Source: a candidate division TA06 bacterium ADurb.Bin131 (lineage in GTDB: Bacteria > Ratteibacteria > UBA8468 > B48-G9 > DTJG01). Taken from it: 64,000 bases of DNA. The stretch spans positions 36,261-100,260 of the forward strand of contig MWDQ01000150.1 of NCBI GenBank assembly GCA_002070645.1. The letters are read 5' to 3'. The notes under the pieces were generated by a model. It saw only the letters and a program-made list of their open reading frames with translations. It was not told the origin of the DNA and did not search any database. The translations under genes were made by a program, and so were the position numbers. Of the stretch, positions 1 to 64,000 are shown in pieces. How positions within the stretch are numbered: the first letter of the stretch is position 1; each line of letters begins with the position of its first letter.

Positions 1-472
1 CTTTCTCATTGAGACATCCAAGTTTTTTTGCTATAAGGAAACATATTTCTCCAACAGACGAACGATCACAACTGACCAGATTAATATCTCCAAAAAGGGT
101 ATTGCCTTCATGATGATCAATATTTATAATCACCCGAGCATCTGAAATATCCTCAAAAGGTCTGCCTACCCTTTCTTTACTACTACAGTCAAAAACTATA
201 GCAACATCAGGTTTAAATCTTAAGCGCCTGTATATCTCAGGGTTTACTATTTTTGAAAAATAAGGAAGAAAATTAAATACTGGTCGCGCAGAAAATTCAT
301 TAACAATAACTACATTTTTCCCAAGGTTAATCAACATATCAAAAAAAGCCAGTTCGCAACTCAATCCGTCTCCATCAGGCAGTTGATGTGTTGTCAAAAT
401 AAAATTATTGTATTTCTCTATCTCGGAACAAATTTTATCAATCAGTTTTCTTTCATGATTTGAAGTATACAT
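1..472 (-). CDS. DHH-family phosphoesterase (NrnA-like nanoRNase/pAp phosphatase), N-terminal part; the 3' end lies beyond the window
   Basis: The minus-strand ORF starts at the ATG at 472-470 (MYTSNHERKLIDKI...) and shows the DHH-family signatures LPDGDGLSC and NIDHHEGN. It runs off the window start. It overlaps the hflX stop by about 20 nt. Confidence 0.6.
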   Translation of the reverse strand, partial: MYTSNHERKLIDKICSEIEKYNNFILTTHQLPDGDGLSCELAFFDMLINLGKNVVIVNEFSARPVFNFLPYFSKIVNPEIYRRLRFKPDVAIVFDCSSKERVGRPFEDISDARVIINIDHHEGNTLFGDINLVSCDRSSVGEICFLIAKKLGCLNEK

Positions 473-1604
473 AACCACCTATCATTTCTCCTATTTTCGT
501 TCTTAAATCATTAAATCCAGAACCAGTCCTTGCTGAAATAAAAATACCGTCGGGGTAAGTTCTTTTAAGAATATTCAACTCTGTTTCATCTATAAGATCT
601 ATCTTGTTAAATACATTAATCCTCGGTTTACCCTGAATCTCCATCATTTCGAGAACATTGTTAATTGTTGTAATCTGTCTTTCTAAATTCAGCCCAACTA
701 CATCAATAAGACAAATAAGTGCATCTGCAAACCTTATTTCTTCGAGGGTTGCCCTGAAAGCAGCAATAAGATGATGTGGAAGAGAAGAAAGAAGTCCAAC
801 AGTATCTGACATCAAACAAAATCTACCCTCGCCAAGATATACCAGACGCGTGAGAGGATCAAGTGTAGAAAACAATCTATTATCAACGGTTGCATCCTGC
901 TTGTGAATAAGTGCATTTAAAAGCGTACTCTTACCAACATTGGTATAGCCGAGAAGTACAGCGACTGGAAGATTTTTGCGACGCCTCGTTGCACGAATAA
1001 TCTCCCTGTGCTTTTCAATTTCCTTTATCTTCTGATTCAAAAATCTTATCCTTTCCCTGGCTCTTCTCCTATACACCTCTAATTTCTGTTCGCCAGGTCC
1101 TCTTGTTCCAATTGTACCGCCCAATCGTGAAAGTTGCCCAGAATATCCTGCAAGCCGTGGCAAAAGATATGTTGTTTGTGCAAGTTCAACCTGAAGTTTT
1201 CCTTCAAGAGTATGCGCATGTTTTCCAAAAATTAAAAGTATAAGGACCGTCCTATCAATCACAACAAGATTCAAGAGTTCCTCGAGATTTCGTTGTTGAA
1301 CAGGAGTAAGTTCTTTTTCAAAAATTATAAGTTCACATTTATACATATTGATAATCTGACGAATCTCGTTAATTTTGCCTTTACCAATATAGGTTGCCGG
1401 GTGAATAGGATCTGGATGCCTGATAAAAATAGAATGAACAACATGAATGTTAACAGTCGCTGCCAGGGATTTTAATTCCTCGAGATTTTCTGAACCTGCT
1501 GCATTACTTGTTTTCTCGTTGAATACTATTATTAGTGCCTTTTTCCCTGAAATATTATCACCTGTAAAAACATTAGGATGTTGCATCAGTGGTTTGAATC
1601 CCAA
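453..1604 (-). CDS. hflX: GTPase HflX
   Basis: An HflX-type N-terminal domain is followed by a GTPase domain with G1 GYTNVGKSTLLNAL, G3 DTVG and G4 NKID. The GYTN(A/V)GKST form of G1 is the HflX hallmark. Confidence 0.85.
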   Translation of the reverse strand: MGFKPLMQHPNVFTGDNISGKKALIIVFNEKTSNAAGSENLEELKSLAATVNIHVVHSIFIRHPDPIHPATYIGKGKINEIRQIINMYKCELIIFEKELTPVQQRNLEELLNLVVIDRTVLILLIFGKHAHTLEGKLQVELAQTTYLLPRLAGYSGQLSRLGGTIGTRGPGEQKLEVYRRRARERIRFLNQKIKEIEKHREIIRATRRRKNLPVAVLLGYTNVGKSTLLNALIHKQDATVDNRLFSTLDPLTRLVYLGEGRFCLMSDTVGLLSSLPHHLIAAFRATLEEIRFADALICLIDVVGLNLERQITTINNVLEMMEIQGKPRINVFNKIDLIDETELNILKRTYPDGIFISARTGSGFNDLRTKIGEMIGGYVYFKS

Positions 1605-1899
1605 TAATTTTGATGACGCTTATATAATCGCGATGTCCAATTTTGCGATGATAACCAGTTTTTTTCTTCTTCTTAAAAACATGAATTTTTTCTCCTTTTT
1701 TTTCATCGACAACCTCAACAAGTACAGAATAGTTTTTAAGGGATGCCTTGTCGACAATAAGTACCCCGTCCTTTTCAATCGCAGAGATATCCTGAATTGA
1801 AAATTGTTCTCCTTTTTTATGATTAACCCTAAATATCTCAATAATATCACCATCCTGAACATGAAACTGCCTTCCAGATATTCCAATTATTGCTTTCAT
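1573..1899 (-). CDS. rplU: 50S ribosomal protein L21
   Basis: The 108-aa protein has the L21 pattern (MKAIIGISGRQF...HVFKKKKKTGYHRKIGHRDYISVIKI), comparable to bacterial L21 KKxGHRQxYT. Its start overlaps the valS stop. Confidence 0.85.
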   Translation of the reverse strand: MKAIIGISGRQFHVQDGDIIEIFRVNHKKGEQFSIQDISAIEKDGVLIVDKASLKNYSVLVEVVDEKKGEKIHVFKKKKKTGYHRKIGHRDYISVIKIIGIQTTDATS

Positions 1900-4556
1900 T
1901 ATTGCTCCCTGGTTAAAAGTTTAAGATTCTTTTCAATCTTTTCAATCTCATATTTAAGTTCATCTCGGAGTTTTTTTGTTTTTTCTATAACATCTTCGGG
2001 TGCATGTGTCAAAAATTTATCGCTTGAGAGTTTATTTTCGACCCCCTCAAAAATTTTCATAATCTTGTCTCTTTCACCTATTAATTTTTTCTTTTCTGCT
2101 TCAAAATCAATAACTCCCTCTGTTTTCATAGAAAACCAGCCATTGCCCCATATTTTTACAATCTCGCCATCAGGTATATTCTTTATTGAATTTTTTTCTT
2201 TACTATTGAATTTTACCTTTGCAAGAAACTCAACAATCTTCCTGTATTCATCGTTTGAAAGCAGTAAAATTCCGTAATAATCAACATCTACATTTTGATT
2301 TACAGGTATCCTAAAACCAGTTTTTACGTCTCTGATTTCTATCACAATATTTTTAATCTCTTCCATATTCTCCAGTGTTTCCTCAAAATTAAAACCATAT
2401 GGTCGAGGCCAGGAACTCTTTGTAATAAAGTCTGCATCAACATCTACAAATCTTTGTAAATGATGCCATAACTCTTCTGTAATAAAAGGAACAAATGGAT
2501 GTAAAAGTTTCAGTACCTTTTCCATAACATAAAACAGAGATGGAATAACACATGAAACAAGGTACTGGTCTTTTTCAGAATACATCTTTGACATTTCAAT
2601 ATACCAGTCACAATATTGATGCCAGAAAAATTCATAGATACAATCAGATGCCTCATTAAACTTAAAATTTTCGAGACACTCACAAATATGTCGAATATTC
2701 TGGTCAAGAAGCGTAAGAATCCATTTTTCTTGTAAATGCAGCCCTTTTGCATTCTCGATTACCGACGCAAAAGAAATTTTATTAACCTGGTTTTTTTCTG
2801 CGAGTATCTCAAGATACCTGAAAGAGTTCCAGATTTTATTTAAAAAGTTTCTTCCTTTATAATAAAACTTATCCGGCAGAAATACATCCTGACCAAACGA
2901 GGTTAATGAAATCAAACCAAACCTTAGAGAATCAGCACCTGATTCATCTATAATTTCAACTGGATCAATTGCATTACCGAGCGATTTACTCATTTTTCTT
3001 CCGGTTTCATCCCGCACAGTTCCGTTTATGTAAACAGAACTGAAAGGTTTTTCTCCCATGAATTCAAAACCAGCCATAACCATTCTTGCTACCCAGAAAA
3101 AAAGAATTTCCTGGGCAGTAACAAGGGTATCAGTTGGATAAAAAATTTCAAGATCCTTTGTTTTTTCTGGCCAACCAAAAACCGCAAATGGCCATAGCCA
3201 CGATGAAAACCATGTATCAAGGACATCAGGATCCTGAACAATCTTATCACAACCACAGCAAGGGCATACCACGGGTATTTCAATGCTGACGATAGGCGGA
3301 CATTTTTCATTTGCACAGTACCACACTGGAATTCTATGCCCCCACCATATCTGCCGACTGATACACCAATCTTGAATATTATCCAGCCATTGAAGATATA
3401 CCTTTGTCCATCTTTCAGGATAAAATTTAAGATCCCCATCGACAACCACCTTTATGGCTGGAATGGAAAGGTCTTTCATTTTCACAAACCATTGCCGTGA
3501 GATATAAGGCTCTATTACAGTATCACACCGATAACAATGTCCAACTCTGTGTGTATAAGGTTCAATCTTCTCTACAAGATTCTTCTCCTGCAATTGCTGA
3601 AGTATTTTTTCTCTGCAGGAAAATCTATCGAGCCCCGCAAAATCAACGGCATTTTCATTCATCTTACCAGTTGTATCCATCACAGTAATAAATTGAAGAT
3701 TATGTCTTCTGGCGATATTATAGTCCTGAGGATCATGCGATGGAGTTACCTTTACAGCACCTGTTCCAAATTCTCTCTCAACATTCTCGTCAGCAATAAT
3801 CGGTATTAACCTGTCAACAAACGGTAGATTAACCATTTTCCCGATTAATCCTTTATATCTGGTATCCTCAGGATGAACAGCAACAGCAGTGTCACCGAGC
3901 ATTGTTTCGGGTCTTGTTGTTGCCACAACAACAAAACCATTTCCTTCTACAGGATATCTAAGATAATAAAGATAGCCATCTTCTTCTCTATATTCAACCT
4001 CTTCATCTGATAAAGCCGTGGTACACCTTGGACACCAGTTAATAATTCTTGTTCCTCTATAAATAAAACCTTTTTCATACAAACTAACAAAAACTGTTTG
4101 AACCGCTCGAGAGAAATTCTCATCCATTGTAAATCGTAGCCGACTCCAATCACAGGATGCTCCAAGTCGTTTCAATTGTTCAATAATTCTATTGCCATAT
4201 TTTTCCCGCCATGACCATACTTCTTTTAAGAATTTTTCTCTTCCGAGAGATTCCCTCGACAGACCTTTTTTCATCAATTCTTTTTCTACAACATTCTGGG
4301 TAGCAATCCCAGCATGATCTGTACCAGGAACCCACAACGCATTAAATCCCTGCATTCTTTTCCAGCGTATAAGAATATCCTGTATTGTATTATTTAATGC
4401 GTGTCCAATATGAAGATAACCTGTTATATTTGGGGGAGGAATCACAATCACATAGGGTTCCCCATCATATCTATCTACACGAAAACATCCTGACTCTTCC
4501 CATTTTTGGTACCAATATTGTTCTATTTCTTTAGGGTGGTATCTATCTTTTTCCAT
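1899..4556 (-). CDS. valS: valine--tRNA ligase
   Basis: The 885-aa protein carries the class I HIGH motif (PPNITGYLHIGHALN) and KMSKS (KMSKSLGN), plus ValRS-typical editing and anticodon-binding regions and a C-terminal coiled coil. Confidence 0.95.
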   Translation of the reverse strand: MEKDRYHPKEIEQYWYQKWEESGCFRVDRYDGEPYVIVIPPPNITGYLHIGHALNNTIQDILIRWKRMQGFNALWVPGTDHAGIATQNVVEKELMKKGLSRESLGREKFLKEVWSWREKYGNRIIEQLKRLGASCDWSRLRFTMDENFSRAVQTVFVSLYEKGFIYRGTRIINWCPRCTTALSDEEVEYREEDGYLYYLRYPVEGNGFVVVATTRPETMLGDTAVAVHPEDTRYKGLIGKMVNLPFVDRLIPIIADENVEREFGTGAVKVTPSHDPQDYNIARRHNLQFITVMDTTGKMNENAVDFAGLDRFSCREKILQQLQEKNLVEKIEPYTHRVGHCYRCDTVIEPYISRQWFVKMKDLSIPAIKVVVDGDLKFYPERWTKVYLQWLDNIQDWCISRQIWWGHRIPVWYCANEKCPPIVSIEIPVVCPCCGCDKIVQDPDVLDTWFSSWLWPFAVFGWPEKTKDLEIFYPTDTLVTAQEILFFWVARMVMAGFEFMGEKPFSSVYINGTVRDETGRKMSKSLGNAIDPVEIIDESGADSLRFGLISLTSFGQDVFLPDKFYYKGRNFLNKIWNSFRYLEILAEKNQVNKISFASVIENAKGLHLQEKWILTLLDQNIRHICECLENFKFNEASDCIYEFFWHQYCDWYIEMSKMYSEKDQYLVSCVIPSLFYVMEKVLKLLHPFVPFITEELWHHLQRFVDVDADFITKSSWPRPYGFNFEETLENMEEIKNIVIEIRDVKTGFRIPVNQNVDVDYYGILLLSNDEYRKIVEFLAKVKFNSKEKNSIKNIPDGEIVKIWGNGWFSMKTEGVIDFEAEKKKLIGERDKIMKIFEGVENKLSSDKFLTHAPEDVIEKTKKLRDELKYEIEKIEKNLKLLTREQ

Positions 4557-4565
4557 CTAATATCC

Positions 4566-4859
4566 TTATCTTTCAAGTGAATAAAAACTGATTTCTTCCC
4601 GTATAATAATAACATCTCCTGTTTCTTCAAAAATGTCTCTTATTGATGTAAAAACATCCTCTGCTTTTTTTGCATCTGAATTAACATATGCAACACCCAT
4701 AACACTCCTCTGCCATTTATCATGAAAATCAAGTTCAGCGATTGAAACATTAAAACGGTTTCTTGATTTTACAAGAATTGACTGCAATATACTTCTTTTT
4801 TCTTTAAGGTTTTGCGCGTATGGTATATGTAATTCAACCCTCCATACCCCAACAACCAT
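4566..4859 (-). CDS. DUF503 family protein (YlxP-like)
   Basis: The N-terminus reads MVVGVWRVELHIPYAQNLKEKR, the typical DUF503 opening. I moved the start to the internal ATG at 4859; the ORF track starts 4 codons upstream at 4871. Confidence 0.55.
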   Translation of the reverse strand: MVVGVWRVELHIPYAQNLKEKRSILQSILVKSRNRFNVSIAELDFHDKWQRSVMGVAYVNSDAKKAEDVFTSIRDIFEETGDVIIIREEISFYSLER

Positions 4860-4932
4860 CTTTTCCTCCACAGGTGTTTATAAATGATTCTATAAGAGGG
4901 CAATATAGTTAATTATTATAGCCTATTTTTCC

Positions 4933-6075
4933 TTATTTTCCCTTCAGAATAACCCTTAAAACCTCTTCAACAACCTTCTTTAATGGAATACCTTCTCTGA
5001 TAGCAACCGCCTTGCAATCTTCATATTCTGGCATAATATTTACTGGCTCTTTTGATGAAAGATATGCAATCTTTACATTTATATCTCCATATTTTGTCTT
5101 TATTTTTCTTATTCTTCTTTCAAGAATAATTCTTTCTTCTTCCCTATATCTGATGCCAAGTGTTGTGGTTTCCTTAAAAATAATCTCTGAAATTCTCTGT
5201 TTCTGCTCAGGCCGACACATAATTCTTATTGAGAATATCGGCCTTGATTTTTTTGTGATTCCTGTAAAAAAACTCACCTCGAGAGCACCTACCTTATACA
5301 AAACCTCCATCAAATGGTCAAAAACCAGAGGATTCATATCATCTACAGATGTTTCAAGAACCCCTATTCTTTCAAAATTGCTACCTATATTTTTGCCATA
5401 TGAAAATTGCACGACATCTGGCAAATCTGTCAGTAAAGTGCCAGTTCCATATGAATAGTTTTCAAATAAAAATGGTGGTGTATCCTGATATGATTCAACA
5501 AGTGTTTTGATAATCGAGATGCCCGTTGGCGTTGTTGATTCAAAATCAAAATTGCGCATGATAACCGGAATACCCGAAGCAATCTTTAATGTTGCAGGTG
5601 CAGCACAGGAAATTCCAACAGGAGAAGCAAAAATCCTCTTTATGCCAAGAAAATCAAGGGCAATTATCGAAAAAGCAACCTCAACAAGGGCATCTGTCTG
5701 GCCGACAGAATGAAAATGCAATTTTTCTATTGGTTCTTCATGAACCTTGCTTTCAGCGTGCGCGAGGGTTTCAAAAACAGCCAGAATTCTTTCTTTAATA
5801 GATAAGGGCAGTCTGCTTTTGTTAAAAATTGAAACAATCTCTTTATAAGATCTCTCATTTTCTTTTTCATTTACATTTACAATAAACTGATTTGCCTTTA
5901 TTCCATGGGAATGTCCAGAGGATCTTAAAACCTGTCTTATTTCAATGCTATATCCATAAGGAAAATCAATACCATTGAGAATTTTCTTGATTTCATTACC
6001 CCCAACACACCCAGCAAGCGCACCGGCTATCATATCTCCTGCACAACCGTTTCTAACATCGAAATATCCAATCAT
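4933..6075 (-). CDS. larC: LarC-family nickel-pincer-nucleotide cofactor nickel insertase (DUF111)
   Basis: The N-terminus MIGYFDVRNGCAGDMIAGALAG matches the LarC/DUF111 signature (MxxLYFDxxSGxSGDM). The length fits LarC1 plus LarC2. Confidence 0.65.
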   Translation of the reverse strand: MIGYFDVRNGCAGDMIAGALAGCVGGNEIKKILNGIDFPYGYSIEIRQVLRSSGHSHGIKANQFIVNVNEKENERSYKEIVSIFNKSRLPLSIKERILAVFETLAHAESKVHEEPIEKLHFHSVGQTDALVEVAFSIIALDFLGIKRIFASPVGISCAAPATLKIASGIPVIMRNFDFESTTPTGISIIKTLVESYQDTPPFLFENYSYGTGTLLTDLPDVVQFSYGKNIGSNFERIGVLETSVDDMNPLVFDHLMEVLYKVGALEVSFFTGITKKSRPIFSIRIMCRPEQKQRISEIIFKETTTLGIRYREEERIILERRIRKIKTKYGDINVKIAYLSSKEPVNIMPEYEDCKAVAIREGIPLKKVVEEVLRVILKGK

Positions 6076-6081
6076 AGCGGA

Positions 6082-6366
6082 TTACTTTTCTTCTTGATAA
6101 ATCTGAGCAATCGCATTTTTTACAAAATCAATCTTTACCTCACCCACCTTAAGAGATACAATCTTGCCTTTAATCTCATCCACAGTTGCAATCATACCCC
6201 CAACAGTGATAACGCGATCACCCTTCTTAAGGTTATCAAGCATCTCTCTTCTACGTTTTTCCTTTCTTTGTTGTGGCAAAATCAGAAGAAAGTAAAAGAT
6301 AAAGAAGATAAGCAGAAGAGGTAGAATTGCCTGAAACAACGAAGCACCCTGTGCATTATTTGGCAT
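6082..6366 (-). CDS. yajC: preprotein translocase subunit YajC
   Basis: The 94-aa protein has a single N-terminal TM and the YajC core KKGDRVITVGGMIATV. It sits downstream of tgt, as in the canonical queA-tgt-yajC arrangement. Confidence 0.8.
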   Translation of the reverse strand: MPNNAQGASLFQAILPLLLIFFIFYFLLILPQQRKEKRRREMLDNLKKGDRVITVGGMIATVDEIKGKIVSLKVGEVKIDFVKNAIAQIYQEEK

Positions 6367-6367
6367 A

Positions 6368-7477
<1,110 letters not shown>

Positions 7478-7728
7478 TTAAATTTTAACACAGAACGCCT
7501 GTTTGTGTAAATGCATTCAACAAAACACCAATAAAATCCATTCCAGATTTCCCTTACAAAGAAAGGAATTAAAAAATGCGAATTGTAAAATGAAGCACGC
7601 AAAATTAAAAGCTCGAAGATGGTTAAAATTTTGCCTTTTGCATTTTGAATTGGTAATAAATGTATTCCTTACCAAAAAACCTTTTTCCTTGCCACTATAC
7701 AAGAAGAAAAAAGTATACACATCTCCTT

Positions 7729-8736
7729 CTAAATAATCAGCATTGCATCACCATAAGAATAAAATCTATACCCAGTATCAACTGCAATAGTATAAGCCTT
7801 TTGAATCAATTCAGTACCACCAAATGCACATACCATTGAAAGATGTGTTGAACGAGGCAAATGAAAATTTGTTATCATCTTATTTATATACCTAAACTCG
7901 TATCCAGGTTCAATAAATAAGTCAGTATACCGTTTACAAGCACAAATTTTATTGTTTGCTTTTTCTACACTTTCAATCGCCCTTACAGTACTTGTTCCTA
8001 CAGCGCAAATTTTTTTCCCTGTCCTAATTGCATCATTCAAAACACTGGCTGATTCTTCGGATATTTCAAAAAATTCAGGCAGAATGAGTTTTTTTTCGTC
8101 AAAACCTCTATATATACGCAATGAAGCATAACCAATATGAAGGGTTATAAACGTAATAACAACTCCTTTATTTTCTAATTCTTTAAGGATATTTTTTGTA
8201 AAATGTAATCCAGCAGTGGGCGCAGCAACTGAACCATATTTTTCTGCGTATACTGTCTGATAATCTGTTATATCTTTTTCATCATCGTCTCTCTTTATAT
8301 AAGGTGGAATTGGAACCCTGCCTATACTGAAGACCTTCTCATCATCATCTGTATCAAACTGCAAAATCCAGGAACCAACATCATTTTTTTTAAGAACTGT
8401 ACCCGAGATTTCATCAAATAATATCTGCATCCCTTCTTTAATTTTTCCTCGTATAAGAACCTCCCATATGCTGGGTTGTATTTTCTTTAATAAAAGAATC
8501 TCGATCTTTCCACCTGTTTCTTTTTTTCCGTAAAGCCTTGCTGGAATTACCCTTGTATTGTTTAAAACAAGCACATCTGAATTAGAAAAAAAATTTATGA
8601 TGTTTTTGAATATCGAATGTTCAATTTTTCCTGTCTGACGATTGACTATCATCAATTTTGCTTCTTCCCTTTGTTCAAGAGGTCTTTGAGCAATTCTATC
8701 CTGCGGAAGTTCATATTCAAAGATTTTATTATTCAT
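7729..8736 (-). CDS. queA: S-adenosylmethionine:tRNA ribosyltransferase-isomerase
   Basis: The 335-aa protein has the QueA N-terminus FEYELPQDRIAQRPLEQREEAKLM and lies upstream of tgt. Confidence 0.9.
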   Translation of the reverse strand: MNNKIFEYELPQDRIAQRPLEQREEAKLMIVNRQTGKIEHSIFKNIINFFSNSDVLVLNNTRVIPARLYGKKETGGKIEILLLKKIQPSIWEVLIRGKIKEGMQILFDEISGTVLKKNDVGSWILQFDTDDDEKVFSIGRVPIPPYIKRDDDEKDITDYQTVYAEKYGSVAAPTAGLHFTKNILKELENKGVVITFITLHIGYASLRIYRGFDEKKLILPEFFEISEESASVLNDAIRTGKKICAVGTSTVRAIESVEKANNKICACKRYTDLFIEPGYEFRYINKMITNFHLPRSTHLSMVCAFGGTELIQKAYTIAVDTGYRFYSYGDAMLII

Positions 8737-10400
8737 GGCTTATAAAAAAGCAAGATTTTAGGGTGGGCATAAATCATATCATGAAGGGTCCAGTCACAAT
8801 CAAAATATAGTTGACCAAAATGAGGTTCATTCTCAAAGATTTTTTTAAGCACAAATCCTTTTTTTTGGCAAAAATCTATCTTGTTTTGCATTTCCTTAAC
8901 TCTACTACCATAGGTAAGAAAATATTGAAGTTCTCCTATAATTAGAAAACTCCCGGAAGGTGCTGTCTCAAGATCTTTTTCTGATACTACTGCGTATCTT
9001 AATGGATTCACCGGGGGAACCTCGAATATCCATGGATCCTTTGTAAACACAAGTTTTTTATCCTGTGGAATCTCGTTGCTTATATACTCTGCTGCAAGAA
9101 TCCTTACATCCTTACAGGCCATTACCTTTGAATAAGCAACTGACTTAATTAAAACAGCCACAAGAATTAAGATACACAATGAAGAAGCAAAAATTTTTGC
9201 TCTTTTATTTTCTATCTGGAAAAAATCATTAAAAACAGAGCCTGCGCTTAAACATAAAAAAGGAAGTACCAATAAATAATATCGTGCGTACTTAAATCCT
9301 CCTGCAGTAAAAAGCGGCACAAGACAAAGAATAAGCCCTGTCAGGATTATTCTATCTTCTAATAATCTTCTTCTTGCGAGAAAATATATAGACAGGATAA
9401 ACAAAAACACAAGCAACCATGAACCAACCCAGAATGCCGCGAAAAAATTAATGAAACAGTTTATATACTGATATAAGCCAGAAGCACCAACACCTCTTGA
9501 TCCTGTCTGATATAGAATATCTCTTTTAAACTCATTAAATGCAATTATGCAGTATGGAGTTGTTATTAAAAATCCCACAAGAAACAAAACAAACAATATC
9601 AGCATATTTTTGATAAACCTACCAGGAGATTTTTCATAGGTTCTATAATAGACAAAGGGTAATAGGAATATAAGTATTCCTGCAGGATATTTTGTTCCAG
9701 TTGCAATTCCGAGTGTAAAGGCAGAAAATGCAATGTAAAAAAATTTTCTTCTTTTTACAAACATTACAATAAAAAAAAGGGAAACTATAATCCAGAAAAC
9801 CATTGGAATATCAACAGTCATATAATGGCTGTTTATTGAATATAATGGACAGAACCCAAGGCACGCAGTTGCAAAAGCAGCGCCATACCTTCCGCATAAT
9901 ACCAGTGCGACTTTATAAAATAAAATTAAACCACAAATAGCCATCAACAGCGTAATATATCTTCCTGCAAGATACATTTTTGCCATTTCATCAGGATGCT
10001 TGAAGTAATAAGAAATATCTGGTTCTATCTTTATAAATCCTGGTATTGAAAGAACCTTTAATGTAACTGCAACAAGATATATCTGAGAAGAAGGATACTC
10101 GAAAAAATGAGGATTAAAATCAAACCTTTCAGGAGACATTGTGCTTATACTTTTCAGGATATTTTGTTCATCAGGATGAAAAGAACGGATCGCATTAAAA
10201 ACAGACCTTGGCAATTTCTCTGGTAGATTTTCTTTGGAAATTTCCCAGCTGTGTTTGACATATTCTTGGGAAATATTGGCATCTTGAATATAAAAACTCT
10301 TTGTTTCTTCTGAAGGTAGTCCCCACTTTATACCTGTTGTATATAACAAAGATGCAAAGATAAAAATGCCAATAATTATAAACAAATAGGGCTTGTTCAT
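8733..10400 (-). CDS. polytopic membrane protein, putative GT-C-fold glycosyltransferase (paralog 1 of 3)
   Basis: The 555-aa protein has an N-terminal TM followed by the GIKWGLP motif, at least 9 predicted TMs and a conserved ~100-aa C-terminal soluble domain (EPHFG...HPKILLFYKP) shared with the ORFs at 20340 and 23287. It lacks the loop-1 DE motif of canonical PMT_2. Confidence 0.4.
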   Translation of the reverse strand: MNKPYLFIIIGIFIFASLLYTTGIKWGLPSEETKSFYIQDANISQEYVKHSWEISKENLPEKLPRSVFNAIRSFHPDEQNILKSISTMSPERFDFNPHFFEYPSSQIYLVAVTLKVLSIPGFIKIEPDISYYFKHPDEMAKMYLAGRYITLLMAICGLILFYKVALVLCGRYGAAFATACLGFCPLYSINSHYMTVDIPMVFWIIVSLFFIVMFVKRRKFFYIAFSAFTLGIATGTKYPAGILIFLLPFVYYRTYEKSPGRFIKNMLILFVLFLVGFLITTPYCIIAFNEFKRDILYQTGSRGVGASGLYQYINCFINFFAAFWVGSWLLVFLFILSIYFLARRRLLEDRIILTGLILCLVPLFTAGGFKYARYYLLVLPFLCLSAGSVFNDFFQIENKRAKIFASSLCILILVAVLIKSVAYSKVMACKDVRILAAEYISNEIPQDKKLVFTKDPWIFEVPPVNPLRYAVVSEKDLETAPSGSFLIIGELQYFLTYGSRVKEMQNKIDFCQKKGFVLKKIFENEPHFGQLYFDCDWTLHDMIYAHPKILLFYKP

Positions 10401-11116
10401 TAGTTTTGGAACCTGATTTGTATAAGTTCAACAAAACACTTAAAAGAATCTCTTAAAAACCTTACTGTCGTGGTTGGATCATTTGCCCATATTACACCAA
10501 TTTCTTTTATCCTGTATCCTGATTTTACTGCCCTATAAATAATCTCAACATCAAAAACAAATCCTTTATGCTTAAGTTCAGCAAATAGTTTCTTTGCAAT
10601 AGATCCTCTGAATAATTTGAATCCACATTGAGTATCAGAAAAAGGAAGATGTAGGATTGTGCGCACAAGCATTTGAAAAACCTTTCCTGATAATCTTCTC
10701 GGAAATGGTTGCTTTCTGGTAATCTGTGAATCCATTACTCTTCTTGAGCCAATTACTATGTCATATCCATTGGCAAGATAGGGCATAAATTTCTCTATCT
10801 CAGAGATTGGCGTTGATAAATCAGCATCAGAAAAAAGGATAAACTCTCCCTTTGCAACAAGTACCCCCTGAGAAATGGCTTCTCCCTTTCCCTTATTTTC
10901 TTTATAAGAAACAAGTTTGACAGAATTCAGTTTTTTGGCAATCGATTTAACTTTTGACGAGGTTTCATCACAACTTCCATCATCCACAACAACAATCTCA
11001 AAGATAATATTCTGCTTCTCAAAATATTCATTGATATTGTATAGGGTTGCCTCAATCGTGTTTTCCTCGTTATAAGCCGGAATTACTACACTAAGGTTTA
11101 CAGTATCTTTGTCCAT
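10400..11116 (-). CDS. GT2 glycosyltransferase, polyprenyl-phosphate sugar synthase-like (DPM1/ArnC/GtrB type)
   Basis: Motifs: LSVVIPAYNEE...IVVVDDGSCDET...SDADL. The ~240-aa length is typical of Dpm1/ArnC-like enzymes. Confidence 0.7.
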   Translation of the reverse strand: MDKDTVNLSVVIPAYNEENTIEATLYNINEYFEKQNIIFEIVVVDDGSCDETSSKVKSIAKKLNSVKLVSYKENKGKGEAISQGVLVAKGEFILFSDADLSTPISEIEKFMPYLANGYDIVIGSRRVMDSQITRKQPFPRRLSGKVFQMLVRTILHLPFSDTQCGFKLFRGSIAKKLFAELKHKGFVFDVEIIYRAVKSGYRIKEIGVIWANDPTTTVRFLRDSFKCFVELIQIRFQN

Positions 11117-11814
11117 GATTTTATCAATACATATATGTAAAGTTTCATGTATGGAAATGTCCTTGTTATCCTGAATTTTGATTTCCCTTTTTTTCTTCCA
11201 ACCCAGAATGTTGGCACATCACAAATCCTGTATCCGTATAAACAGAACTTCATTGCAGCTTCCATTGAAATAGCAAACCCATTTTCCTTTAAGCGAATAT
11301 CTTGAAGGATACTTCGCCTGTATGCCTTAAAAGCATTTGAAATATCCCTGGTCGGAAACCTTGCGAGATAATATAAAGAAAGACAGACAAACCTTGAAAA
11401 AAATCCCTGTAGTTTAGGCCCACCTATCTTTCCTGCACCTTTCATATATCGACATCCACATATAAGGTCATATCCTGATTTTGCTTTTTCAATCATCAGA
11501 GGTATTGTTTCTGGATCATCACATCCATCTGCCATTACAGGAAGAACAAATTCTCCACTGGCATTTTCAAACCCTGTTTTCAATGCATTTGCAAATCCTG
11601 CAGGTTTTTGATTATAAACCAGCTTTACCTCTTTATGTATACTGCATAATTTTTTTACAATTAATGAAGTATCATCAGTAGAATGGTCATCAACAACAAT
11701 AATCTCAACAAGATTTATACCCGTATATGGCAGAATATTTTCAATTGTTGAAGCAATAAGTTCTTGTTCATTTCTCGCTGGAATAACAATACTCAAAAAG
11801 GGTTGATCTTTCAT
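11098..11814 (-). CDS. GT2 glycosyltransferase, polyprenyl-phosphate sugar synthase-like
   Basis: Motifs: LSIVIPARNEQ...IIVVDDHSTDDT. The DxD-type catalytic core reads MADGCDD. Confidence 0.65.
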   Translation of the reverse strand: MKDQPFLSIVIPARNEQELIASTIENILPYTGINLVEIIVVDDHSTDDTSLIVKKLCSIHKEVKLVYNQKPAGFANALKTGFENASGEFVLPVMADGCDDPETIPLMIEKAKSGYDLICGCRYMKGAGKIGGPKLQGFFSRFVCLSLYYLARFPTRDISNAFKAYRRSILQDIRLKENGFAISMEAAMKFCLYGYRICDVPTFWVGRKKGKSKFRITRTFPYMKLYIYVLIKSWTKIL

Positions 11815-12938
11815 ACTAATTTTTTCTTCTTAAGTTCTTCCATTACAGAGATAAATCTATCTTCAGCAATCACAGAATCAGACCATTTTAATAGATTTAA
11901 CATCCCCCTTTCAAATGAAAAAGTAGGTTTAAAACCAAGAACCTTCTCTATTTTTCTCGTATCTGCATAGCAATGTCTTACATCTCCCTTTCTAAATCTA
12001 TAAGTCACAAGGGGGTGTATTTTTTTTCCTGAAAGATTAATAAGATTTTTTGCGACATCAAGGATGCTGACAGGTTTTCCTGTTCCAACATTAAAATACT
12101 GTTGGTTTGCCTTTTCATTTTCAAGGGCAAGAATATTTGCCCTTATAACATCATCAACCCATATAAAATCCCTTGTCTGAAGACCATCTTCAAATATAAC
12201 AGGTGGCTTATTATTTTTTATCCTGCTAATAAAAATTGCCGCAACGCCTGTATAAGGATTGCTCAATGATTGACGTGGGCCGTAAACATTAAAAAACCTC
12301 AGAGAAACAACTGGAATCCCATAGAGTTTCCCGATAAGTAAACACATTTCTTCTTGTTCTTTTTTTGTAATTGCGTAGATAGAATTAGAATCAAGTAAAG
12401 ATCCTTCGTCTGTTGGTATTGAATCTGCAATATCCCCGCATAAAGGACATTTTATTTCCCAGTACTCTTTTTCTTTTACTCCTGTGCCTTCAGGAATGTT
12501 TCTCAATGCAGGCTTGAAAATCCCGCACTTTTTACATCTTGCTTTACCCTCGCCGTAACTACTCATTGAAGCAGCAACAATCAATTTCTTAATGTGATGA
12601 CGACTATTAACAAGAATATCAAGAAGATTTGCAGTACCACAAATATTTACATCAACATATTTTGAAATCTGATACTGAGACTGCCCTACCCCAACTGCAG
12701 ATGCAAAATGAAATATAAAATCAGCATTGCATACTACTTCCTTTAGTTTTGAATAATCCCTTACATCTCCTTTAACAAAATCAACATTCCTGTTAAGATA
12801 TTCTGGAATATTTCCCTCAGGATGAACCTGTTGATCAAGATTATCAAATACAACAACACCATAGCCATTTTCAAGAAGCGCATCACAGAGATGACTCCCA
12901 ATAAATCCGGCTCCACCAGTGATAAGAACCTTTTTCAT
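11811..12938 (-). CDS. NAD-dependent sugar-nucleotide epimerase/dehydratase (extended SDR) with an inserted Cys4 zinc ribbon
   Basis: It has the Rossmann motif ITGGAGFIGSH, and the SDR fold resumes after the insert. A ~50-aa insert carries CKKCG...x24...CPLCG. Confidence 0.6.
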   Translation of the reverse strand: MKKVLITGGAGFIGSHLCDALLENGYGVVVFDNLDQQVHPEGNIPEYLNRNVDFVKGDVRDYSKLKEVVCNADFIFHFASAVGVGQSQYQISKYVDVNICGTANLLDILVNSRHHIKKLIVAASMSSYGEGKARCKKCGIFKPALRNIPEGTGVKEKEYWEIKCPLCGDIADSIPTDEGSLLDSNSIYAITKKEQEEMCLLIGKLYGIPVVSLRFFNVYGPRQSLSNPYTGVAAIFISRIKNNKPPVIFEDGLQTRDFIWVDDVIRANILALENEKANQQYFNVGTGKPVSILDVAKNLINLSGKKIHPLVTYRFRKGDVRHCYADTRKIEKVLGFKPTFSFERGMLNLLKWSDSVIAEDRFISVMEELKKKKLV

Positions 12939-13873
12939 TTTTTAACCTTAATGTAATAATCCAATGTCTTTTTTAGCCCTTCTTCAAGTTTTATAGTTGG
13001 AAACCAACCAAGAATTTTTTTTGCCAGTGTAATGTCGGGTTTTCTCTGTTTCGGGTCATCAGGAAGACCATCGAGAAACTTAATAGAAATATCAGCCCCA
13101 GAAAGTTTTTTCATTTTTTCAGCAAGTTCAATAATTGTAAATTCTTCGGGATTTCCAAGATTTACAGGTAGATGATAATCTGTTTCTATCAAAAGCAAAA
13201 AAGCAGAAATCAAATCATCCACATAACAAAAACTTCTTGTTTGTTTCCCATCGCCATATATTGTAAGTGGCTTGCTTGAAAGAATCTGTGAAATAAAATT
13301 TGGAATAACCCTGCCATCATTCAGACGCATCCGCGGCCCATATGTATTAAAAATCCTCGGAAGGTATGTTTTTAATCCATATTGTCTATGATAAGCCATA
13401 ACAAGCGCTTCTCCGTATCTTTTCCCTTCATCATAGACTGATCTTGGACCAACAGGGTTTACATTTCCCCAGTAGGTTTCTTTTTGAGGATGTACAAGGG
13501 GATCTCCATAAACCTCTGATGTTGATGTAAAAAGAAATCGAGCCCCTGCTTTTTTCGCAAGAGATAAACATCTATCTGTCCCGATTGAATTAACCCTGAG
13601 AGTTTCAAGTGGAAATTTCATATAGTCAGGAGGAGATGCTGGACTTGCAAGATGAAAGATTATATCTGGTTTTATAGAAATATTCTCAATATTAAATGAA
13701 ATGATATCTTCCTGTATAAACTTAAACCTAATATTTCCCGAAAGGTGTTTTACATTCTCAAAAGAACCTGTTATCAGATTATCAATGCAATATACATAAT
13801 CTCCGTTTTTCAATAATCTTTCACACAGATGACTACCAAGAAACCCTGCACCACCTGTAACAATAGCATTCAT
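12935..13873 (-). CDS. uxs: UDP-glucuronate decarboxylase (UDP-xylose synthase)
   Basis: The 312-aa protein has VTGGAGFLGSHL and the UXS-typical strings YGDPLVHPQKETYWGNVNPVGPRSVYDEGKR and FNTYGPRMRLNDGRVIPNFI. Confidence 0.8.
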   Translation of the reverse strand: MNAIVTGGAGFLGSHLCERLLKNGDYVYCIDNLITGSFENVKHLSGNIRFKFIQEDIISFNIENISIKPDIIFHLASPASPPDYMKFPLETLRVNSIGTDRCLSLAKKAGARFLFTSTSEVYGDPLVHPQKETYWGNVNPVGPRSVYDEGKRYGEALVMAYHRQYGLKTYLPRIFNTYGPRMRLNDGRVIPNFISQILSSKPLTIYGDGKQTRSFCYVDDLISAFLLLIETDYHLPVNLGNPEEFTIIELAEKMKKLSGADISIKFLDGLPDDPKQRKPDITLAKKILGWFPTIKLEEGLKKTLDYYIKVKK

Positions 13874-15192
13874 ACCTTTCTCCCGATTCCTGAATAGATA
13901 AATCCAAGTTTTTTTAAATGCTTCACATCAAGAAAATTTCTACAATCAATAATAAATGGGCTTTTCATCAATTTCTTTATTCTCTCAAAATTCAGTTCAG
14001 CAAACTGGGACCATTCCGTTAACAACATTAATAAATCACATGAATCAACTGCATCATAAGGATTGTTATAAACATCAACATCAGGTACCTCTATAACAAG
14101 ATTTTTAAGAGCCATCGGATCATAACATCTAACCTTTGCTCCCCTTGATATAAGTTTTTTTATTATCTCAACCGCCGGACTTTCTCTTAAGTCGTCTGTA
14201 TCTGGCTTAAACGCTGCTCCGAAAGCGCAAATTTTTTTGCCTGCAAGTCTTCCACCAAGAAGAGAAACAGCTTTTTTTATTGCTATTTCTCTCTGTTGTT
14301 TATTTATTTTTTCTACCTCTCTTAAAAGATTAAAAGAAATGCCAAGTTTTTTTGCAAGATAAATAAAAGCCCTGACATCTTTTGGAAAGCATGATCCACC
14401 ATAACCGATACCTGCATTAAGAAATGCCCTTCCAATTCTTTTGTCGTAACCCATTCCATCTGCCACATTATCAACATCTGCGTCACATCTCTCACATATT
14501 CGTGCAATAATATTAATATAGGAGATTTTCAAGGCAAGAAAAGAATTTGAGGCATGTTTTATTAATTCTGCACTTTTTATGTCAGTAAATAGCATAGGTG
14601 CATCTAATGGTTTATAAATCTCCTCAAATATTTTCTTTGCCCTCTGGTTTTCCACGCCAACAACAATCCTGTCGGGCTTCATAAAATCATTTACTGCACT
14701 TCCCTCTCTTAAAAATTCCGGATTTGCCGCCACATCAAAATCAAGGCCAACTGGCAGCATAATTTGCAGTGTTTTTTTAACCCATTCTCCTGTAAAAACA
14801 GGAACTGTGCTTTTCTCTACAATAATCTTGTAAATGCCAGATGGGTTCTTCAAACAGGTAAGAGCATCTGCTATCTCTGCTGTAACCTTCTCAATTGCCG
14901 ATAAATCAGCCCTACCACAATCTGATGAAGGAGTTCCGACTGCAATGAAAATAATTTCTGATTCGAGGGTTAACCTTTTAATAGAAGAGGTGAAAACAAG
15001 TTTTCCTTTCTCTGTTTCGCTTCGAACAAGATCATCAAGATTCGGTTCATAGAAAGGAATCTTATTTTTTTTCAGACACCTTATTTTCGATATATCATTG
15101 TCAGCACATAAAACATAATGGCCCATATTTGCAAAACACGCTGCTGTAACAAGGCCAACATGCCCAGCACCGATTATACCAATTTTTCTCAT
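13870..15192 (-). CDS. ugd: UDP-glucose 6-dehydrogenase
   Basis: The 440-aa protein has the NAD-binding N-terminus IGIIGAGHVGLVTAACFA, the catalytic Cys region GGSCFPKD and a UDP-binding C-terminal domain. Confidence 0.85.
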   Translation of the reverse strand: MRKIGIIGAGHVGLVTAACFANMGHYVLCADNDISKIRCLKKNKIPFYEPNLDDLVRSETEKGKLVFTSSIKRLTLESEIIFIAVGTPSSDCGRADLSAIEKVTAEIADALTCLKNPSGIYKIIVEKSTVPVFTGEWVKKTLQIMLPVGLDFDVAANPEFLREGSAVNDFMKPDRIVVGVENQRAKKIFEEIYKPLDAPMLFTDIKSAELIKHASNSFLALKISYINIIARICERCDADVDNVADGMGYDKRIGRAFLNAGIGYGGSCFPKDVRAFIYLAKKLGISFNLLREVEKINKQQREIAIKKAVSLLGGRLAGKKICAFGAAFKPDTDDLRESPAVEIIKKLISRGAKVRCYDPMALKNLVIEVPDVDVYNNPYDAVDSCDLLMLLTEWSQFAELNFERIKKLMKSPFIIDCRNFLDVKHLKKLGFIYSGIGRKV

Positions 15193-16223
15193 TTCTTCCC
15201 CTGGGAAAAAAATCCTGGATTTTCTCTTACCCAGTTTATCAAATATTCAACACCCTTAAAACCAGAAATCTCTGGTTCCCAGCCAGTTGCCTTTTTAATA
15301 GAAGCATTATCACTTATAAAAACCTTTTGATCACCAGGTCTCCATCTATCAAAACTGTATTTTATCTTTTCCCCGGTTATCCTCTCTATAATTTCTATGA
15401 TTTCAAGAAGGGAAAAAGAGTTTTGTTTCCCCCCACCAATATTAAAAATACTACCCGAACACACCTCTGCCTTTTCAAAAAGTGTTTTATACGCCCTGAT
15501 AAGATCATAAACGCAAAGAATATCTCTTACCTGTTTGCCATCTCCATAGATGGTAATTCCCCTACCTGAAAGGGCACAGATTACAAAATGTGCAATCCAG
15601 CCCTGGTCAACATTTCCATGCTGAAATGGTCCATATATACATGACTGCCTGAGGACAACTGTTTTCATATTATAAATTCGCGAATAATCTCTTGTATATT
15701 GATCTCCTGAACCTTTTGAACATCCATATGGAGAATGAAAATCCAGTTGCTGTTCTTCACTGATACCGTTTTCTTTATCTATAAAAGCATATCTGGTCTT
15801 AAGTTTTCTTATCCTTAAATTAGAAAGATCACCATAAACCTTGTTCGTTGAGGCATATAAAAAGAATGCATCCCTGGCCTTTTTTCGACATGCCTCAAGA
15901 AGGTATAATGTTCCTGAGGCATTTGTTTCAAAGTCATTGATTGGGTCATCAACAGAACTTGTAACAGCAACCTGTGCAGCAAGATGAAAAACGCAATCAG
16001 CGCCAGAAACAACCTGTTTCAGAAGATTAAAATCTCTTATATCTCCCTGAATAAACTGAAAATTCTTAAATCCCTGACCAAGAAGGAATCTAATATTACT
16101 CTTGACACCCTTCCTCGAAAGATTGTCATAAACAACAATAACATTATCAGGATTTCCTAAAAGATCCAGTGCAAGATTCGTCCCGATAAAACCAGCACCG
16201 CCCGTAATAATTATTTTTCTCAT
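15189..16223 (-). CDS. CDP-paratose/tyvelose 2-epimerase-like SDR epimerase
   Basis: It shares diagnostic strings with RfbE-type CDP-tyvelose 2-epimerases: ITGGAGFIG, FDNLSRKG, NKVYGD, LDFHSPYGCSKG and DQGW. Confidence 0.6.
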   Translation of the reverse strand: MRKIIITGGAGFIGTNLALDLLGNPDNVIVVYDNLSRKGVKSNIRFLLGQGFKNFQFIQGDIRDFNLLKQVVSGADCVFHLAAQVAVTSSVDDPINDFETNASGTLYLLEACRKKARDAFFLYASTNKVYGDLSNLRIRKLKTRYAFIDKENGISEEQQLDFHSPYGCSKGSGDQYTRDYSRIYNMKTVVLRQSCIYGPFQHGNVDQGWIAHFVICALSGRGITIYGDGKQVRDILCVYDLIRAYKTLFEKAEVCSGSIFNIGGGKQNSFSLLEIIEIIERITGEKIKYSFDRWRPGDQKVFISDNASIKKATGWEPEISGFKGVEYLINWVRENPGFFSQGKK

Positions 16224-16317
16224 TTCATTATTTTATCATTACTGCTAAAAAAAATCAGGCGAAACCTGCTGGTAAGGAATTAAAACCAGATAATATGAAA
16301 TTCTTAAGTTAATAAGT

Positions 16318-17172
16318 TCATATTTTCTTCTGGCAAACTGCAACCATTGAATTCCTTCCGCAGAATATCTTCAAAAATGCCTGTAAAAAAAACAATAACA
16401 TATAAACAGGGCTCTTTTTAAGAAAAAAACCAGGGATATCATCAAGGGTAAATATACAAACAACATTAAACCCATTCATAAAACAGAATTTTTGAAGTGA
16501 TGTCTCTTCAAAATGAAATATTTGTGCGGGTATATGAAGAAGAACCCTTGATTTCCTCGTAAACTTAAAAAGACGCGCAATATAAAAAAGTCGGGAGGGA
16601 TGTTTTGGCGTTTTGATTATAACAAGTCCATCATCCCTTATAACCCTTTTTATCTCTTTCAGATAGTCCACAGGATTTTCAATATGAGCAATGACATCAA
16701 AAAGCACAACAACATCAAAATATCCTGAAGGTAATGATAATTCTGAAAGATGTCCCTGAATAACATTAAATTTTTTTTGTCTGCAATATGCCAGAGCAGC
16801 AGGAGAAATATCCACACCTACTGCTTTCCAGTGGTTTTGCTTCGCAATATCAAGGAATATCCCAGCGCCACACCCAACATCAAGATAATTACCCTCTGGT
16901 AGTTTAGTATATTTTCTCTCTATTTTTTTCAAAATCTTTTTTAGATATCTTTTCCTTTTTTGGGCAGACCTGATATACCACCTGTAGAAATAGTTTTTAT
17001 CATAAAGAAAAGTGTTATTTCTGCTTTCAGAAAAAACAACCCCACATCTTTTACATCTGAAAGCATAATAACCTGCCTCGTTCCATGTACTACGGGAATC
17101 ACCCCCACATAACGGACAGATTAAAATCTGTACCTTATTAGTGTCCATATGGCAATGACTCCATCCTTCCAT
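16318..17172 (-). CDS. class I SAM-dependent methyltransferase with an N-terminal zinc ribbon
   Basis: The N-terminus carries CPLCGG...x14...CKRCG, followed by SAM motif I (LDVGCGAGIF). The true start may be the internal MDTNKV. Confidence 0.6.
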   Translation of the reverse strand: MEGWSHCHMDTNKVQILICPLCGGDSRSTWNEAGYYAFRCKRCGVVFSESRNNTFLYDKNYFYRWYIRSAQKRKRYLKKILKKIERKYTKLPEGNYLDVGCGAGIFLDIAKQNHWKAVGVDISPAALAYCRQKKFNVIQGHLSELSLPSGYFDVVVLFDVIAHIENPVDYLKEIKRVIRDDGLVIIKTPKHPSRLFYIARLFKFTRKSRVLLHIPAQIFHFEETSLQKFCFMNGFNVVCIFTLDDIPGFFLKKSPVYMLLFFLQAFLKIFCGRNSMVAVCQKKI

Positions 17173-17801
17173 CTGATTTTTTTCCCCTCTCTTATTTTAC
17201 GAGGAGTATATCTTATTGGAACCTCGTATATCCTGATTTTCTTTTTTGCAATCTTCGCTGTTACTTCAGGACAAAACTCAAATCCTTTACAGTTAAGTTT
17301 GATACCTTTTAAGATATCACTCTTAAACATCTTATAACATGTGGGTTCATCAGTGATTGATGTTCCATAAAGAAGGTTTGTAAAAAAGGAAAGAATCCTT
17401 CCCCCAACATAAAATGAAAAAGAAGATGTTTGATTCTTCCCAAGTATTCTCGAGCCATAAACAACATCAGCCCTGCCCTGCTCTATTGGCTCTATCATCC
17501 TGAGATAATCCATTGGTTCATATTCAAGGTCTGCGTCCTGTATCACAACAACATCACCTGTAATCTCGTTTATTGCCCTTCGAATGGCATATCCTTTTCC
17601 AATATTCTTCGGTTGAAAAATAACCTTAATCAATGGGAATTTTTGCTGGGAAATCTTTTTGAGTATTTGACTTGTTCCATCTGTACTGCCATCATCAACA
17701 ATAATAATTTCTTTATTAATAGGAACTGTAAGAAGTTTTTGAATAATGACCTCAATGGTATTTTTTTCATTATAAACAGGAACGATCACAGAAAGTTTCA
17801 T
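17121..17801 (-). CDS. GT2 glycosyltransferase (short Dpm1-like form); paralog of the ORF at 25005
   Basis: Motifs: LSVIVPVYNEKNTI...IIIVDDGSTDGT...QDADLE. Confidence 0.7.
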   Translation of the reverse strand: MKLSVIVPVYNEKNTIEVIIQKLLTVPINKEIIIVDDGSTDGTSQILKKISQQKFPLIKVIFQPKNIGKGYAIRRAINEITGDVVVIQDADLEYEPMDYLRMIEPIEQGRADVVYGSRILGKNQTSSFSFYVGGRILSFFTNLLYGTSITDEPTCYKMFKSDILKGIKLNCKGFEFCPEVTAKIAKKKIRIYEVPIRYTPRKIREGKKIRWKDGVIAIWTLIRYRF

Positions 17802-18988
17802 TTATTTACAATCCCCTTTACATGCTCAAGAAACCAGAAAAACCCCTGACATGCAAACAGAATTACAAATGGTTCAATCGCAATCCTATAGCGTACAGAA
17901 GCAAGAAAAATCATATGAAAAATTGTAAAAAAAACAATTATACCTATAAGAAATGCCTTTTTCAGATCTAACGGCGGAATAAATAATCCAATGACAAAAA
18001 ATGGAAGCAGCAGTCCAAAACTCAATACGCTGACAAGACGATAAAAAAAACTGCTATAGTCGGATGCATTCAGTACAACATTCCAAAATCTGACAAACTT
18101 CTTCCCGAGGAGTTTTATAAATCTTACAGGATCTTGTTTTATATAGTCAATGGTAATCTTATAAAAAACACTGTCCCTTTTTGATTCATCAATCTGCCAG
18201 ACACCATCAGGAAAGTACCTGCAAGGACCACCTTCAGAATATGGATTATTTCCTTCCCAGAAAACAGCCCCTCCCATTGTTGTTCCCGGAATAAATTTGC
18301 CGAGGACAACAAAATTCCTTATAACCCAGGGAGATAGAATAAGAATAAAACCAAGCCCAGCAAAGAAAATTTTCAACAATCTTTTTTTGTAAGAACCTTC
18401 ACTAAAAAGAATGAAAACAAGAGCAAATGGGAAAAATGCTTCCATCGTTGGTCTGCATAAACCAGCGATACCTGTTATAAAACCTGGAATAGTTCCATAT
18501 AAAGGTGATGTGTCTGATTCAAAAACCCTAATGAACATAAGAATGGCAGATACCATAAGAAATATAAACAATGTTTCAGTAAGTAAAAACCCAGTATAAA
18601 AAATAAAAAATGGATAAACAGAGGAAATACAACCAGCAAGAATAGCAACCCTCTCAGAAAATACTTTTCTTCCGAGTAGATATATTAAAACACTTGTTAC
18701 TGCAGAAATTAACGCCTGAACAATCCTTATGCCCACAATACCAGAACCAAGTTTAACAAGTATCGCAATAAACAAAGGATAAACAGGAGGTCTATATGCT
18801 TTTAATGTTTCAGATACCATTAGACCTTTTCCAGAAAGAAAATTATTTACCATCTTCCAGTATTCCTGCTCATCATCAAAATAAAAATGTGGACCAAGTA
18901 AAAGAATAAATACAATTCTGACTAAAAATCCTACCAGAAATATCAAAAACAAAATATGACTTATTTTATACGAAGTTTTTTCAGCCAT
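17798..18988 (-). CDS. GT-C glycosyltransferase, PMT_2 / ArnT-like (GT39/GT83 family)
   Basis: The 396-aa polytopic membrane protein has a loop-1 DE motif (YFDDEQEY) and the PMT_2-like core (RPPVYPLFIAILVKLG...VYPFFIFYTGFLLTE). Confidence 0.65.
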   Translation of the reverse strand: MAEKTSYKISHILFLIFLVGFLVRIVFILLLGPHFYFDDEQEYWKMVNNFLSGKGLMVSETLKAYRPPVYPLFIAILVKLGSGIVGIRIVQALISAVTSVLIYLLGRKVFSERVAILAGCISSVYPFFIFYTGFLLTETLFIFLMVSAILMFIRVFESDTSPLYGTIPGFITGIAGLCRPTMEAFFPFALVFILFSEGSYKKRLLKIFFAGLGFILILSPWVIRNFVVLGKFIPGTTMGGAVFWEGNNPYSEGGPCRYFPDGVWQIDESKRDSVFYKITIDYIKQDPVRFIKLLGKKFVRFWNVVLNASDYSSFFYRLVSVLSFGLLLPFFVIGLFIPPLDLKKAFLIGIIVFFTIFHMIFLASVRYRIAIEPFVILFACQGFFWFLEHVKGIVNK

Positions 18989-19638
18989 ATTTTTAACCTG
19001 AATGTAAAAAGTGAATTATGTCCATATATACCAATCCTCGGAAGTGAATAAGAATCAAAACTACCCTTCCAGTTTGTAATAACCGCACCAGCGTACCCAG
19101 CATTTTTAACTGTTTGCCTGATTTTTTCGTTTTGACGACCATAAGGGTAGCAAAAAAAATCAATCCTCTGTCCAATGTTTTTTTCAATATATTTCTTTGA
19201 TTCAAATATTTCACTCCACACCTGTTTTCTTGGAAGTTTGGTAAGATCTGGATGTGTTAATGTATGAGAACCAAAGATAACGCCTGATTTTAACATCTCC
19301 TGAATCTCTTTCCATTTAAGGTATCTATCCTTTTCTTTGTCTTTATATCTTTCATGAATTTTCTCTGTTCCAATACTATGGGCAATAAGAAAAATTATTG
19401 GTTTTATCCCATATTTTTTCATAATTGGAAAAGCAATGAAAAAGTTATCTGCAAATCCATCATCAAATGTAACACAAAAAGTTCTTCTATGCGCATTGTT
19501 TTTGATATACTCATATAAAGAAACTGGCTCGTACTTTTCTTTCAATAAAAATCTTATCTGAGATTCAAACATTTCAGGAGAAACGCTTAATGCATCATCA
19601 GGATACCATTTGTTTATTCTATGATATGCAAGAATCAT
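18961..19638 (-). CDS. polysaccharide deacetylase (CE4, NodB homology; ArnD-like)
   Basis: It has the CE4 motifs TFDDG, HSIGTE...H and SHTLTHPDL. Confidence 0.7.
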   Translation of the reverse strand: MILAYHRINKWYPDDALSVSPEMFESQIRFLLKEKYEPVSLYEYIKNNAHRRTFCVTFDDGFADNFFIAFPIMKKYGIKPIIFLIAHSIGTEKIHERYKDKEKDRYLKWKEIQEMLKSGVIFGSHTLTHPDLTKLPRKQVWSEIFESKKYIEKNIGQRIDFFCYPYGRQNEKIRQTVKNAGYAGAVITNWKGSFDSYSLPRIGIYGHNSLFTFRLKIWLKKLRIK

Positions 19639-20353
19639 TTTTGAAGTTTATCCTCTTAAACCTGTATTGTATAATAAGAAATATCATTTTCATACCGAGA
19701 ACAAGTGATTTCCTGAAACTACCTGTTACAGAAGATTTTCCTACCCTCGGTTTATAGTTTACGGGAATCTCGATAAATCTAACATTTGCCTTTGCAACAA
19801 GAAGGGTTAATTCAGGTCCAAAATGTTGTGTTCCTACAGAAAAATGCGGCTTGAGTTTTTCATACAAAGGTCTTTTTATCAATCTCATTGTACAACCAAC
19901 ATCAGTAAGTGTTGTTGTATTGTATAAAAACTCGAGAAGTTTGGCTACAGCCCAATTTCCCCATTTTAAGAAAGCACCCATATTTGCATCTTTCCATATT
20001 AATTCTCTTGTTGTCCTTGTTCCAATAACATAATCAAAATCATCAGAATAGGCGAGCAATTTTATAACATCCCTTCCTGAAAATGTACCATCTGGTTCAG
20101 ATATAATAAAAAGTTCTCCTTTTGCCTCTTCTAATCCCTTCCATATCGCATATCCATAGCCCTGTTTTTTTTCATAGACAAGTTTTGCATTTGTTTTCTT
20201 TACCTCTTCGTCTGTCCCCTTTGCCGCATTATTATTAACAACAATAATCTCGTCAACAAATCCTGATGCAAAAAAATCTTCTATTGCATCTCTGATAGAA
20301 TCTTTCTCGTTATAGGTTGGGAAAATCACACTTACTTTTTTATTCTTCCACAT
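19619..20353 (-). CDS. GT2 glycosyltransferase, Dpm1/Ppm1-like polyprenyl-phosphate sugar synthase
   Basis: Motifs: VSVIFPTYNEKDSI...EIIVVNNN...EPDG (acidic catalytic motif). Confidence 0.65.
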   Translation of the reverse strand: MWKNKKVSVIFPTYNEKDSIRDAIEDFFASGFVDEIIVVNNNAAKGTDEEVKKTNAKLVYEKKQGYGYAIWKGLEEAKGELFIISEPDGTFSGRDVIKLLAYSDDFDYVIGTRTTRELIWKDANMGAFLKWGNWAVAKLLEFLYNTTTLTDVGCTMRLIKRPLYEKLKPHFSVGTQHFGPELTLLVAKANVRFIEIPVNYKPRVGKSSVTGSFRKSLVLGMKMIFLIIQYRFKRINFKNDSCIS

Positions 20354-22079
20354 ATTTCCTCTTATAAATTATAATATAAGGGTTTGCAACCCAGACATCC
20401 TTCGCAGAGAATTTTGTTCTATTAAAGGTTATTCCAAAAAATGAAGCAGGTTTCTGAAATTTCTTCAGTGTATAATAATGCAAAAAAAAGTTTCCAAGGG
20501 TTTCTTCTGTCTGCCATAATGTTTCATATTCGCTGATAATAAAATAATCTGGCTTCGTTGTTTCCAGTTTTTCTTTATCCCATAAAACAGGGATAATATC
20601 ATATCTGTAAAATTGAAAGCTCGGAGTTCTATAAGGAGCCGGCATCTGAAGCATTCCTATCTTTGATTTTTCAGGGATATTCATATTTATCCATCTTCCT
20701 GCCTCTTCACGAATATTCTCCTGCGCAAAAACTCTCGTGTTTGCTCCAGAATAGAAAAATGTTAATATAAGCACAAAAAGTGTTAACATTCCTCCGATAA
20801 TCCTGATTCTTTTTATTACATGAATTAGAAATATCCCTGCAAACATAGCCATAAATGGCATCAGAAATATTCCTCTGCGCACATACCAGGGAGAAAAACA
20901 CGAAAAAATCACCAGTGGTACTATTATTGAGGTAATCAGAAAAATAGAATTACTGTTCCTTTCCTTCATGCATAATAAAATATATCCTGCAATAAAACTC
21001 AATAAAAATGGCCATCCAGCACCGGATTTTAAGGAAGCAAAAACAAAATAGAAAAAATCAGGAGAAAACTTAAAATCTCCTCCTTCAAATTTTAATACCT
21101 TTAGAAAGGTTTCCTTATCAAGAATAAGGAATATATGAATTATGCCAACCACTACAATAAACATCACAATTCCGAAAGCACTGTTTTTCAACATTCTATA
21201 CAAATCTTCCCTTTTCCCATTATACGCTGATATCAATCCTGCAGTAATCATAAACATAATACACACACCATACAAGGAAACAACAGACATAGCAATAGAT
21301 GCAAATATAGCAGAGATAAGATAATATTTTAACTGTTTATTGGAAATTATCTTAAGTCCATATAAAAAAGACAAAAGCACAAAAGGCAATGCAAAGCCGT
21401 AGTAATACCCAAAGTGATTCCACATATTCAATGCAGGACATATACCAAACAGAAAAGAGGAAACAAGTCCAACCTCTGGTCCCCAGAGGTTATTGCTGAT
21501 TGACCAGACAAGATAAATGCTAAAAAGGAACGCAAGAATTAAAAGAATCCTTATGGAAAGGTAAACCTTTTTTAGTTCTCCTGGATGTTCAAGATAAAAA
21601 GTAGAATCCCCCAATTTTATTATTTGGAGAAAATTGCACATACCAAGCCATAATCCTGTAGCATAAACATAAAAACACCCGGGTATTAAAACCTTTGGGC
21701 TGAATTTTTTCTCTTTGGGATTGATATTTGAAAGAGCCGCCAGGGTTATATGTTCATCAGGATAATATGTTCTTAAAAGATATGTGCGCATGGCATTTAT
21801 CTTACCCACTGTTAATGGAACCTTAAAACCACTGAATTTAATAATTTTATCCTCATCATAATCTTTTCGGTACTCATCCCCAGGAGATTTAATCATCTGT
21901 CTTATTTCTTGTCTTGTTTCTGCCATTATAGGAACAAGAGCATTTAGAACTTTTTCATTTCCAAAAATAAGATTAATTATATTCTGTCCAGGAAGTCCCC
22001 ATCCAATTCCCAAAAGATTAATACATAAGGAAATTAACATAATAAAAAACAGTAAAATATAAATTCTTTTCTGTTTCAT
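20340..22079 (-). CDS. polytopic membrane protein, putative GT-C-fold glycosyltransferase (paralog 2 of 3)
   Basis: The 579-aa protein has an N-terminal TM plus GIGWGLP, many TMs and a C-terminal soluble domain (QKPASFFG...ANPYIIIYKRK) homologous to those of the ORFs at 8733 and 23287. Confidence 0.4.
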   Translation of the reverse strand: MKQKRIYILLFFIMLISLCINLLGIGWGLPGQNIINLIFGNEKVLNALVPIMAETRQEIRQMIKSPGDEYRKDYDEDKIIKFSGFKVPLTVGKINAMRTYLLRTYYPDEHITLAALSNINPKEKKFSPKVLIPGCFYVYATGLWLGMCNFLQIIKLGDSTFYLEHPGELKKVYLSIRILLILAFLFSIYLVWSISNNLWGPEVGLVSSFLFGICPALNMWNHFGYYYGFALPFVLLSFLYGLKIISNKQLKYYLISAIFASIAMSVVSLYGVCIMFMITAGLISAYNGKREDLYRMLKNSAFGIVMFIVVVGIIHIFLILDKETFLKVLKFEGGDFKFSPDFFYFVFASLKSGAGWPFLLSFIAGYILLCMKERNSNSIFLITSIIVPLVIFSCFSPWYVRRGIFLMPFMAMFAGIFLIHVIKRIRIIGGMLTLFVLILTFFYSGANTRVFAQENIREEAGRWINMNIPEKSKIGMLQMPAPYRTPSFQFYRYDIIPVLWDKEKLETTKPDYFIISEYETLWQTEETLGNFFLHYYTLKKFQKPASFFGITFNRTKFSAKDVWVANPYIIIYKRKYVEE

Positions 22080-23335
22080 TTGTTCTTTTCAGGAATAAAA
22101 CATCTTATACCAAATACTGCCATTATAATCAAAAAAGGCATCAATGGCTCACGATACCTTATAACTGTCTTGAAAAACAGAATTACGGGAATGGATAGAA
22201 AAATAATCAACAAATATATTAAAAGGTATTCCCTCCATTTTCTCAAAGAAAAAATAAACCCAAGTCCTGCAAGGATAAAAATAGGAAGATTTGTAAGGAT
22301 GGCTACTTTTACATGATAGGATTTATAATTCTCTCCAGGACCCGAAAAGGTGTGAGGTGATATCCTCCAAAATCTAACAAACCTGTCTGCTACAAGACGA
22401 AAATACACATGTGGATTGTTTTTAATAAAATTAAATGCCGCCCTGTAAAAGTATCTATCTGTTTCAACTTCTGACAATCCTTTGATTGCTTTTATAACAG
22501 GTTCATCATATCTACCAGTTGGATCCCAGTATCCAGAATCCTGATAAAGGGATTTCTCGTTGTTTGCAATATAGCAAACAATCCCACCTTCTGTTGATGT
22601 TAGCAAAATTGTCTTATGAATATGGTAGTTTCTTAAAATCCATGGTGTCATTACAATAAAACACGATAAAAGCATATAAACTGTATTTTTAAGAGCAAAC
22701 TTCACATTACATATCACGGTCAGCCATATAAAGATTGCCGGTATAAAAACAAGAAAAAGAGATCTTGTTAAAACTCCAAAACCAAGAACAAAACCAGAAA
22801 TAAAAAATAGAAGTGAATCCTGTTTTTTCTCTGCAAGAAAACATAGATACACTGTAAGTAATGCAAAGAATATTTCAAGAGTAACAGGTACAAGATAACC
22901 AGTCCAGAAAATCCCAGGTGGATAAAAAACATAAAGAAGAGACGTAAGAATCGCTGATTTATTATCTAGAAGAATTCTGCCAAGGGAAAAAAGCAATAAA
23001 CATGTAATAGAACTAACTATTGCAAGACAAATCTTTGCTGCAAGAAAACTATGCCCAAACAATTTATACACGCCTGCAAGAAATAATGGGAATACTGGAG
23101 ACCTCCAGGAATAATAAACAGGACCATCAGAAAAATAGGGATTATTTACCCAGTATCCTTGGCCTGTTGCTAATTTCCATCCCAGTTCATCCCACCAGTC
23201 CCCCCAGACATCAACTGTATTGTCGAGAGTAGAAATAAAGCCAATCCTTAAAATTAATGCAAGAAAAAATATCCCAACAAGAAGGATTATAAGTTTTTTC
23301 TTTTCCATATTAGTATTGTTGGATTTGGATGACAC
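22076..23335 (-). CDS. GT-C glycosyltransferase, PMT_2 / ArnT-like
   Basis: The 419-aa protein has a loop-1 DE motif (WWDELGW), the PMT_2 core (RSPVFPLFLAGVYKLFG...VFYPPGIFWTGYLVPVTLE) and more than 10 TMs. Confidence 0.65.
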   Translation of the reverse strand: MSSKSNNTNMEKKKLIILLVGIFFLALILRIGFISTLDNTVDVWGDWWDELGWKLATGQGYWVNNPYFSDGPVYYSWRSPVFPLFLAGVYKLFGHSFLAAKICLAIVSSITCLLLFSLGRILLDNKSAILTSLLYVFYPPGIFWTGYLVPVTLEIFFALLTVYLCFLAEKKQDSLLFFISGFVLGFGVLTRSLFLVFIPAIFIWLTVICNVKFALKNTVYMLLSCFIVMTPWILRNYHIHKTILLTSTEGGIVCYIANNEKSLYQDSGYWDPTGRYDEPVIKAIKGLSEVETDRYFYRAAFNFIKNNPHVYFRLVADRFVRFWRISPHTFSGPGENYKSYHVKVAILTNLPIFILAGLGFIFSLRKWREYLLIYLLIIFLSIPVILFFKTVIRYREPLMPFLIIMAVFGIRCFIPEKNK

Positions 23336-25008
23336 CAGTCATAAGGAATAGATTCAGGATGACTGAATACCAGATTAAAAAAATGTGGTTCACTCTTAAA
23401 CTCCTTGATGATTTTATAATCAGATAGAAGTTTTTTTATGTTTTCAAAAGACCCTCCTCTAACCCATTGATACTCACTTACAACAAAATATTCTGAATAC
23501 TTGATTGTTTCTTTTGATGCTCCGATAAGTATATTATATTTCAAAAATTGAAATGGCGGTGTTCTCCACGGAGAGGGTGCTTCGAGAAGTCCAATTTTTG
23601 ATCCATAAGGAATATTATTATTAATCCATATACCCGCAGATGTTCTAACATTTTCCTGAGAAAATAAGTTCACATACGATAAGGAAAAAATAAATGTATA
23701 TAATATTCCTATAGAAATCAATATTTTTGGAAATTGTTTTTTTATCTTCGTCATACCCAGAACAATAACAACAAAAATATAAGGGTATAATATAAAAGCA
23801 TAGTGAACCCATCTACCTGTTGAAAACCCAAAATAAAGAAATCCTGGAAGTATACTCAAAAAAATCAGTATAAATCTTTTATCCTGCCTTATTAAAAAAC
23901 AAACAACAAGAAAAACAATGGAAATAAGATATGTTGCTGTACCAAGTCCATACCTCAGGGATGTCGTCATAAAATACTTGAGATTAGCAAAATTAGAGGA
24001 ACCCTTCCAGTATGACTGTATATAAAACATTTCATTGATGAATTCTTTGAAAGAAATTAAAACATAAGGGTTTGTCAAAAAGTAGGAAAACAAAAAACAA
24101 ACAAGACATATCAGTATATTTTTGAATAAACTCTTAAAATCAGTAGACACAAGAAATATCATAAAAATGAAAGTAATAAAAACATATCCATAAGAAAGGA
24201 TGCTGCCCATTGAAATACCTGAAAATAAACAACCAGCAATAAGCCATTTTCTTTTCTTCTCATCCATAAATCTAAAAGCACAGTAGAGAGCAAGAATAAC
24301 CCATAACATTCCATAGCAGTAAGGTTTAAGATAATGAGACCACATAACAAAAACAGGAGATATCGCGAACAACATTGACACAAGAAAAGAGGCACTATCA
24401 TCCTTCAAAATATAAGAAGACAGAAAATAAAAACATATCACTGAAAAAATAAAGAAAATCCCACCGAAGATTCTTAAAAGCGTATAAAGACGACCAATTT
24501 TATCAGGATTTGTAAAATAAAAACTAATGTCACTGTGCAATTCAGCAATTTTAAGAGCAGAACAAATCTTCAAAAAAATTCCAGCAGGATAAAGATACGC
24601 TCCTCCATACTCGAAAAAATGCGGGTTGAAATCAAACCTCGAGGGATTCATCTTGCTTAAACTAACAAGAACAGCCTGTTCATCTGCGCCATAGGATCTT
24701 ATCAAATAGCTTCTCATTGAATTTATAATTTCTCTTGAAACAAGATGTTTTTTTCCATTAATATTAATCTCTACCTTTTCTGCAGGATTATAACTGCCTG
24801 AATATGGTGCACCATAAAATTCTTGCATCTCACGTATTTCTTCATGAGCATCCCTCATTAATTCTGAAAGATTTTGAACTTCTGTTTCTCCATTAAACAC
24901 AGAAGAAATACGGCCTTTATCAGGAACACCCCAGTTTATTCCCTTAAAGTGAAAAAAACCTGTTATTAAAATAAGCAACAGCAAATAAAATATTTTTTTA
25001 ACACTCAT
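23287..25008 (-). CDS. polytopic membrane protein, putative GT-C-fold glycosyltransferase (paralog 3 of 3)
   Basis: The 573-aa protein has GINWGVP after the first TM, the string NPSRFDFNPHFFEYGG (almost identical to that in the ORF at 8733) and the C-terminal domain SEPHFFN...HPNPTILIWKRK. Confidence 0.4.
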   Translation of the reverse strand: MSVKKIFYLLLLILITGFFHFKGINWGVPDKGRISSVFNGETEVQNLSELMRDAHEEIREMQEFYGAPYSGSYNPAEKVEININGKKHLVSREIINSMRSYLIRSYGADEQAVLVSLSKMNPSRFDFNPHFFEYGGAYLYPAGIFLKICSALKIAELHSDISFYFTNPDKIGRLYTLLRIFGGIFFIFSVICFYFLSSYILKDDSASFLVSMLFAISPVFVMWSHYLKPYCYGMLWVILALYCAFRFMDEKKRKWLIAGCLFSGISMGSILSYGYVFITFIFMIFLVSTDFKSLFKNILICLVCFLFSYFLTNPYVLISFKEFINEMFYIQSYWKGSSNFANLKYFMTTSLRYGLGTATYLISIVFLVVCFLIRQDKRFILIFLSILPGFLYFGFSTGRWVHYAFILYPYIFVVIVLGMTKIKKQFPKILISIGILYTFIFSLSYVNLFSQENVRTSAGIWINNNIPYGSKIGLLEAPSPWRTPPFQFLKYNILIGASKETIKYSEYFVVSEYQWVRGGSFENIKKLLSDYKIIKEFKSEPHFFNLVFSHPESIPYDWCHPNPTILIWKRKNL

Positions 25009-25688
25009 TTTATAATTCTATATTTTAAGATTGAAAATATTGCCTTGAAACCATCCTTCCAACCTATTTTCTTCCCTTTTTTTCTCGGGCTATAGGAGAT
25101 TGGAATTTCTTTGATTTTATAACCTTGTTTCAAAATTTTACATGTTATCTCTGGTTCTATCTCAAACCTTTCTGAAGTGAGATTTAAGGACTGTAGAAGT
25201 TTTCTCGGACATAACTTATAGCAGGTTTCCATATCAGAAAGTTTTGCATTAAAAACAAGGTTTGTAAAAGATGTAAGAAATTTATTCGCAAGTATAGATA
25301 ATAATGGTAAGGAAGTATTTGTTTTACCCAGAAATCTTGAGCCATAAACCACCTGACAATTTTCTGTTTTAATTGCATTTATCAGTTTCAAATAATCATT
25401 CGGATTGAGTTCTAAATCAGCATCCTGTATAATAACAAAATCATTTTTTGCCTCTTTCAGTCCACACCGGATTGCATACCCTTTACCCCTATTTTTCTCG
25501 AGAAATATAACCTTAAAATGATTTTTTTTATTTCTGTGTATGTTTTCAAGTAATTGTCTTGTCCCATCTGTTGAACCATCATCAATAACAATAATTTCTT
25601 TTTCAACAGGGACTTTTTCTACATCTAAAAGAACCTGCTCTATTGTATGTCTTTCATTATAAACAGGTATTAGCACTGAAATTTTCAT
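25005..25688 (-). CDS. GT2 glycosyltransferase (short Dpm1-like form); first gene of the long minus-strand operon
   Basis: Motifs: ISVLIPVYNERHTI...IIVIDDGSTDGT...QDADLE. It is a close paralog of the ORF at 17121. Confidence 0.7.
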   Translation of the reverse strand: MKISVLIPVYNERHTIEQVLLDVEKVPVEKEIIVIDDGSTDGTRQLLENIHRNKKNHFKVIFLEKNRGKGYAIRCGLKEAKNDFVIIQDADLELNPNDYLKLINAIKTENCQVVYGSRFLGKTNTSLPLLSILANKFLTSFTNLVFNAKLSDMETCYKLCPRKLLQSLNLTSERFEIEPEITCKILKQGYKIKEIPISYSPRKKGKKIGWKDGFKAIFSILKYRIIK

Positions 25689-25842
25689 ATGACTATAATA
25701 TTATAATACCTACGGCTTAATATATGAAATCTGTTGAATACTGTAGAAATCATCTGAATGACTGGGTTAGAATTAAATATTTCTATTGAAAAGGGTATAA
25801 TAGAAGAAACAAGCAATCGTAAAAAACACAAGGAGAATAAAA
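25689..25842. promoter_or_regulatory. divergent intergenic region (likely promoters for the glycosylation operon and the hydrolase gene)
   Basis: This 154-bp AT-rich spacer separates divergent starts at 25688 (-) and 25843 (+). An AAGGAG SD lies 8 nt before the plus-strand ATG, and TTGAAA and TATAAT-like hexamers are present. Confidence 0.3.
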
Positions 25843-27768
25843 ATGAATAAAACACTCTGGCAGTATTATGTTGATAAGGCAACTGAAATAACTGATAATG
25901 CACTTGAGGATATTAAAAATCTCGAGCAGTGGAAACAGGAAAGACAACAAATCAAAAAGGAATTCTTCATCTCTATGGGACTTAATAGTATCCTTGAAAA
26001 AAGTACCTCTGTAATTAAAACCCTCGGTGAATTTAAGGGAGATGGTTTTATTGCAAAAAAGATTGCATATCAAATCTTACCTGATTGCTGGAGCAGCGGT
26101 CATTTCTATCTTCCAGATCCTTTGCCTGAAAAAAAATTACCCGCTGTGCTGTACGCGTGTGGGCATGCTGGAATAGGAACACATTGGTATCAAAAACATG
26201 CAATTATGTGGGCAAGAAGAGGATATGCCTGTTTTGTTTTTGAAACGATTATACAAAGCGAGAATACTGGCTGGCATCATGGCTTACACACAGGAAAACG
26301 ACTTGACTGGATTTCTCTTGGTTATACAGCAGCAGGTGGAGAACTTCTTAATTCAATTCATGCACTCGATGTTTTATGTCAGATGCCAGAGGTTGATATT
26401 AATAGAATCGGGGTAACAGGAATTTCAGGCGGAGGAGCCCATAGCCATTTTCTTGCAATTGCAGATGAAAGGATTAAAACAGTTGCAACATCAGCAGGCA
26501 TCAGTTCAATTAAATCAGCACTTGGAAACAGAACAATGTTTCAGCACTGTGATTGTATGTATGCCCATGGCAATTTTCAAAGGGATATCAGTGAATTTTC
26601 TGCTTTGATTGCTCCAAAACCAATACTTTATTGTTTTGCGTCACACGACAATCTTTTTGCTGTAGATGAATATAAAACGCTTTACAGTAAAGTAAAAAGG
26701 ATATACGAACTTTATGGGTGTCCTGAAAAATGTGAACTTTTTGAGTACCCAGGACCTCACGCATATTCAGATGCTTCTATAAAAAAAATCAACGAGTGGT
26801 TTGATAGATATGTTGCTGAAGAGCAACATCCTGATGTTGGCCTTAATAACAATGATATTATTCCTGAACATATCATGAGTGTGTTTAATGGAAAATCACC
26901 TGAACCAAATAGATTAAATCTACTACCAGAATTATTAACAGTTCAAAGGACAAGGCCACTACCGAAAAATGAAGATGAGTGGGAAATAATTCGTACTGAT
27001 ACACTAAAGCAATTAAAAACCAATGTTTTCCATTGGCTTGATAGATGTAATGAAAAAATGGAAATAAGAAATATTGGAAAATGGGATTTTGAAGGCAGGT
27101 CTTTTTCAAGGTACAGAGCAGAAAATAAAGGCATGGAGGTTTATATTGAAGCATATGCTCCAAAAATAACAGCAGAAACAACAATTATTGCCCTCGGTGA
27201 TTATGGTCATAATACAACTACACTGATGAAAAAGATTGGTGAATCAACTAAAAACTGTAATCAGGTATTGGTTGAATCAAGGGCATGTGGAAGAAATGCT
27301 GCAAATATAGAACATGGAAATTATTGCCTTTACAGGGCTGGTGCACTTGTAGGAATTACTCCTGTAATGATGTGGATGAATGACCTAAAGTATATTGTTG
27401 AATTCTTTCGTAATATTTTAGAATATAAAACAGATATTGTCTTGTACGGAGCAGGCGAAGCCGCTGGCGCCTGTCTTTATTATGCAATCTTTGACGAGAG
27501 AATCTCAGGCGTTATTATTGATGATGCACCTGACACACATGCGAAAGGTTGTTATATACCTGGAATTCTAAAAGAGATTGATATTACAGAGGCATCTGGA
27601 CTTATTGCTCCGAGGATGTTTGGAGTTGTCTTTCCCGAAATATTAAACCTGTGGGTTTCAAAGATGCACTGGGGAATAAGGGTGTATGAACGACTGGGAA
27701 TAAAAAACAGGTATATTATGTCCCATAGCACCAATATTGCAATAACAAAGGTATTATCAGATATTTAA
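25843..27768 (+). CDS. tandem-duplicated alpha/beta-hydrolase (acetyl-xylan-esterase/S9-like); the second copy lacks the catalytic Ser
   Basis: Domain 1 has the nucleophile elbow GVTGISGGGAH. Domain 2 aligns position for position (DIVLYGAGEAAGAC...DERI) but has Gly in place of Ser. Confidence 0.6.
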   Translation: MNKTLWQYYVDKATEITDNALEDIKNLEQWKQERQQIKKEFFISMGLNSILEKSTSVIKTLGEFKGDGFIAKKIAYQILPDCWSSGHFYLPDPLPEKKLPAVLYACGHAGIGTHWYQKHAIMWARRGYACFVFETIIQSENTGWHHGLHTGKRLDWISLGYTAAGGELLNSIHALDVLCQMPEVDINRIGVTGISGGGAHSHFLAIADERIKTVATSAGISSIKSALGNRTMFQHCDCMYAHGNFQRDISEFSALIAPKPILYCFASHDNLFAVDEYKTLYSKVKRIYELYGCPEKCELFEYPGPHAYSDASIKKINEWFDRYVAEEQHPDVGLNNNDIIPEHIMSVFNGKSPEPNRLNLLPELLTVQRTRPLPKNEDEWEIIRTDTLKQLKTNVFHWLDRCNEKMEIRNIGKWDFEGRSFSRYRAENKGMEVYIEAYAPKITAETTIIALGDYGHNTTTLMKKIGESTKNCNQVLVESRACGRNAANIEHGNYCLYRAGALVGITPVMMWMNDLKYIVEFFRNILEYKTDIVLYGAGEAAGACLYYAIFDERISGVIIDDAPDTHAKGCYIPGILKEIDITEASGLIAPRMFGVVFPEILNLWVSKMHWGIRVYERLGIKNRYIMSHSTNIAITKVLSDI

Positions 27769-27788
27769 AAAATAGGATTCAGAAATTT

Positions 27789-28892
27789 TTAGGGCAGAAT
27801 AAATCTTGCAAGTAAACTTCTCTTGATTTTTATTGCCCTGTGTGGGCATACCTCAAAACAACATAAACAATTTATACACTTTTTCCTGTTTATTTTCAAA
27901 TCCTCTGATATCGCCTTTACAGGACAAACCTTAAAACACTCCATACATTTTCTGCAATGTTTGTGTTCAATTACTGGTATAATATTAAGGCGGTTTGCTG
28001 AAAACCTTAAAACATTTGAAAGTACTGGTTTATCCTGAATCTTAAAAATTGCAGAAGATAATGGGGGACAAAAATTATTGATTACTTCTGGTTTATCACC
28101 AACAACCTCAAAATCAGGTACACCATATTCTGCGCTATAAATCTTAAGAAAAACAACATCCTCAAGTAAAAGTCCTGCAAGACCCGCACAAAAGATATCA
28201 ACACATACTGCATCCTTTCCTGCAATAAGATAACCATAATGTCTTTTTCTCCCTGAGGATGGACCATTTTTATCCATTATTTCAACTGCATCGATAAGAT
28301 TGAAAATAATTCTGTTTTTAAGAAGATTATATAATTCAACAATAAATCTATTAAAAAACTCTGGTTCAGGAAATTTTGTATGAAGAAGACCTTTAGAATA
28401 ACCTGATATCAGACCATAAAGATTTTTCATACATAAAGACAAAACTGTAATATTATGCGTCTTGAATTTAGGAAGATTAAATACAGGATAGGTAAAAACA
28501 AGGTCAGAAACAGGAAAAGAAACAATCCTACCTGAAATATTCAGGTTAAATAAGGTGCTTTTACCTTCGAGTTTTACAAGTGTTGCCTTTGTTTTTGAAG
28601 CAACATCAGAATATCCACATTTTTGCCAGTATTGTTCAATCCCTTTATGTGACCCAGGGGGACTATCGCCGATATAAATCTTTTCTGGAAGGATTTCTGA
28701 AAGGACCTCGAGGATAACAGGATGGGTTGTTACCGCTTCGTCAGGACTGCGGGCAGAAAGCATGTTTGGTTTAAGGAGTATTCCCTGTTCTGAAGATTCC
28801 CAACCAAGTAAATCAAAAATCCTGTTTATTGCATCCCTTACAGTTGATTTTTTGTAATCTCTACATTTAACAATAGCAATTTTTTTCTGCAT
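27789..28892 (-). CDS. DUF362 domain protein with a C-terminal 2x[4Fe-4S] ferredoxin domain
   Basis: The N-terminus MQKKIAIVKCRDY is typical of DUF362. The C-terminus has two CxxCxxCxxxCP motifs (CRKCMECFKVCP / CINCLCCFEVCP). Confidence 0.65.
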   Translation of the reverse strand: MQKKIAIVKCRDYKKSTVRDAINRIFDLLGWESSEQGILLKPNMLSARSPDEAVTTHPVILEVLSEILPEKIYIGDSPPGSHKGIEQYWQKCGYSDVASKTKATLVKLEGKSTLFNLNISGRIVSFPVSDLVFTYPVFNLPKFKTHNITVLSLCMKNLYGLISGYSKGLLHTKFPEPEFFNRFIVELYNLLKNRIIFNLIDAVEIMDKNGPSSGRKRHYGYLIAGKDAVCVDIFCAGLAGLLLEDVVFLKIYSAEYGVPDFEVVGDKPEVINNFCPPLSSAIFKIQDKPVLSNVLRFSANRLNIIPVIEHKHCRKCMECFKVCPVKAISEDLKINRKKCINCLCCFEVCPHRAIKIKRSLLARFILP

Positions 28893-29066
28893 ATTAATAT
28901 TTTATCATCAACAGCAAGTCGTAGATTCAAAACTAAATCTTAAATGTAAAAAAAGCAACCATTAAACTATATCATAGTTTTATTGTCTAATTTTCCAGAC
29001 AAAAACTCAGATGATTTAAGGCAGTTCTTATGATATACTTATAAAAATGTCTAAAAGAAGGTAGTT

Positions 29067-30668
29067 ATGAAAGGAAATAATTGTTGTATTGGATTAAAGG
29101 TTTACTTTTCTGGATTTTTAGCCATGATTTTTCTTTTCCCCTGTTTTTTATCTGCACAGATAATACATCCTGTTGTTAAACCATATGAAGATGAAGTATG
29201 GTCTACTCCTCTAAATCTCATTGATCTACAGATAGCAGAAATTCTGAAAAAAAATGGCCTGAAGATGAGAAACCCCTGTTCTGACAGTGTATTTATCAGA
29301 CGGGTTTATCTCGATGTAATAGGAACACTTCCAAAGCCAGAAGAGATTGATGATTTTATGAAAGACACAAAACCTGATAAACGAGCAAGATTAATAGATA
29401 ATCTTCTTGAAAGAGAGGAATTTGCTCTTTACTGGACAATGAAATGGTGCGATATACTACGGGTTAAATCAGAATATCCAGTAAACCTCTGGCCAAACGC
29501 AGTTCAGGCATATTATCAGTGGATTTATGAAAATATTCGTAAAAACCAGCCCTATGACATATTTGTGCGTGAACTTTTAACATCGAGTGGAAGTAATTTC
29601 AGGGTACCAGCAGTTAATTTTTACAGGGCAGTTCAATCAAAGGATTCATTATCAATAGCAAAGGCAGTTGCTCTTACATTTATGGGAGTACGTCTTGAAA
29701 AAATGCCAGAAAATCAACAAAAGAATATATCACTGTTTTTCTCGCTCGTTACATATAAAGGAACAAAGGAATGGAAGGAAGAAATAGTTTATTCAAATCC
29801 TGATACAACAAAGACAATTAGAGCAGTGTTGCCTGATGGTAGATTCAGAGAAATACTGCCTGAACAGGACCCAAGATGTGTATTTGCCGACTGGCTTATT
29901 TCCCCTTACAATGAATATTTCAGTAAAAACATCGTCAATAGAATATGGGCATGGCTTATGGGACAGGGTATTATTTCTCCTGTTGATGATATATATCAGA
30001 AGATAACAGATAATAATAAAAATATACTTGGTACCCTCGAAAATGAACTTATAAAATCCAATTATGATTTAAAGCATATTTACAGGTTAATTCTTAATTC
30101 ACGCACATATCAACAATCATCTATATTAGGAGAAGATAAACCCGATATATTCACTCAGTTTGCATTTTATAAGGTTCGCCAGATTGATGCAGAAGTCCTC
30201 CTTGATGCATTGTGCTGGATATCTGGTAGGTATGAAGGTTATGTAAGCCAGATTCCAGAGCCATATACATTTATTCCAAATACCAACAGAACAATTACGC
30301 TTGCCGATGGAAGTATCACAAGTCCTTTTTTGATGATATTCGGCAGACCATCTCGTGATACTGGACTTGAATCAGAAAGAAATACAAGCCCAACTGATAA
30401 ACAACGGCTTTATCTATTGAACTCAAGCGATATTCAAAAAAAAATTAAATCAAGCCCTGTTCTGAAAAAGGCATACCAGCAGGTGTGGAAAAATAAAAAA
30501 GAAAGTATTAATCTGATTTATAAAATTATTCTTTCACGGTTTCCAACAACTGAAGAATCCTCTATCTGCGAAGAATTTTTTACAAATTCAGGACTTCCTG
30601 CTGATCAGTCAGCAATGACCATTGCCTGGGCTTTGATAAACAGCAAAGAATTTTTATACAGACATTGA
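29067..30668 (+). CDS. DUF1549/DUF1553 domain protein (Planctomycete-type), secreted
   Basis: It has a signal peptide, the DUF1549 hallmark VFIRRVYLDVIGTLPKPEEIDDFMKD...ERW-like string, and the DUF1553 string IVNRIWAWLMGQGI...ILNSRTYQQSS. Confidence 0.7.
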   Translation: MKGNNCCIGLKVYFSGFLAMIFLFPCFLSAQIIHPVVKPYEDEVWSTPLNLIDLQIAEILKKNGLKMRNPCSDSVFIRRVYLDVIGTLPKPEEIDDFMKDTKPDKRARLIDNLLEREEFALYWTMKWCDILRVKSEYPVNLWPNAVQAYYQWIYENIRKNQPYDIFVRELLTSSGSNFRVPAVNFYRAVQSKDSLSIAKAVALTFMGVRLEKMPENQQKNISLFFSLVTYKGTKEWKEEIVYSNPDTTKTIRAVLPDGRFREILPEQDPRCVFADWLISPYNEYFSKNIVNRIWAWLMGQGIISPVDDIYQKITDNNKNILGTLENELIKSNYDLKHIYRLILNSRTYQQSSILGEDKPDIFTQFAFYKVRQIDAEVLLDALCWISGRYEGYVSQIPEPYTFIPNTNRTITLADGSITSPFLMIFGRPSRDTGLESERNTSPTDKQRLYLLNSSDIQKKIKSSPVLKKAYQQVWKNKKESINLIYKIILSRFPTTEESSICEEFFTNSGLPADQSAMTIAWALINSKEFLYRH

Positions 30669-32020
30669 AGGATAAAAATTTGAGACGAAAAAATAAAATG
30701 AAGAAACAAAAAATAAAACCACAAATCCTGGTTTTCCTGGTAATAGTTTCTGTATCTCTCATGATAAACAATAATCTTATTGCATCAGATACTTCTGCTC
30801 AACAAAAACAACAGGCAAAATCAGTTATTCAAATATGGTTGTGGGGAGGGCCTTCTCAAAATGATACATTCGACCCAAAGCCAGATGCAGGATATGACTA
30901 TTGTGGCCCACTTTCAAAATCAATCCCTACAAACGTTCCTGGAATAGAGATTAATGATTCCCTGCAGATGCTTGCAAAGCAGGCAGATAAATTTTCAATT
31001 ATCAGAAGTATGACCCATGGTATAGGAGCCCATGAAACAGCAGCATATTATATGCAAACAGGCCATAAACCAGGAGTAGGTCTTGTATATCCATCCCTTG
31101 GTGCAATTGTATGCTTGTTCAGGGGCTATGGAAAAGGATACACAGGAAAAATTCCACCCTATATTGTTCTTACAACATCCCAAGGCAGATTTTCTGAAGA
31201 AGGATTTCTTGGCCCTGGATATAAACCATTTGTTACAGGTGGGGATCCAAACCAGAAGGTTTTTGCTGTTGAGGGTATTATCTCTCGTGATGTTTCGGAC
31301 CAGATGCAGGTAAAGCGCAGAGAATTGCTTAAAAAGATTGATACCCTCGGAAAATCAATGCCTGGCTGTCCTGATTTTGAACTTTTCAATGAATGTGAAA
31401 AAGAAGCGTATGATTTGATTTTAGGGGAACCTCGAAAGGTTTTTGATCTCTCGCAGGAACCAGACACTATAAGGGATAGATATGGCAGAAACTGGTTTGG
31501 GCAGACATGCCTGGTTGCAAGACGTCTTGTTGAAATAGGAGTGCCTTATATCACAATCAATTATCCTGGTTGGGATACACACAAACAACACTTTCAGACA
31601 ATGCAGAGAAAACTTGCTGAATTTGACCAGGGTTTTTCAGCACTTCTTGAAGACCTATCAAGCCGTGGGCTTCTCGATACAACAATTATATGGTGTTGTG
31701 GAGAATTTGGAAGAACCCCAAAAATAGAATGGGATCCACCATGGAACGGAGGCCGGGGACACTGGGGAAATTGTTTTTCTTCAGTTGTCGCAGGAGGCGG
31801 ATTCAAGGGTGGATGTGTTGTTGGAAAATCTGATTCAAAAGCAGAATATGTTGTTGAAAGACCTGTATATCCAGAAGATTTATTAAGGAGTATGTTGATA
31901 CTTCTCGGGATTAACCCTGACGAACAGATGCCAAATGATAAAGGACTTGATATAAAGGTTATGCCATACCCGGATAATTATTCAGGTAATGGCGAGCTTA
32001 AAGAAATTATGGAAAAATGA
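30665..32020 (+). CDS. DUF1501 protein (sulfatase/alkaline-phosphatase-like superfamily)
   Basis: Motifs: VIQIWLWGGPSQNDTFDPKPDA, DTHKQHF and CCGEFGRTP...GRGHWG. The start overlaps the stop of the previous gene. Confidence 0.7.
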   Translation: MKDKNLRRKNKMKKQKIKPQILVFLVIVSVSLMINNNLIASDTSAQQKQQAKSVIQIWLWGGPSQNDTFDPKPDAGYDYCGPLSKSIPTNVPGIEINDSLQMLAKQADKFSIIRSMTHGIGAHETAAYYMQTGHKPGVGLVYPSLGAIVCLFRGYGKGYTGKIPPYIVLTTSQGRFSEEGFLGPGYKPFVTGGDPNQKVFAVEGIISRDVSDQMQVKRRELLKKIDTLGKSMPGCPDFELFNECEKEAYDLILGEPRKVFDLSQEPDTIRDRYGRNWFGQTCLVARRLVEIGVPYITINYPGWDTHKQHFQTMQRKLAEFDQGFSALLEDLSSRGLLDTTIIWCCGEFGRTPKIEWDPPWNGGRGHWGNCFSSVVAGGGFKGGCVVGKSDSKAEYVVERPVYPEDLLRSMLILLGINPDEQMPNDKGLDIKVMPYPDNYSGNGELKEIMEK

Positions 32021-34209
32021 AAAATAAAAAAGATTCAACAAATGTTTTTCGCCTGACACTGGGATTATTTCTATTGTTTGTATCCTGTGTGTTTTCTCAG
32101 GTAAAAGAACCATATATTGGTTATATTTATCCTGCTGGCGGACAAAAAGGAACTGTTTTTAACATAACAGTTGGTGGACAAAACCTAAATGGAACAAAAA
32201 CAGTTTATTTTTCAAAAAAAGGCATTAGCGCAAGTATTATCAATTATCAAGGTTCATCAGGCCCATTAAATCAAAAGCAGATTGAGGAACTCAGACGCAG
32301 ATTAGATGAGATAAGATTAAAAAGAGCAGGACAAACTCCTCCAAAAGATAGCACAAGAGCTGAAACAGAGAAACCTGTTGCGCTTCCTGATATTCCTGAA
32401 TTAAGAGATCTCGAAAATAAGTCAGCAAAAGATCTTGCCAGGATTTCTGCCAAGTATCTTAATTCTCAGAATAAACCAAAGCCACCAATTGCTGAAGAAA
32501 TAACACTATCAGTTAAGATAGAACAGGACACAGAACCAGGTGATTGTGAAATTCGTCTGAAAACGCCAAATGGAATTACAAACCCTGTTTTGTTTCAGAT
32601 AGGTGAATTTCCTGAGGTTACCTGCACCTCCAACCAATACAGATATGAACTTGAAGAAACAATGCAGGACACGCGGATTTTTCAAATCCCGGTTGTACTG
32701 AATGGAAGAATAATGCCAGGAAAAACAAATAAGTTTCTACTGCAATTACAAAAAGATAAAGATTTAGTTTTCTATGCTGAAGCAAGAAAGATCATTCCAT
32801 ACATTGCTGACGCTGTACCTGGATGGTTTCAAGCAGTACTTGTACTTTATGATAAAAATGGGAAAGAGATTTCTTTTGTTGATGATTGTGGTTATGACCC
32901 TGATCCTGTTTTAATATTTCATGTTCCTGAAACAGGAATGTATACCCTCGAGATAAGAGATGCTTTATACAGAGGAAGAGAAGATTTTGTCTATCGTATT
33001 TATGCTGTGGAAAGATCTTATGCAAAACAACTCTTTCCATCTGGAAGATGTGGAGGCGTAAAAATTGCAGATGGGGATATTCCTTTGATGCCACCTGAGA
33101 GGGTAAATTTTCAGCAGTATAAAGAAAAAGAATACACAAAGAACTATGTCCACTCAATACCAACACCTGTGATGATTTCTGGTTGCATCAATTATCCTGG
33201 AGATATTGATAGATATAGATTTTATGGGAAAACAGGTGAAACAATTGTCGTGGAGGTTTATGGAAGAAGGATTGGCTCATTAATAGATTCAATGGTAAAA
33301 ATCATTAACTCAAAAGGAGAGGTAATACAAAAAAATGATGATACAGAAGACATTGAATATGGGCTGATTACACATCAATCTGATTCTTATGTTATGGCTA
33401 AAATTCGAGAATCAGGGTACTACACTGTACAGATTTCAGACATTCAAAATCATGGTGGTCCTGATTATCAGTACTTTGTAAGAATAGGTCCTCCTCAGCC
33501 AGATTTTTCTCTTATAATTTCTCCTTCACAGATAAATATACCCACAGGTGGCATTGCTGTTGCAACACTGTACGCAATAAAAAAAGATGGCTGGGACCAG
33601 GACATTAATCTAAGATTAAAAGGTATGGATGGTTTTGTTCTTGATGGAGCAGTAATCCCAAAAGGAAAACAAAGTATCAGGATAACGATAAAATCCCCAC
33701 AAAAATATTCAGGCCAGATTACTCCCGTGGATTTAGAAGGTACCTCTATAATTAATGGAACACAGGTTAGCCGAATTGCCAGACCAGCAGAAAATATGAT
33801 GCAGGCATTTGCCTATACACATCTTGTACAATCAGAAGAATTGCTTATTGCACTAACACAAACAAGGTTCAGACCAGTAAAAATAGAAATACCTTCTATG
33901 GGACTAAAAATTCCTGCAGGGGGCTCGTCAAAGATATTATGCGCATTAGAAACATGGTTTAAGCCATCTTCATCTCTTTCTATTAACTTTGAATTAAACA
34001 ATCCTCCTTCAGGGATAAAAATCAGGGACCAGTCCTTTGTCTCTGATAAATACATTCTTACAATTGAGGCAGATAAAAAACTTACAGGATACAAAGATAA
34101 TCTAATAATTGAGGTTATCGAAGAAATATCAATGCCTGGAGGACAAAAAAGAAAGGTACCTGTTGGATTTTTGCCTGCTATACCAATTGAGGTTTTAGAA
34201 AATGAGTAA
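32017..34209 (+). CDS. secreted (possibly lipo-)protein with repeated PPC/pre-peptidase-C-terminal-like beta domains
   Basis: It has a signal peptide ending LFVSC. There are at least two PPC-like motifs (GDIDRYRFYGKTGETIVVEVYG...; YTLEIRDALYRGREDFVYRIYA). The start overlaps the DUF1501 stop. Confidence 0.5.
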   Translation: MKNKKDSTNVFRLTLGLFLLFVSCVFSQVKEPYIGYIYPAGGQKGTVFNITVGGQNLNGTKTVYFSKKGISASIINYQGSSGPLNQKQIEELRRRLDEIRLKRAGQTPPKDSTRAETEKPVALPDIPELRDLENKSAKDLARISAKYLNSQNKPKPPIAEEITLSVKIEQDTEPGDCEIRLKTPNGITNPVLFQIGEFPEVTCTSNQYRYELEETMQDTRIFQIPVVLNGRIMPGKTNKFLLQLQKDKDLVFYAEARKIIPYIADAVPGWFQAVLVLYDKNGKEISFVDDCGYDPDPVLIFHVPETGMYTLEIRDALYRGREDFVYRIYAVERSYAKQLFPSGRCGGVKIADGDIPLMPPERVNFQQYKEKEYTKNYVHSIPTPVMISGCINYPGDIDRYRFYGKTGETIVVEVYGRRIGSLIDSMVKIINSKGEVIQKNDDTEDIEYGLITHQSDSYVMAKIRESGYYTVQISDIQNHGGPDYQYFVRIGPPQPDFSLIISPSQINIPTGGIAVATLYAIKKDGWDQDINLRLKGMDGFVLDGAVIPKGKQSIRITIKSPQKYSGQITPVDLEGTSIINGTQVSRIARPAENMMQAFAYTHLVQSEELLIALTQTRFRPVKIEIPSMGLKIPAGGSSKILCALETWFKPSSSLSINFELNNPPSGIKIRDQSFVSDKYILTIEADKKLTGYKDNLIIEVIEEISMPGGQKRKVPVGFLPAIPIEVLENE

Positions 34210-35395
34210 AAAAATTATCAGTTATACGTTTAACCTCAAAGATATCCCGGTATCAGTAAATTTTTCATATTTTACAGGAGTAAATAGAATCAATGAATAC
34301 CATATCACCATAGTTCCAACAAAATATAAGGATATCTATGAACAGACACAACTGCTTCAAAACTCCTACAAAGAAACACTTAAACACCTTAGCCTTAATT
34401 TAGAAACAGTTGTATTCAAAAGATTTTTCTTCAGTGATATTTATAACCAGTATAAAATTATTAAAAATCATCCTTTTATAAACCCTAAAACTAATGAGGA
34501 GAAATGCGCTATTTCCCTTATTTCTCAGCCACCATGTCCACCAGCAAAGATTGCACTATGGGCATATCATATTCAAGATAAAAACTGTACTATTTCAAAG
34601 TATATGGACAACTCAATATTTTCAATCTGCAGGAATAATATTAAACACTTCTGGGATACAAACATCACATCTGTTAAAGGAAACACCATATCTCAACAAA
34701 CATTTGATATTCTCGATAAATACAATTCTTCACTTGAAAAAAGAAATATGAAACTTGCCAGCAATGTCGTGAGAACATGGTTTTTTATTAAGGATATAGA
34801 TTCAAATTATAAAGATTTTACAGAAGCAAGAAAAAATTATTTCAAAGAAAAAGGGCTGATCCCACAGACACATTTTATTACAAGCACTGGTGTTGAGGGA
34901 GAATCTGTAGATATAAATGCAAAACTTTCAATGGATGCATACTCAATCTCTGGCATTCAATCACAGCAGATTGAATTTTTGAGGGCTCCTGAATATATAA
35001 GTCCAACTTATGTTTATGGGGTTACATTTGAAAGAGGATCAATTATAAAATACAATGACCGCAAGCATATATTTATTTCAGGTACAGCCAGTATTAATAA
35101 TAAAGGCGAAATTGTATATCCTGGCGATATACTTAAACAATTTGAACACACATTGAAAAACATAGAGATTCTTCTTAACCAGGCAGGTGCAGGATTTAAA
35201 GATGTGTGTATCTTTATTGTGTATATCAGGGATATAACCGATGTACAGATTATTCATCGCGAGATGAGAAAACGATTTAAAGATACACCATTTATTTTAG
35301 TTTTAGCGAAAGTATGCAGACCTGGCTGGCTTATTGAGATAGAATGTCAGGCAATACTCACCCAAGATAATCAGGGACTTCCTGAATTCTTATAG
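34202..35395 (+). CDS. tandem RidA/YjgF (endoribonuclease L-PSP)-like domain protein
   Basis: The C-terminal domain FISGTASINNKGEIVYPGDILKQFEHTLKNIEILLNQAGAGFKDVCIFIVYIRD fits RidA. The N-terminal half shows the same pattern in degenerate form. The start overlaps the upstream stop. Confidence 0.55.
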   Translation: MSKKIISYTFNLKDIPVSVNFSYFTGVNRINEYHITIVPTKYKDIYEQTQLLQNSYKETLKHLSLNLETVVFKRFFFSDIYNQYKIIKNHPFINPKTNEEKCAISLISQPPCPPAKIALWAYHIQDKNCTISKYMDNSIFSICRNNIKHFWDTNITSVKGNTISQQTFDILDKYNSSLEKRNMKLASNVVRTWFFIKDIDSNYKDFTEARKNYFKEKGLIPQTHFITSTGVEGESVDINAKLSMDAYSISGIQSQQIEFLRAPEYISPTYVYGVTFERGSIIKYNDRKHIFISGTASINNKGEIVYPGDILKQFEHTLKNIEILLNQAGAGFKDVCIFIVYIRDITDVQIIHREMRKRFKDTPFILVLAKVCRPGWLIEIECQAILTQDNQGLPEFL

Positions 35396-35622
35396 ATATA
35401 GCCATCTTTCTGCATATAATTTCCTTTAATGAAAACACGATAGGGATTTAAACACCCTGTCTCTATGAAACACCCCTCTAAAAGAAGGGAATTAAAATAT
35501 CATCCAATCTCTGTTTATAAAAGTGGGAAGCAGTATACAATGTAAAACTTTTCATTTTGAATCGTGAAAAAGCCCTGCCCGCAAACAGAATTAACCATAA
35601 TTTCTTATAAAAAAATCTATCT

Positions 35623-36414
35623 ATGGTAAAATATATTATTATGCTTAAAGCTATTATCCTCGGGTTATTACAGGGAATTACTGAATTTTTACCGGTAAGC
35701 AGTTCTGGACATCTCTTATATGTAAATAATGTCTTGATGAAACAAGTATATGACCTTCCACTTTTAATATCTGCCCACGCAGGAACAATGCTGGCTGTTC
35801 TGGTTTTTTTCAGAAATCAGGTTAAAAGATTGATACTCGCGGTATTCCAATTCAAGAACCCAGAGTATTCCTATGAAAGAAAACTTTGGTGTTATCTAAT
35901 TGTTGCATCAATCCCTGCTGGACTTGCAGGGTTTTTTCTCGAATCTCGTATAGATAAAATATCGAGTATTTACATTCTTGGTGTTTGCTGGATTATAAAT
36001 GGACTTATGTTGATTATTGGTGAGATTATGTCGAAACGAAAAAAGGAATCTACCATAAATTTTTTATCTGCCTTAATCATAGGGATATTCCAGACGATTG
36101 CAATACTTCCAGGGATTTCAAGATCAGGAAGCACCATAACTGCTGCAAGAAATACAGGACTTAATCCTGAACAGGCATTTGAATTTTCTTTTCTTCTCGG
36201 GATTATTGCAATAATGGGAGGGTTTTTACTCGAGATTATAAAAAAACCACAGGGATTTACATATCCCTGTCTTGTCAGCGGGATTGTAGCAATGATTTCT
36301 GGTTATCTTGCGCTTATTGTGCTGTTAAAGGCGATACGCTCGAACAACTTAAAATTTTTCGGTGTTTACACAATACTTTGTGGCATTATAGCAATACTTA
36401 TCCAGCAGATATGA
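35623..36414 (+). CDS. uppP: undecaprenyl-diphosphate phosphatase
   Basis: Signature: ILGLLQGITEFLPVSSSGHL. It is a ~260-aa polytopic membrane protein. Confidence 0.85.
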   Translation: MVKYIIMLKAIILGLLQGITEFLPVSSSGHLLYVNNVLMKQVYDLPLLISAHAGTMLAVLVFFRNQVKRLILAVFQFKNPEYSYERKLWCYLIVASIPAGLAGFFLESRIDKISSIYILGVCWIINGLMLIIGEIMSKRKKESTINFLSALIIGIFQTIAILPGISRSGSTITAARNTGLNPEQAFEFSFLLGIIAIMGGFLLEIIKKPQGFTYPCLVSGIVAMISGYLALIVLLKAIRSNNLKFFGVYTILCGIIAILIQQI

Positions 36415-37178
36415 AACATCAAAAAGTAATCTTACTTTCAAAGAAAATTTATAACGATAGGTATGTTGATATGTGGTTTGAAAATAATCTTTCTGATGTT
36501 CCAGAACCAGGACAGTTTATTCATATCTTCACAGGGGCAAGTTTTATCCGCAGGCCATTTTCAATAGCAGAGTTTACAAAAGAACAATTTAGAATTCTAT
36601 TTCAGATAAAGGGGTGTGGAACAAGAAATCTTGCAGATAAAAAAATTGGTTCTGGTATTGACATTATTGGTCCTGTTGGAAATTGTTTTCCTATTAAAAA
36701 AAGATTTAATATGATATATATCGCTGCAGGTGGAGTTGGAATTGCACCACTTCTTTTTCTGGCATCTTCACTGATTCAGAATAATAAAAAATTTATGTTT
36801 TTTTATGGAGCAAAAACAAGGTTGGATCTTCTTGATTTTCTTATGCCTGGTGGAGATTACGAGAAGGTTTTGTGTACAGATGACGGAAGTTCTGGAGAAA
36901 AAGGCACAGTTGTTGATGTAATAAAAAAATATCTGAAACAAAAAAAGCCAGATGTTATTTTTTCTGCAGGACCATACCTGATGTTAAAAGGAATAAGTCA
37001 GTTGTGTGATAGATATAATGTAGAAGCGTATGTGTCTCTTGAGAATGTGATGTTTTGTGGGCTTGGTGTATGTCAGGGCTGTGTGATTAACACAAAAACT
37101 GGTTATAAAAAGGTATGCAAGGATGGACCTGTATTTAATCATAGGGATATTCTGTGGCAAAGAAAAGCATTGATTTAA
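36411..37178 (+). CDS. pyrK: dihydroorotate dehydrogenase (class 1B) electron-transfer subunit
   Basis: It has FAD/NAD-binding motifs (RPFSIA; AGGVGIAPL) and a C-terminal 2Fe-2S Cys cluster (CGLGVCQGC). I moved the start to the ATG at 36411, which overlaps the uppP stop (ATGA); the ORF track starts upstream at 36378. Confidence 0.8.
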   Translation: MKHQKVILLSKKIYNDRYVDMWFENNLSDVPEPGQFIHIFTGASFIRRPFSIAEFTKEQFRILFQIKGCGTRNLADKKIGSGIDIIGPVGNCFPIKKRFNMIYIAAGGVGIAPLLFLASSLIQNNKKFMFFYGAKTRLDLLDFLMPGGDYEKVLCTDDGSSGEKGTVVDVIKKYLKQKKPDVIFSAGPYLMLKGISQLCDRYNVEAYVSLENVMFCGLGVCQGCVINTKTGYKKVCKDGPVFNHRDILWQRKALI

Positions 37179-38068
37179 GGGTAAAAATAGGCGGGATTTG
37201 TTTTGATACACCCATAATACCCGCAAGTGGAGTTTTTGGATATGGAGATGAACTTATAGATACCATTGATTATAGATTCCTCGGAGCAATAGTAACAAAA
37301 ACACTTACATGGAATGAAACACATGGTAATGTGCCGCCGAGAATATGGGAACTTGAAAATGGAATAATCAATAGAATAGGCCTTCAGAATATAGGAGTAA
37401 AACGTTTCTGTAAAGAAAAATTGAGTAAATTAGCAGAAACAGGAAAACCAGTTATAGTAAGTGTTGGAGGAGAAAAATTAGACGATATTGCAAAAAGTAT
37501 TGAGTTTCTGGATAACCAGCAATCAATTACAGGATTTGAACTTAATCTTTCGTGTCCTAATATAAAAACAAACCAGATTATTGCCGAGGATTTGGATTCT
37601 ATCTATAAGGCAGTAAAAAAAATCAGAAAATTAACAGACAAAACTTTGATAGCAAAATTAAGTCCAAATGTAACGGATATCTGCGAAATAGGCATTGCTG
37701 CAGAAAAAGCAGGTGCTGATATTCTGTGTGCTGGAAATACTTTTAAGGGTGTATATTATGACTGGCAACTTGAAAGGTTTTATACAGGAGGCGTATCCGG
37801 GAGTATGATTTTCCCGATGGCGTGCAAAAATGTTTTTGAACTTTATAAAAAGGTTTCTATACCAATTATTGGACTCGGCGGTATAAATTCTGAAAAAAAA
37901 GCAATAGAAATGGTTTTTGCGGGAGCATCAATAGTAGGGTTGGGGACACATCTTGTAATAATGCCTGATCTTCCAGCAAAAATCTATAGATTTTTTATTG
38001 AGTATCTAAAACAATCTAAAAAATCAAAGATTTCTTCTATTGTAGGAATAAAGAATGAAAAAGAATAA
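37154..38068 (+). CDS. pyrD: dihydroorotate dehydrogenase catalytic subunit (class 1B)
   Basis: It has the FMN-binding TIM-barrel motifs PASGVFGYG, NRIGLQNIG and GLGGINS. It lies downstream of pyrK. Confidence 0.85.
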   Translation: MAKKSIDLRVKIGGICFDTPIIPASGVFGYGDELIDTIDYRFLGAIVTKTLTWNETHGNVPPRIWELENGIINRIGLQNIGVKRFCKEKLSKLAETGKPVIVSVGGEKLDDIAKSIEFLDNQQSITGFELNLSCPNIKTNQIIAEDLDSIYKAVKKIRKLTDKTLIAKLSPNVTDICEIGIAAEKAGADILCAGNTFKGVYYDWQLERFYTGGVSGSMIFPMACKNVFELYKKVSIPIIGLGGINSEKKAIEMVFAGASIVGLGTHLVIMPDLPAKIYRFFIEYLKQSKKSKISSIVGIKNEKE

Positions 38069-39848
38069 AGATTATAAGGGCGAAGTTTTTTTTAATTTTC
38101 TTAAGATATGCCTTTTAATTTTCCTTTTCCTCAGACCCTATTTTGATGGATTTTCACATACTTCTTTCAATCATATAAGTAGCTTAGTTCTGTTTATCAT
38201 ATTTATAATCTCAATCATTATGATGAGAAAAAATCTTGTTTTTTCTCCTTCACAGGTTGCTTTTTTTTTGTTTATTGGTATCTGTGGGTTTCTTCTTTTT
38301 TTATGGCCTACGTGGTACAGATCAGCAAGAGAGATATCGTATTTATTTGGTTTAGTCACAATATGGGTTGTTTTCAAGATGGTTTTTGATGAAAAAGATT
38401 TCCCTTCTATTACAGTTGCGCTTTTCAGTATGCTTGCTGTGATTATTATCTATGGCATTGATCAATATTTCGGCGGTCTCGAGATGACAAAACAGTATAT
38501 AATGCAGCATCCTGAACTAATAAGGAATATGTCGGATACATATCTTCAAAGAATGGCAAGTAACAGGATTTTTTCGAGGTTTGTTTATCCAAATACATTT
38601 GCAGGGTATCTTCTAATACTTTATCCTGTTGTGCTTTTTTCTATATTCTATTATAAAAAACCTTTGACAAGGGTTGTATGTGGTATTCTTCTTGCCTTGA
38701 TTTTACCTGTATTTGCTGCAACAGAATCAATGGGTGGATGGTTTTGCTTTGTAATAGTAAGTGTCCTCATTTTGCTGTATTTAATTGTCCCTAAAAGATT
38801 TTATTTTTACTGGTGTTTTGCGCTATTGATAGTGTGTTCAATTTTTGTCTACATGGGAATACAGATAGGATTTTTGCCAAAAATTGGATCTCTTGCTGAT
38901 AGGATAAATTACTGGATATCAGCAACAAATATATTCAGAAAAAACCCTGTCTATGGTATCGGTCCTGGAAATTTTTCCCAGTTTCACCTGATGTTTAAGG
39001 TTCCAGGAGCAATGGAGGCAAAATTTGCTCATAATATTATCTTTGAAATAGCCGCCTGTACAGGAATAGTTGGAATTGTATTTTTTCTTGCCACAGGAAT
39101 CTTTTTTATACTAAGAAATCTGCGAAATTTTCTTTATTCAGATAATCTTCTTTTAACAGGATTTATTTTTGGTGTTATTGGTTTTTTTCTGCATTGTCTT
39201 GTTGATTTTGATTATGCCAATCCTGCTATTACCGCAATTGCATTCGCATTTTTAGGTATTATCGAGTCAGTACCTGATAAACATGATATATCATCAGGAT
39301 TGACAAAATTCTTCGCAGGAGGTATGATTATTGCAGGAGTTTTGGCATCAACTGTTGAGATTAAAACACTACAGGTAGATAAAATAATAGAAAACATAAA
39401 AGCAGGCGAATACAGACAGGAAAATCCAATTCAGGTTCTTGAGCAAGCATCTCGTATCTATCCTGAACCTGAGTTGTTTTTTATAGAGGGTGAAATATTT
39501 GTATCTGCGTTTGAGGCAACATCCAGTGTTGAACTTGCCAATATGGCAATTACCTCTTATAAGAAAGCAATCAAACTTAATCCAGATTCATCAAAATACC
39601 ATAGGGCTCTTGCCAGAATACTTGTAAAACTCAATAGAAATGAAGAAGCAGAAAAAGAGTTTCTCGAGGCAATAAAAAATTATCCAACAAAAGCACTCTA
39701 TAATCTTGAACTCGGATTGTTTTATAGAAAAATCGGGGAGGAACAAAAAGCAAAGATTTATCTTGAAAAAGCCAGGGATTTACCCGCAAGCAGCGTGGAT
39801 GAAGCAGAAATAATTAAAAAGGAAATTAAAAATGGAGAAGATTTTTGA
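38055..39848 (+). CDS. Wzy_C (O-antigen ligase/O-oligosaccharyltransferase-like) membrane protein with C-terminal TPR repeats
   Basis: It has more than 10 TMs and the Wzy_C motif FAHNIIFEIAACTGIVG. The C-terminal ~150 aa contain TPR-like repeats (AIKLNPDSSKYHRALARIL...). Confidence 0.6.
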   Translation: MKKNKDYKGEVFFNFLKICLLIFLFLRPYFDGFSHTSFNHISSLVLFIIFIISIIMMRKNLVFSPSQVAFFLFIGICGFLLFLWPTWYRSAREISYLFGLVTIWVVFKMVFDEKDFPSITVALFSMLAVIIIYGIDQYFGGLEMTKQYIMQHPELIRNMSDTYLQRMASNRIFSRFVYPNTFAGYLLILYPVVLFSIFYYKKPLTRVVCGILLALILPVFAATESMGGWFCFVIVSVLILLYLIVPKRFYFYWCFALLIVCSIFVYMGIQIGFLPKIGSLADRINYWISATNIFRKNPVYGIGPGNFSQFHLMFKVPGAMEAKFAHNIIFEIAACTGIVGIVFFLATGIFFILRNLRNFLYSDNLLLTGFIFGVIGFFLHCLVDFDYANPAITAIAFAFLGIIESVPDKHDISSGLTKFFAGGMIIAGVLASTVEIKTLQVDKIIENIKAGEYRQENPIQVLEQASRIYPEPELFFIEGEIFVSAFEATSSVELANMAITSYKKAIKLNPDSSKYHRALARILVKLNRNEEAEKEFLEAIKNYPTKALYNLELGLFYRKIGEEQKAKIYLEKARDLPASSVDEAEIIKKEIKNGEDF

Positions 39849-40497
39849 GATACAGGTCAGAAAAGTTGAAAAACCTTGTTATGTAAGGGGTGATGATTCT
39901 ACAGATCTGAAACCTGGTGATATATGTATTGTTGAGTTTGAAAAAGGAACCCAGGATAATGCACGGATTTACAGTATACCCAAAACAGGCCAAGTAGATC
40001 CTAAAAATGTTATTTCAGGGAAGATTTTGCGGAAGGCAAATGAGCATGACCTTTTAATAATACAGGAAAACGAAGGGCTTAAGGCAGATGCATTCAGAAT
40101 TTGTGATGATAAGATAAAGGAAATAAACCTACCCATGAAATTATTAGATGTGAGTTATTCTTTTGACAGAACTGTTATAACTTTTTATTACTGGGCTGCT
40201 GGAAGAATTGATTTCAGAAAACTCGTAAAGGAACTTGCGGGAGTATTTAATTGCAGAATAGAAATGAGACAGATAGGGTTAAGGGATGAGGCAAAAATAA
40301 AAGGTGGATATGGTATATGCGGCCAAGAAATATGCTGTTGCAGATTTCTTAAGGATTTTGAGCCAATAACAATGAAACTTGTAAAAAACCAGAGTTTGCC
40401 TCTGGATATGAGTAAAATTTCAGGACTTTGTGGAAGATTAATGTGTTGTTTAATATATGAAAACAAAATGTACGAGGATAACGAGGATAAAAAATGA
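39832..40497 (+). CDS. ricT: PSP1 C-terminal domain protein (RicT/YaaT-like)
   Basis: It has a Cys-rich PSP1 signature (GICGQEICCCRFL...GLCGRLMCCL). It lies upstream of metG, as in Firmicutes synteny. Confidence 0.65.
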   Translation: MEKIFEIQVRKVEKPCYVRGDDSTDLKPGDICIVEFEKGTQDNARIYSIPKTGQVDPKNVISGKILRKANEHDLLIIQENEGLKADAFRICDDKIKEINLPMKLLDVSYSFDRTVITFYYWAAGRIDFRKLVKELAGVFNCRIEMRQIGLRDEAKIKGGYGICGQEICCCRFLKDFEPITMKLVKNQSLPLDMSKISGLCGRLMCCLIYENKMYEDNEDKK

Positions 40498-41987
40498 AGT
40501 TTTATATTACCACACCCATATATTATATCAATGCTGAACCACATATAGGACATTGCTATACAACAATTGCGGCTGACTGCCTTGCACGATATCATAGAAT
40601 AAAAGGCAGGGATGTTTTCTTTCTCACAGGAACAGATGAACATGGAGATAAAATTGTCCAGGCGGCCAGCAAAAAAGGAATTACAGTTGAGCAGTTCACA
40701 GATAATATGTCTGGTATATTCAGGTCTATGTGGAAAAAACTCAATATTTCATATGACAGGTTTATAAGAACAACTGAGAAAGAGCATGAACAAATTGTTC
40801 AAAATGTTTTTAAGATTCTTATGGATAAGGGAGATATTTATCCAGGAGAATATTCTGGTTATTATTGTGTTCCCTGCGAGTTTTTTATACCAAAGACAAA
40901 GATAGAACAGAGCAGTCCCGTGTGTCCTGATTGTGGAAGACCAGTACAGGTACTTACAGAAAATTCGTATTTTTTTAGATTGTCAAAATATGAAAAGCGC
41001 CTTCTTGAATATTTTTCAAAAAATCCAGAAATGATTCAACCACCATTTAGGATTGATGAGGTTAAAAATTTTATATCACAGGGACTTGCAGATTTATCAA
41101 TCACAAGACAAACCTCGTCATGGGGAATACAATCACCAACACCCGAGAAATATTCTGTGTATGTATGGTTTGATGCCCTGTTGAATTATCTTACAGGCGT
41201 TGGGTTTAAGGATGGTAAACCTGGTAGATACTGGCCACCAGATGTGCAACTTATAGGAAAAGATATATTAAGATTTCATACAATAATATGGCCCGCAATT
41301 TTGATGGCTCTAAACCTTCCTCTTCCAGGAAAAATTTTCGCGCATGGCTGGTGGACAGTAGGAAGTGAAAAGATATCAAAATCAAAAGGAAACATAGTTG
41401 ACCCTGTATATTTGATGGAACGATATGGAACAGATGGTTTTAGATATTTTTTGTTAAGAGAGGTAACATTTGGACTTGATGGAGAATACTCAGAAGAGAA
41501 ATTTATAAAAAGATATAATAGCGATCTTGCAAATGATCTCGGAAACCTTGTAAATAGAACAATTAACCTTGTGGAAAAACTTTTTGGCGGTGTATTTCCT
41601 GAAAGCAACATCAGCACAGATATGGAACGATTAATAGATAATGTTATTGCTGAAGTAGAACGAAGTATGCTTAATATATCCTTTACTGATGCCCTCGATA
41701 ATATCTGGAAAATTATCAATGAACTCAATAAACTTCTTGATAGAGAAAAACCATGGAACGCTCCTCTTGATTCAGCTAGACATACAATTTCTCAATGTAT
41801 ATCAGGGATTTCAATTATTTCTGTGCTTATTTATCCTTTTATACCAGAAACATCTAAAACAATATGGAATATCCTTAATATTAAGCACAAGGATGATAAA
41901 ATTCTTCTTAGCAATGACCTGTTAAAAATACCGTCAGGTACAAAATCAGGGAAAAGGGAAATACTCTTTATGAGGATAAAAACATGA
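40494..41987 (+). CDS. metG: methionine--tRNA ligase (short form)
   Basis: It has HIGH (EPHIGHCYT), a zinc knuckle (CVPC...CPDC) and KMSKS (KISKSKGN). Confidence 0.9.
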
Positions 41988-42733
41988 AAAAGGATAGTCC
42001 TGCTTTCAAAAGAATTATGCTAAAATTATCAGGAGAAGCACTTCAAGGCAAGGATAGATATGGGATTGATTCTGAATCTATGATATCAATCGCAAAGGAA
42101 ATAAAGGAGGTCCGCCGGCTTAAGTGTGAGGTTTCTGTTGTGATAGGGGGCGGAAATATATTCAGAGGTATTACAAGAGATAAAATGGTGATTGACGAGG
42201 TTACAGGCGACTATATGGGAATGCTCGCAACCGTCATTAATGGACTTGCATTACAGAGTTGTCTTGAGAAAATGGATGTAATGACAAGGGTTCAAAGTGC
42301 ATTTGAAATGAGAGAATTCTGCGAGCCATATATAAGAAGAAGGGCAATAAGACATCTCGAAAAAGGTAGGGTTGTGATATTTGTCGGCGGAACAGGAAAT
42401 CCTTATTTTACAACAGATACAGCAGCAGCATTAAAAGCAATCGAGATTGGTGCAGAGGTAATACTGAAAGCAACAAAGGTAGATGGCGTCTATACGGATG
42501 ATCCTATGAAAAATGAGAATGCCCGTCGTTATAAAATGCTCACACATAAGGATATCCTAACAAAAGACCTTAAGGTAATGGACAATACAGCAGTATCGCT
42601 TTGTATGAATAATAAACTACCGGTGATTGTCTTTAATCTTTTCAGAAAAGGAAATCTTAAGAAGGTGGTATGTGGAAAAGGTATAAAAACAATAATAGCA
42701 GATAAAAATTCACCCCTATTTCGCATGACCTAA
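41984..42733 (+). CDS. pyrH: UMP kinase
   Basis: Motifs: [12 protein letters not shown]...[11 protein letters not shown]...[13 protein letters not shown]. Confidence 0.9.
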
Positions 42734-42744
42734 CAGGGAGGATT

Positions 42745-43302
42745 ATGATAACTAAGATATGTCAGGAAGCAGAAGTTAATATGAAGAAGATTGAAGATAA
42801 TTTTATCAAAGAAATTAACAATCTACGGCTTGGTCGGGCATCTGTATCTCTTCTTGAAGGAATTCTTGTTGAATATTATGGTTCAAAACTTCCTGTAAAT
42901 CAGATTGCCACAATATCAATTCCAAATCCACAGACACTTGTTATACAACCATGGGATAAGGCCATCATCGATAAGATAGTAAAAGCAATTCAGGCGAGTA
43001 ACCTTGGGTTAAATCCAACATTTGATGCTACAACAATAAAAATTTCAGTGCCTCCATTAAGTGAAGAAAGAAGAAAAGAAATGGTAAAGGTATTGAAAAA
43101 ACTTGAGGAACAAGCAAAGATAGAAATAAGAGAAATAAGAAGAAAGGTTAAGGAAGAGATTAAAAAAATGGAAAAAGAAAAGAAAATCTCTGAGGATGAT
43201 CAGTTCAAGGCAACTGAAAAAATTCAAGAGATTACTGATAGATTCATTGAAGAAATAGAGAAGAAAACCCTGAATAAAGAAAGGGAAATTCTTGAGTCAT
43301 AA
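42745..43302 (+). CDS. frr: ribosome recycling factor
   Basis: The 185-aa protein reads LRLGRASVSLLEGILVEYYGSKLPVNQ and lies downstream of pyrH. Confidence 0.9.
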   Translation: MITKICQEAEVNMKKIEDNFIKEINNLRLGRASVSLLEGILVEYYGSKLPVNQIATISIPNPQTLVIQPWDKAIIDKIVKAIQASNLGLNPTFDATTIKISVPPLSEERRKEMVKVLKKLEEQAKIEIREIRRKVKEEIKKMEKEKKISEDDQFKATEKIQEITDRFIEEIEKKTLNKEREILES

Positions 43303-43984
43303 CAAGAATTTTGTCATTGCTATAGATGGGCCATCAGGAGCAGGTAAAAGCACAGTTGCGATGCTTGTGGCCAGAAAACTTGGCTTTCTCTATATTGATA
43401 CAGGCGCAATGTACCGTGCATTGACATTAAAAGCATTGAGAAATAAAGTTCCTCTCGACAATAGAGAAGCCCTGATAGAAATGGCAAAAAATAGCAAGAT
43501 AAAACTGGAAATGGATGAAGATGAATATAAGGTATTTCTTGATGGTGAAGATGTCTCAAAAGAAATAAGAAAAGAAGAGGTAAGCAAAGCCAGCCACTTT
43601 ATTGCTTCAATCCCACAGATTAGAGAAATATTATGGAGAATACAACGTTCGTACAGAGATACTCATAACATTGTTATGGAGGGTAGAGATATTGGAAGCG
43701 TGGTATTCCCGGATGCCCAGATTAAGGTATACCTCGACGCTTCTGTGGATGAAAGAGCCATTAGAAGATATAGACAACTAAAACAACAGGGTATTGAGTG
43801 CAGTATTGAGGATATTAAAAAAGATATAATCTCGAGAGATGAAAAAGACACAAACAGAGATATTGCACCTCTTGTAAAAAGTGATGATGCTGTTGTTATT
43901 GATTCAACATCTATGAATATAAACGAGGTAGTTAATCTGATTGTTGATTTGTATAAGAAAAAACGCCTGGAAATAGATAACTAA
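43292..43984 (+). CDS. cmk: cytidylate kinase
   Basis: It has the P-loop IAIDGPSGAGKST, the string YIDTGAMYRA and a Cmk-typical NMP-binding region. Confidence 0.85.
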   Translation: MSHNKNFVIAIDGPSGAGKSTVAMLVARKLGFLYIDTGAMYRALTLKALRNKVPLDNREALIEMAKNSKIKLEMDEDEYKVFLDGEDVSKEIRKEEVSKASHFIASIPQIREILWRIQRSYRDTHNIVMEGRDIGSVVFPDAQIKVYLDASVDERAIRRYRQLKQQGIECSIEDIKKDIISRDEKDTNRDIAPLVKSDDAVVIDSTSMNINEVVNLIVDLYKKKRLEIDN

Positions 43985-46125
43985 TATTTTCTATGTGGCT
44001 TTTGAGTTGGTTTTTCATACCTGTGAGATGGATATTTACTTGATTTTTGCTTTTCTTTTTCAATTTCTTCAGGGGTAAGCGCCTGTTTACGGCTTAAGTT
44101 TGCCCTACCTTGTTCATCAAAACCTATAAACTTCACCTTGATCTTTTCACCAATATTAACAACATCTTCAACCTTATTTACCCTGTAAGGGGCAAGTTCT
44201 GAAATATGTACAAGTCCTTCCTGATCATTTAAAAATTTTACCATCGCACCAAAATTAAATATCCGGGTGACAGTTCCCTCGTATATCCTATCAACCTCAG
44301 GTTCCTCAACCATTGATTTTATACGGTCAACAGCCTTCTGACAGTTTTCCATTTCAGTACTATAAATTGAAACAGTTCCATCATCTTCGATATCAATCTC
44401 TGCTCCTGTTTCTTCTATAATCTTACGAATGGTTTTCCCGCCTCCCCCAATTATAAGACCAATCTTGTCTGGAGAAACCTTTAAGGAAACTATCCTCGGT
44501 GCATACTTTGAAATTTCAGGTCTCGGCTCTTTGATAGCGCTATTCATAATACCGAGAATTTTATCCCTTGCCTGTTTACTCTGCATTACTGCCTCACTGA
44601 GAATATTCCATGAAAATTCTGTGGTTTTAACATCCATCTGAAAACCTGTTATGCCCACAGACGTTCCTGCAATTTTTAAATCAAGGTCTCCGACGTGGTC
44701 CTCTTCCCCGGCAATATCTGTAAGAAGAATATATCTTTCTCCTTCCTTAATCATCCCGAGTGCTATGCCTGCCACATGTCTTTTTAGTGGAATACCACCA
44801 TCCATCAAAGCCAGACTTGAAGCACAAACCGTTGCCATCGAGGATGAACCATTTGATTCGAGTATATTCGCGACAATTCTTATGGTATACGGGAAGATAT
44901 CCTCCGCAGGTATCAATGGCTGCAAAGACCTCTCAGCAAGAGCACCATGACCAATTTCTCTACGAGATGGAGCTCTAATTGGGCCTGTTTCTCCTACTGA
45001 AAATGGCGGAAAATTATAGTGAAGCATAAACCTTTTTGATGTTTCTTCAAAAAGTCCATCAATAATCTGTTGATCGTGTTTTGTACCAAGAGTAACAGAT
45101 GCAATACACTGGGTTTGCCCGCGGGTAAACAGAGAAGATCCATGTGTTCTCGGAAGAAGACCTATCCTACATTCAATATCCCTGACATCATCTGGTTTTC
45201 TTCCATCAAATCTTTTCCCGGAAAAAAGTATTGTTTCCCTTATTGTTTTCTCGAGATTTTTTTTGAAGATCAGTTTGAGTTCTGCGTGTTTTTCTTCACT
45301 ACAGGATGTTTTTAATTCTTCAAACATAGAATCATAAAATTCATTCCTCTGTTTTTTCTCAGGATACATCCATATTGACTTCATCTTATCATTGATAAAC
45401 GAAGCCACAGAATCATTCATCTGCTGGTCAATATTAACACATGTTGATTGATACACGGTATCTGTTTTCCACTGGGAAATGGTTTTGACTAATGGCTGAA
45501 CACACTCAAAACCAGTTTTTACTGCTTCAATAAATACATTTTCAGAGATTTCTTTTGCCCATCCCTCAAGCATTACAAGAGAATTTTCTGTTCCTGAAAG
45601 CACAAGATTAAGATCACTGCTGTCTAATTCTGAAATAGTAGGATTGACAATAAACCTTTCTCCAATCTTACCAATCCTGATGCAGCCAACTGGACTGGCA
45701 ACAGGCAATCCTGATAAAAGTACACCACATGATGCACCGATAACTGAAAGAATATCAGGGTCGTTTTCTTGATCAGCAGAAAATACAAAAGAAACAATCT
45801 GAACCTCATCCGTAAAATCATCCGGAAATAACGGCCTTATTGACCTGTCAATCAAACGACTTACCAGAATCTCCCTTTCAGATGGTCTACCCTCTCTTTT
45901 GAAGAAACCACCGGGAATCTTACCCGCGGCTGATGTTTGCTCACGATAATCACATGTCAAAGGAAAAAAATCACGGACTTCAGTAGATTTTCTTGAAGTG
46001 ACAGCCACCAGAACAACAGTTTCACCGCAACTTACTGTAACTGAACCAGCCGCCTGTTTGGCAAGAAGACCAGTTTCAATAATAATGCGTTTACCACCAA
46101 GATCTATTTCTAATTTTTGGGTCAT
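43981..46125 (-). CDS. pnp: polyribonucleotide nucleotidyltransferase (PNPase)
   Basis: The 714-aa protein has two RNase PH domains plus KH and S1 domains. Its stop overlaps the cmk stop convergently by 4 nt. Confidence 0.9.
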   Translation of the reverse strand: MTQKLEIDLGGKRIIIETGLLAKQAAGSVTVSCGETVVLVAVTSRKSTEVRDFFPLTCDYREQTSAAGKIPGGFFKREGRPSEREILVSRLIDRSIRPLFPDDFTDEVQIVSFVFSADQENDPDILSVIGASCGVLLSGLPVASPVGCIRIGKIGERFIVNPTISELDSSDLNLVLSGTENSLVMLEGWAKEISENVFIEAVKTGFECVQPLVKTISQWKTDTVYQSTCVNIDQQMNDSVASFINDKMKSIWMYPEKKQRNEFYDSMFEELKTSCSEEKHAELKLIFKKNLEKTIRETILFSGKRFDGRKPDDVRDIECRIGLLPRTHGSSLFTRGQTQCIASVTLGTKHDQQIIDGLFEETSKRFMLHYNFPPFSVGETGPIRAPSRREIGHGALAERSLQPLIPAEDIFPYTIRIVANILESNGSSSMATVCASSLALMDGGIPLKRHVAGIALGMIKEGERYILLTDIAGEEDHVGDLDLKIAGTSVGITGFQMDVKTTEFSWNILSEAVMQSKQARDKILGIMNSAIKEPRPEISKYAPRIVSLKVSPDKIGLIIGGGGKTIRKIIEETGAEIDIEDDGTVSIYSTEMENCQKAVDRIKSMVEEPEVDRIYEGTVTRIFNFGAMVKFLNDQEGLVHISELAPYRVNKVEDVVNIGEKIKVKFIGFDEQGRANLSRKQALTPEEIEKEKQKSSKYPSHRYEKPTQKPHRKY

Positions 46126-46127
46126 TG

Positions 46128-46394
46128 CTATTTTCTAAGATTCAATTTTTCTATAAGGGACTGGTAAGATGAGTAATCTTTTTTTTGAAGATATTTTAGA
46201 AGACGTCTTCTGTGTCCTATCAATTTTAAGAGACCGCGTCTCGAGTTAAAATCCTTCGGAAATTGCTTAAAATGTTCCGTAAGCGCTTCGATTCTCCTGG
46301 TTAATAATGCAATCTGAACCTCTGGAGATCCTGTATCATTTTGATGTCTTCCAAAATTCTGTTTTATGTTTTCTTTTACTACCTTCTCTAACAT
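46128..46394 (-). CDS. rpsO: 30S ribosomal protein S15
   Basis: The S15 motif is [23 protein letters not shown] moved the start to the ATG at 46394 (MLEKVV), which has an AGGAG SD 8 nt upstream; the ORF track started 10 codons earlier. Confidence 0.85.
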
Positions 46395-46488
46395 TTTCTT
46401 TTCTCCTTCTTCTCTTAGGCACAAGTGTTAAAAATCATAGATTTGCTATCTTAGTATATATTTTTTTTTATTTTCTGTCAATGAATTA

Positions 46489-47739
46489 TTATAAACTGGC
46501 GATATCCTTCCTGAAATACATGCCGTCAAAATGAATTTTCGAAACCCCTTCATAGGCCTTTTCCCTTGCTTCTTCAAGGGTATTACCAAATCCCACAACA
46601 TTCAATACTCTTCCTCCAGTAGTAATAAATCTATCTGATTGCTTTTTCGTTCCAGCATGAAAAATTACTACGCCTTCAGGTAAAGATCCTATATCTATAG
46701 GTACGCCAGTATTATATTCCCCTGGATAACCACCGGATGCAATTACAACATCAACTGCTGATTCTTCCCTCCATTTTATTTGAATATTTCTCAATCGACC
46801 TTCTATTGCTAATTCTATTATTTCAAGAATACTACTTTCCATTCTCGGCAAAATAACTTCGGTTTCTGGATCTCCAAACCTCACATTATATTCAAGGACT
46901 TGGGGTCCATTTTTGGTTATTATCAATCCAAAATAAACAACACCACAATACTCAACTGATTTCTTTTGTAATCCTTTTATTGTAGGAATAACAATTCTTT
47001 TTTCTATTACCTTTTCAATCTCTGGAGAACAAATTGGCACAGGGCTATAACATCCCATGCCTCCTGTATTTGGACCAGTATCATTTTCATAGATCTTTTT
47101 ATAGTCCCTCGCAGGTGCCAAAGGGACAAAATTCTCCCCATCTGTAATAACAAGGTATGATAACTCTTGGCCTGACAGAAACTCTTCAATAACAACCCTG
47201 TTGGATGTTTGTGAGAATACACGCTTCTCAAAAATATTCTCAAGAAAATTTGCGGCTTCCTGAAAATCATTTACAATACCTACACCCTTACCTGCAGCAA
47301 GTCCATCAAACTTAATAACAACAGGATATTGCACCTTCTCAATAATTTTTTTTGCTGTACTGAAGTTATCGGCCACAAAGAATCCTGCTGTAGGAATCTC
47401 ATTTTCCAGCATAAATTCTTTTGCCCATATCTTGGATGATTCGAGGGTGGCTGCTTTTTTATTCGGACCAAAAATTTTCAGCCTTTTCTTATGGAAAATA
47501 TCAACAATCCCATCTGCAAGTGGCAATTCTGGTCCAACAATGGTAAGGTCTATTTTTTCTCTTTTGGCGAATGCAGCAATTTCTTGATGATTTTCAATTG
47601 GTATGTTAACAAGATTTGCTATCTCACTTATACCACCATTACCGGGAATGGCATAAATTGTACCTGAAATAAGTTCAGAGGCAACCTTCCAGCATATCGC
47701 ATGTTCTCTACCATTACCTCCAATCACAAGAATTTTCAT
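46489..47739 (-). CDS. purD: phosphoribosylamine--glycine ligase
   Basis: The N-terminus is MKILVIGGNGREHA, followed by an ATP-grasp domain, in a ~416-aa protein. Confidence 0.9.
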   Translation of the reverse strand: MKILVIGGNGREHAICWKVASELISGTIYAIPGNGGISEIANLVNIPIENHQEIAAFAKREKIDLTIVGPELPLADGIVDIFHKKRLKIFGPNKKAATLESSKIWAKEFMLENEIPTAGFFVADNFSTAKKIIEKVQYPVVIKFDGLAAGKGVGIVNDFQEAANFLENIFEKRVFSQTSNRVVIEEFLSGQELSYLVITDGENFVPLAPARDYKKIYENDTGPNTGGMGCYSPVPICSPEIEKVIEKRIVIPTIKGLQKKSVEYCGVVYFGLIITKNGPQVLEYNVRFGDPETEVILPRMESSILEIIELAIEGRLRNIQIKWREESAVDVVIASGGYPGEYNTGVPIDIGSLPEGVVIFHAGTKKQSDRFITTGGRVLNVVGFGNTLEEAREKAYEGVSKIHFDGMYFRKDIASL

Positions 47740-47769
47740 ATCAAAGATTAAATCCCATTATAATATCTG

Positions 47770-48891
47770 TTATTCTCCTATTATCCTTGTATCCTCATCA
47801 AGATATATACCTCTGAGATTCATTTCAAGTGCATGGGGTGCAGGCGAGGCCTCGAACCCTGTTTCCTTGGTTATTTTTCCTTCATTGATTAACTTTACAA
47901 GATGCTGATTAAATGTCTGCATACCTGTTTCTTTGTCAGCAGAGATTGCACTTGGTATCTTCCCAAGGTTGTCTTCAAGAATTAGCCTTGATATAATCGG
48001 AGTTACAACCATTATTTCACACGCCGGAAGCATACCCGTACCATCTTTTTTTGGAAGAAGCCTTTGACAGCAGGTTGCCTTAAGATTGTAGGCAAGAATT
48101 TTTCTAATCATATCATGCTGATCCTGAGGGAAAAAATCAAGAATTCTGTTTATGGTTGTAAGTGTATCAACTGTATGAAGGGTACTGAAAACAAGATGTC
48201 CTGTTTCGCATGCCCTTATTGCAGCCTCAAATGTTTCAGGATCCCTTAACTCTCCTATTAAAATTATATCAGGATCTTCACGAAGCACCCTTTTTAATGC
48301 ATCATGAAATGTAAGAGTATCAAGGCCAACCTCGCGCTGATTGATAAGACAATTTTTATCAGTATAGACAAATTCAATAGGGTCTTCTATTGTTATAATA
48401 TGAAGCGCCTGTCTGCTCTGATTTATATATTCAATCATAGCAGCAAGGGTTGTTGACTTTCCACAACCAGTTGGCCCTGCGATAAGAACTAAACCAGTTT
48501 GGGAATCAGATATATTTGCAAGTACAGCAGGTAATCCGAGTTCTTCAAATGAAGGGATAAATGACTTTATCCTTCTCATCACTATACCAACATTTCCCCT
48601 TTGCCTGAATACATTAACCCTGAATCTTCCTGTCTGGGGATTTTCTGTTGCAAGATCCATTTCCATCTGCTCGAGGAAAAGTTTTTTCTGATTATCGTTC
48701 ATAATGCTTAATGCATAATCTTCGGTATCTTTTCGAGTTAGAACTTCTTCGTCAGACATCTCTTTCAGTACTGTTTTTATCCTTACAAATGGCTTTCTTC
48801 CAACCTTGAGATGAAGGTCTGATGCATCAAGATCTGCTACCTTTTTCAGCAATCTTTCAATGTTCATCCTCTGATTTTCTCCAATTCTCAA
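47770..48891 (-). CDS. pilT: type IV pilus retraction ATPase PilT/PilU family
   Basis: It has Walker A GPTGCGKSTT, Asp box/Walker B IGELRD, and His-box and AIRE-like motifs of PilT. No pilB, pilC or pilM-Q genes lie nearby. Confidence 0.75.
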   Translation of the reverse strand: MRIGENQRMNIERLLKKVADLDASDLHLKVGRKPFVRIKTVLKEMSDEEVLTRKDTEDYALSIMNDNQKKLFLEQMEMDLATENPQTGRFRVNVFRQRGNVGIVMRRIKSFIPSFEELGLPAVLANISDSQTGLVLIAGPTGCGKSTTLAAMIEYINQSRQALHIITIEDPIEFVYTDKNCLINQREVGLDTLTFHDALKRVLREDPDIILIGELRDPETFEAAIRACETGHLVFSTLHTVDTLTTINRILDFFPQDQHDMIRKILAYNLKATCCQRLLPKKDGTGMLPACEIMVVTPIISRLILEDNLGKIPSAISADKETGMQTFNQHLVKLINEGKITKETGFEASPAPHALEMNLRGIYLDEDTRIIGE

Positions 48892-49051
48892 GTTCTTCCA
48901 TTGCAGTAGTTAAAACATCAGAGACATTATCAGATCCTGAAAGCGAACCCTTTGCGAGCATTTTATGGGCACTATCAGCAAGTTTCAATACAAGGCGATA
49001 AATATTTTCCTTTTTATCATATCTATCAAGAATTTCCAGGGATTTTCTCAT
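48857..49051 (-). CDS. small protein, possibly RNA polymerase omega subunit-like
   Basis: The 64-aa protein has NIYRLVLKLADSAHKML, which resembles the RpoZ core NRFxLVxxAAxRARQL. It lies immediately downstream of rplQ. This is a weak call. Confidence 0.3.
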   Translation of the reverse strand: MRKSLEILDRYDKKENIYRLVLKLADSAHKMLAKGSLSGSDNVSDVLTTAMEELENWRKSEDEH

Positions 49052-49056
49052 TGTTT

Positions 49057-49407
49057 TTACTCCACCATTTGAATAACAGCCATTTTACTTGCATCTCCAG
49101 AACGACAACCTATCTTTATAATTTTTATGTATCCACCATTTCTTTCCTTAAACTTCTGACCAAGTTCAATAACCATAGCCGTAGTTTCAGGGTGATTAAG
49201 ATAGGCATTAATCTTTCTTATACTTGCAAGATCTTTTGTTTTACCAGTGGTAATCAATTTTTCAACAACTCTTTTCAATTGTTTTGCCTTTGCTTCTGTT
49301 GTTATAATTCTCTTATTCTGGATAAAACTTATAGCCATATTCCTGAGTAAACTTTTTCGATGAGATTTATTCCTGCTGAATTTACGAATATCTTTTTTAT
49401 GCCTCAT
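49057..49407 (-). CDS. rplQ: 50S ribosomal protein L17
   Basis: Its pattern is MRHKKDIRKFSRNKSHRKSLLRNM, and it lies downstream of rpoA. Confidence 0.9.
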   Translation of the reverse strand: MRHKKDIRKFSRNKSHRKSLLRNMAISFIQNKRIITTEAKAKQLKRVVEKLITTGKTKDLASIRKINAYLNHPETTAMVIELGQKFKERNGGYIKIIKIGCRSGDASKMAVIQMVE

Positions 49408-50390
49408 GTCTGCTCCGAGTCGGATAAATCCTCTTTCAATTTATAACCTTTCTTTTCAAGAATTTCTTCAATCTCCTGCAATGATTTTTTCCCGAGGTTT
49501 TTTATCTCACTAAACTTCTCTTTTGGCATTTCAAGTAAATCCCTTAATACATTGATTTTGTATAATTTAAGAGCATTAACAACCCTGGTAGAAAGTTTCA
49601 AATCCGTAATAGGGATATCAAGATCATCAACAATATGCTTTTTTAATTCTGATTTCTGCTGATGAGATATTAGCTGTTGACTGTTAATTTTCATAAAATG
49701 ACTGTTAAGAATATCTGTGGCAACTACCACTGCATCATATGGTGTCACAGCACCATTCGTCCAGATATCAACGAGTAATTTTTCATAATCAACAAGCGGA
49801 CCCACCCTTGTATTCTCAACAGAGAATGTAACCTTTTTTACAGGACCATAAATACCATCAATAAGTATCATATCAACAGGAACATCTTTCCTTAAAAGTT
49901 TTATCTTCTCAACCGGAAGATAGCCCCTGCCGGATGTTATTTCAAAATCAATAGTAAGTTCTTGTGATGGATCAATAGTGGCAATATGCAGATCCCCATT
50001 GATAATTTCAACGCTTCCATCAGTTATCAAATGTTTTGCACAAATCTCAGAAATACCAGAAATTGTTACAGAACATCTATGTGGGAATTCAGAAATTACT
50101 GGTTTGCATATCACCTGCTTTAGATTTAGAACAATCTGCGTAACATCTTCTTTTACACCAGGAATCGTTGAAAATTCATGGTGCACACCTGATATCTTAA
50201 CACCTGTTATCGCGACCCCTTGAACAGAAGAAAGAAGCGCCCTTCTTAAAGAATTACCAATCGTTACACCGAAGCCCCTTTCAAGAGGTTCAACAATTAA
50301 CTGTCCATAATTTGTTCTGTATGTTTCCTCCTGCCATATTATCTTTGTTGGAAACAAAAATTCAATACCTTTTTCTTCCATAATCTCCAC
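49404..50390 (-). CDS. rpoA: DNA-directed RNA polymerase subunit alpha
   Basis: The 328-aa protein has N-terminal and C-terminal domains typical of RpoA. Confidence 0.9.
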   Translation of the reverse strand: MEIMEEKGIEFLFPTKIIWQEETYRTNYGQLIVEPLERGFGVTIGNSLRRALLSSVQGVAITGVKISGVHHEFSTIPGVKEDVTQIVLNLKQVICKPVISEFPHRCSVTISGISEICAKHLITDGSVEIINGDLHIATIDPSQELTIDFEITSGRGYLPVEKIKLLRKDVPVDMILIDGIYGPVKKVTFSVENTRVGPLVDYEKLLVDIWTNGAVTPYDAVVVATDILNSHFMKINSQQLISHQQKSELKKHIVDDLDIPITDLKLSTRVVNALKLYKINVLRDLLEMPKEKFSEIKNLGKKSLQEIEEILEKKGYKLKEDLSDSEQT

Positions 50391-50391
50391 C

Positions 50392-51009
50392 TCACTTTGA
50401 ATAGAAGTTGACTATGAGATGCTCATCAACAGAAACACTTATTTCATCCCTTGTTGGGAGTCGAACAATCTTTGCCTTTAACTGTTTATCTGAAGATTCA
50501 AGCCATGCAGGTACTGGAATAGATCTTCCATTTTCAATTGCCTGCTTTGCCAGTTCAGAATATCTCGAATTTTCACCAACACTTATCTCGTCTCCAACCT
50601 TTAATTGATAAGAAGGTCTGTTTACCCTCTTTCCATTAACAAATATATGACCGTGTATAATTGCCTGCCTTGCCATTCTGCGCGAAAAAGCCCAGTTCAG
50701 TTTATATACAACATTATCAATACGACATTCAAGAAAACATAAAAGTATTTCCCCTGTTACCCCTTTTGACTTTTTTGCCATTGAAAAATAGCGGCGAAAT
50801 TGCTTTTCCAGGACTCCATAGTATGTCTTAACCTTATTTTTCTCGCGCATCTGTATTCCATATTCAGATGTCTTTGGTAAGGTCATACCTTTTCGTTGTT
50901 TCCTCGGATCGAGTGGACATTTATCACTTTCACACCTTCTCCCTTTTAGGTATAATTTTTCAGCATTTCGCCTGCAAACCATACACATAGGTTTACCAAT
51001 TCTTGCCAT
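50392..51009 (-). CDS. rpsD: 30S ribosomal protein S4
   Basis: It has an N-terminal Cys4 zinc site (CMVCRR...CESDKC) and an S4 domain. Confidence 0.9.
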   Translation of the reverse strand: MARIGKPMCMVCRRNAEKLYLKGRRCESDKCPLDPRKQRKGMTLPKTSEYGIQMREKNKVKTYYGVLEKQFRRYFSMAKKSKGVTGEILLCFLECRIDNVVYKLNWAFSRRMARQAIIHGHIFVNGKRVNRPSYQLKVGDEISVGENSRYSELAKQAIENGRSIPVPAWLESSDKQLKAKIVRLPTRDEISVSVDEHLIVNFYSK

Positions 51010-51121
51010 ATTACTCCTTTTTATAATTATTTACAGTACTTCATTAATACCCAGTAGCCAGTAAAACTCTAACAGGTGTCCATCATTACAAAATAAAAAG
51101 TTAAACTTCTTATCTACGTTT

Positions 51122-51523
51122 TTATACTTTTCTGCGATTAGGAGGTCTACAACCATTATGTGGAATTGGCGTCACATCCTTAATTGCAGTCACATTGAGT
51201 CCAGCAGTTTGAAGTGCTCTAATAGCGGTTTCACGACCTGGACCAGGACCCTTAACCATTACCTCGACCTCTTTCATATTAACCAGGTTTTGAACCTTCT
51301 TCGCGACATTCTCGGCAATCAACTGTGCTGCAAAGGGAGTTCCTTTTCTCGTTCCCTTAAACCCAACAACACCTGCACTTGACCATGCCACAACCTTTCC
51401 TTCAGGATCAGTAATGGTTATAATAGTATTATTAAAACTTGCATTGATATGAGCTACTCCTCTCGGAATAGTAATATGTTTCTTCCTTTTTTTAGTATAT
51501 TTCTTCTTTTCCTTCTCTGCCAT
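51122..51523 (-). CDS. rpsK: 30S ribosomal protein S11
   Basis: Pattern: [30 protein letters not shown]. Confidence 0.9.
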
Positions 51524-51575
51524 GTTTACTCCTTAATAAATGTTAAATAATATCCCTTAATCATTGGCTTTATTT

Positions 51576-51980
51576 TTATTCTCTGTCCGTTTTTATGGCT
51601 TTCCTCGCTGATTTATCTCTTATTACACCTACTGTCTTACGCGGACCTTTTCTGGTTCTCGCATTTGTCCTTGTTCTTTGGCCTCTTACAGGTAGTGAAC
51701 GTCTATGTCTTACACCTCTATAACAATTAATATCAATAAGACGACTAATATTACTGCTAATTTCTCTCCGAAGGTCTCCCTCAATCTTAAAATTCTGCTG
51801 AACAAAACCAGAAATTTTACCTATTTCTTCCTCTGTAAGCTCCTTTATTCTCTTATCAGGATTTATTCCTGTTGCTTTAATAATTCTTTCTGCAGTTGAT
51901 TTCCCAATACCATAGATATAGGTCAAACCAACAGCAACCTTCTTTTCATTTGGAATTTCTACACCAAGAATACGTGCCAT
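51576..51980 (-). CDS. rpsM: 30S ribosomal protein S13
   Basis: Pattern: [26 protein letters not shown]. Confidence 0.9.
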
Positions 51981-51992
51981 TAGTAAACCTCC

Positions 51993-52118
51993 TTATCCCT
52001 GTTTCTGTTTGTGTTTTGGCCCATCCTGAGGATTTTTACAGATTACCATAACCGTACCTCTTCTTTTTATTATCTTGCATTGTGGGCAAATTTTCTTTAT
52101 TGACGCACGAACCTTCAT
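51993..52118 (-). CDS. rpmJ: 50S ribosomal protein L36 (zinc-binding form); not in the ORF track
   Basis: Translating the minus strand gives [41 protein letters not shown] (41 aa) with a C-x2-C...C-x4-H site. It sits between infA and rpsM, as expected. Confidence 0.85.
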
Positions 52119-52126
52119 ATATCCTC

Positions 52127-52345
52127 CTATAATCGTTTAATAATTCTTCCACGTGTTATATCATATGGTGAAATTTCTACAATAACCTTATCGCCTGGAA
52201 TAATTTTAATATAATGAAGCCGCATTTTCCCACACAGGTGCGCATTTATTCGCATACCATTTTCAAGATCAACTATAAAACTCGTTCCAGGTAATGCCTT
52301 ATTTATTGTACCTGTAAGAATAACCTTGTCTGTTTTCTTATCCAT
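52127..52345 (-). CDS. infA: translation initiation factor IF-1
   Basis: The 72-aa protein has an S1-like fold, with [30 protein letters not shown]. Confidence 0.9.
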
Positions 52346-53094
52346 TAATTAACGCTCGTAAGAATTTCAAACCCATTTTTCTTAACAAGTACTGTATTTT
52401 CAAAATGCGCAGATGGAAGTCCATCCGCTGTTATTACAGTCCAACCATCAGGTAAAATCTTTAAATCCGGCTTACCCATGTTAATCATTGGCTCAATTGC
52501 AATTACCATGTTTTCCTTTAACTTAAAACCTGTATGCGGAATTCCAAAATTTGGAATCTCTGGTTCCTCATGAAGATTTTTTCCAATACCATGTCCTGCA
52601 AATTCACGAACAACACTAAAATTATGTTTTTCAACAAATGTTTCTATCTCCCAGCCAATATCTCCTGTTCTACATCCATCCTTTACCTTTGATATTCCTC
52701 TATCTAATGATTTCTCGGTAACCTCGATTAACCGCCTTACTTCTGTACTTATCTGACCAACGCCAACTGTTAAAGCACAATCACCCATATATCCATCTTT
52801 TATTATCCCAAGGTCTATAGAAACTAAATCTCCTTCCTTAATATATTTATTTTTTGAAGGAATTCCATGTACAACCTCTTCATTAACTGATATACATATA
52901 AGACCTGGATACCCTCCATAGCCCAAAAATGCACTTTTCACATGTTCTTTTTCCATTAAGGTTCCTGCAAATTCTGAAATATCCAATGTTGTCATACCTT
53001 CTTTCAAAAACTCAGAAACCTGGATTAGGATTTTTTTACTGAGTTTACAAGCAATCCTAATTTTCTCAACCTCATCAGGCCTTTTTATTCCCAT
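52345..53094 (-). CDS. map: type I methionine aminopeptidase
   Basis: The 249-aa protein has the metal-ligand regions (FLGYGGYPG; HGIP; EPM) typical of Map. Confidence 0.9.
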
Positions 53095-53732
53095 AGTTTA
53101 AGCCCTTCAATTCTATTCACAATATTATCAAGATTGTCCTCAACACAGATAGTATATACTCTGTGTTTACCCTGATAGTAATTAACCAACGGGCTGGTTT
53201 CATTTCTGAAAACTTCTAATCTTCTTGAAATAACCTCTGGTTTATCATCCTCTCTCTGTATTAATTCTCCCCCACATATATCACATACACCATTTTTCTT
53301 GGGTGGGATATTCTTTAGATGATAAATTGCCCCACAGTTTTTGCAAATTCTCCTCAAAGATAACCTTTCTATTAACACACTATCCTGCGCTATAAGATTT
53401 AATAGCACAATATTACTATCTTCATCTATAACCCTGTCAAACATTTCTGCCTGAGAAAGATTTCTGGGAAAACCATCCATTATAAATCCCCTTGATGCAT
53501 CATCCTGTTTAACCCTTTCACTAAGAGCCTCAAATACTATGCTATCAGGAACAAGTTCTCCTTTTCTCATAAATTCTTCTGCCTTATTGCCAATCGGGGT
53601 TGATCTTTTTACATTATCTCTCAAAAGATCCCCAGTAGAAATAAGTGGCATCTTCAATCTTTCAGCCAGAATTTTCCCTATTGTACCTTTTCCAATACCA
53701 GGCGGTCCAAACAAAATAATAATATTTTTCAT
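53085..53732 (-). CDS. adk: adenylate kinase (zinc-lid type)
   Basis: It has the P-loop GPPGIGKGT and a Cys4 lid (CKNCG...x16...CDICG). Confidence 0.9.
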   Translation of the reverse strand: MKNIIILFGPPGIGKGTIGKILAERLKMPLISTGDLLRDNVKRSTPIGNKAEEFMRKGELVPDSIVFEALSERVKQDDASRGFIMDGFPRNLSQAEMFDRVIDEDSNIVLLNLIAQDSVLIERLSLRRICKNCGAIYHLKNIPPKKNGVCDICGGELIQREDDKPEVISRRLEVFRNETSPLVNYYQGKHRVYTICVEDNLDNIVNRIEGLKLWE

Positions 53733-55039
53733 CTTGCCCGCGCCTTTTTCAAAAATCCTTCGTAGTGTCGCATTATAAGATGAGATTCAATCTGCCTAAG
53801 AGTCTCAAGTATAACAGAAACCACAATAAGAAGCCCTATACCTCCAAACATACTTGCTATAAGATATGGTATCTTAAACATATGCATAATAATATATGGA
53901 AATATTGCGATCGCAGTAAGCATTAAGGACCCTGGAAGGGTCAATCTTCCAAGTATTTTCTCAAGATATTCCTCAGTTGCCTTACCGGGTCTTATCCCTG
54001 CGACAAATCCACCGTATTTTTTCAAATCATCTGATACGTGTTCAGGATTAAAAATCACGCTCGCATAAAAATAGCAAAAACCAATAGTTAAAAGAGCATA
54101 CAGAACCATTCCCCAACCAGAAGCAGGATTAAGAATATTTGCAAGATGCTGCAGAAATGGTTTATTTGTAAACCTTAATATCGTTGAAGGAAAGGTTAAA
54201 AAAGAAACAGCAAAAATCAAAGGAAGTACCCCTCCTGGATTAATTTTAATTGGTAGATAAGTTGTCTGTCCACCATAAACCCTTCTTCCAACAACTCTTT
54301 TTGCATATTGTATAGGAATTCTTCTTTCTCCTTCGTTCAGCATTATTGCTGCGCCAACAACAATAAACATTAAAGCCAGCATCAATACAATAAGTCCTAC
54401 ATTTATTTCTCCTGCACTAACAAGCTGCACCGTCTGATGCACTGCTGTTGGCATTCTTGAAAGAATGCTCGCAGTAATGATAAGAGATATTCCATTACCT
54501 ATACCCTTTTCAGTAATTTGCTCTCCAAGCCACATAAGAAAAACAGTTCCAGCAGTTAATGTTATCGTGGCTGTGATTCTGAAAAGCCAGCCAGGTGAAT
54601 TCACCATAACAACACCATCAAAATGTGCAGGGTTTTCGAGCCAGGCACTCACAGCAAAACCTTGAAATAAACAAAGTATTACTGTCCCATATCTTGTCCA
54701 CTGGGTTAGCTTCCTTCTTCCCTCTACACCACTTCTTAACATATGTTCAAAAAATGGAAATATTGAAGCAAGAAGTTCAAGTATAATTGAAACACTTATA
54801 TAAGGCATTATGCCAAGAGCAAAAATTGTCGCATTACTTAATGCACCACCTGCGAATAAATCAGCAATACCGAATAATGTCCCTGGTATTCTATCAAAAA
54901 AAGATGCAAGTGCTTTACCATTAATTCCGGGAACAGGAATATAACAACCAAATCTATAAACCGTCAAAAGCGCTATAACAATGAGTATCTTACGCTTTAG
55001 ATCAGGAACTTTAAGAGTATCTTTGAATGCTGTAATCAT
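53729..55039 (-). CDS. secY: preprotein translocase subunit SecY
   Basis: It has 10 TMs in the SecY pattern. The start is set at the ATG at 55039 (MITAFKDTLKVPDLKRKILIV), overlapping the rplO stop (ATGA); the longer ORF would intrude into rplO. Confidence 0.9.
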   Translation of the reverse strand: MITAFKDTLKVPDLKRKILIVIALLTVYRFGCYIPVPGINGKALASFFDRIPGTLFGIADLFAGGALSNATIFALGIMPYISVSIILELLASIFPFFEHMLRSGVEGRRKLTQWTRYGTVILCLFQGFAVSAWLENPAHFDGVVMVNSPGWLFRITATITLTAGTVFLMWLGEQITEKGIGNGISLIITASILSRMPTAVHQTVQLVSAGEINVGLIVLMLALMFIVVGAAIMLNEGERRIPIQYAKRVVGRRVYGGQTTYLPIKINPGGVLPLIFAVSFLTFPSTILRFTNKPFLQHLANILNPASGWGMVLYALLTIGFCYFYASVIFNPEHVSDDLKKYGGFVAGIRPGKATEEYLEKILGRLTLPGSLMLTAIAIFPYIIMHMFKIPYLIASMFGGIGLLIVVSVILETLRQIESHLIMRHYEGFLKKARAR

Positions 55040-55488
55040 TTTTTGATGATGGTAATTTTTCCGCCAGATTTTTCTATCAAATTTCTGGCTTTTTCTGAAA
55101 AAGAATGCGCACAAACATTAAAAGATTTATTAATTTTCCCTTCGCCAAGAATCTTAACAATACAATTTTGATTTTTTATGATACCTTTTTCTGCAAGGGT
55201 TTCAGGAGAAACCGTCTCGCCGGAGTCAAACTTCTGATTAATCCTATTAATGTTCACAACACTAATCTTGATTTTTTCTGGATGATTAAAACCTCTCTTT
55301 GGTAGTCTTCGTACAAGTGGCATCTGTCCACCTTCAAAATCGCCAACACGATGGTAACCTGAACGTGACTTATGCCCTTTATTTCCACGGGTTGATTGAC
55401 CGCCATGTCCGGAACTTTCTCCTCTTCCAAGTATCTTTCTTCTATGTTTACTGTGAGGGGATGCCTTAAGATTGTGGATTTTCAACAC
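55036..55488 (-). CDS. rplO: 50S ribosomal protein L15
   Basis: It has the Gly/Arg-rich N-terminus GRGESSGHGGQSTRGNKGHKSRSG. Confidence 0.9.
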   Translation of the reverse strand: MLKIHNLKASPHSKHRRKILGRGESSGHGGQSTRGNKGHKSRSGYHRVGDFEGGQMPLVRRLPKRGFNHPEKIKISVVNINRINQKFDSGETVSPETLAEKGIIKNQNCIVKILGEGKINKSFNVCAHSFSEKARNLIEKSGGKITIIKK

Positions 55489-55906
55489 TTTTATTCTCCT
55501 TTAATTCCATAAATTTCAATGCCTTACACGTCGCATTGAGAACATTTATTGTACTCGTTGAACCTATTACCTTACAAACAGCATCTCTAACGCCAAAAAC
55601 CTCGAGGATCGCTCTCATTGTTTTACCGGCGACAAGGCCATGACCTTTTGGTGCTGGTTTAAGAATTACATATGATGCCCCATACTTAGCATCAACAGAA
55701 CTTTTTATTGTCGTACCCTTCAATGATATACGCATTCTATTTCTGTTTGCTTTTTCACGTGCTTTACGTATTGCCTCAGGGACCTCAGATGCTTTACCAA
55801 CGCCAAAACCAGCCTCTCCTTTTTGGTTTCCACAGGCAATTACTGCTCGAAATTTCAAACGCTTTCCACCTTTGGTTACCTTTGTAACCCTTCGGATTTC
55901 AATCAC
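55466..55906 (-). CDS. rpsE: 30S ribosomal protein S5 (true start probably upstream, at a non-ATG codon)
   Basis: It has the S5 core IEIRRVTKVTKGGKRLKFRAVIACGNQKGEAGFGVGKA. The reading frame stays open upstream to the rplR stop, with an AGGAGG SD 6 nt before an in-frame ATT. The ORF-track start is a GTG. Confidence 0.8.
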   Translation of the reverse strand: MIEIRRVTKVTKGGKRLKFRAVIACGNQKGEAGFGVGKASEVPEAIRKAREKANRNRMRISLKGTTIKSSVDAKYGASYVILKPAPKGHGLVAGKTMRAILEVFGVRDAVCKVIGSTSTINVLNATCKALKFMELKENKSVENPQS

Positions 55907-55965
55907 AACTTCCTTTTCTTCAATTGCACCTTCTTGTTCAATCTCTTGGATAAGTTCATCACCGG

Positions 55966-56343
55966 CTAAAATTTTAAACCTCCTTGTCGTGCACCATCTG
56001 CAAACGCCTTAACTCTTCCACCATAACGATATCCACCCCTATCAAAAACAACATTTTCTATATTCATACCTTTTGCAGATTCTGCAAGTAGTTTACCCAC
56101 AAGAAAAGCACCTTTTACATTGCCACCTTTCTCATCTGGTTTTGCAGAATCCTTAAACTGTTTTGATAATGATGAAACTGTTAAAAGTACCCTATTTGGT
56201 TGAATATCATCAATAACCAACGAACCATAGATGTGTTTCAGACCCCTGAAAATAACCAGTCGAGGTCGTCCTGCATCTCCCTTTATTTTTTTTCTTATAC
56301 GAGTATGCCGAATTTTTCTTTTTTTTTCTGAATTTAGTTTCAT
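55966..56343 (-). CDS. rplR: 50S ribosomal protein L18
   Basis: The start is the ATG at 56343 (MKLNSEKKRKIRHTRIRKKI), which has an AAGGGAG SD and lies just after the rplF stop. Confidence 0.85.
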   Translation of the reverse strand: MKLNSEKKRKIRHTRIRKKIKGDAGRPRLVIFRGLKHIYGSLVIDDIQPNRVLLTVSSLSKQFKDSAKPDEKGGNVKGAFLVGKLLAESAKGMNIENVVFDRGGYRYGGRVKAFADGARQGGLKF

Positions 56344-56353
56344 AAATACTCCC

Positions 56354-56926
56354 TTATTTCTGTGTACCAACAGCGGCTTTACCAACCTTATGCCTTACAT
56401 ATTCACCTGCATATCTAATTCCTCTTCCCTTGTATGGCTCAGGTGGGAAGATATTCCTGACACGCGCAACAAAATCCCCGAGAAGTTCTTTGTCATATGA
56501 CGAAAACTTCATCACTGTGTTCTTCTCAATCTGTACTGTTATCGGCCCCGGAATATCAACCTCAACAGGATGTGTAAAACCCAGATTCATTATTAGATTA
56601 TTGCCCTTTACCTCTGCCTTAAATCCAACTCCGTGTATCTCGAGAACCTTTTCAAATCCAGATGTAACTCCTTTTATTCTGTTAATAATTAATGTCCTTA
56701 AAAGACCTTGAAGTGCATCCGTCTTGCGAAATAATCTTCTGAACCTCGGGGTTTCCTGAACAGTATTTATTATCTGAATTTTTCTATCCTGAACAACAAC
56801 CTCGAGATTATCAAAAATATTCTGCGTAATCTTCCCTTTTGGGCCATCAATCAAAATTTGTCTGTCCTTTATTGAAACATTTACCTTATCAGGTATCTCT
56901 ATAAATTTTTTTCCTAAGCGTCCCAT
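56354..56926 (-). CDS. rplF: 50S ribosomal protein L6
   Basis: The 190-aa protein has two L6 repeats (KKFIEIPDKVNV...). Confidence 0.9.
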   Translation of the reverse strand: MGRLGKKFIEIPDKVNVSIKDRQILIDGPKGKITQNIFDNLEVVVQDRKIQIINTVQETPRFRRLFRKTDALQGLLRTLIINRIKGVTSGFEKVLEIHGVGFKAEVKGNNLIMNLGFTHPVEVDIPGPITVQIEKNTVMKFSSYDKELLGDFVARVRNIFPPEPYKGRGIRYAGEYVRHKVGKAAVGTQK

Positions 56927-56935
56927 AATATTCCC

Positions 56936-57331
56936 CTACCATATGTAAAATAAAAGTTCTCCTCCAACATTTAGTTCTGAAGCTTTTCGGCTACTTAATA
57001 TCCCTTTTGATGTACTCAATACAGCAATACCTGAATCCTGTCTACGTCTGCTTATTTTCTCAACTGACATATAAATCCTCTGTCCAGGTTTGCTTATCTT
57101 TCGAACCTTAAGTATTGCAGGTTTTTTATTAAGATAAAGAAGATGTATACGTAATACTTTATTCCCATTATTCTCAATAATTTCCCAATCCTTAATATAA
57201 TTTTCTTCCTTAAGCACCGCAAGAATTCCCTCTCTTATTTTTGACCACGGCATATCACAATACGGCTTAAGAACAATATTGGCATTCTTCAATCTTATAA
57301 TCATATCTGCTACAGGATCTGACATAACCAT
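56936..57331 (-). CDS. rpsH: 30S ribosomal protein S8
   Basis: Pattern: SDPVADMIIRLKNANIV. Confidence 0.9.
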   Translation of the reverse strand: MVMSDPVADMIIRLKNANIVLKPYCDMPWSKIREGILAVLKEENYIKDWEIIENNGNKVLRIHLLYLNKKPAILKVRKISKPGQRIYMSVEKISRRRQDSGIAVLSTSKGILSSRKASELNVGGELLFYIW

Positions 57332-57340
57332 TATCCCCCC

Positions 57341-57526
57341 TTACCAACTGGCTTTCACAACACCAGGAATTTCACCCTGGGATGCAAGTTGTCTAAAACA
57401 AACACGACATAATCCAAACTTTCTGATGTATCCTCTCGATCTTCCACATCTCCAGCAGCGATTTTTTTTCCTCACCTTAAACTTTGGTTCTTTCTTCATT
57501 TTTTCAAAAAAACATTTTCGAGCCAA
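57341..57526 (-). CDS. rpsZ: 30S ribosomal protein S14 type Z (zinc-binding, 61 aa)
   Basis: It has a Cys4 site ([20 protein letters not shown]) and sits between rplE and rpsH. Confidence 0.9.
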
Positions 57527-57528
57527 AT

Positions 57529-58074
57529 CTATCCCTCCCTTATAGGTAAACCAATTAACCTCAAAAGTTCCCTCGCATGTTCAACCTTTTTCGCATTCGT
57601 ACATATAGTAATGTTCATGCCTCGAACCTTATATATCGTGTTATAGTCAACCTCAGGAAAAATAACCTGTTCTTTTATACCCAGGGTATATGACGAATGT
57701 TGATCAAATGAATCTGCACTTAGCCCATTAAAATCTTTTACCCTCGGTAAAGCGGCTGTTATCATCCGATCAAGGAATTCATACATCCTTTCGCCTCTTA
57801 ATGTTACCATAACGCCACATATATCTCCTTTACGAAGATTAAATGCAGAAATAGATTTTTTGCCCCTTGTAATAACAGGCCTTTGTCCTGAAATTAAAGA
57901 TATTTCCTTCTGAACAGATTCAATCGCTTTCGCATCTTTGTTGTCCTTACCAACACCAACATTTATTACGATCTTTTCGATACGGGGTACCTGCATCTTG
58001 TTTTTGAAGTTAAATTTTTCCATCATTGCAGGCACAACATTTTCTCTGTAATTTTTCTTAAGTCGCGCTTCCAT
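57529..58074 (-). CDS. rplE: 50S ribosomal protein L5
   Basis: The start is the ATG at 58074 ([21 protein letters not shown]), overlapping the rplX stop. Confidence 0.85.
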
Positions 58075-58397
58075 TACTTTTCCTCCACCATCTCGCCACA
58101 CTTTTTACAATAACGTACCTTTGTCCCATCCTCCATTATTCTTATTCCTGGTCTTGTTCTTCTGGAACACTTCATACAAAACAATTGTACATTACTTATG
58201 GAAATCGGTTTCTCTATGGTCTGTATACCACCCTGTCTATCAATTTTTTTCGGCCTCGTCGCCTTCTTTACAAAATTCACACCTTCGATAAGAACCCTGC
58301 TCTTATCAGGAAATACCTTTATTACTCTTCCCTTTTTGCCAACATCCTTACCTTTTGTAACAACCACAAAATCATTCTTCTTTATCAAAAAACCCAT
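58074..58397 (-). CDS. rplX: 50S ribosomal protein L24 with a Cys4 C-terminal tail
   Basis: The start is the ATG at 58397 (MGFLIKKNDFVVVTKGKDVGKKGRV; KOW domain). The C-terminus has CMKC...x17...CKKC. Confidence 0.85.
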   Translation of the reverse strand: MGFLIKKNDFVVVTKGKDVGKKGRVIKVFPDKSRVLIEGVNFVKKATRPKKIDRQGGIQTIEKPISISNVQLFCMKCSRRTRPGIRIMEDGTKVRYCKKCGEMVEEK

Positions 58398-58398
58398 G

Positions 58399-58767
58399 TT
58401 ATAGTACCTCCGGAGCAAGTGAAACAATCTTCATAAATTTTGCATCCCTTAGTTCACGGGGTACTGGACCAAAAACCCTTGTGCCACGGGGATTTAGATC
58501 ATCATCTATTATCACTGCACAATTTCTGTCAAATTTAAGATAAGAACCATCTGGCCGTTTTATGGGTGCTTTTGTCCTTACAATTACTGCTTTCACAACC
58601 TGCTTTTTTTTAACGATGCCATCTGGTAGGGCATCCTTAACATTAGCCCTTATAACATCTCCAACTTTTGCGTATTTTCTTTTTGAATGTCCAAGGACCC
58701 CGATAACGCTTATTTTTCTCGCACCAGTATTGTCCGCTACCTCAAGTATTGTTCTCACCTGCACCAT
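58399..58767 (-). CDS. rplN: 50S ribosomal protein L14
   Basis: Pattern: [24 protein letters not shown]. Confidence 0.9.
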
Positions 58768-59053
58768 TTGTAACTCCTTTATCCTTTACATCTGACTTTT
58801 TCAGTATATCTACAACCTTCCATCTCTTTGTTTTACTCAAAGGCCTGCATTGTTTAATTAAAACAACATCTCCATTCTTACTCATATTTGTCTCATCGTG
58901 AGCATAGAATTTGTTTCTCTTACGAACAACCTTAAGATATAAAGGGTGTCTAGCCAATGTCTCAACAAGAATAACACGTGTTTTATCCATCTTATCACTT
59001 ATAACCACACCCTTTTTTTTAATTCTAATTTTCTGACTATTACTTTGCACCAT
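58742..59053 (-). CDS. rpsQ: 30S ribosomal protein S17
   Basis: It has an OB fold with [17 protein letters not shown]. Its 3' end overlaps the rplN start by 26 nt. Confidence 0.85.
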
Positions 59054-59267
59054 TTGTACCCCTTTGATTTTTCATTCTTTTTTGTTGTATAAGGGTATTT
59101 AACTGCGCTATGTCTTTACGAAGATTTCGCAGTATACGAACATTCTTCATCTGCCCGAGACGCACCTGGACTCTCTGGTCAAATAAACGCTTTGCAACTT
59201 CCATCCTTTTCTGCTCGAGTTCCTGAATGCTTAATTCTTTTAATTCATCAAAATCTTGTTTTTTCAT
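59040..59267 (-). CDS. rpmC: 50S ribosomal protein L29
   Basis: The 75-aa protein reads [27 protein letters not shown]. Confidence 0.85.
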
Positions 59268-59680
59268 TGGACTTCCCGTTTTATTATTTTTGTCTCGACA
59301 GGCAATTTATAAGAAGCAAGACGAAGTGCCTCTATTGCCACATCAGATGAAACACCTGCTATCTCAAATAGAACCCTTCCTGGTAGTACTATTGCCTCCC
59401 ATCCAGCAACATCTCCCTTTCCCTTACCCATTCTTGTTTCTGCCGGCTTTTTTGTAAAGGGTCTGTCAGGAAATATACGAATCCATAGTTTACCTTTTGC
59501 CTTAAGATGATGAGTAATTGCTATACGGGCTGCTTCAATCTGGTTATTTTTCAGACGACCTGGCTGTAAGGCCTGTAATCCGAAATCACCAAAATAAATT
59601 GTTGATCCCCGGGTTGCTTTACCCTTTGTTCTGCCCCTCTGTACCTTTCTGTATTTTACCCTTTTTGGCATTAATGGCAT
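59264..59680 (-). CDS. rplP: 50S ribosomal protein L16
   Basis: The start is the ATG at 59680 ([17 protein letters not shown]), with a GGAGAGG SD 5 nt upstream. It overlaps the rpsC 3' end by about 60 nt. Confidence 0.85.
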
Positions 59681-60407
59681 TTTTACCTCTCCTCGAAACC
59701 CTGGCCTCTTTTTCAGAATGCGGTACTTCCACATTCAAAGATTCACCAGAAATATCCTGATTCATTTGTTCTTGTCCATTGAAAACTTCACCAAGAAAAA
59801 TCCATACTTTTACCCCAATACAACCAAATTTTGTTATTGCTGTTGAGGTTGCATAGCTTATTTTTGCCCTCAGAGTATGAAGAGGAACTTTTCCTTTGAT
59901 GTAAAGTTCTGATCTTGAAATTTCTGCCCCACCAAGTCGTCCCCCAACCCTTACCTTTATCCCGAGAGAACCTGATTGTAAACTCAAACCCATGGCTTTT
60001 TTTATTGCTACCCTGTGAGGAACCCTACGCTCAAGTTGCATTGCAATACTATCTGCTATAAACTGGGCATCCTGACCTGGATTTTTTACTTCCTTTACAT
60101 CAACATCTACCATCTGTTTTTTCATCTTTTCGTGAAGTTCATCTTTTAATGATTTAATTTCCGCCCCCTTACGGCCAAAAACAACTCCTGGCCTGGGGCT
60201 ATATAGATTTATTGTTATTTTTTCAGCAATTTTTTCAATATCAATTCTTGTTACTGAACCCCGTGGGAACCTCTGAAAAAGGTATTTTCTCATCTCAACA
60301 TCTTCTTTGAGAAAATCCTTAAAACTCTTATCATCTGCAAACCAGAAAGATCTCCATCTTTCTGTAATACCAAGTCTAAGCCCTATTGGATTTACCTTTT
60401 GTCCCAT
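59619..60407 (-). CDS. rpsC: 30S ribosomal protein S3
   Basis: It has a KH domain ([14 protein letters not shown]) and a Lys-rich C-terminal tail. Confidence 0.9.
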
Positions 60408-60768
60408 ATATATTCCTCTTATTGATTTGAGATTCTGGAATCTCTTCTAAAATTACCTTGAGATGAGAAAGCTTTTTCTGGATTACAACAGCCCTTCCCA
60501 TTGGGGCTGAACGCATTCTTTTCATTCTCGGACCTTCGTCTATTAATAAGTTTTTTACGTACCATAACTTTTGTTCAGGTTTTTTTTGTCCTGCATTTGA
60601 AAGAGCAGATTTTATAAGTTTTCTGATAATAACTGCCCCGCTATTCGGGATATTCTTAAGCACTTCGATTGCAGATTCTGCTTCTTTGTTGATAACAACC
60701 GGCCTTAGATAGCGCAACTTCCTCGGACTCACTCTCGCAAATTTTGTTTTTGCTATTACCTCCATCAC
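60376..60768 (-). CDS. rplV: 50S ribosomal protein L22
   Basis: Pattern: [20 protein letters not shown]. Confidence 0.9.
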
Positions 60769-61046
60769 GTCTTCTCCGTTGTTCTCTCAGTATGAGCACC
60801 ATGTCCATGAAATATCCTTGTAGGTGCAAATTCTCCAAGTTTATGTCCAACCATGTTCTCGGTTACATAAACATTGATAAATGTTTTTCCATTATGAACA
60901 GCAAATGTATATCCCACAAACTCAGGGATTATTGTTGAACGCCTCGACCATGTTTTAATGGGTTCTTTTTTTCCTTTTTCCGTCATTTTATCAATCTTCT
61001 CAAGCAAAATCTTATCAACAAAAGGACCTTTCTTCAGTGATCTCAT
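60765..61046 (-). CDS. rpsS: 30S ribosomal protein S19
   Basis: Pattern: [18 protein letters not shown]...[17 protein letters not shown]. Confidence 0.9.
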
Positions 61047-61057
61047 TCCCTATGCTC

Positions 61058-61876
61058 CTATTTTTTCCTTCTTTGAACAATAAACTTATTTGAATATTTT
61101 TCAGGGTTGCGTGTCTTATAACCCTTTGTAGGTTTTCCCCATGGTGTTTGAGATATATTACCTTTGCCTCTTCCTTCACCACCCCCATGAGGATGATCAA
61201 CAGGGTTCATCGCAACACCCCGTACAGTAGGTCTTATTCCAAGCCACCTTGTTCTTCCAGCTTTACCGAGTGAAACGTACTTGTGTTCAGGATTGCTAAC
61301 CCTTCCAATAGTCGCCATACACTCAAGAGAAATTAACCTTACTTCTCCTGATGGAAGTTTTACAGACGCAAAACGGTCTCCCTTTGTTACCAGCATCGCA
61401 GAACATCCTGCTGCTCTTACAATCTGTCCGCCTTTACCAGGTTGAAATTCAATATTAGAAATCTCTGTCCCCTCTGGAATCCTTGAAAGGGGTAATCTGT
61501 TTCCTGGAAATAATTGCGCGTTCTCGCCACAGAAAATCCTTGCTCCAACATTCAATCCAGCAGGTGCAATGATATATGCCTTTTGACCATTAACATACTG
61601 AATTAATGCTATTCTCGCGGTTCTGTTAGGATCATACTCAATACTGAGAACCTTTGCCTCAATTGGTTTTCCCTTAAAATCAATTATTCTGTATAGTTTT
61701 TTATGTCCACCGCCATGATGTCGAACAGTTATCCGACCAGTATTATTTCTTCCACCTGTTTTCTTCTTCCCGAAAACAAGTTTTTTTTCTGGCTTGTGTT
61801 TTGTTATTTCCTTAAAATCAGGAAGTATTGCATGCCTCTGGGCATTGGTAACTGGTTTTAATTTACGTAATGGCAA
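61058..61876 (-). CDS. rplB: 50S ribosomal protein L2
   Basis: The 272-aa protein has GGGHKKLYR and the C-terminal strings HPHGGGEGR and KGYKTR. Confidence 0.95.
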
Positions 61877-62144
61877 TTTTATCTCCTTCTTTTAATGTTA
61901 CAATCGCCTTCTTATATGATGGTTTATATCCCTCTTGAGACATACGGTATCTTCTTTTCTTACCTGGCATATTAACAATTGCTACAGAAACAACTGAAAC
62001 CTTATAGATCTGTTCAATTGCCATTTTTATCTGATATTTTTTTACATTTTTTGGAACAACAAATAGATACTTATTTTCAGCCGAAAGAGCAGTCGCTTTT
62101 TCCGTTATACGTGGATATTTTATTATTGTGTATGGATTAAACAT
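61863..62144 (-). CDS. rplW: 50S ribosomal protein L23
   Basis: The start is the ATG at 62144 ([17 protein letters not shown]). Confidence 0.85.
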
Positions 62145-62787
62145 TTCTTTCTCCAGAGCAAATATCAGACAAGGAAGAAAAAACTTCTGATTGGGCAATA
62201 ATGCAATCGTTGTTTAATAAAACATAAGTATTTATTTGGTCTACATAACAATATGAAAGATTCTCTATATTTCTAATGCATCTTATAAAACTAATTCTAT
62301 CTTGAAAATTCTTATTAAGCACAACTAAAATCTTATTCCCTAAAAACCCAGTTTTGTGAAGGAAATTATAAAATATTTTTGTCTTCGGTTGTTTAATGTC
62401 ATCTGTTGATACATTAATCAGTATCAGTTTATCCTCAAGAATTCTTGTTTTTAATACATCTTTCAAGGCAATATTTTTCATTTTTTCTGGAAGCCGCTGG
62501 CTATAATCCCTATTCTTTGGACCGAAAACAATTCCTCCATGCCTCCAGACAGGAGTTCTAATAGAGCCAACCCTCGCTCTTCCAGTGCCCTTCTGTCGCC
62601 ATGGTTTTCTTCCAGATCCAGATACCTCACTCCTTGTTTTTGTTGATGCATTTCCCTGTCGTTGGTTTGCAAGAAAAGCAACAACATATCTGTGAATCAC
62701 ATCCATATTTGGATTAAAATCCTCTATTTGAATGTTTTCGCTCCTAACCTTTTCACCTGCTAAATTATAAACCGGAATTTCCTTCAT
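62137..62787 (-). CDS. rplD: 50S ribosomal protein L4
   Basis: The 216-aa protein reads RSEVSGSGRKPWRQKGTGRAR. Confidence 0.9.
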   Translation of the reverse strand: MKEIPVYNLAGEKVRSENIQIEDFNPNMDVIHRYVVAFLANQRQGNASTKTRSEVSGSGRKPWRQKGTGRARVGSIRTPVWRHGGIVFGPKNRDYSQRLPEKMKNIALKDVLKTRILEDKLILINVSTDDIKQPKTKIFYNFLHKTGFLGNKILVVLNKNFQDRISFIRCIRNIENLSYCYVDQINTYVLLNNDCIIAQSEVFSSLSDICSGERNV

Positions 62788-63434
62788 TTTGTCCTCTGTT
62801 TCTTGATTGCATATCTTACAAAAACAATACCATTTTCTCCACCTGGTACTGCACCTTTTACCATCACAATGTTTTTATCAGGAATAATCTTACAAATCTT
62901 TAGATTCTGTACACTTACATTTGCATTACCCATATGTCCTGCCATTTTTTTTCCTTTCAAAACCCTTTGAGGAGTTCCTCCACCTATTGAACCTGGTTTT
63001 CTATGTTGCATAGAACCTCTAGATGCTGGCCCACCCTTAAAGTTATGTCTTTTTACAACCCCCTGGAATCCTTTACCTATTGATTTTCCACATACATCGA
63101 CATATTCGCCTTCCTTAAAAATAGAAATATCAATCCTTTGCCCAGTAGAAAAATTTGAAACATCACCTTCATTAATCCTTATTTCTCTTAGGTATTTCAA
63201 AGGAAGTAGATTAGCCTTTTTACAATGTCCGACAGCAGGTTTTTTTGATTTCTTTTCAGGAATCTCCTGGTATCCTATTTGAATACTATAATATCCATCC
63301 ACGTCTTTTGTCTTTATCTGTGTTATAAAACATGGCCCTATTTCAAGCACAGTAACAGGAATCATATTGCCATTTTCTTCCATAATCTGCGTCATTCCTA
63401 ATTTTTTTCCAAGTAGTCCCATCGACATAATCAC
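62784..63434 (-). CDS. rplC: 50S ribosomal protein L3
   Basis: Pattern: [27 protein letters not shown]. Confidence 0.9.
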
Positions 63435-63742
63435 TCCAGTTTCATTTCAACATCAACACCAGCAGGCAGGTTAAGATGGCTTAAAGCATCAACCGTCCTG
63501 GTGCTCGGATCAAGTATATCTATCAATCTTTTATGTGTACAAAGTTGAAATTGCTCACGGCTCTTTTTGTTAACATGAGGAGATCTCAAAACAGTATAAA
63601 TTTGTTTTCTTGTGGGCAGAGGCATCGGACCAACAATTCTAACACCAGTGCTCTGCGCAATCTCAACAATCTGCTTCACGGATTCATCAAGAATCCTGTG
63701 ATCGAAACTTTTTAACTTAATTCTTATTCGTTTTTTCTCCAT
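63431..63742 (-). CDS. rpsJ: 30S ribosomal protein S10
   Basis: Pattern: [16 protein letters not shown]. Confidence 0.9.
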
Positions 63743-63750
63743 ATATTACC

Positions 63751-64000
63751 TCAAGAAATGATTTCAGTAATTGCTCCAGAACCAACTGTTCTTCCACCTT
63801 CTCTTATAGCAAACCTTAACCCTTTCTCCATCGCTACTGGCATTATTAACTCTGCTTCCATCTCTATATTATCCCCAGGCATCACCATCTCTACTCCTTC
63901 AGGCAACTTTATAGTACCTGTCACATCTGTTGTCCTAAAAAAGAATTGAGGCCTGTATCCATTAAAAAATGGAGTGTGCCTTCCGCCTTCTTCCTTCTTC
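63751..64000 (-). CDS. tuf: elongation factor Tu, C-terminal fragment (5' part outside the window)
   Basis: Translating the minus strand gives ...[69 protein letters not shown], which is EF-Tu domain III. The stop lies 8 nt before rpsJ. The plus-strand ORF 63758..63949 in the track is its antisense shadow. Confidence 0.9.

Follow-up and report, generated by a model that had tools for sequence, protein, structure and literature searches.

Four co-directional genes at 29067–35395 of the window, the whole 64-kb stretch of DNA from candidate division TA06 bacterium ADurb.Bin131 analysed here (64,000 nucleotides of contig MWDQ01000150.1), encode three presumptive envelope proteins and a protein of the Rid superfamily. 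This combination raises the question whether the four gene products belong together and, if so, what a cytoplasmic Rid-like protein contributes to an exported protein set.

Organization of the gene cluster

The genes g1 to g4, all on the forward strand, form a genuine four-gene operon. The open reading frames of g1 (PSCyt2/PSD1 protein, 29067..30668, 533 aa), g3 (all-beta protein with a PPC-like pair, 32017..34209, 730 aa) and g4 (Rid-superfamily protein with chorismatase fold, 34202..35395, 397 aa) were confirmed. The original prediction of ATGA overlaps at all three internal junctions holds in part: g2 and g3 do overlap at an ATGA, and g3 and g4 have 8 nt in common with an ATG start, but the g1/g2 junction (30665/30668) reads TTGA and would require a doubtful TTG start at 30665 (alternative reading frame 30665–32020, 451 aa). 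The DUF1501 gene g2 probably starts at ATG 30698, 29 nt past the g1 stop (30698..32020, 440 aa), since its orthologues begin there with a signal peptide, the orthologous g1–g2 gaps are positive (median 22 nt) and the NCBI annotation gives the 440-aa form; an overlap of g1 and g2 is thus doubtful. The presumed promoter region of the operon, as read from the sequence, is the 174-nt intergenic region upstream of g1 (28893..29066, forward strand), which is shared with a divergent DUF362/ferredoxin gene. No Rfam element was found in this region, and a promoter-consensus scan of it scored no better than shuffled sequences. The cluster had been described as single-copy, which applies to the 64-kb window, the only scope checked, where no paralogue was found.

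Conservation of the cassette

Of 80 species-representative loci, 29 carry the full cassette in the same gene order. They are distributed over at least six phyla (Ratteibacteria, Omnitrophota, Armatimonadota, Hydrogenedentota, Planctomycetota and Verrucomicrobiota), and every metagenome contig examined that extends far enough also shows the cassette with this order and strand. The remaining median gaps are 2 nt (g2–g3) and 5 nt (g3–g4). The tight operon proposed earlier was confirmed. No recurrent gene families were found around the cassettes, the flanks being unrelated, while the pairwise-identity matrices of g1 to g4 correlate with each other (rho 0.59–0.86). The four genes are therefore inherited and co-evolve as a unit in at least six phyla, and the co-occurrence expected for related genomes extends to distant ones. 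Neither a TonB receptor, a permease or a Fur-type regulator nor a small-molecule exporter or product importer is encoded in the cassette.

The stoichiometric unit that had been suggested is nevertheless not supported. The g4 family comprises at least 593 species and also occurs without g1 to g3, namely in 49 informative loci. In gut Bacteroidales, g4 is often a lone gene, and one locus (L089) carries the g1–g3 triad without an adjoining g4; the tie between g4 and the triad is therefore not obligatory. In Bacteroidota, g4 is also part of a different operon with the order porin-imelysin-DHOR-porin-cytochrome c-g4-CcsBA. The components of this operon showed no homology to g1–g3 (HH probabilities ≤1.1%), while the invariant residues of g4 are the same in the cassette and in the imelysin/di-haem oxidoreductase setting.

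The exported proteins g1, g2 and g3

Export signals were judged by inspection of orthologue N-termini and by the Pfam TAT_signal family. Three exported products and a cytoplasmic one had been predicted, and this was supported: Sec signal peptides are kept in the orthologues of g1 and found in g3, while g2 carries twin-arginine (RR) signals in most phyla (TAT_signal matched 4 of 24 orthologues) and Sec-like signals, beginning at the ATG, in the Ratteibacteria-type copies. The domain assignments for g1 and g2 were confirmed by Pfam (g1: PSCyt2/DUF1549, E 8e-33, and PSD1/DUF1553, E 7e-39; g2: DUF1501, E 3e-92). No Pfam matches to PSCyt1, Big_2 or WD40 were obtained for the cassette proteins, and CxxCH is absent from g1–g3 in every orthologue inspected. 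As judged from its sequence, g1 is a Sec-exported protein without the PSCyt1 cytochrome c domain. A relative of known structure was found neither for g1 nor, by sequence search, for g2.

The best-conserved gene of the cassette is g2, with a mean pairwise identity of 62%. Its near-invariant motifs are D56-T-F-D59-PKP, M105-T106-H107, GWD293-T-H295, GEFGRTP and GGRxH355, and weak but recurrent matches to Phosphodiest and Sulfatase were obtained in the family. DUF1501 is presumably placed in the Pfam clan of the alkaline phosphatases. Members of the alkaline-phosphatase superfamily bind metal via Asp and His ligands and use a Ser, Thr or formylglycine nucleophile approximately 40–50 residues after the first Asp. 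Motif spacing makes D56/D59, T106, D293, H295 and H355, all near-invariant, candidates for such metal or nucleophile residues in g2, which is thus a putative exported metallo-hydrolase of this superfamily. The C/S-x-P-x-R sulfatase motif was not noticed on reading the g2 sequence.

The PPC domains predicted for g3 were only partly recovered by Pfam, where the score (23.7 bits) is below the cutoff (25.9), but most homologues in this large, unnamed family carry PF04151 and the AF2 model (pLDDT 81.5) gave the tandem collagen-binding domain (PPC/CBD) of ColG (5iku, E 5e-11) as its sole specific Foldseek match. In the model, an Ig-like domain interrupted by a helical insert lies at the N-terminus (about residues 33–200), followed by two PPC/collagen-binding-domain-like sandwiches (about 220–332 and 366–491) and two C-terminal Ig-like domains (about 497–727). 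Besides these Ig-like and PPC-like sandwiches, no catalytic domain was detected in g3.

A chorismatase fold in g4

The assignment of g4 to Ribonuc_L-PSP (PF01042) was confirmed by Pfam (E 3e-23, two stretches), while its interpretation as a tandem RidA imine deaminase was not upheld. RidA is a homotrimer of subunits of about 125 aa, with an Arg105-type and a Glu120-type residue at each interface. Chorismatases convert chorismate to pyruvate and a (dihydro)hydroxybenzoate. In the AF2 model of g4 (pLDDT 89.5, pTM 0.91), three YjgF-like lobes (about residues 1–126, 132–250 and 257–387) are present, and the best Foldseek matches are the chorismatase structures 4bps, 5ag3 and 5a3k (E about 1e-18 to 3e-18 over about 345 columns; TM 0.60 for the query and 0.71 for the target), whereas RidA structures align to roughly one third of the chain. 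The tandem RidA architecture was rejected, as the chain superposes end to end on FkbO/Hyg5. A profile of the g4 family also matches 5ag3 (E 1.4e-10). On the basis of this model, g4 is a single-chain, three-lobed pseudo-trimer with a chorismatase fold, and it is cytoplasmic, no signal peptide being present.

The candidate active site of g4 includes R191, Y203, R210, G230, E277, R278, S293-G-T-A-S297, C372, R373, E379 and E381, and 16 of these residues show essentially no variation across 86 homologues. Among the invariant positions, E379, C372, G294 and G230 align to E334, C327, G240 and G173 of Hyg5, of which E334 is the catalytic acid and the other three have roles described as the signature of the CH-II subfamily (PMC7170507). 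The SGTAS motif is shared with Hyg5, to which the CRxxxL[IV]E[IV]E motif at the C-terminus can also be aligned. The substrate of g4 may differ from chorismate, because the identity to solved chorismatases is 17–19% and the NCBIfam model TIGR04444 scored 52 bits (cutoff 325) with an alignment covering lobes 2–3 only. TIGR00004 scored 50 bits (cutoff 106). In an alignment with 2dyy, the RidA-type Arg and Glu correspond to R373 and E379, in lobe 3 only; since this pair is also a hallmark of RidA imine deaminases, the chemistry of g4 is not assignable from sequence alone. Among the PADLOC defence families, none was found for g1–g3, and the matches of g4 were marginal (E 4e-5 and 9e-4) and confined to its generic Rid lobe.

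Proposed function and alternative explanations

The best reading of the whole, plausible although somewhat short of probable, is that of an exported alkaline-phosphatase-superfamily hydrolase (g2) with two non-catalytic partners and a cytoplasmic, enolpyruvyl-cleaving g4. The catalytic exported part would be g2, with T106 as probable nucleophile and D56/D59, D293, H295 and H355 as metal ligands; a Thr nucleophile would place it nearer to phosphodiesterases and phosphonate hydrolases than to formylglycine sulfatases. The g1 protein and the Ig/PPC beta-sandwich array of g3 might bind or present the substrate in the periplasm. In the cytoplasm, the substrate of g4 would be an alpha-substituted acrylate, for which the enolpyruvyl ether of chorismate is the likeliest candidate; E379 would protonate the methylene as in Hyg5, releasing pyruvate and a small hydroxy-aromatic acid serving the exported proteins. 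Because an identical active site is found beside a different periplasmic system in Bacteroidota, g4 is suggested to provide both systems with the same diffusible small molecule and not to catalyse a catabolic step peculiar to the DUF1501 reaction. It is conceivable, but doubtful at present, that the g4 family represents a new chorismatase-like class whose product is needed by both the DUF1501/PSCyt2-PSD1/PPC triad and the imelysin/di-haem oxidoreductase system. If so, its identification would open the first biochemical entry to the hugely expanded and functionally dark DUF1501/PSCyt families. The g4 enzyme is a testable handle on the long-uncharacterised DUF1501/PSCyt2-PSD1 proteins.

Alternatively, g4 could work as an enamine/imine deaminase of the RidA type and quench some reactive intermediate (e.g. 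2-aminoacrylate) arising from the chemistry of the cassette. The Ribonuc_L-PSP and weak TIGR00004 matches of the C-terminal lobe, the aligned Arg and Glu and the public annotations ("Rid family hydrolase" or "RutC") are consistent with this, but only one of three lobes is RidA-like in sequence while the full chain superposes on chorismatases, and SGTAS and Cys-Arg are found as in Hyg5 instead of the SGQ and Ala/Ser-Arg of RidA. Moreover, no PLP or flavin enzyme that could yield an enamine is part of the cassette, and g1–g3 act in another compartment than g4 because they are exported, which leaves a deaminase a rather doubtful reading. Chorismate-derived hydroxybenzoates are classic chelator precursors. 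Together with the embedding of g4 in imelysin-DHOR operons of Bacteroidota, this would fit a role of the cassette in the acquisition of a metal, probably iron, in analogy to the imelysin/DHOR system though without homology to it, with g4 making or destroying a small aromatic chelator used by both systems. Imelysin/DUF1111 operons are under Fur control and have been connected with iron uptake (PMC3143127), and in one marine member of the Bacteroidetes an imelysin-like gene shares its regulation with genes of iron homeostasis (PMC9478572). Nothing ties g1–g3 to iron, however; they lack homology to the Bacteroidota operon, the cassette has no receptor, permease or regulator of the kinds named above, and the product expected from a Hyg5-type signature, a mono-hydroxybenzoate, would chelate metals poorly. 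Metal acquisition is thus considered unlikely.

Tat substrates are often served by cytoplasmic partners of their own. As the sole cytoplasmic product among exported proteins, one of which is Tat-dependent in most phyla, g4 might serve as maturation factor or private chaperone of the DUF1501 enzyme (cofactor insertion or Tat proofreading), and Rid proteins can reportedly act as holdases (PMC4284807). This is quite improbable, since g4 is kept in the Ratteibacteria-type cassettes whose g2 lost the twin-arginine motif, is found both in Bacteroidota operons and alone, with its invariant residues unchanged and no DUF1501 gene nearby, and has an invariant polar pocket resembling an enzyme active site. 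The loci with g4 or the triad on their own would also be expected if g4 were a syntenic passenger functionally unconnected to g1–g3. Such an accidental association is hardly credible, as all 29 cassette species loci and all metagenome contigs examined have g4 directly downstream in the same orientation, across at least six phyla and with flanks that are unrelated, a short g3–g4 gap and correlated divergence.

Comparison with known systems

The imelysin (Peptidase_M75)/DHOR (DUF1111) operons (Xu et al. 2011, PMC3143127) resemble the cassette as multi-protein extracytoplasmic systems, and the g4 homologue is the sole cytoplasmic member of those in Bacteroidota; they encode haem c proteins and CcsBA, whereas the cassette encodes neither. 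Like g4, the chorismatases FkbO, Hyg5 and XanB2 (4bps, 5ag3, 5a3k; EC 3.3.2.13 and 4.1.3.45) are single-chain, three-lobed YjgF pseudo-trimers, from which g4 differs by about 55 additional residues and by its occurrence outside a polyketide, xanthomonadin or ubiquinone context. With the RidA/Rid family, in which covalent pseudo-trimers are known as "3x-RidA" fusions (Niehaus et al. 2015, PMC4433059), g4 shares the YjgF fold and the Arg and Glu of the C-terminal lobe. In contrast to RidA, lobes 1 and 2 of g4 are degenerate in sequence, its motifs are of the chorismatase type and one active site per chain is expected.

A description of the four-gene combination g1–g4 was not found in the literature searched, but to call it no described system, as was done originally, goes too far: kindred clusters have been reported. 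Kamneva et al. 2012 (PMC3542564) described clusters of DUF1501, a secreted protein with weak PPC similarity and PSCyt/PSD1 proteins, among them a four-gene type with a PSCyt1/WD40 gene, cytochrome domains and no Rid gene. In clusters of the PVC superphylum (PMC3542564; He et al. 2017, PMC5615132), a DUF1501 protein, often Tat-exported, is likewise encoded beside a PSCyt2+PSD1 protein; correspondingly, the PF07394 gene adjoins the PF07583+PF07587 gene in the window as in every cassette locus. The most complex four-gene cluster of Kamneva et al. (Verrucomicrobium spinosum) also includes a signal-peptide protein with weak PPC similarity, which is likened to g3 by its description. Compared to that cluster, g1 is devoid of PSCyt1 and Big_2, and the fourth gene codes for a chorismatase-fold protein of the cytoplasm, where that cluster has a PSCyt1/WD40 protein. 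The cassette is best read as a self-contained module, a haem-free subtype within the DUF1501/PSCyt2-PSD1 envelope systems that characterise the PVC superphylum. Unlike the clusters of Planctomycetes, Verrucomicrobia and Lentisphaerae, it reaches Ratteibacteria, Omnitrophota, Armatimonadota and Hydrogenedentota.

Operon layout and gene starts

The four genes of the operon are located on the plus strand, exactly at the positions originally predicted. The first gene, g1 (29067-30668), encodes a protein with PSCyt2/DUF1549 (Pfam, E 8e-33) and PSD1/DUF1553 (E 7e-39) domains, the second, g2 (30665-32020), a DUF1501 protein (E 3e-92), the third, g3 (32017-34209), a PPC-like beta protein and the fourth, g4 (34202-35395), a Rid-superfamily protein matching Ribonuc_L-PSP in two stretches (E 3e-23). 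While Pfam confirmed the domains proposed for g1, g2 and g4, the PPC match of g3 scored 23.7 bits, below the cutoff of 25.9 bits. All three internal junctions had been read as ATGA-type overlaps. This is true for g2/g3, and g3/g4 overlap by 8 nt, whereas the g1/g2 overlap hinges on a TTG codon as start of g2. The alternative ATG at 30698, 29 nt past the g1 stop, appears more credible, because g2 orthologues start at the equivalent position (with a signal peptide), the orthologous g1-g2 gaps are positive (median 22 nt in cassette loci; g2-g3, 2 nt; g3-g4, 5 nt) and NCBI annotates a 440-aa form (451 aa in the JGI annotation). The overlapping TTG start was judged unlikely on the same grounds. Promoter and terminator scans gave scores no better than those of shuffled sequence, and no riboswitch or known RNA was found upstream of the cassette or upstream of a Bacteroidota operon containing g4. 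The source MAG, deposited as 'candidate division TA06 bacterium ADurb.Bin131', is a Candidatus Ratteibacteria genome with a GC content of approximately 35%.

Conservation of the cassette

The order g1-g2-g3-g4 was found on every contig inspected of g4 homologues with 58, 55, 49, 47, 46 and 44% identity: a PSCyt2/PSD1 gene, a DUF1501 gene, a gene for an approximately 630-800-aa protein and a Rid-like gene, all on a single strand and with unrelated flanks. In a scan with one genome per species, g4 relatives were detected in at least 593 species. Among the 80 best-scoring of these loci, 29 from several phyla have g3 directly upstream in the same order, and g2 and g1 as well wherever the contig reaches that far, so that the four-gene co-occurrence expected in relatives was borne out. 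The cassette-bearing genomes are labelled as Ratteibacteria, Omnitrophota, Armatimonadota (including Fimbriimonadaceae), Hydrogenedentales, Planctomycetota (Phycisphaerae, Sedimentisphaerales and Planctomycetales) and Verrucomicrobiota (Akkermansiaceae, Coraliomargarita and Verrucomicrobiaceae E54). The pairwise-identity matrices of the four proteins correlate with each other (Spearman rho 0.59-0.86). The most conserved protein is g2 (mean pairwise identity 62%, approximately 60% between phyla), followed by g1 (53%), g4 (48%) and g3 (41%). These data show a co-inherited operon for three exported proteins and one cytoplasmic protein of chorismatase fold; the cassette is real and more robust than could be known from the single sequence, even though it was partly mis-described.

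No flanking family recurs in the cassette loci beyond lineage-level synteny, so that the cassette has no accompanying transporter or regulator. Within the 64-kb window, no paralogue is present. In a Bacteroidota-labelled MAG (L089, 4049-9199), g1-g2-g3 are present without an adjacent g4 and are followed by greA in the reverse orientation. The core is therefore formed by the exported triad, with g4 as a usual, yet separable member. At another locus (L008, 2774-9269) the cassette is split into many short ORFs, which suggests either that the copy is decaying or that assembly errors have introduced frameshifts.

Fold and candidate active site of g4

The structural model of g4 (pLDDT 89.5, pTM 0.91) consists of three successive beta-beta-beta-alpha-beta-alpha-beta-beta lobes. 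The top seven Foldseek matches are the chorismatases FkbO (4bps) and Hyg5 (5ag3, 5a3k), with E values of 3e-18 to 1e-16 and alignments spanning approximately 345 columns, while single-domain RidA structures cover just a third of the chain. The original prediction of a tandem RidA protein is thus not upheld. The best NCBIfam match is the FkbO/Hyg5 chorismatase model (52 bits versus a cutoff of 325), and a profile of the g4 family matches 5ag3 with an E value of 1.4e-10. Glu379 of g4 aligns to E334 of Hyg5, the acid protonating the enolpyruvyl methylene (PMC7170507). The Hyg5-type signature G173, G240 and C327 corresponds to G230, G294 and C372 of g4, the motif 'SGTAS' is common to both proteins, and the C-terminal motifs can be aligned (VCRPGWLIEIE in g4, VCRSDLLVEIE in Hyg5). 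Across 86 homologues, residues including E379, G230, G294 and C372 show essentially no variation, and neither do ten more polar or aromatic ones. The family forms 368 clusters (50% identity, E <=1e-30), almost all of 360-410 aa, and is compact and distinct from the canonical chorismatases. Fold and putative catalytic residues predict the cleavage of an enolpyruvyl or enamine group to pyruvate.

The exported proteins

The g1 product carries a Sec signal peptide and is devoid of a PSCyt1 domain. CxxCH motifs are absent from g1, g2 and g3 in the window and in every orthologue checked. Near-invariant motifs of g2 are D56-T-F-D59-PKP, M105-T106-H107, G-W-D293-T-H295, GEFGRTP and GGRxH355. An Asp followed by a Thr approximately 50 residues further on resembles, at the sequence level, the arrangement in Thr-nucleophile members of the alkaline-phosphatase superfamily such as NPP, PhnA, EptA and LtaS. 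Weak Phosphodiest and Sulfatase matches were obtained for 3-4 of 24 g2 orthologues, and no sulfatase motif (C/S-x-P-x-R) was noticed on reading the g2 sequence. Profile searches for g1 and sequence or profile searches for g2 retrieved no relative of solved structure; thermonuclease matches (E 0.01-0.1) in these searches were dismissed as noise.

The g3 model is a string of beta-sandwiches (pLDDT 81.5). Foldseek gave a single specific match for it, to the two consecutive collagen-binding (PPC-type) domains of ColG (5iku, E 5e-11); the remaining matches are generic Ig-like arrays. Since only PPC- or Ig-like sandwiches are seen in the model, g3 is probably a non-catalytic binding or scaffold protein, in agreement with the earlier guess.

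Occurrence of g4 outside the cassette

Homologues of g4 with 35-43% identity were found without g1-g3 in 49 informative loci. Another conserved operon, found in at least 25 Bacteroidota loci, ends with g4 or has it in the penultimate position; its gene order was confirmed in Phocaeicola plebeius DSM 17135 (L082, 3836-13209): porin, imelysin (Peptidase_M75), DHOR di-haem oxidoreductase (PF06537), Porin_O_P, a lipoprotein (241 aa, CxxCH, no Pfam match), g4 and the cytochrome c synthase CcsBA. In three loci (L060, L069 and L076), g4 is directly followed by CcsBA without the imelysin genes. No description of a chorismatase-like gene in the iron-associated imelysin/DHOR operon was found in the literature searched. 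Clustered by identity, the g4 copies form two groups, one from Bacteroidota (42 copies, none cassette-linked) and one that unites the 36 cassette copies, without exception, with 8 further ones; the two groups have identical putative active-site residues. Homology of g1-g3 to the proteins of the Bacteroidota operon was rejected, as HH probabilities in profile-profile comparisons did not exceed 1.1%. Partners of the Bacteroidota type were not found within the cassette loci.

The other g4 loci include lone genes and genes amid unrelated housekeeping genes. In a Luteolibacter MAG (L039, 11157-15379), a cassette-free g4 is followed by an aldo/keto reductase gene and a gene for an approximately 1100-aa protein with a hydrazine-synthase-alpha middle domain and an FGE-sulfatase domain (Pfam scan of L039); ORF sizes in a second Luteolibacter MAG (L074, 4504-8714) follow the same pattern. 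An uncultured proteobacterium (L087, 9110-11841) has small 2OG-Fe(II) oxygenase genes on both sides of g4, and a Dysgonamonadaceae MAG harbors g4 in a Dak/DeoC locus. As clues to g4 these contexts, lone genes included, were discarded, being heterogeneous with nothing consistent among them.

Relation to known DUF1501 clusters and possible function

Clusters of DUF1501 and PSCyt/PSD1 genes in PVC bacteria, with a proposed role in electron transport, were described by Kamneva et al. 2012 (PMC3542564). One four-gene type encodes DUF1501, a signal-peptide protein with weak PPC similarity, a PSCyt1/Big_2/PSCyt2/PSD1 protein and a PSCyt1/WD40 protein (PMC3542564). PSCyt2 genes also adjoin an unknown gene family (He et al. 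2017, PMC5615132). The cassette has three component types in common with these clusters, but differs in its lack of cytochrome c motifs, its fourth gene and a much wider phyletic range. The claim that the system is undescribed is therefore valid in part: in the literature searched, no paper links DUF1501, DUF1549 or DUF1553 to Rid or chorismatase-like proteins, whereas three of the component types had been seen together. Because CxxCH motifs are missing, the haem/electron-transfer reading is not applicable to the cassette subtype. An anti-phage defence system was also considered and rejected.

Our preferred reading, a tentative one that is somewhat short of probable, is that g2 would be a catalytic exported hydrolase with g1 and g3 as binding partners, while g4 would cleave an enol ether or enamine, yielding pyruvate, and supply a common small molecule, e.g. 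hydroxybenzoate from chorismate. We favor such a supplier role over catabolism specific to one pathway, as the active site of g4 is the same in the two unrelated periplasmic systems that it serves. Damage control of the RidA type by g4 is unlikely, the closest structures being chorismatases; Arg373 and Glu379 also align to the catalytic Arg and Glu of RidA, so that the sequence by itself would permit imine-deaminase chemistry. The shared g4 might suggest that the cassette is the counterpart of the imelysin system in metal uptake, which we consider quite unlikely. A function of g4 as maturation factor of Tat substrates would suit the twin-arginine signals of g2 in most phyla (e.g. 'ITRREALRRG', 'SRRDFLRLG'); the Ratteibacteria-type g2 has a plain hydrophobic signal instead, and this function is very unlikely. 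That g4 and the triad are linked by mere synteny is highly improbable given the order kept across phyla, the triad without g4 notwithstanding.

In Planctomycetes and Verrucomicrobia, few uncharacterised protein families are as large as DUF1501 and PSCyt/PSD, which reach tens of copies per genome; we know of no biochemistry for either. The cassette, which reaches lineages such as Ratteibacteria and Omnitrophota, offers a tractable entry point, being compact, highly conserved, free of haem c motifs and paired with an assayable enzyme. The tie to g4, a soluble protein with specific predicted chemistry, therefore makes this old question experimentally approachable. The g4 family draws attention, in addition, to another system of which little is understood: the imelysin/DHOR operon of gut Bacteroidota, present in cultured, genetically tractable species; g4 homologues occur in cultured Bacteroides, Phocaeicola and Parabacteroides.

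Window neighbourhood

The GC skew changes sign at approximately 25-26 kb and again at approximately 44 kb of the window; these changes track gene orientation (long same-strand blocks) and mark no obvious replication origin. On the minus strand (7729-25688), approximately 18 co-directional, mostly overlapping genes include those for UDP-glucose/GDP-mannose dehydrogenase, NAD epimerase/dehydratase, SAM methyltransferase, three GT2 glycosyltransferases, polysaccharide deacetylase and four PMT_2/ArnT-like membrane glycosyltransferases. This region resembles a cluster for Arn-like envelope glycosylation in which ArnT paralogues are unusually numerous. A plus-strand gene for a 641-aa protein (25843-27768), with a weak partial acetyl-xylan-esterase (AXE1) match only, stands alone between this cluster and a minus-strand gene (27789-28892) encoding DUF362 and di-[4Fe-4S] ferredoxin domains, divergent from g1. 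The DUF362/ferredoxin gene and V-ATPase genes recur near the cassette in Ratteibacteria relatives only. The former adjoins the cassette in the closest relatives (L001 and L002) but not in other phyla, and thus probably reflects lineage synteny rather than membership of the module.
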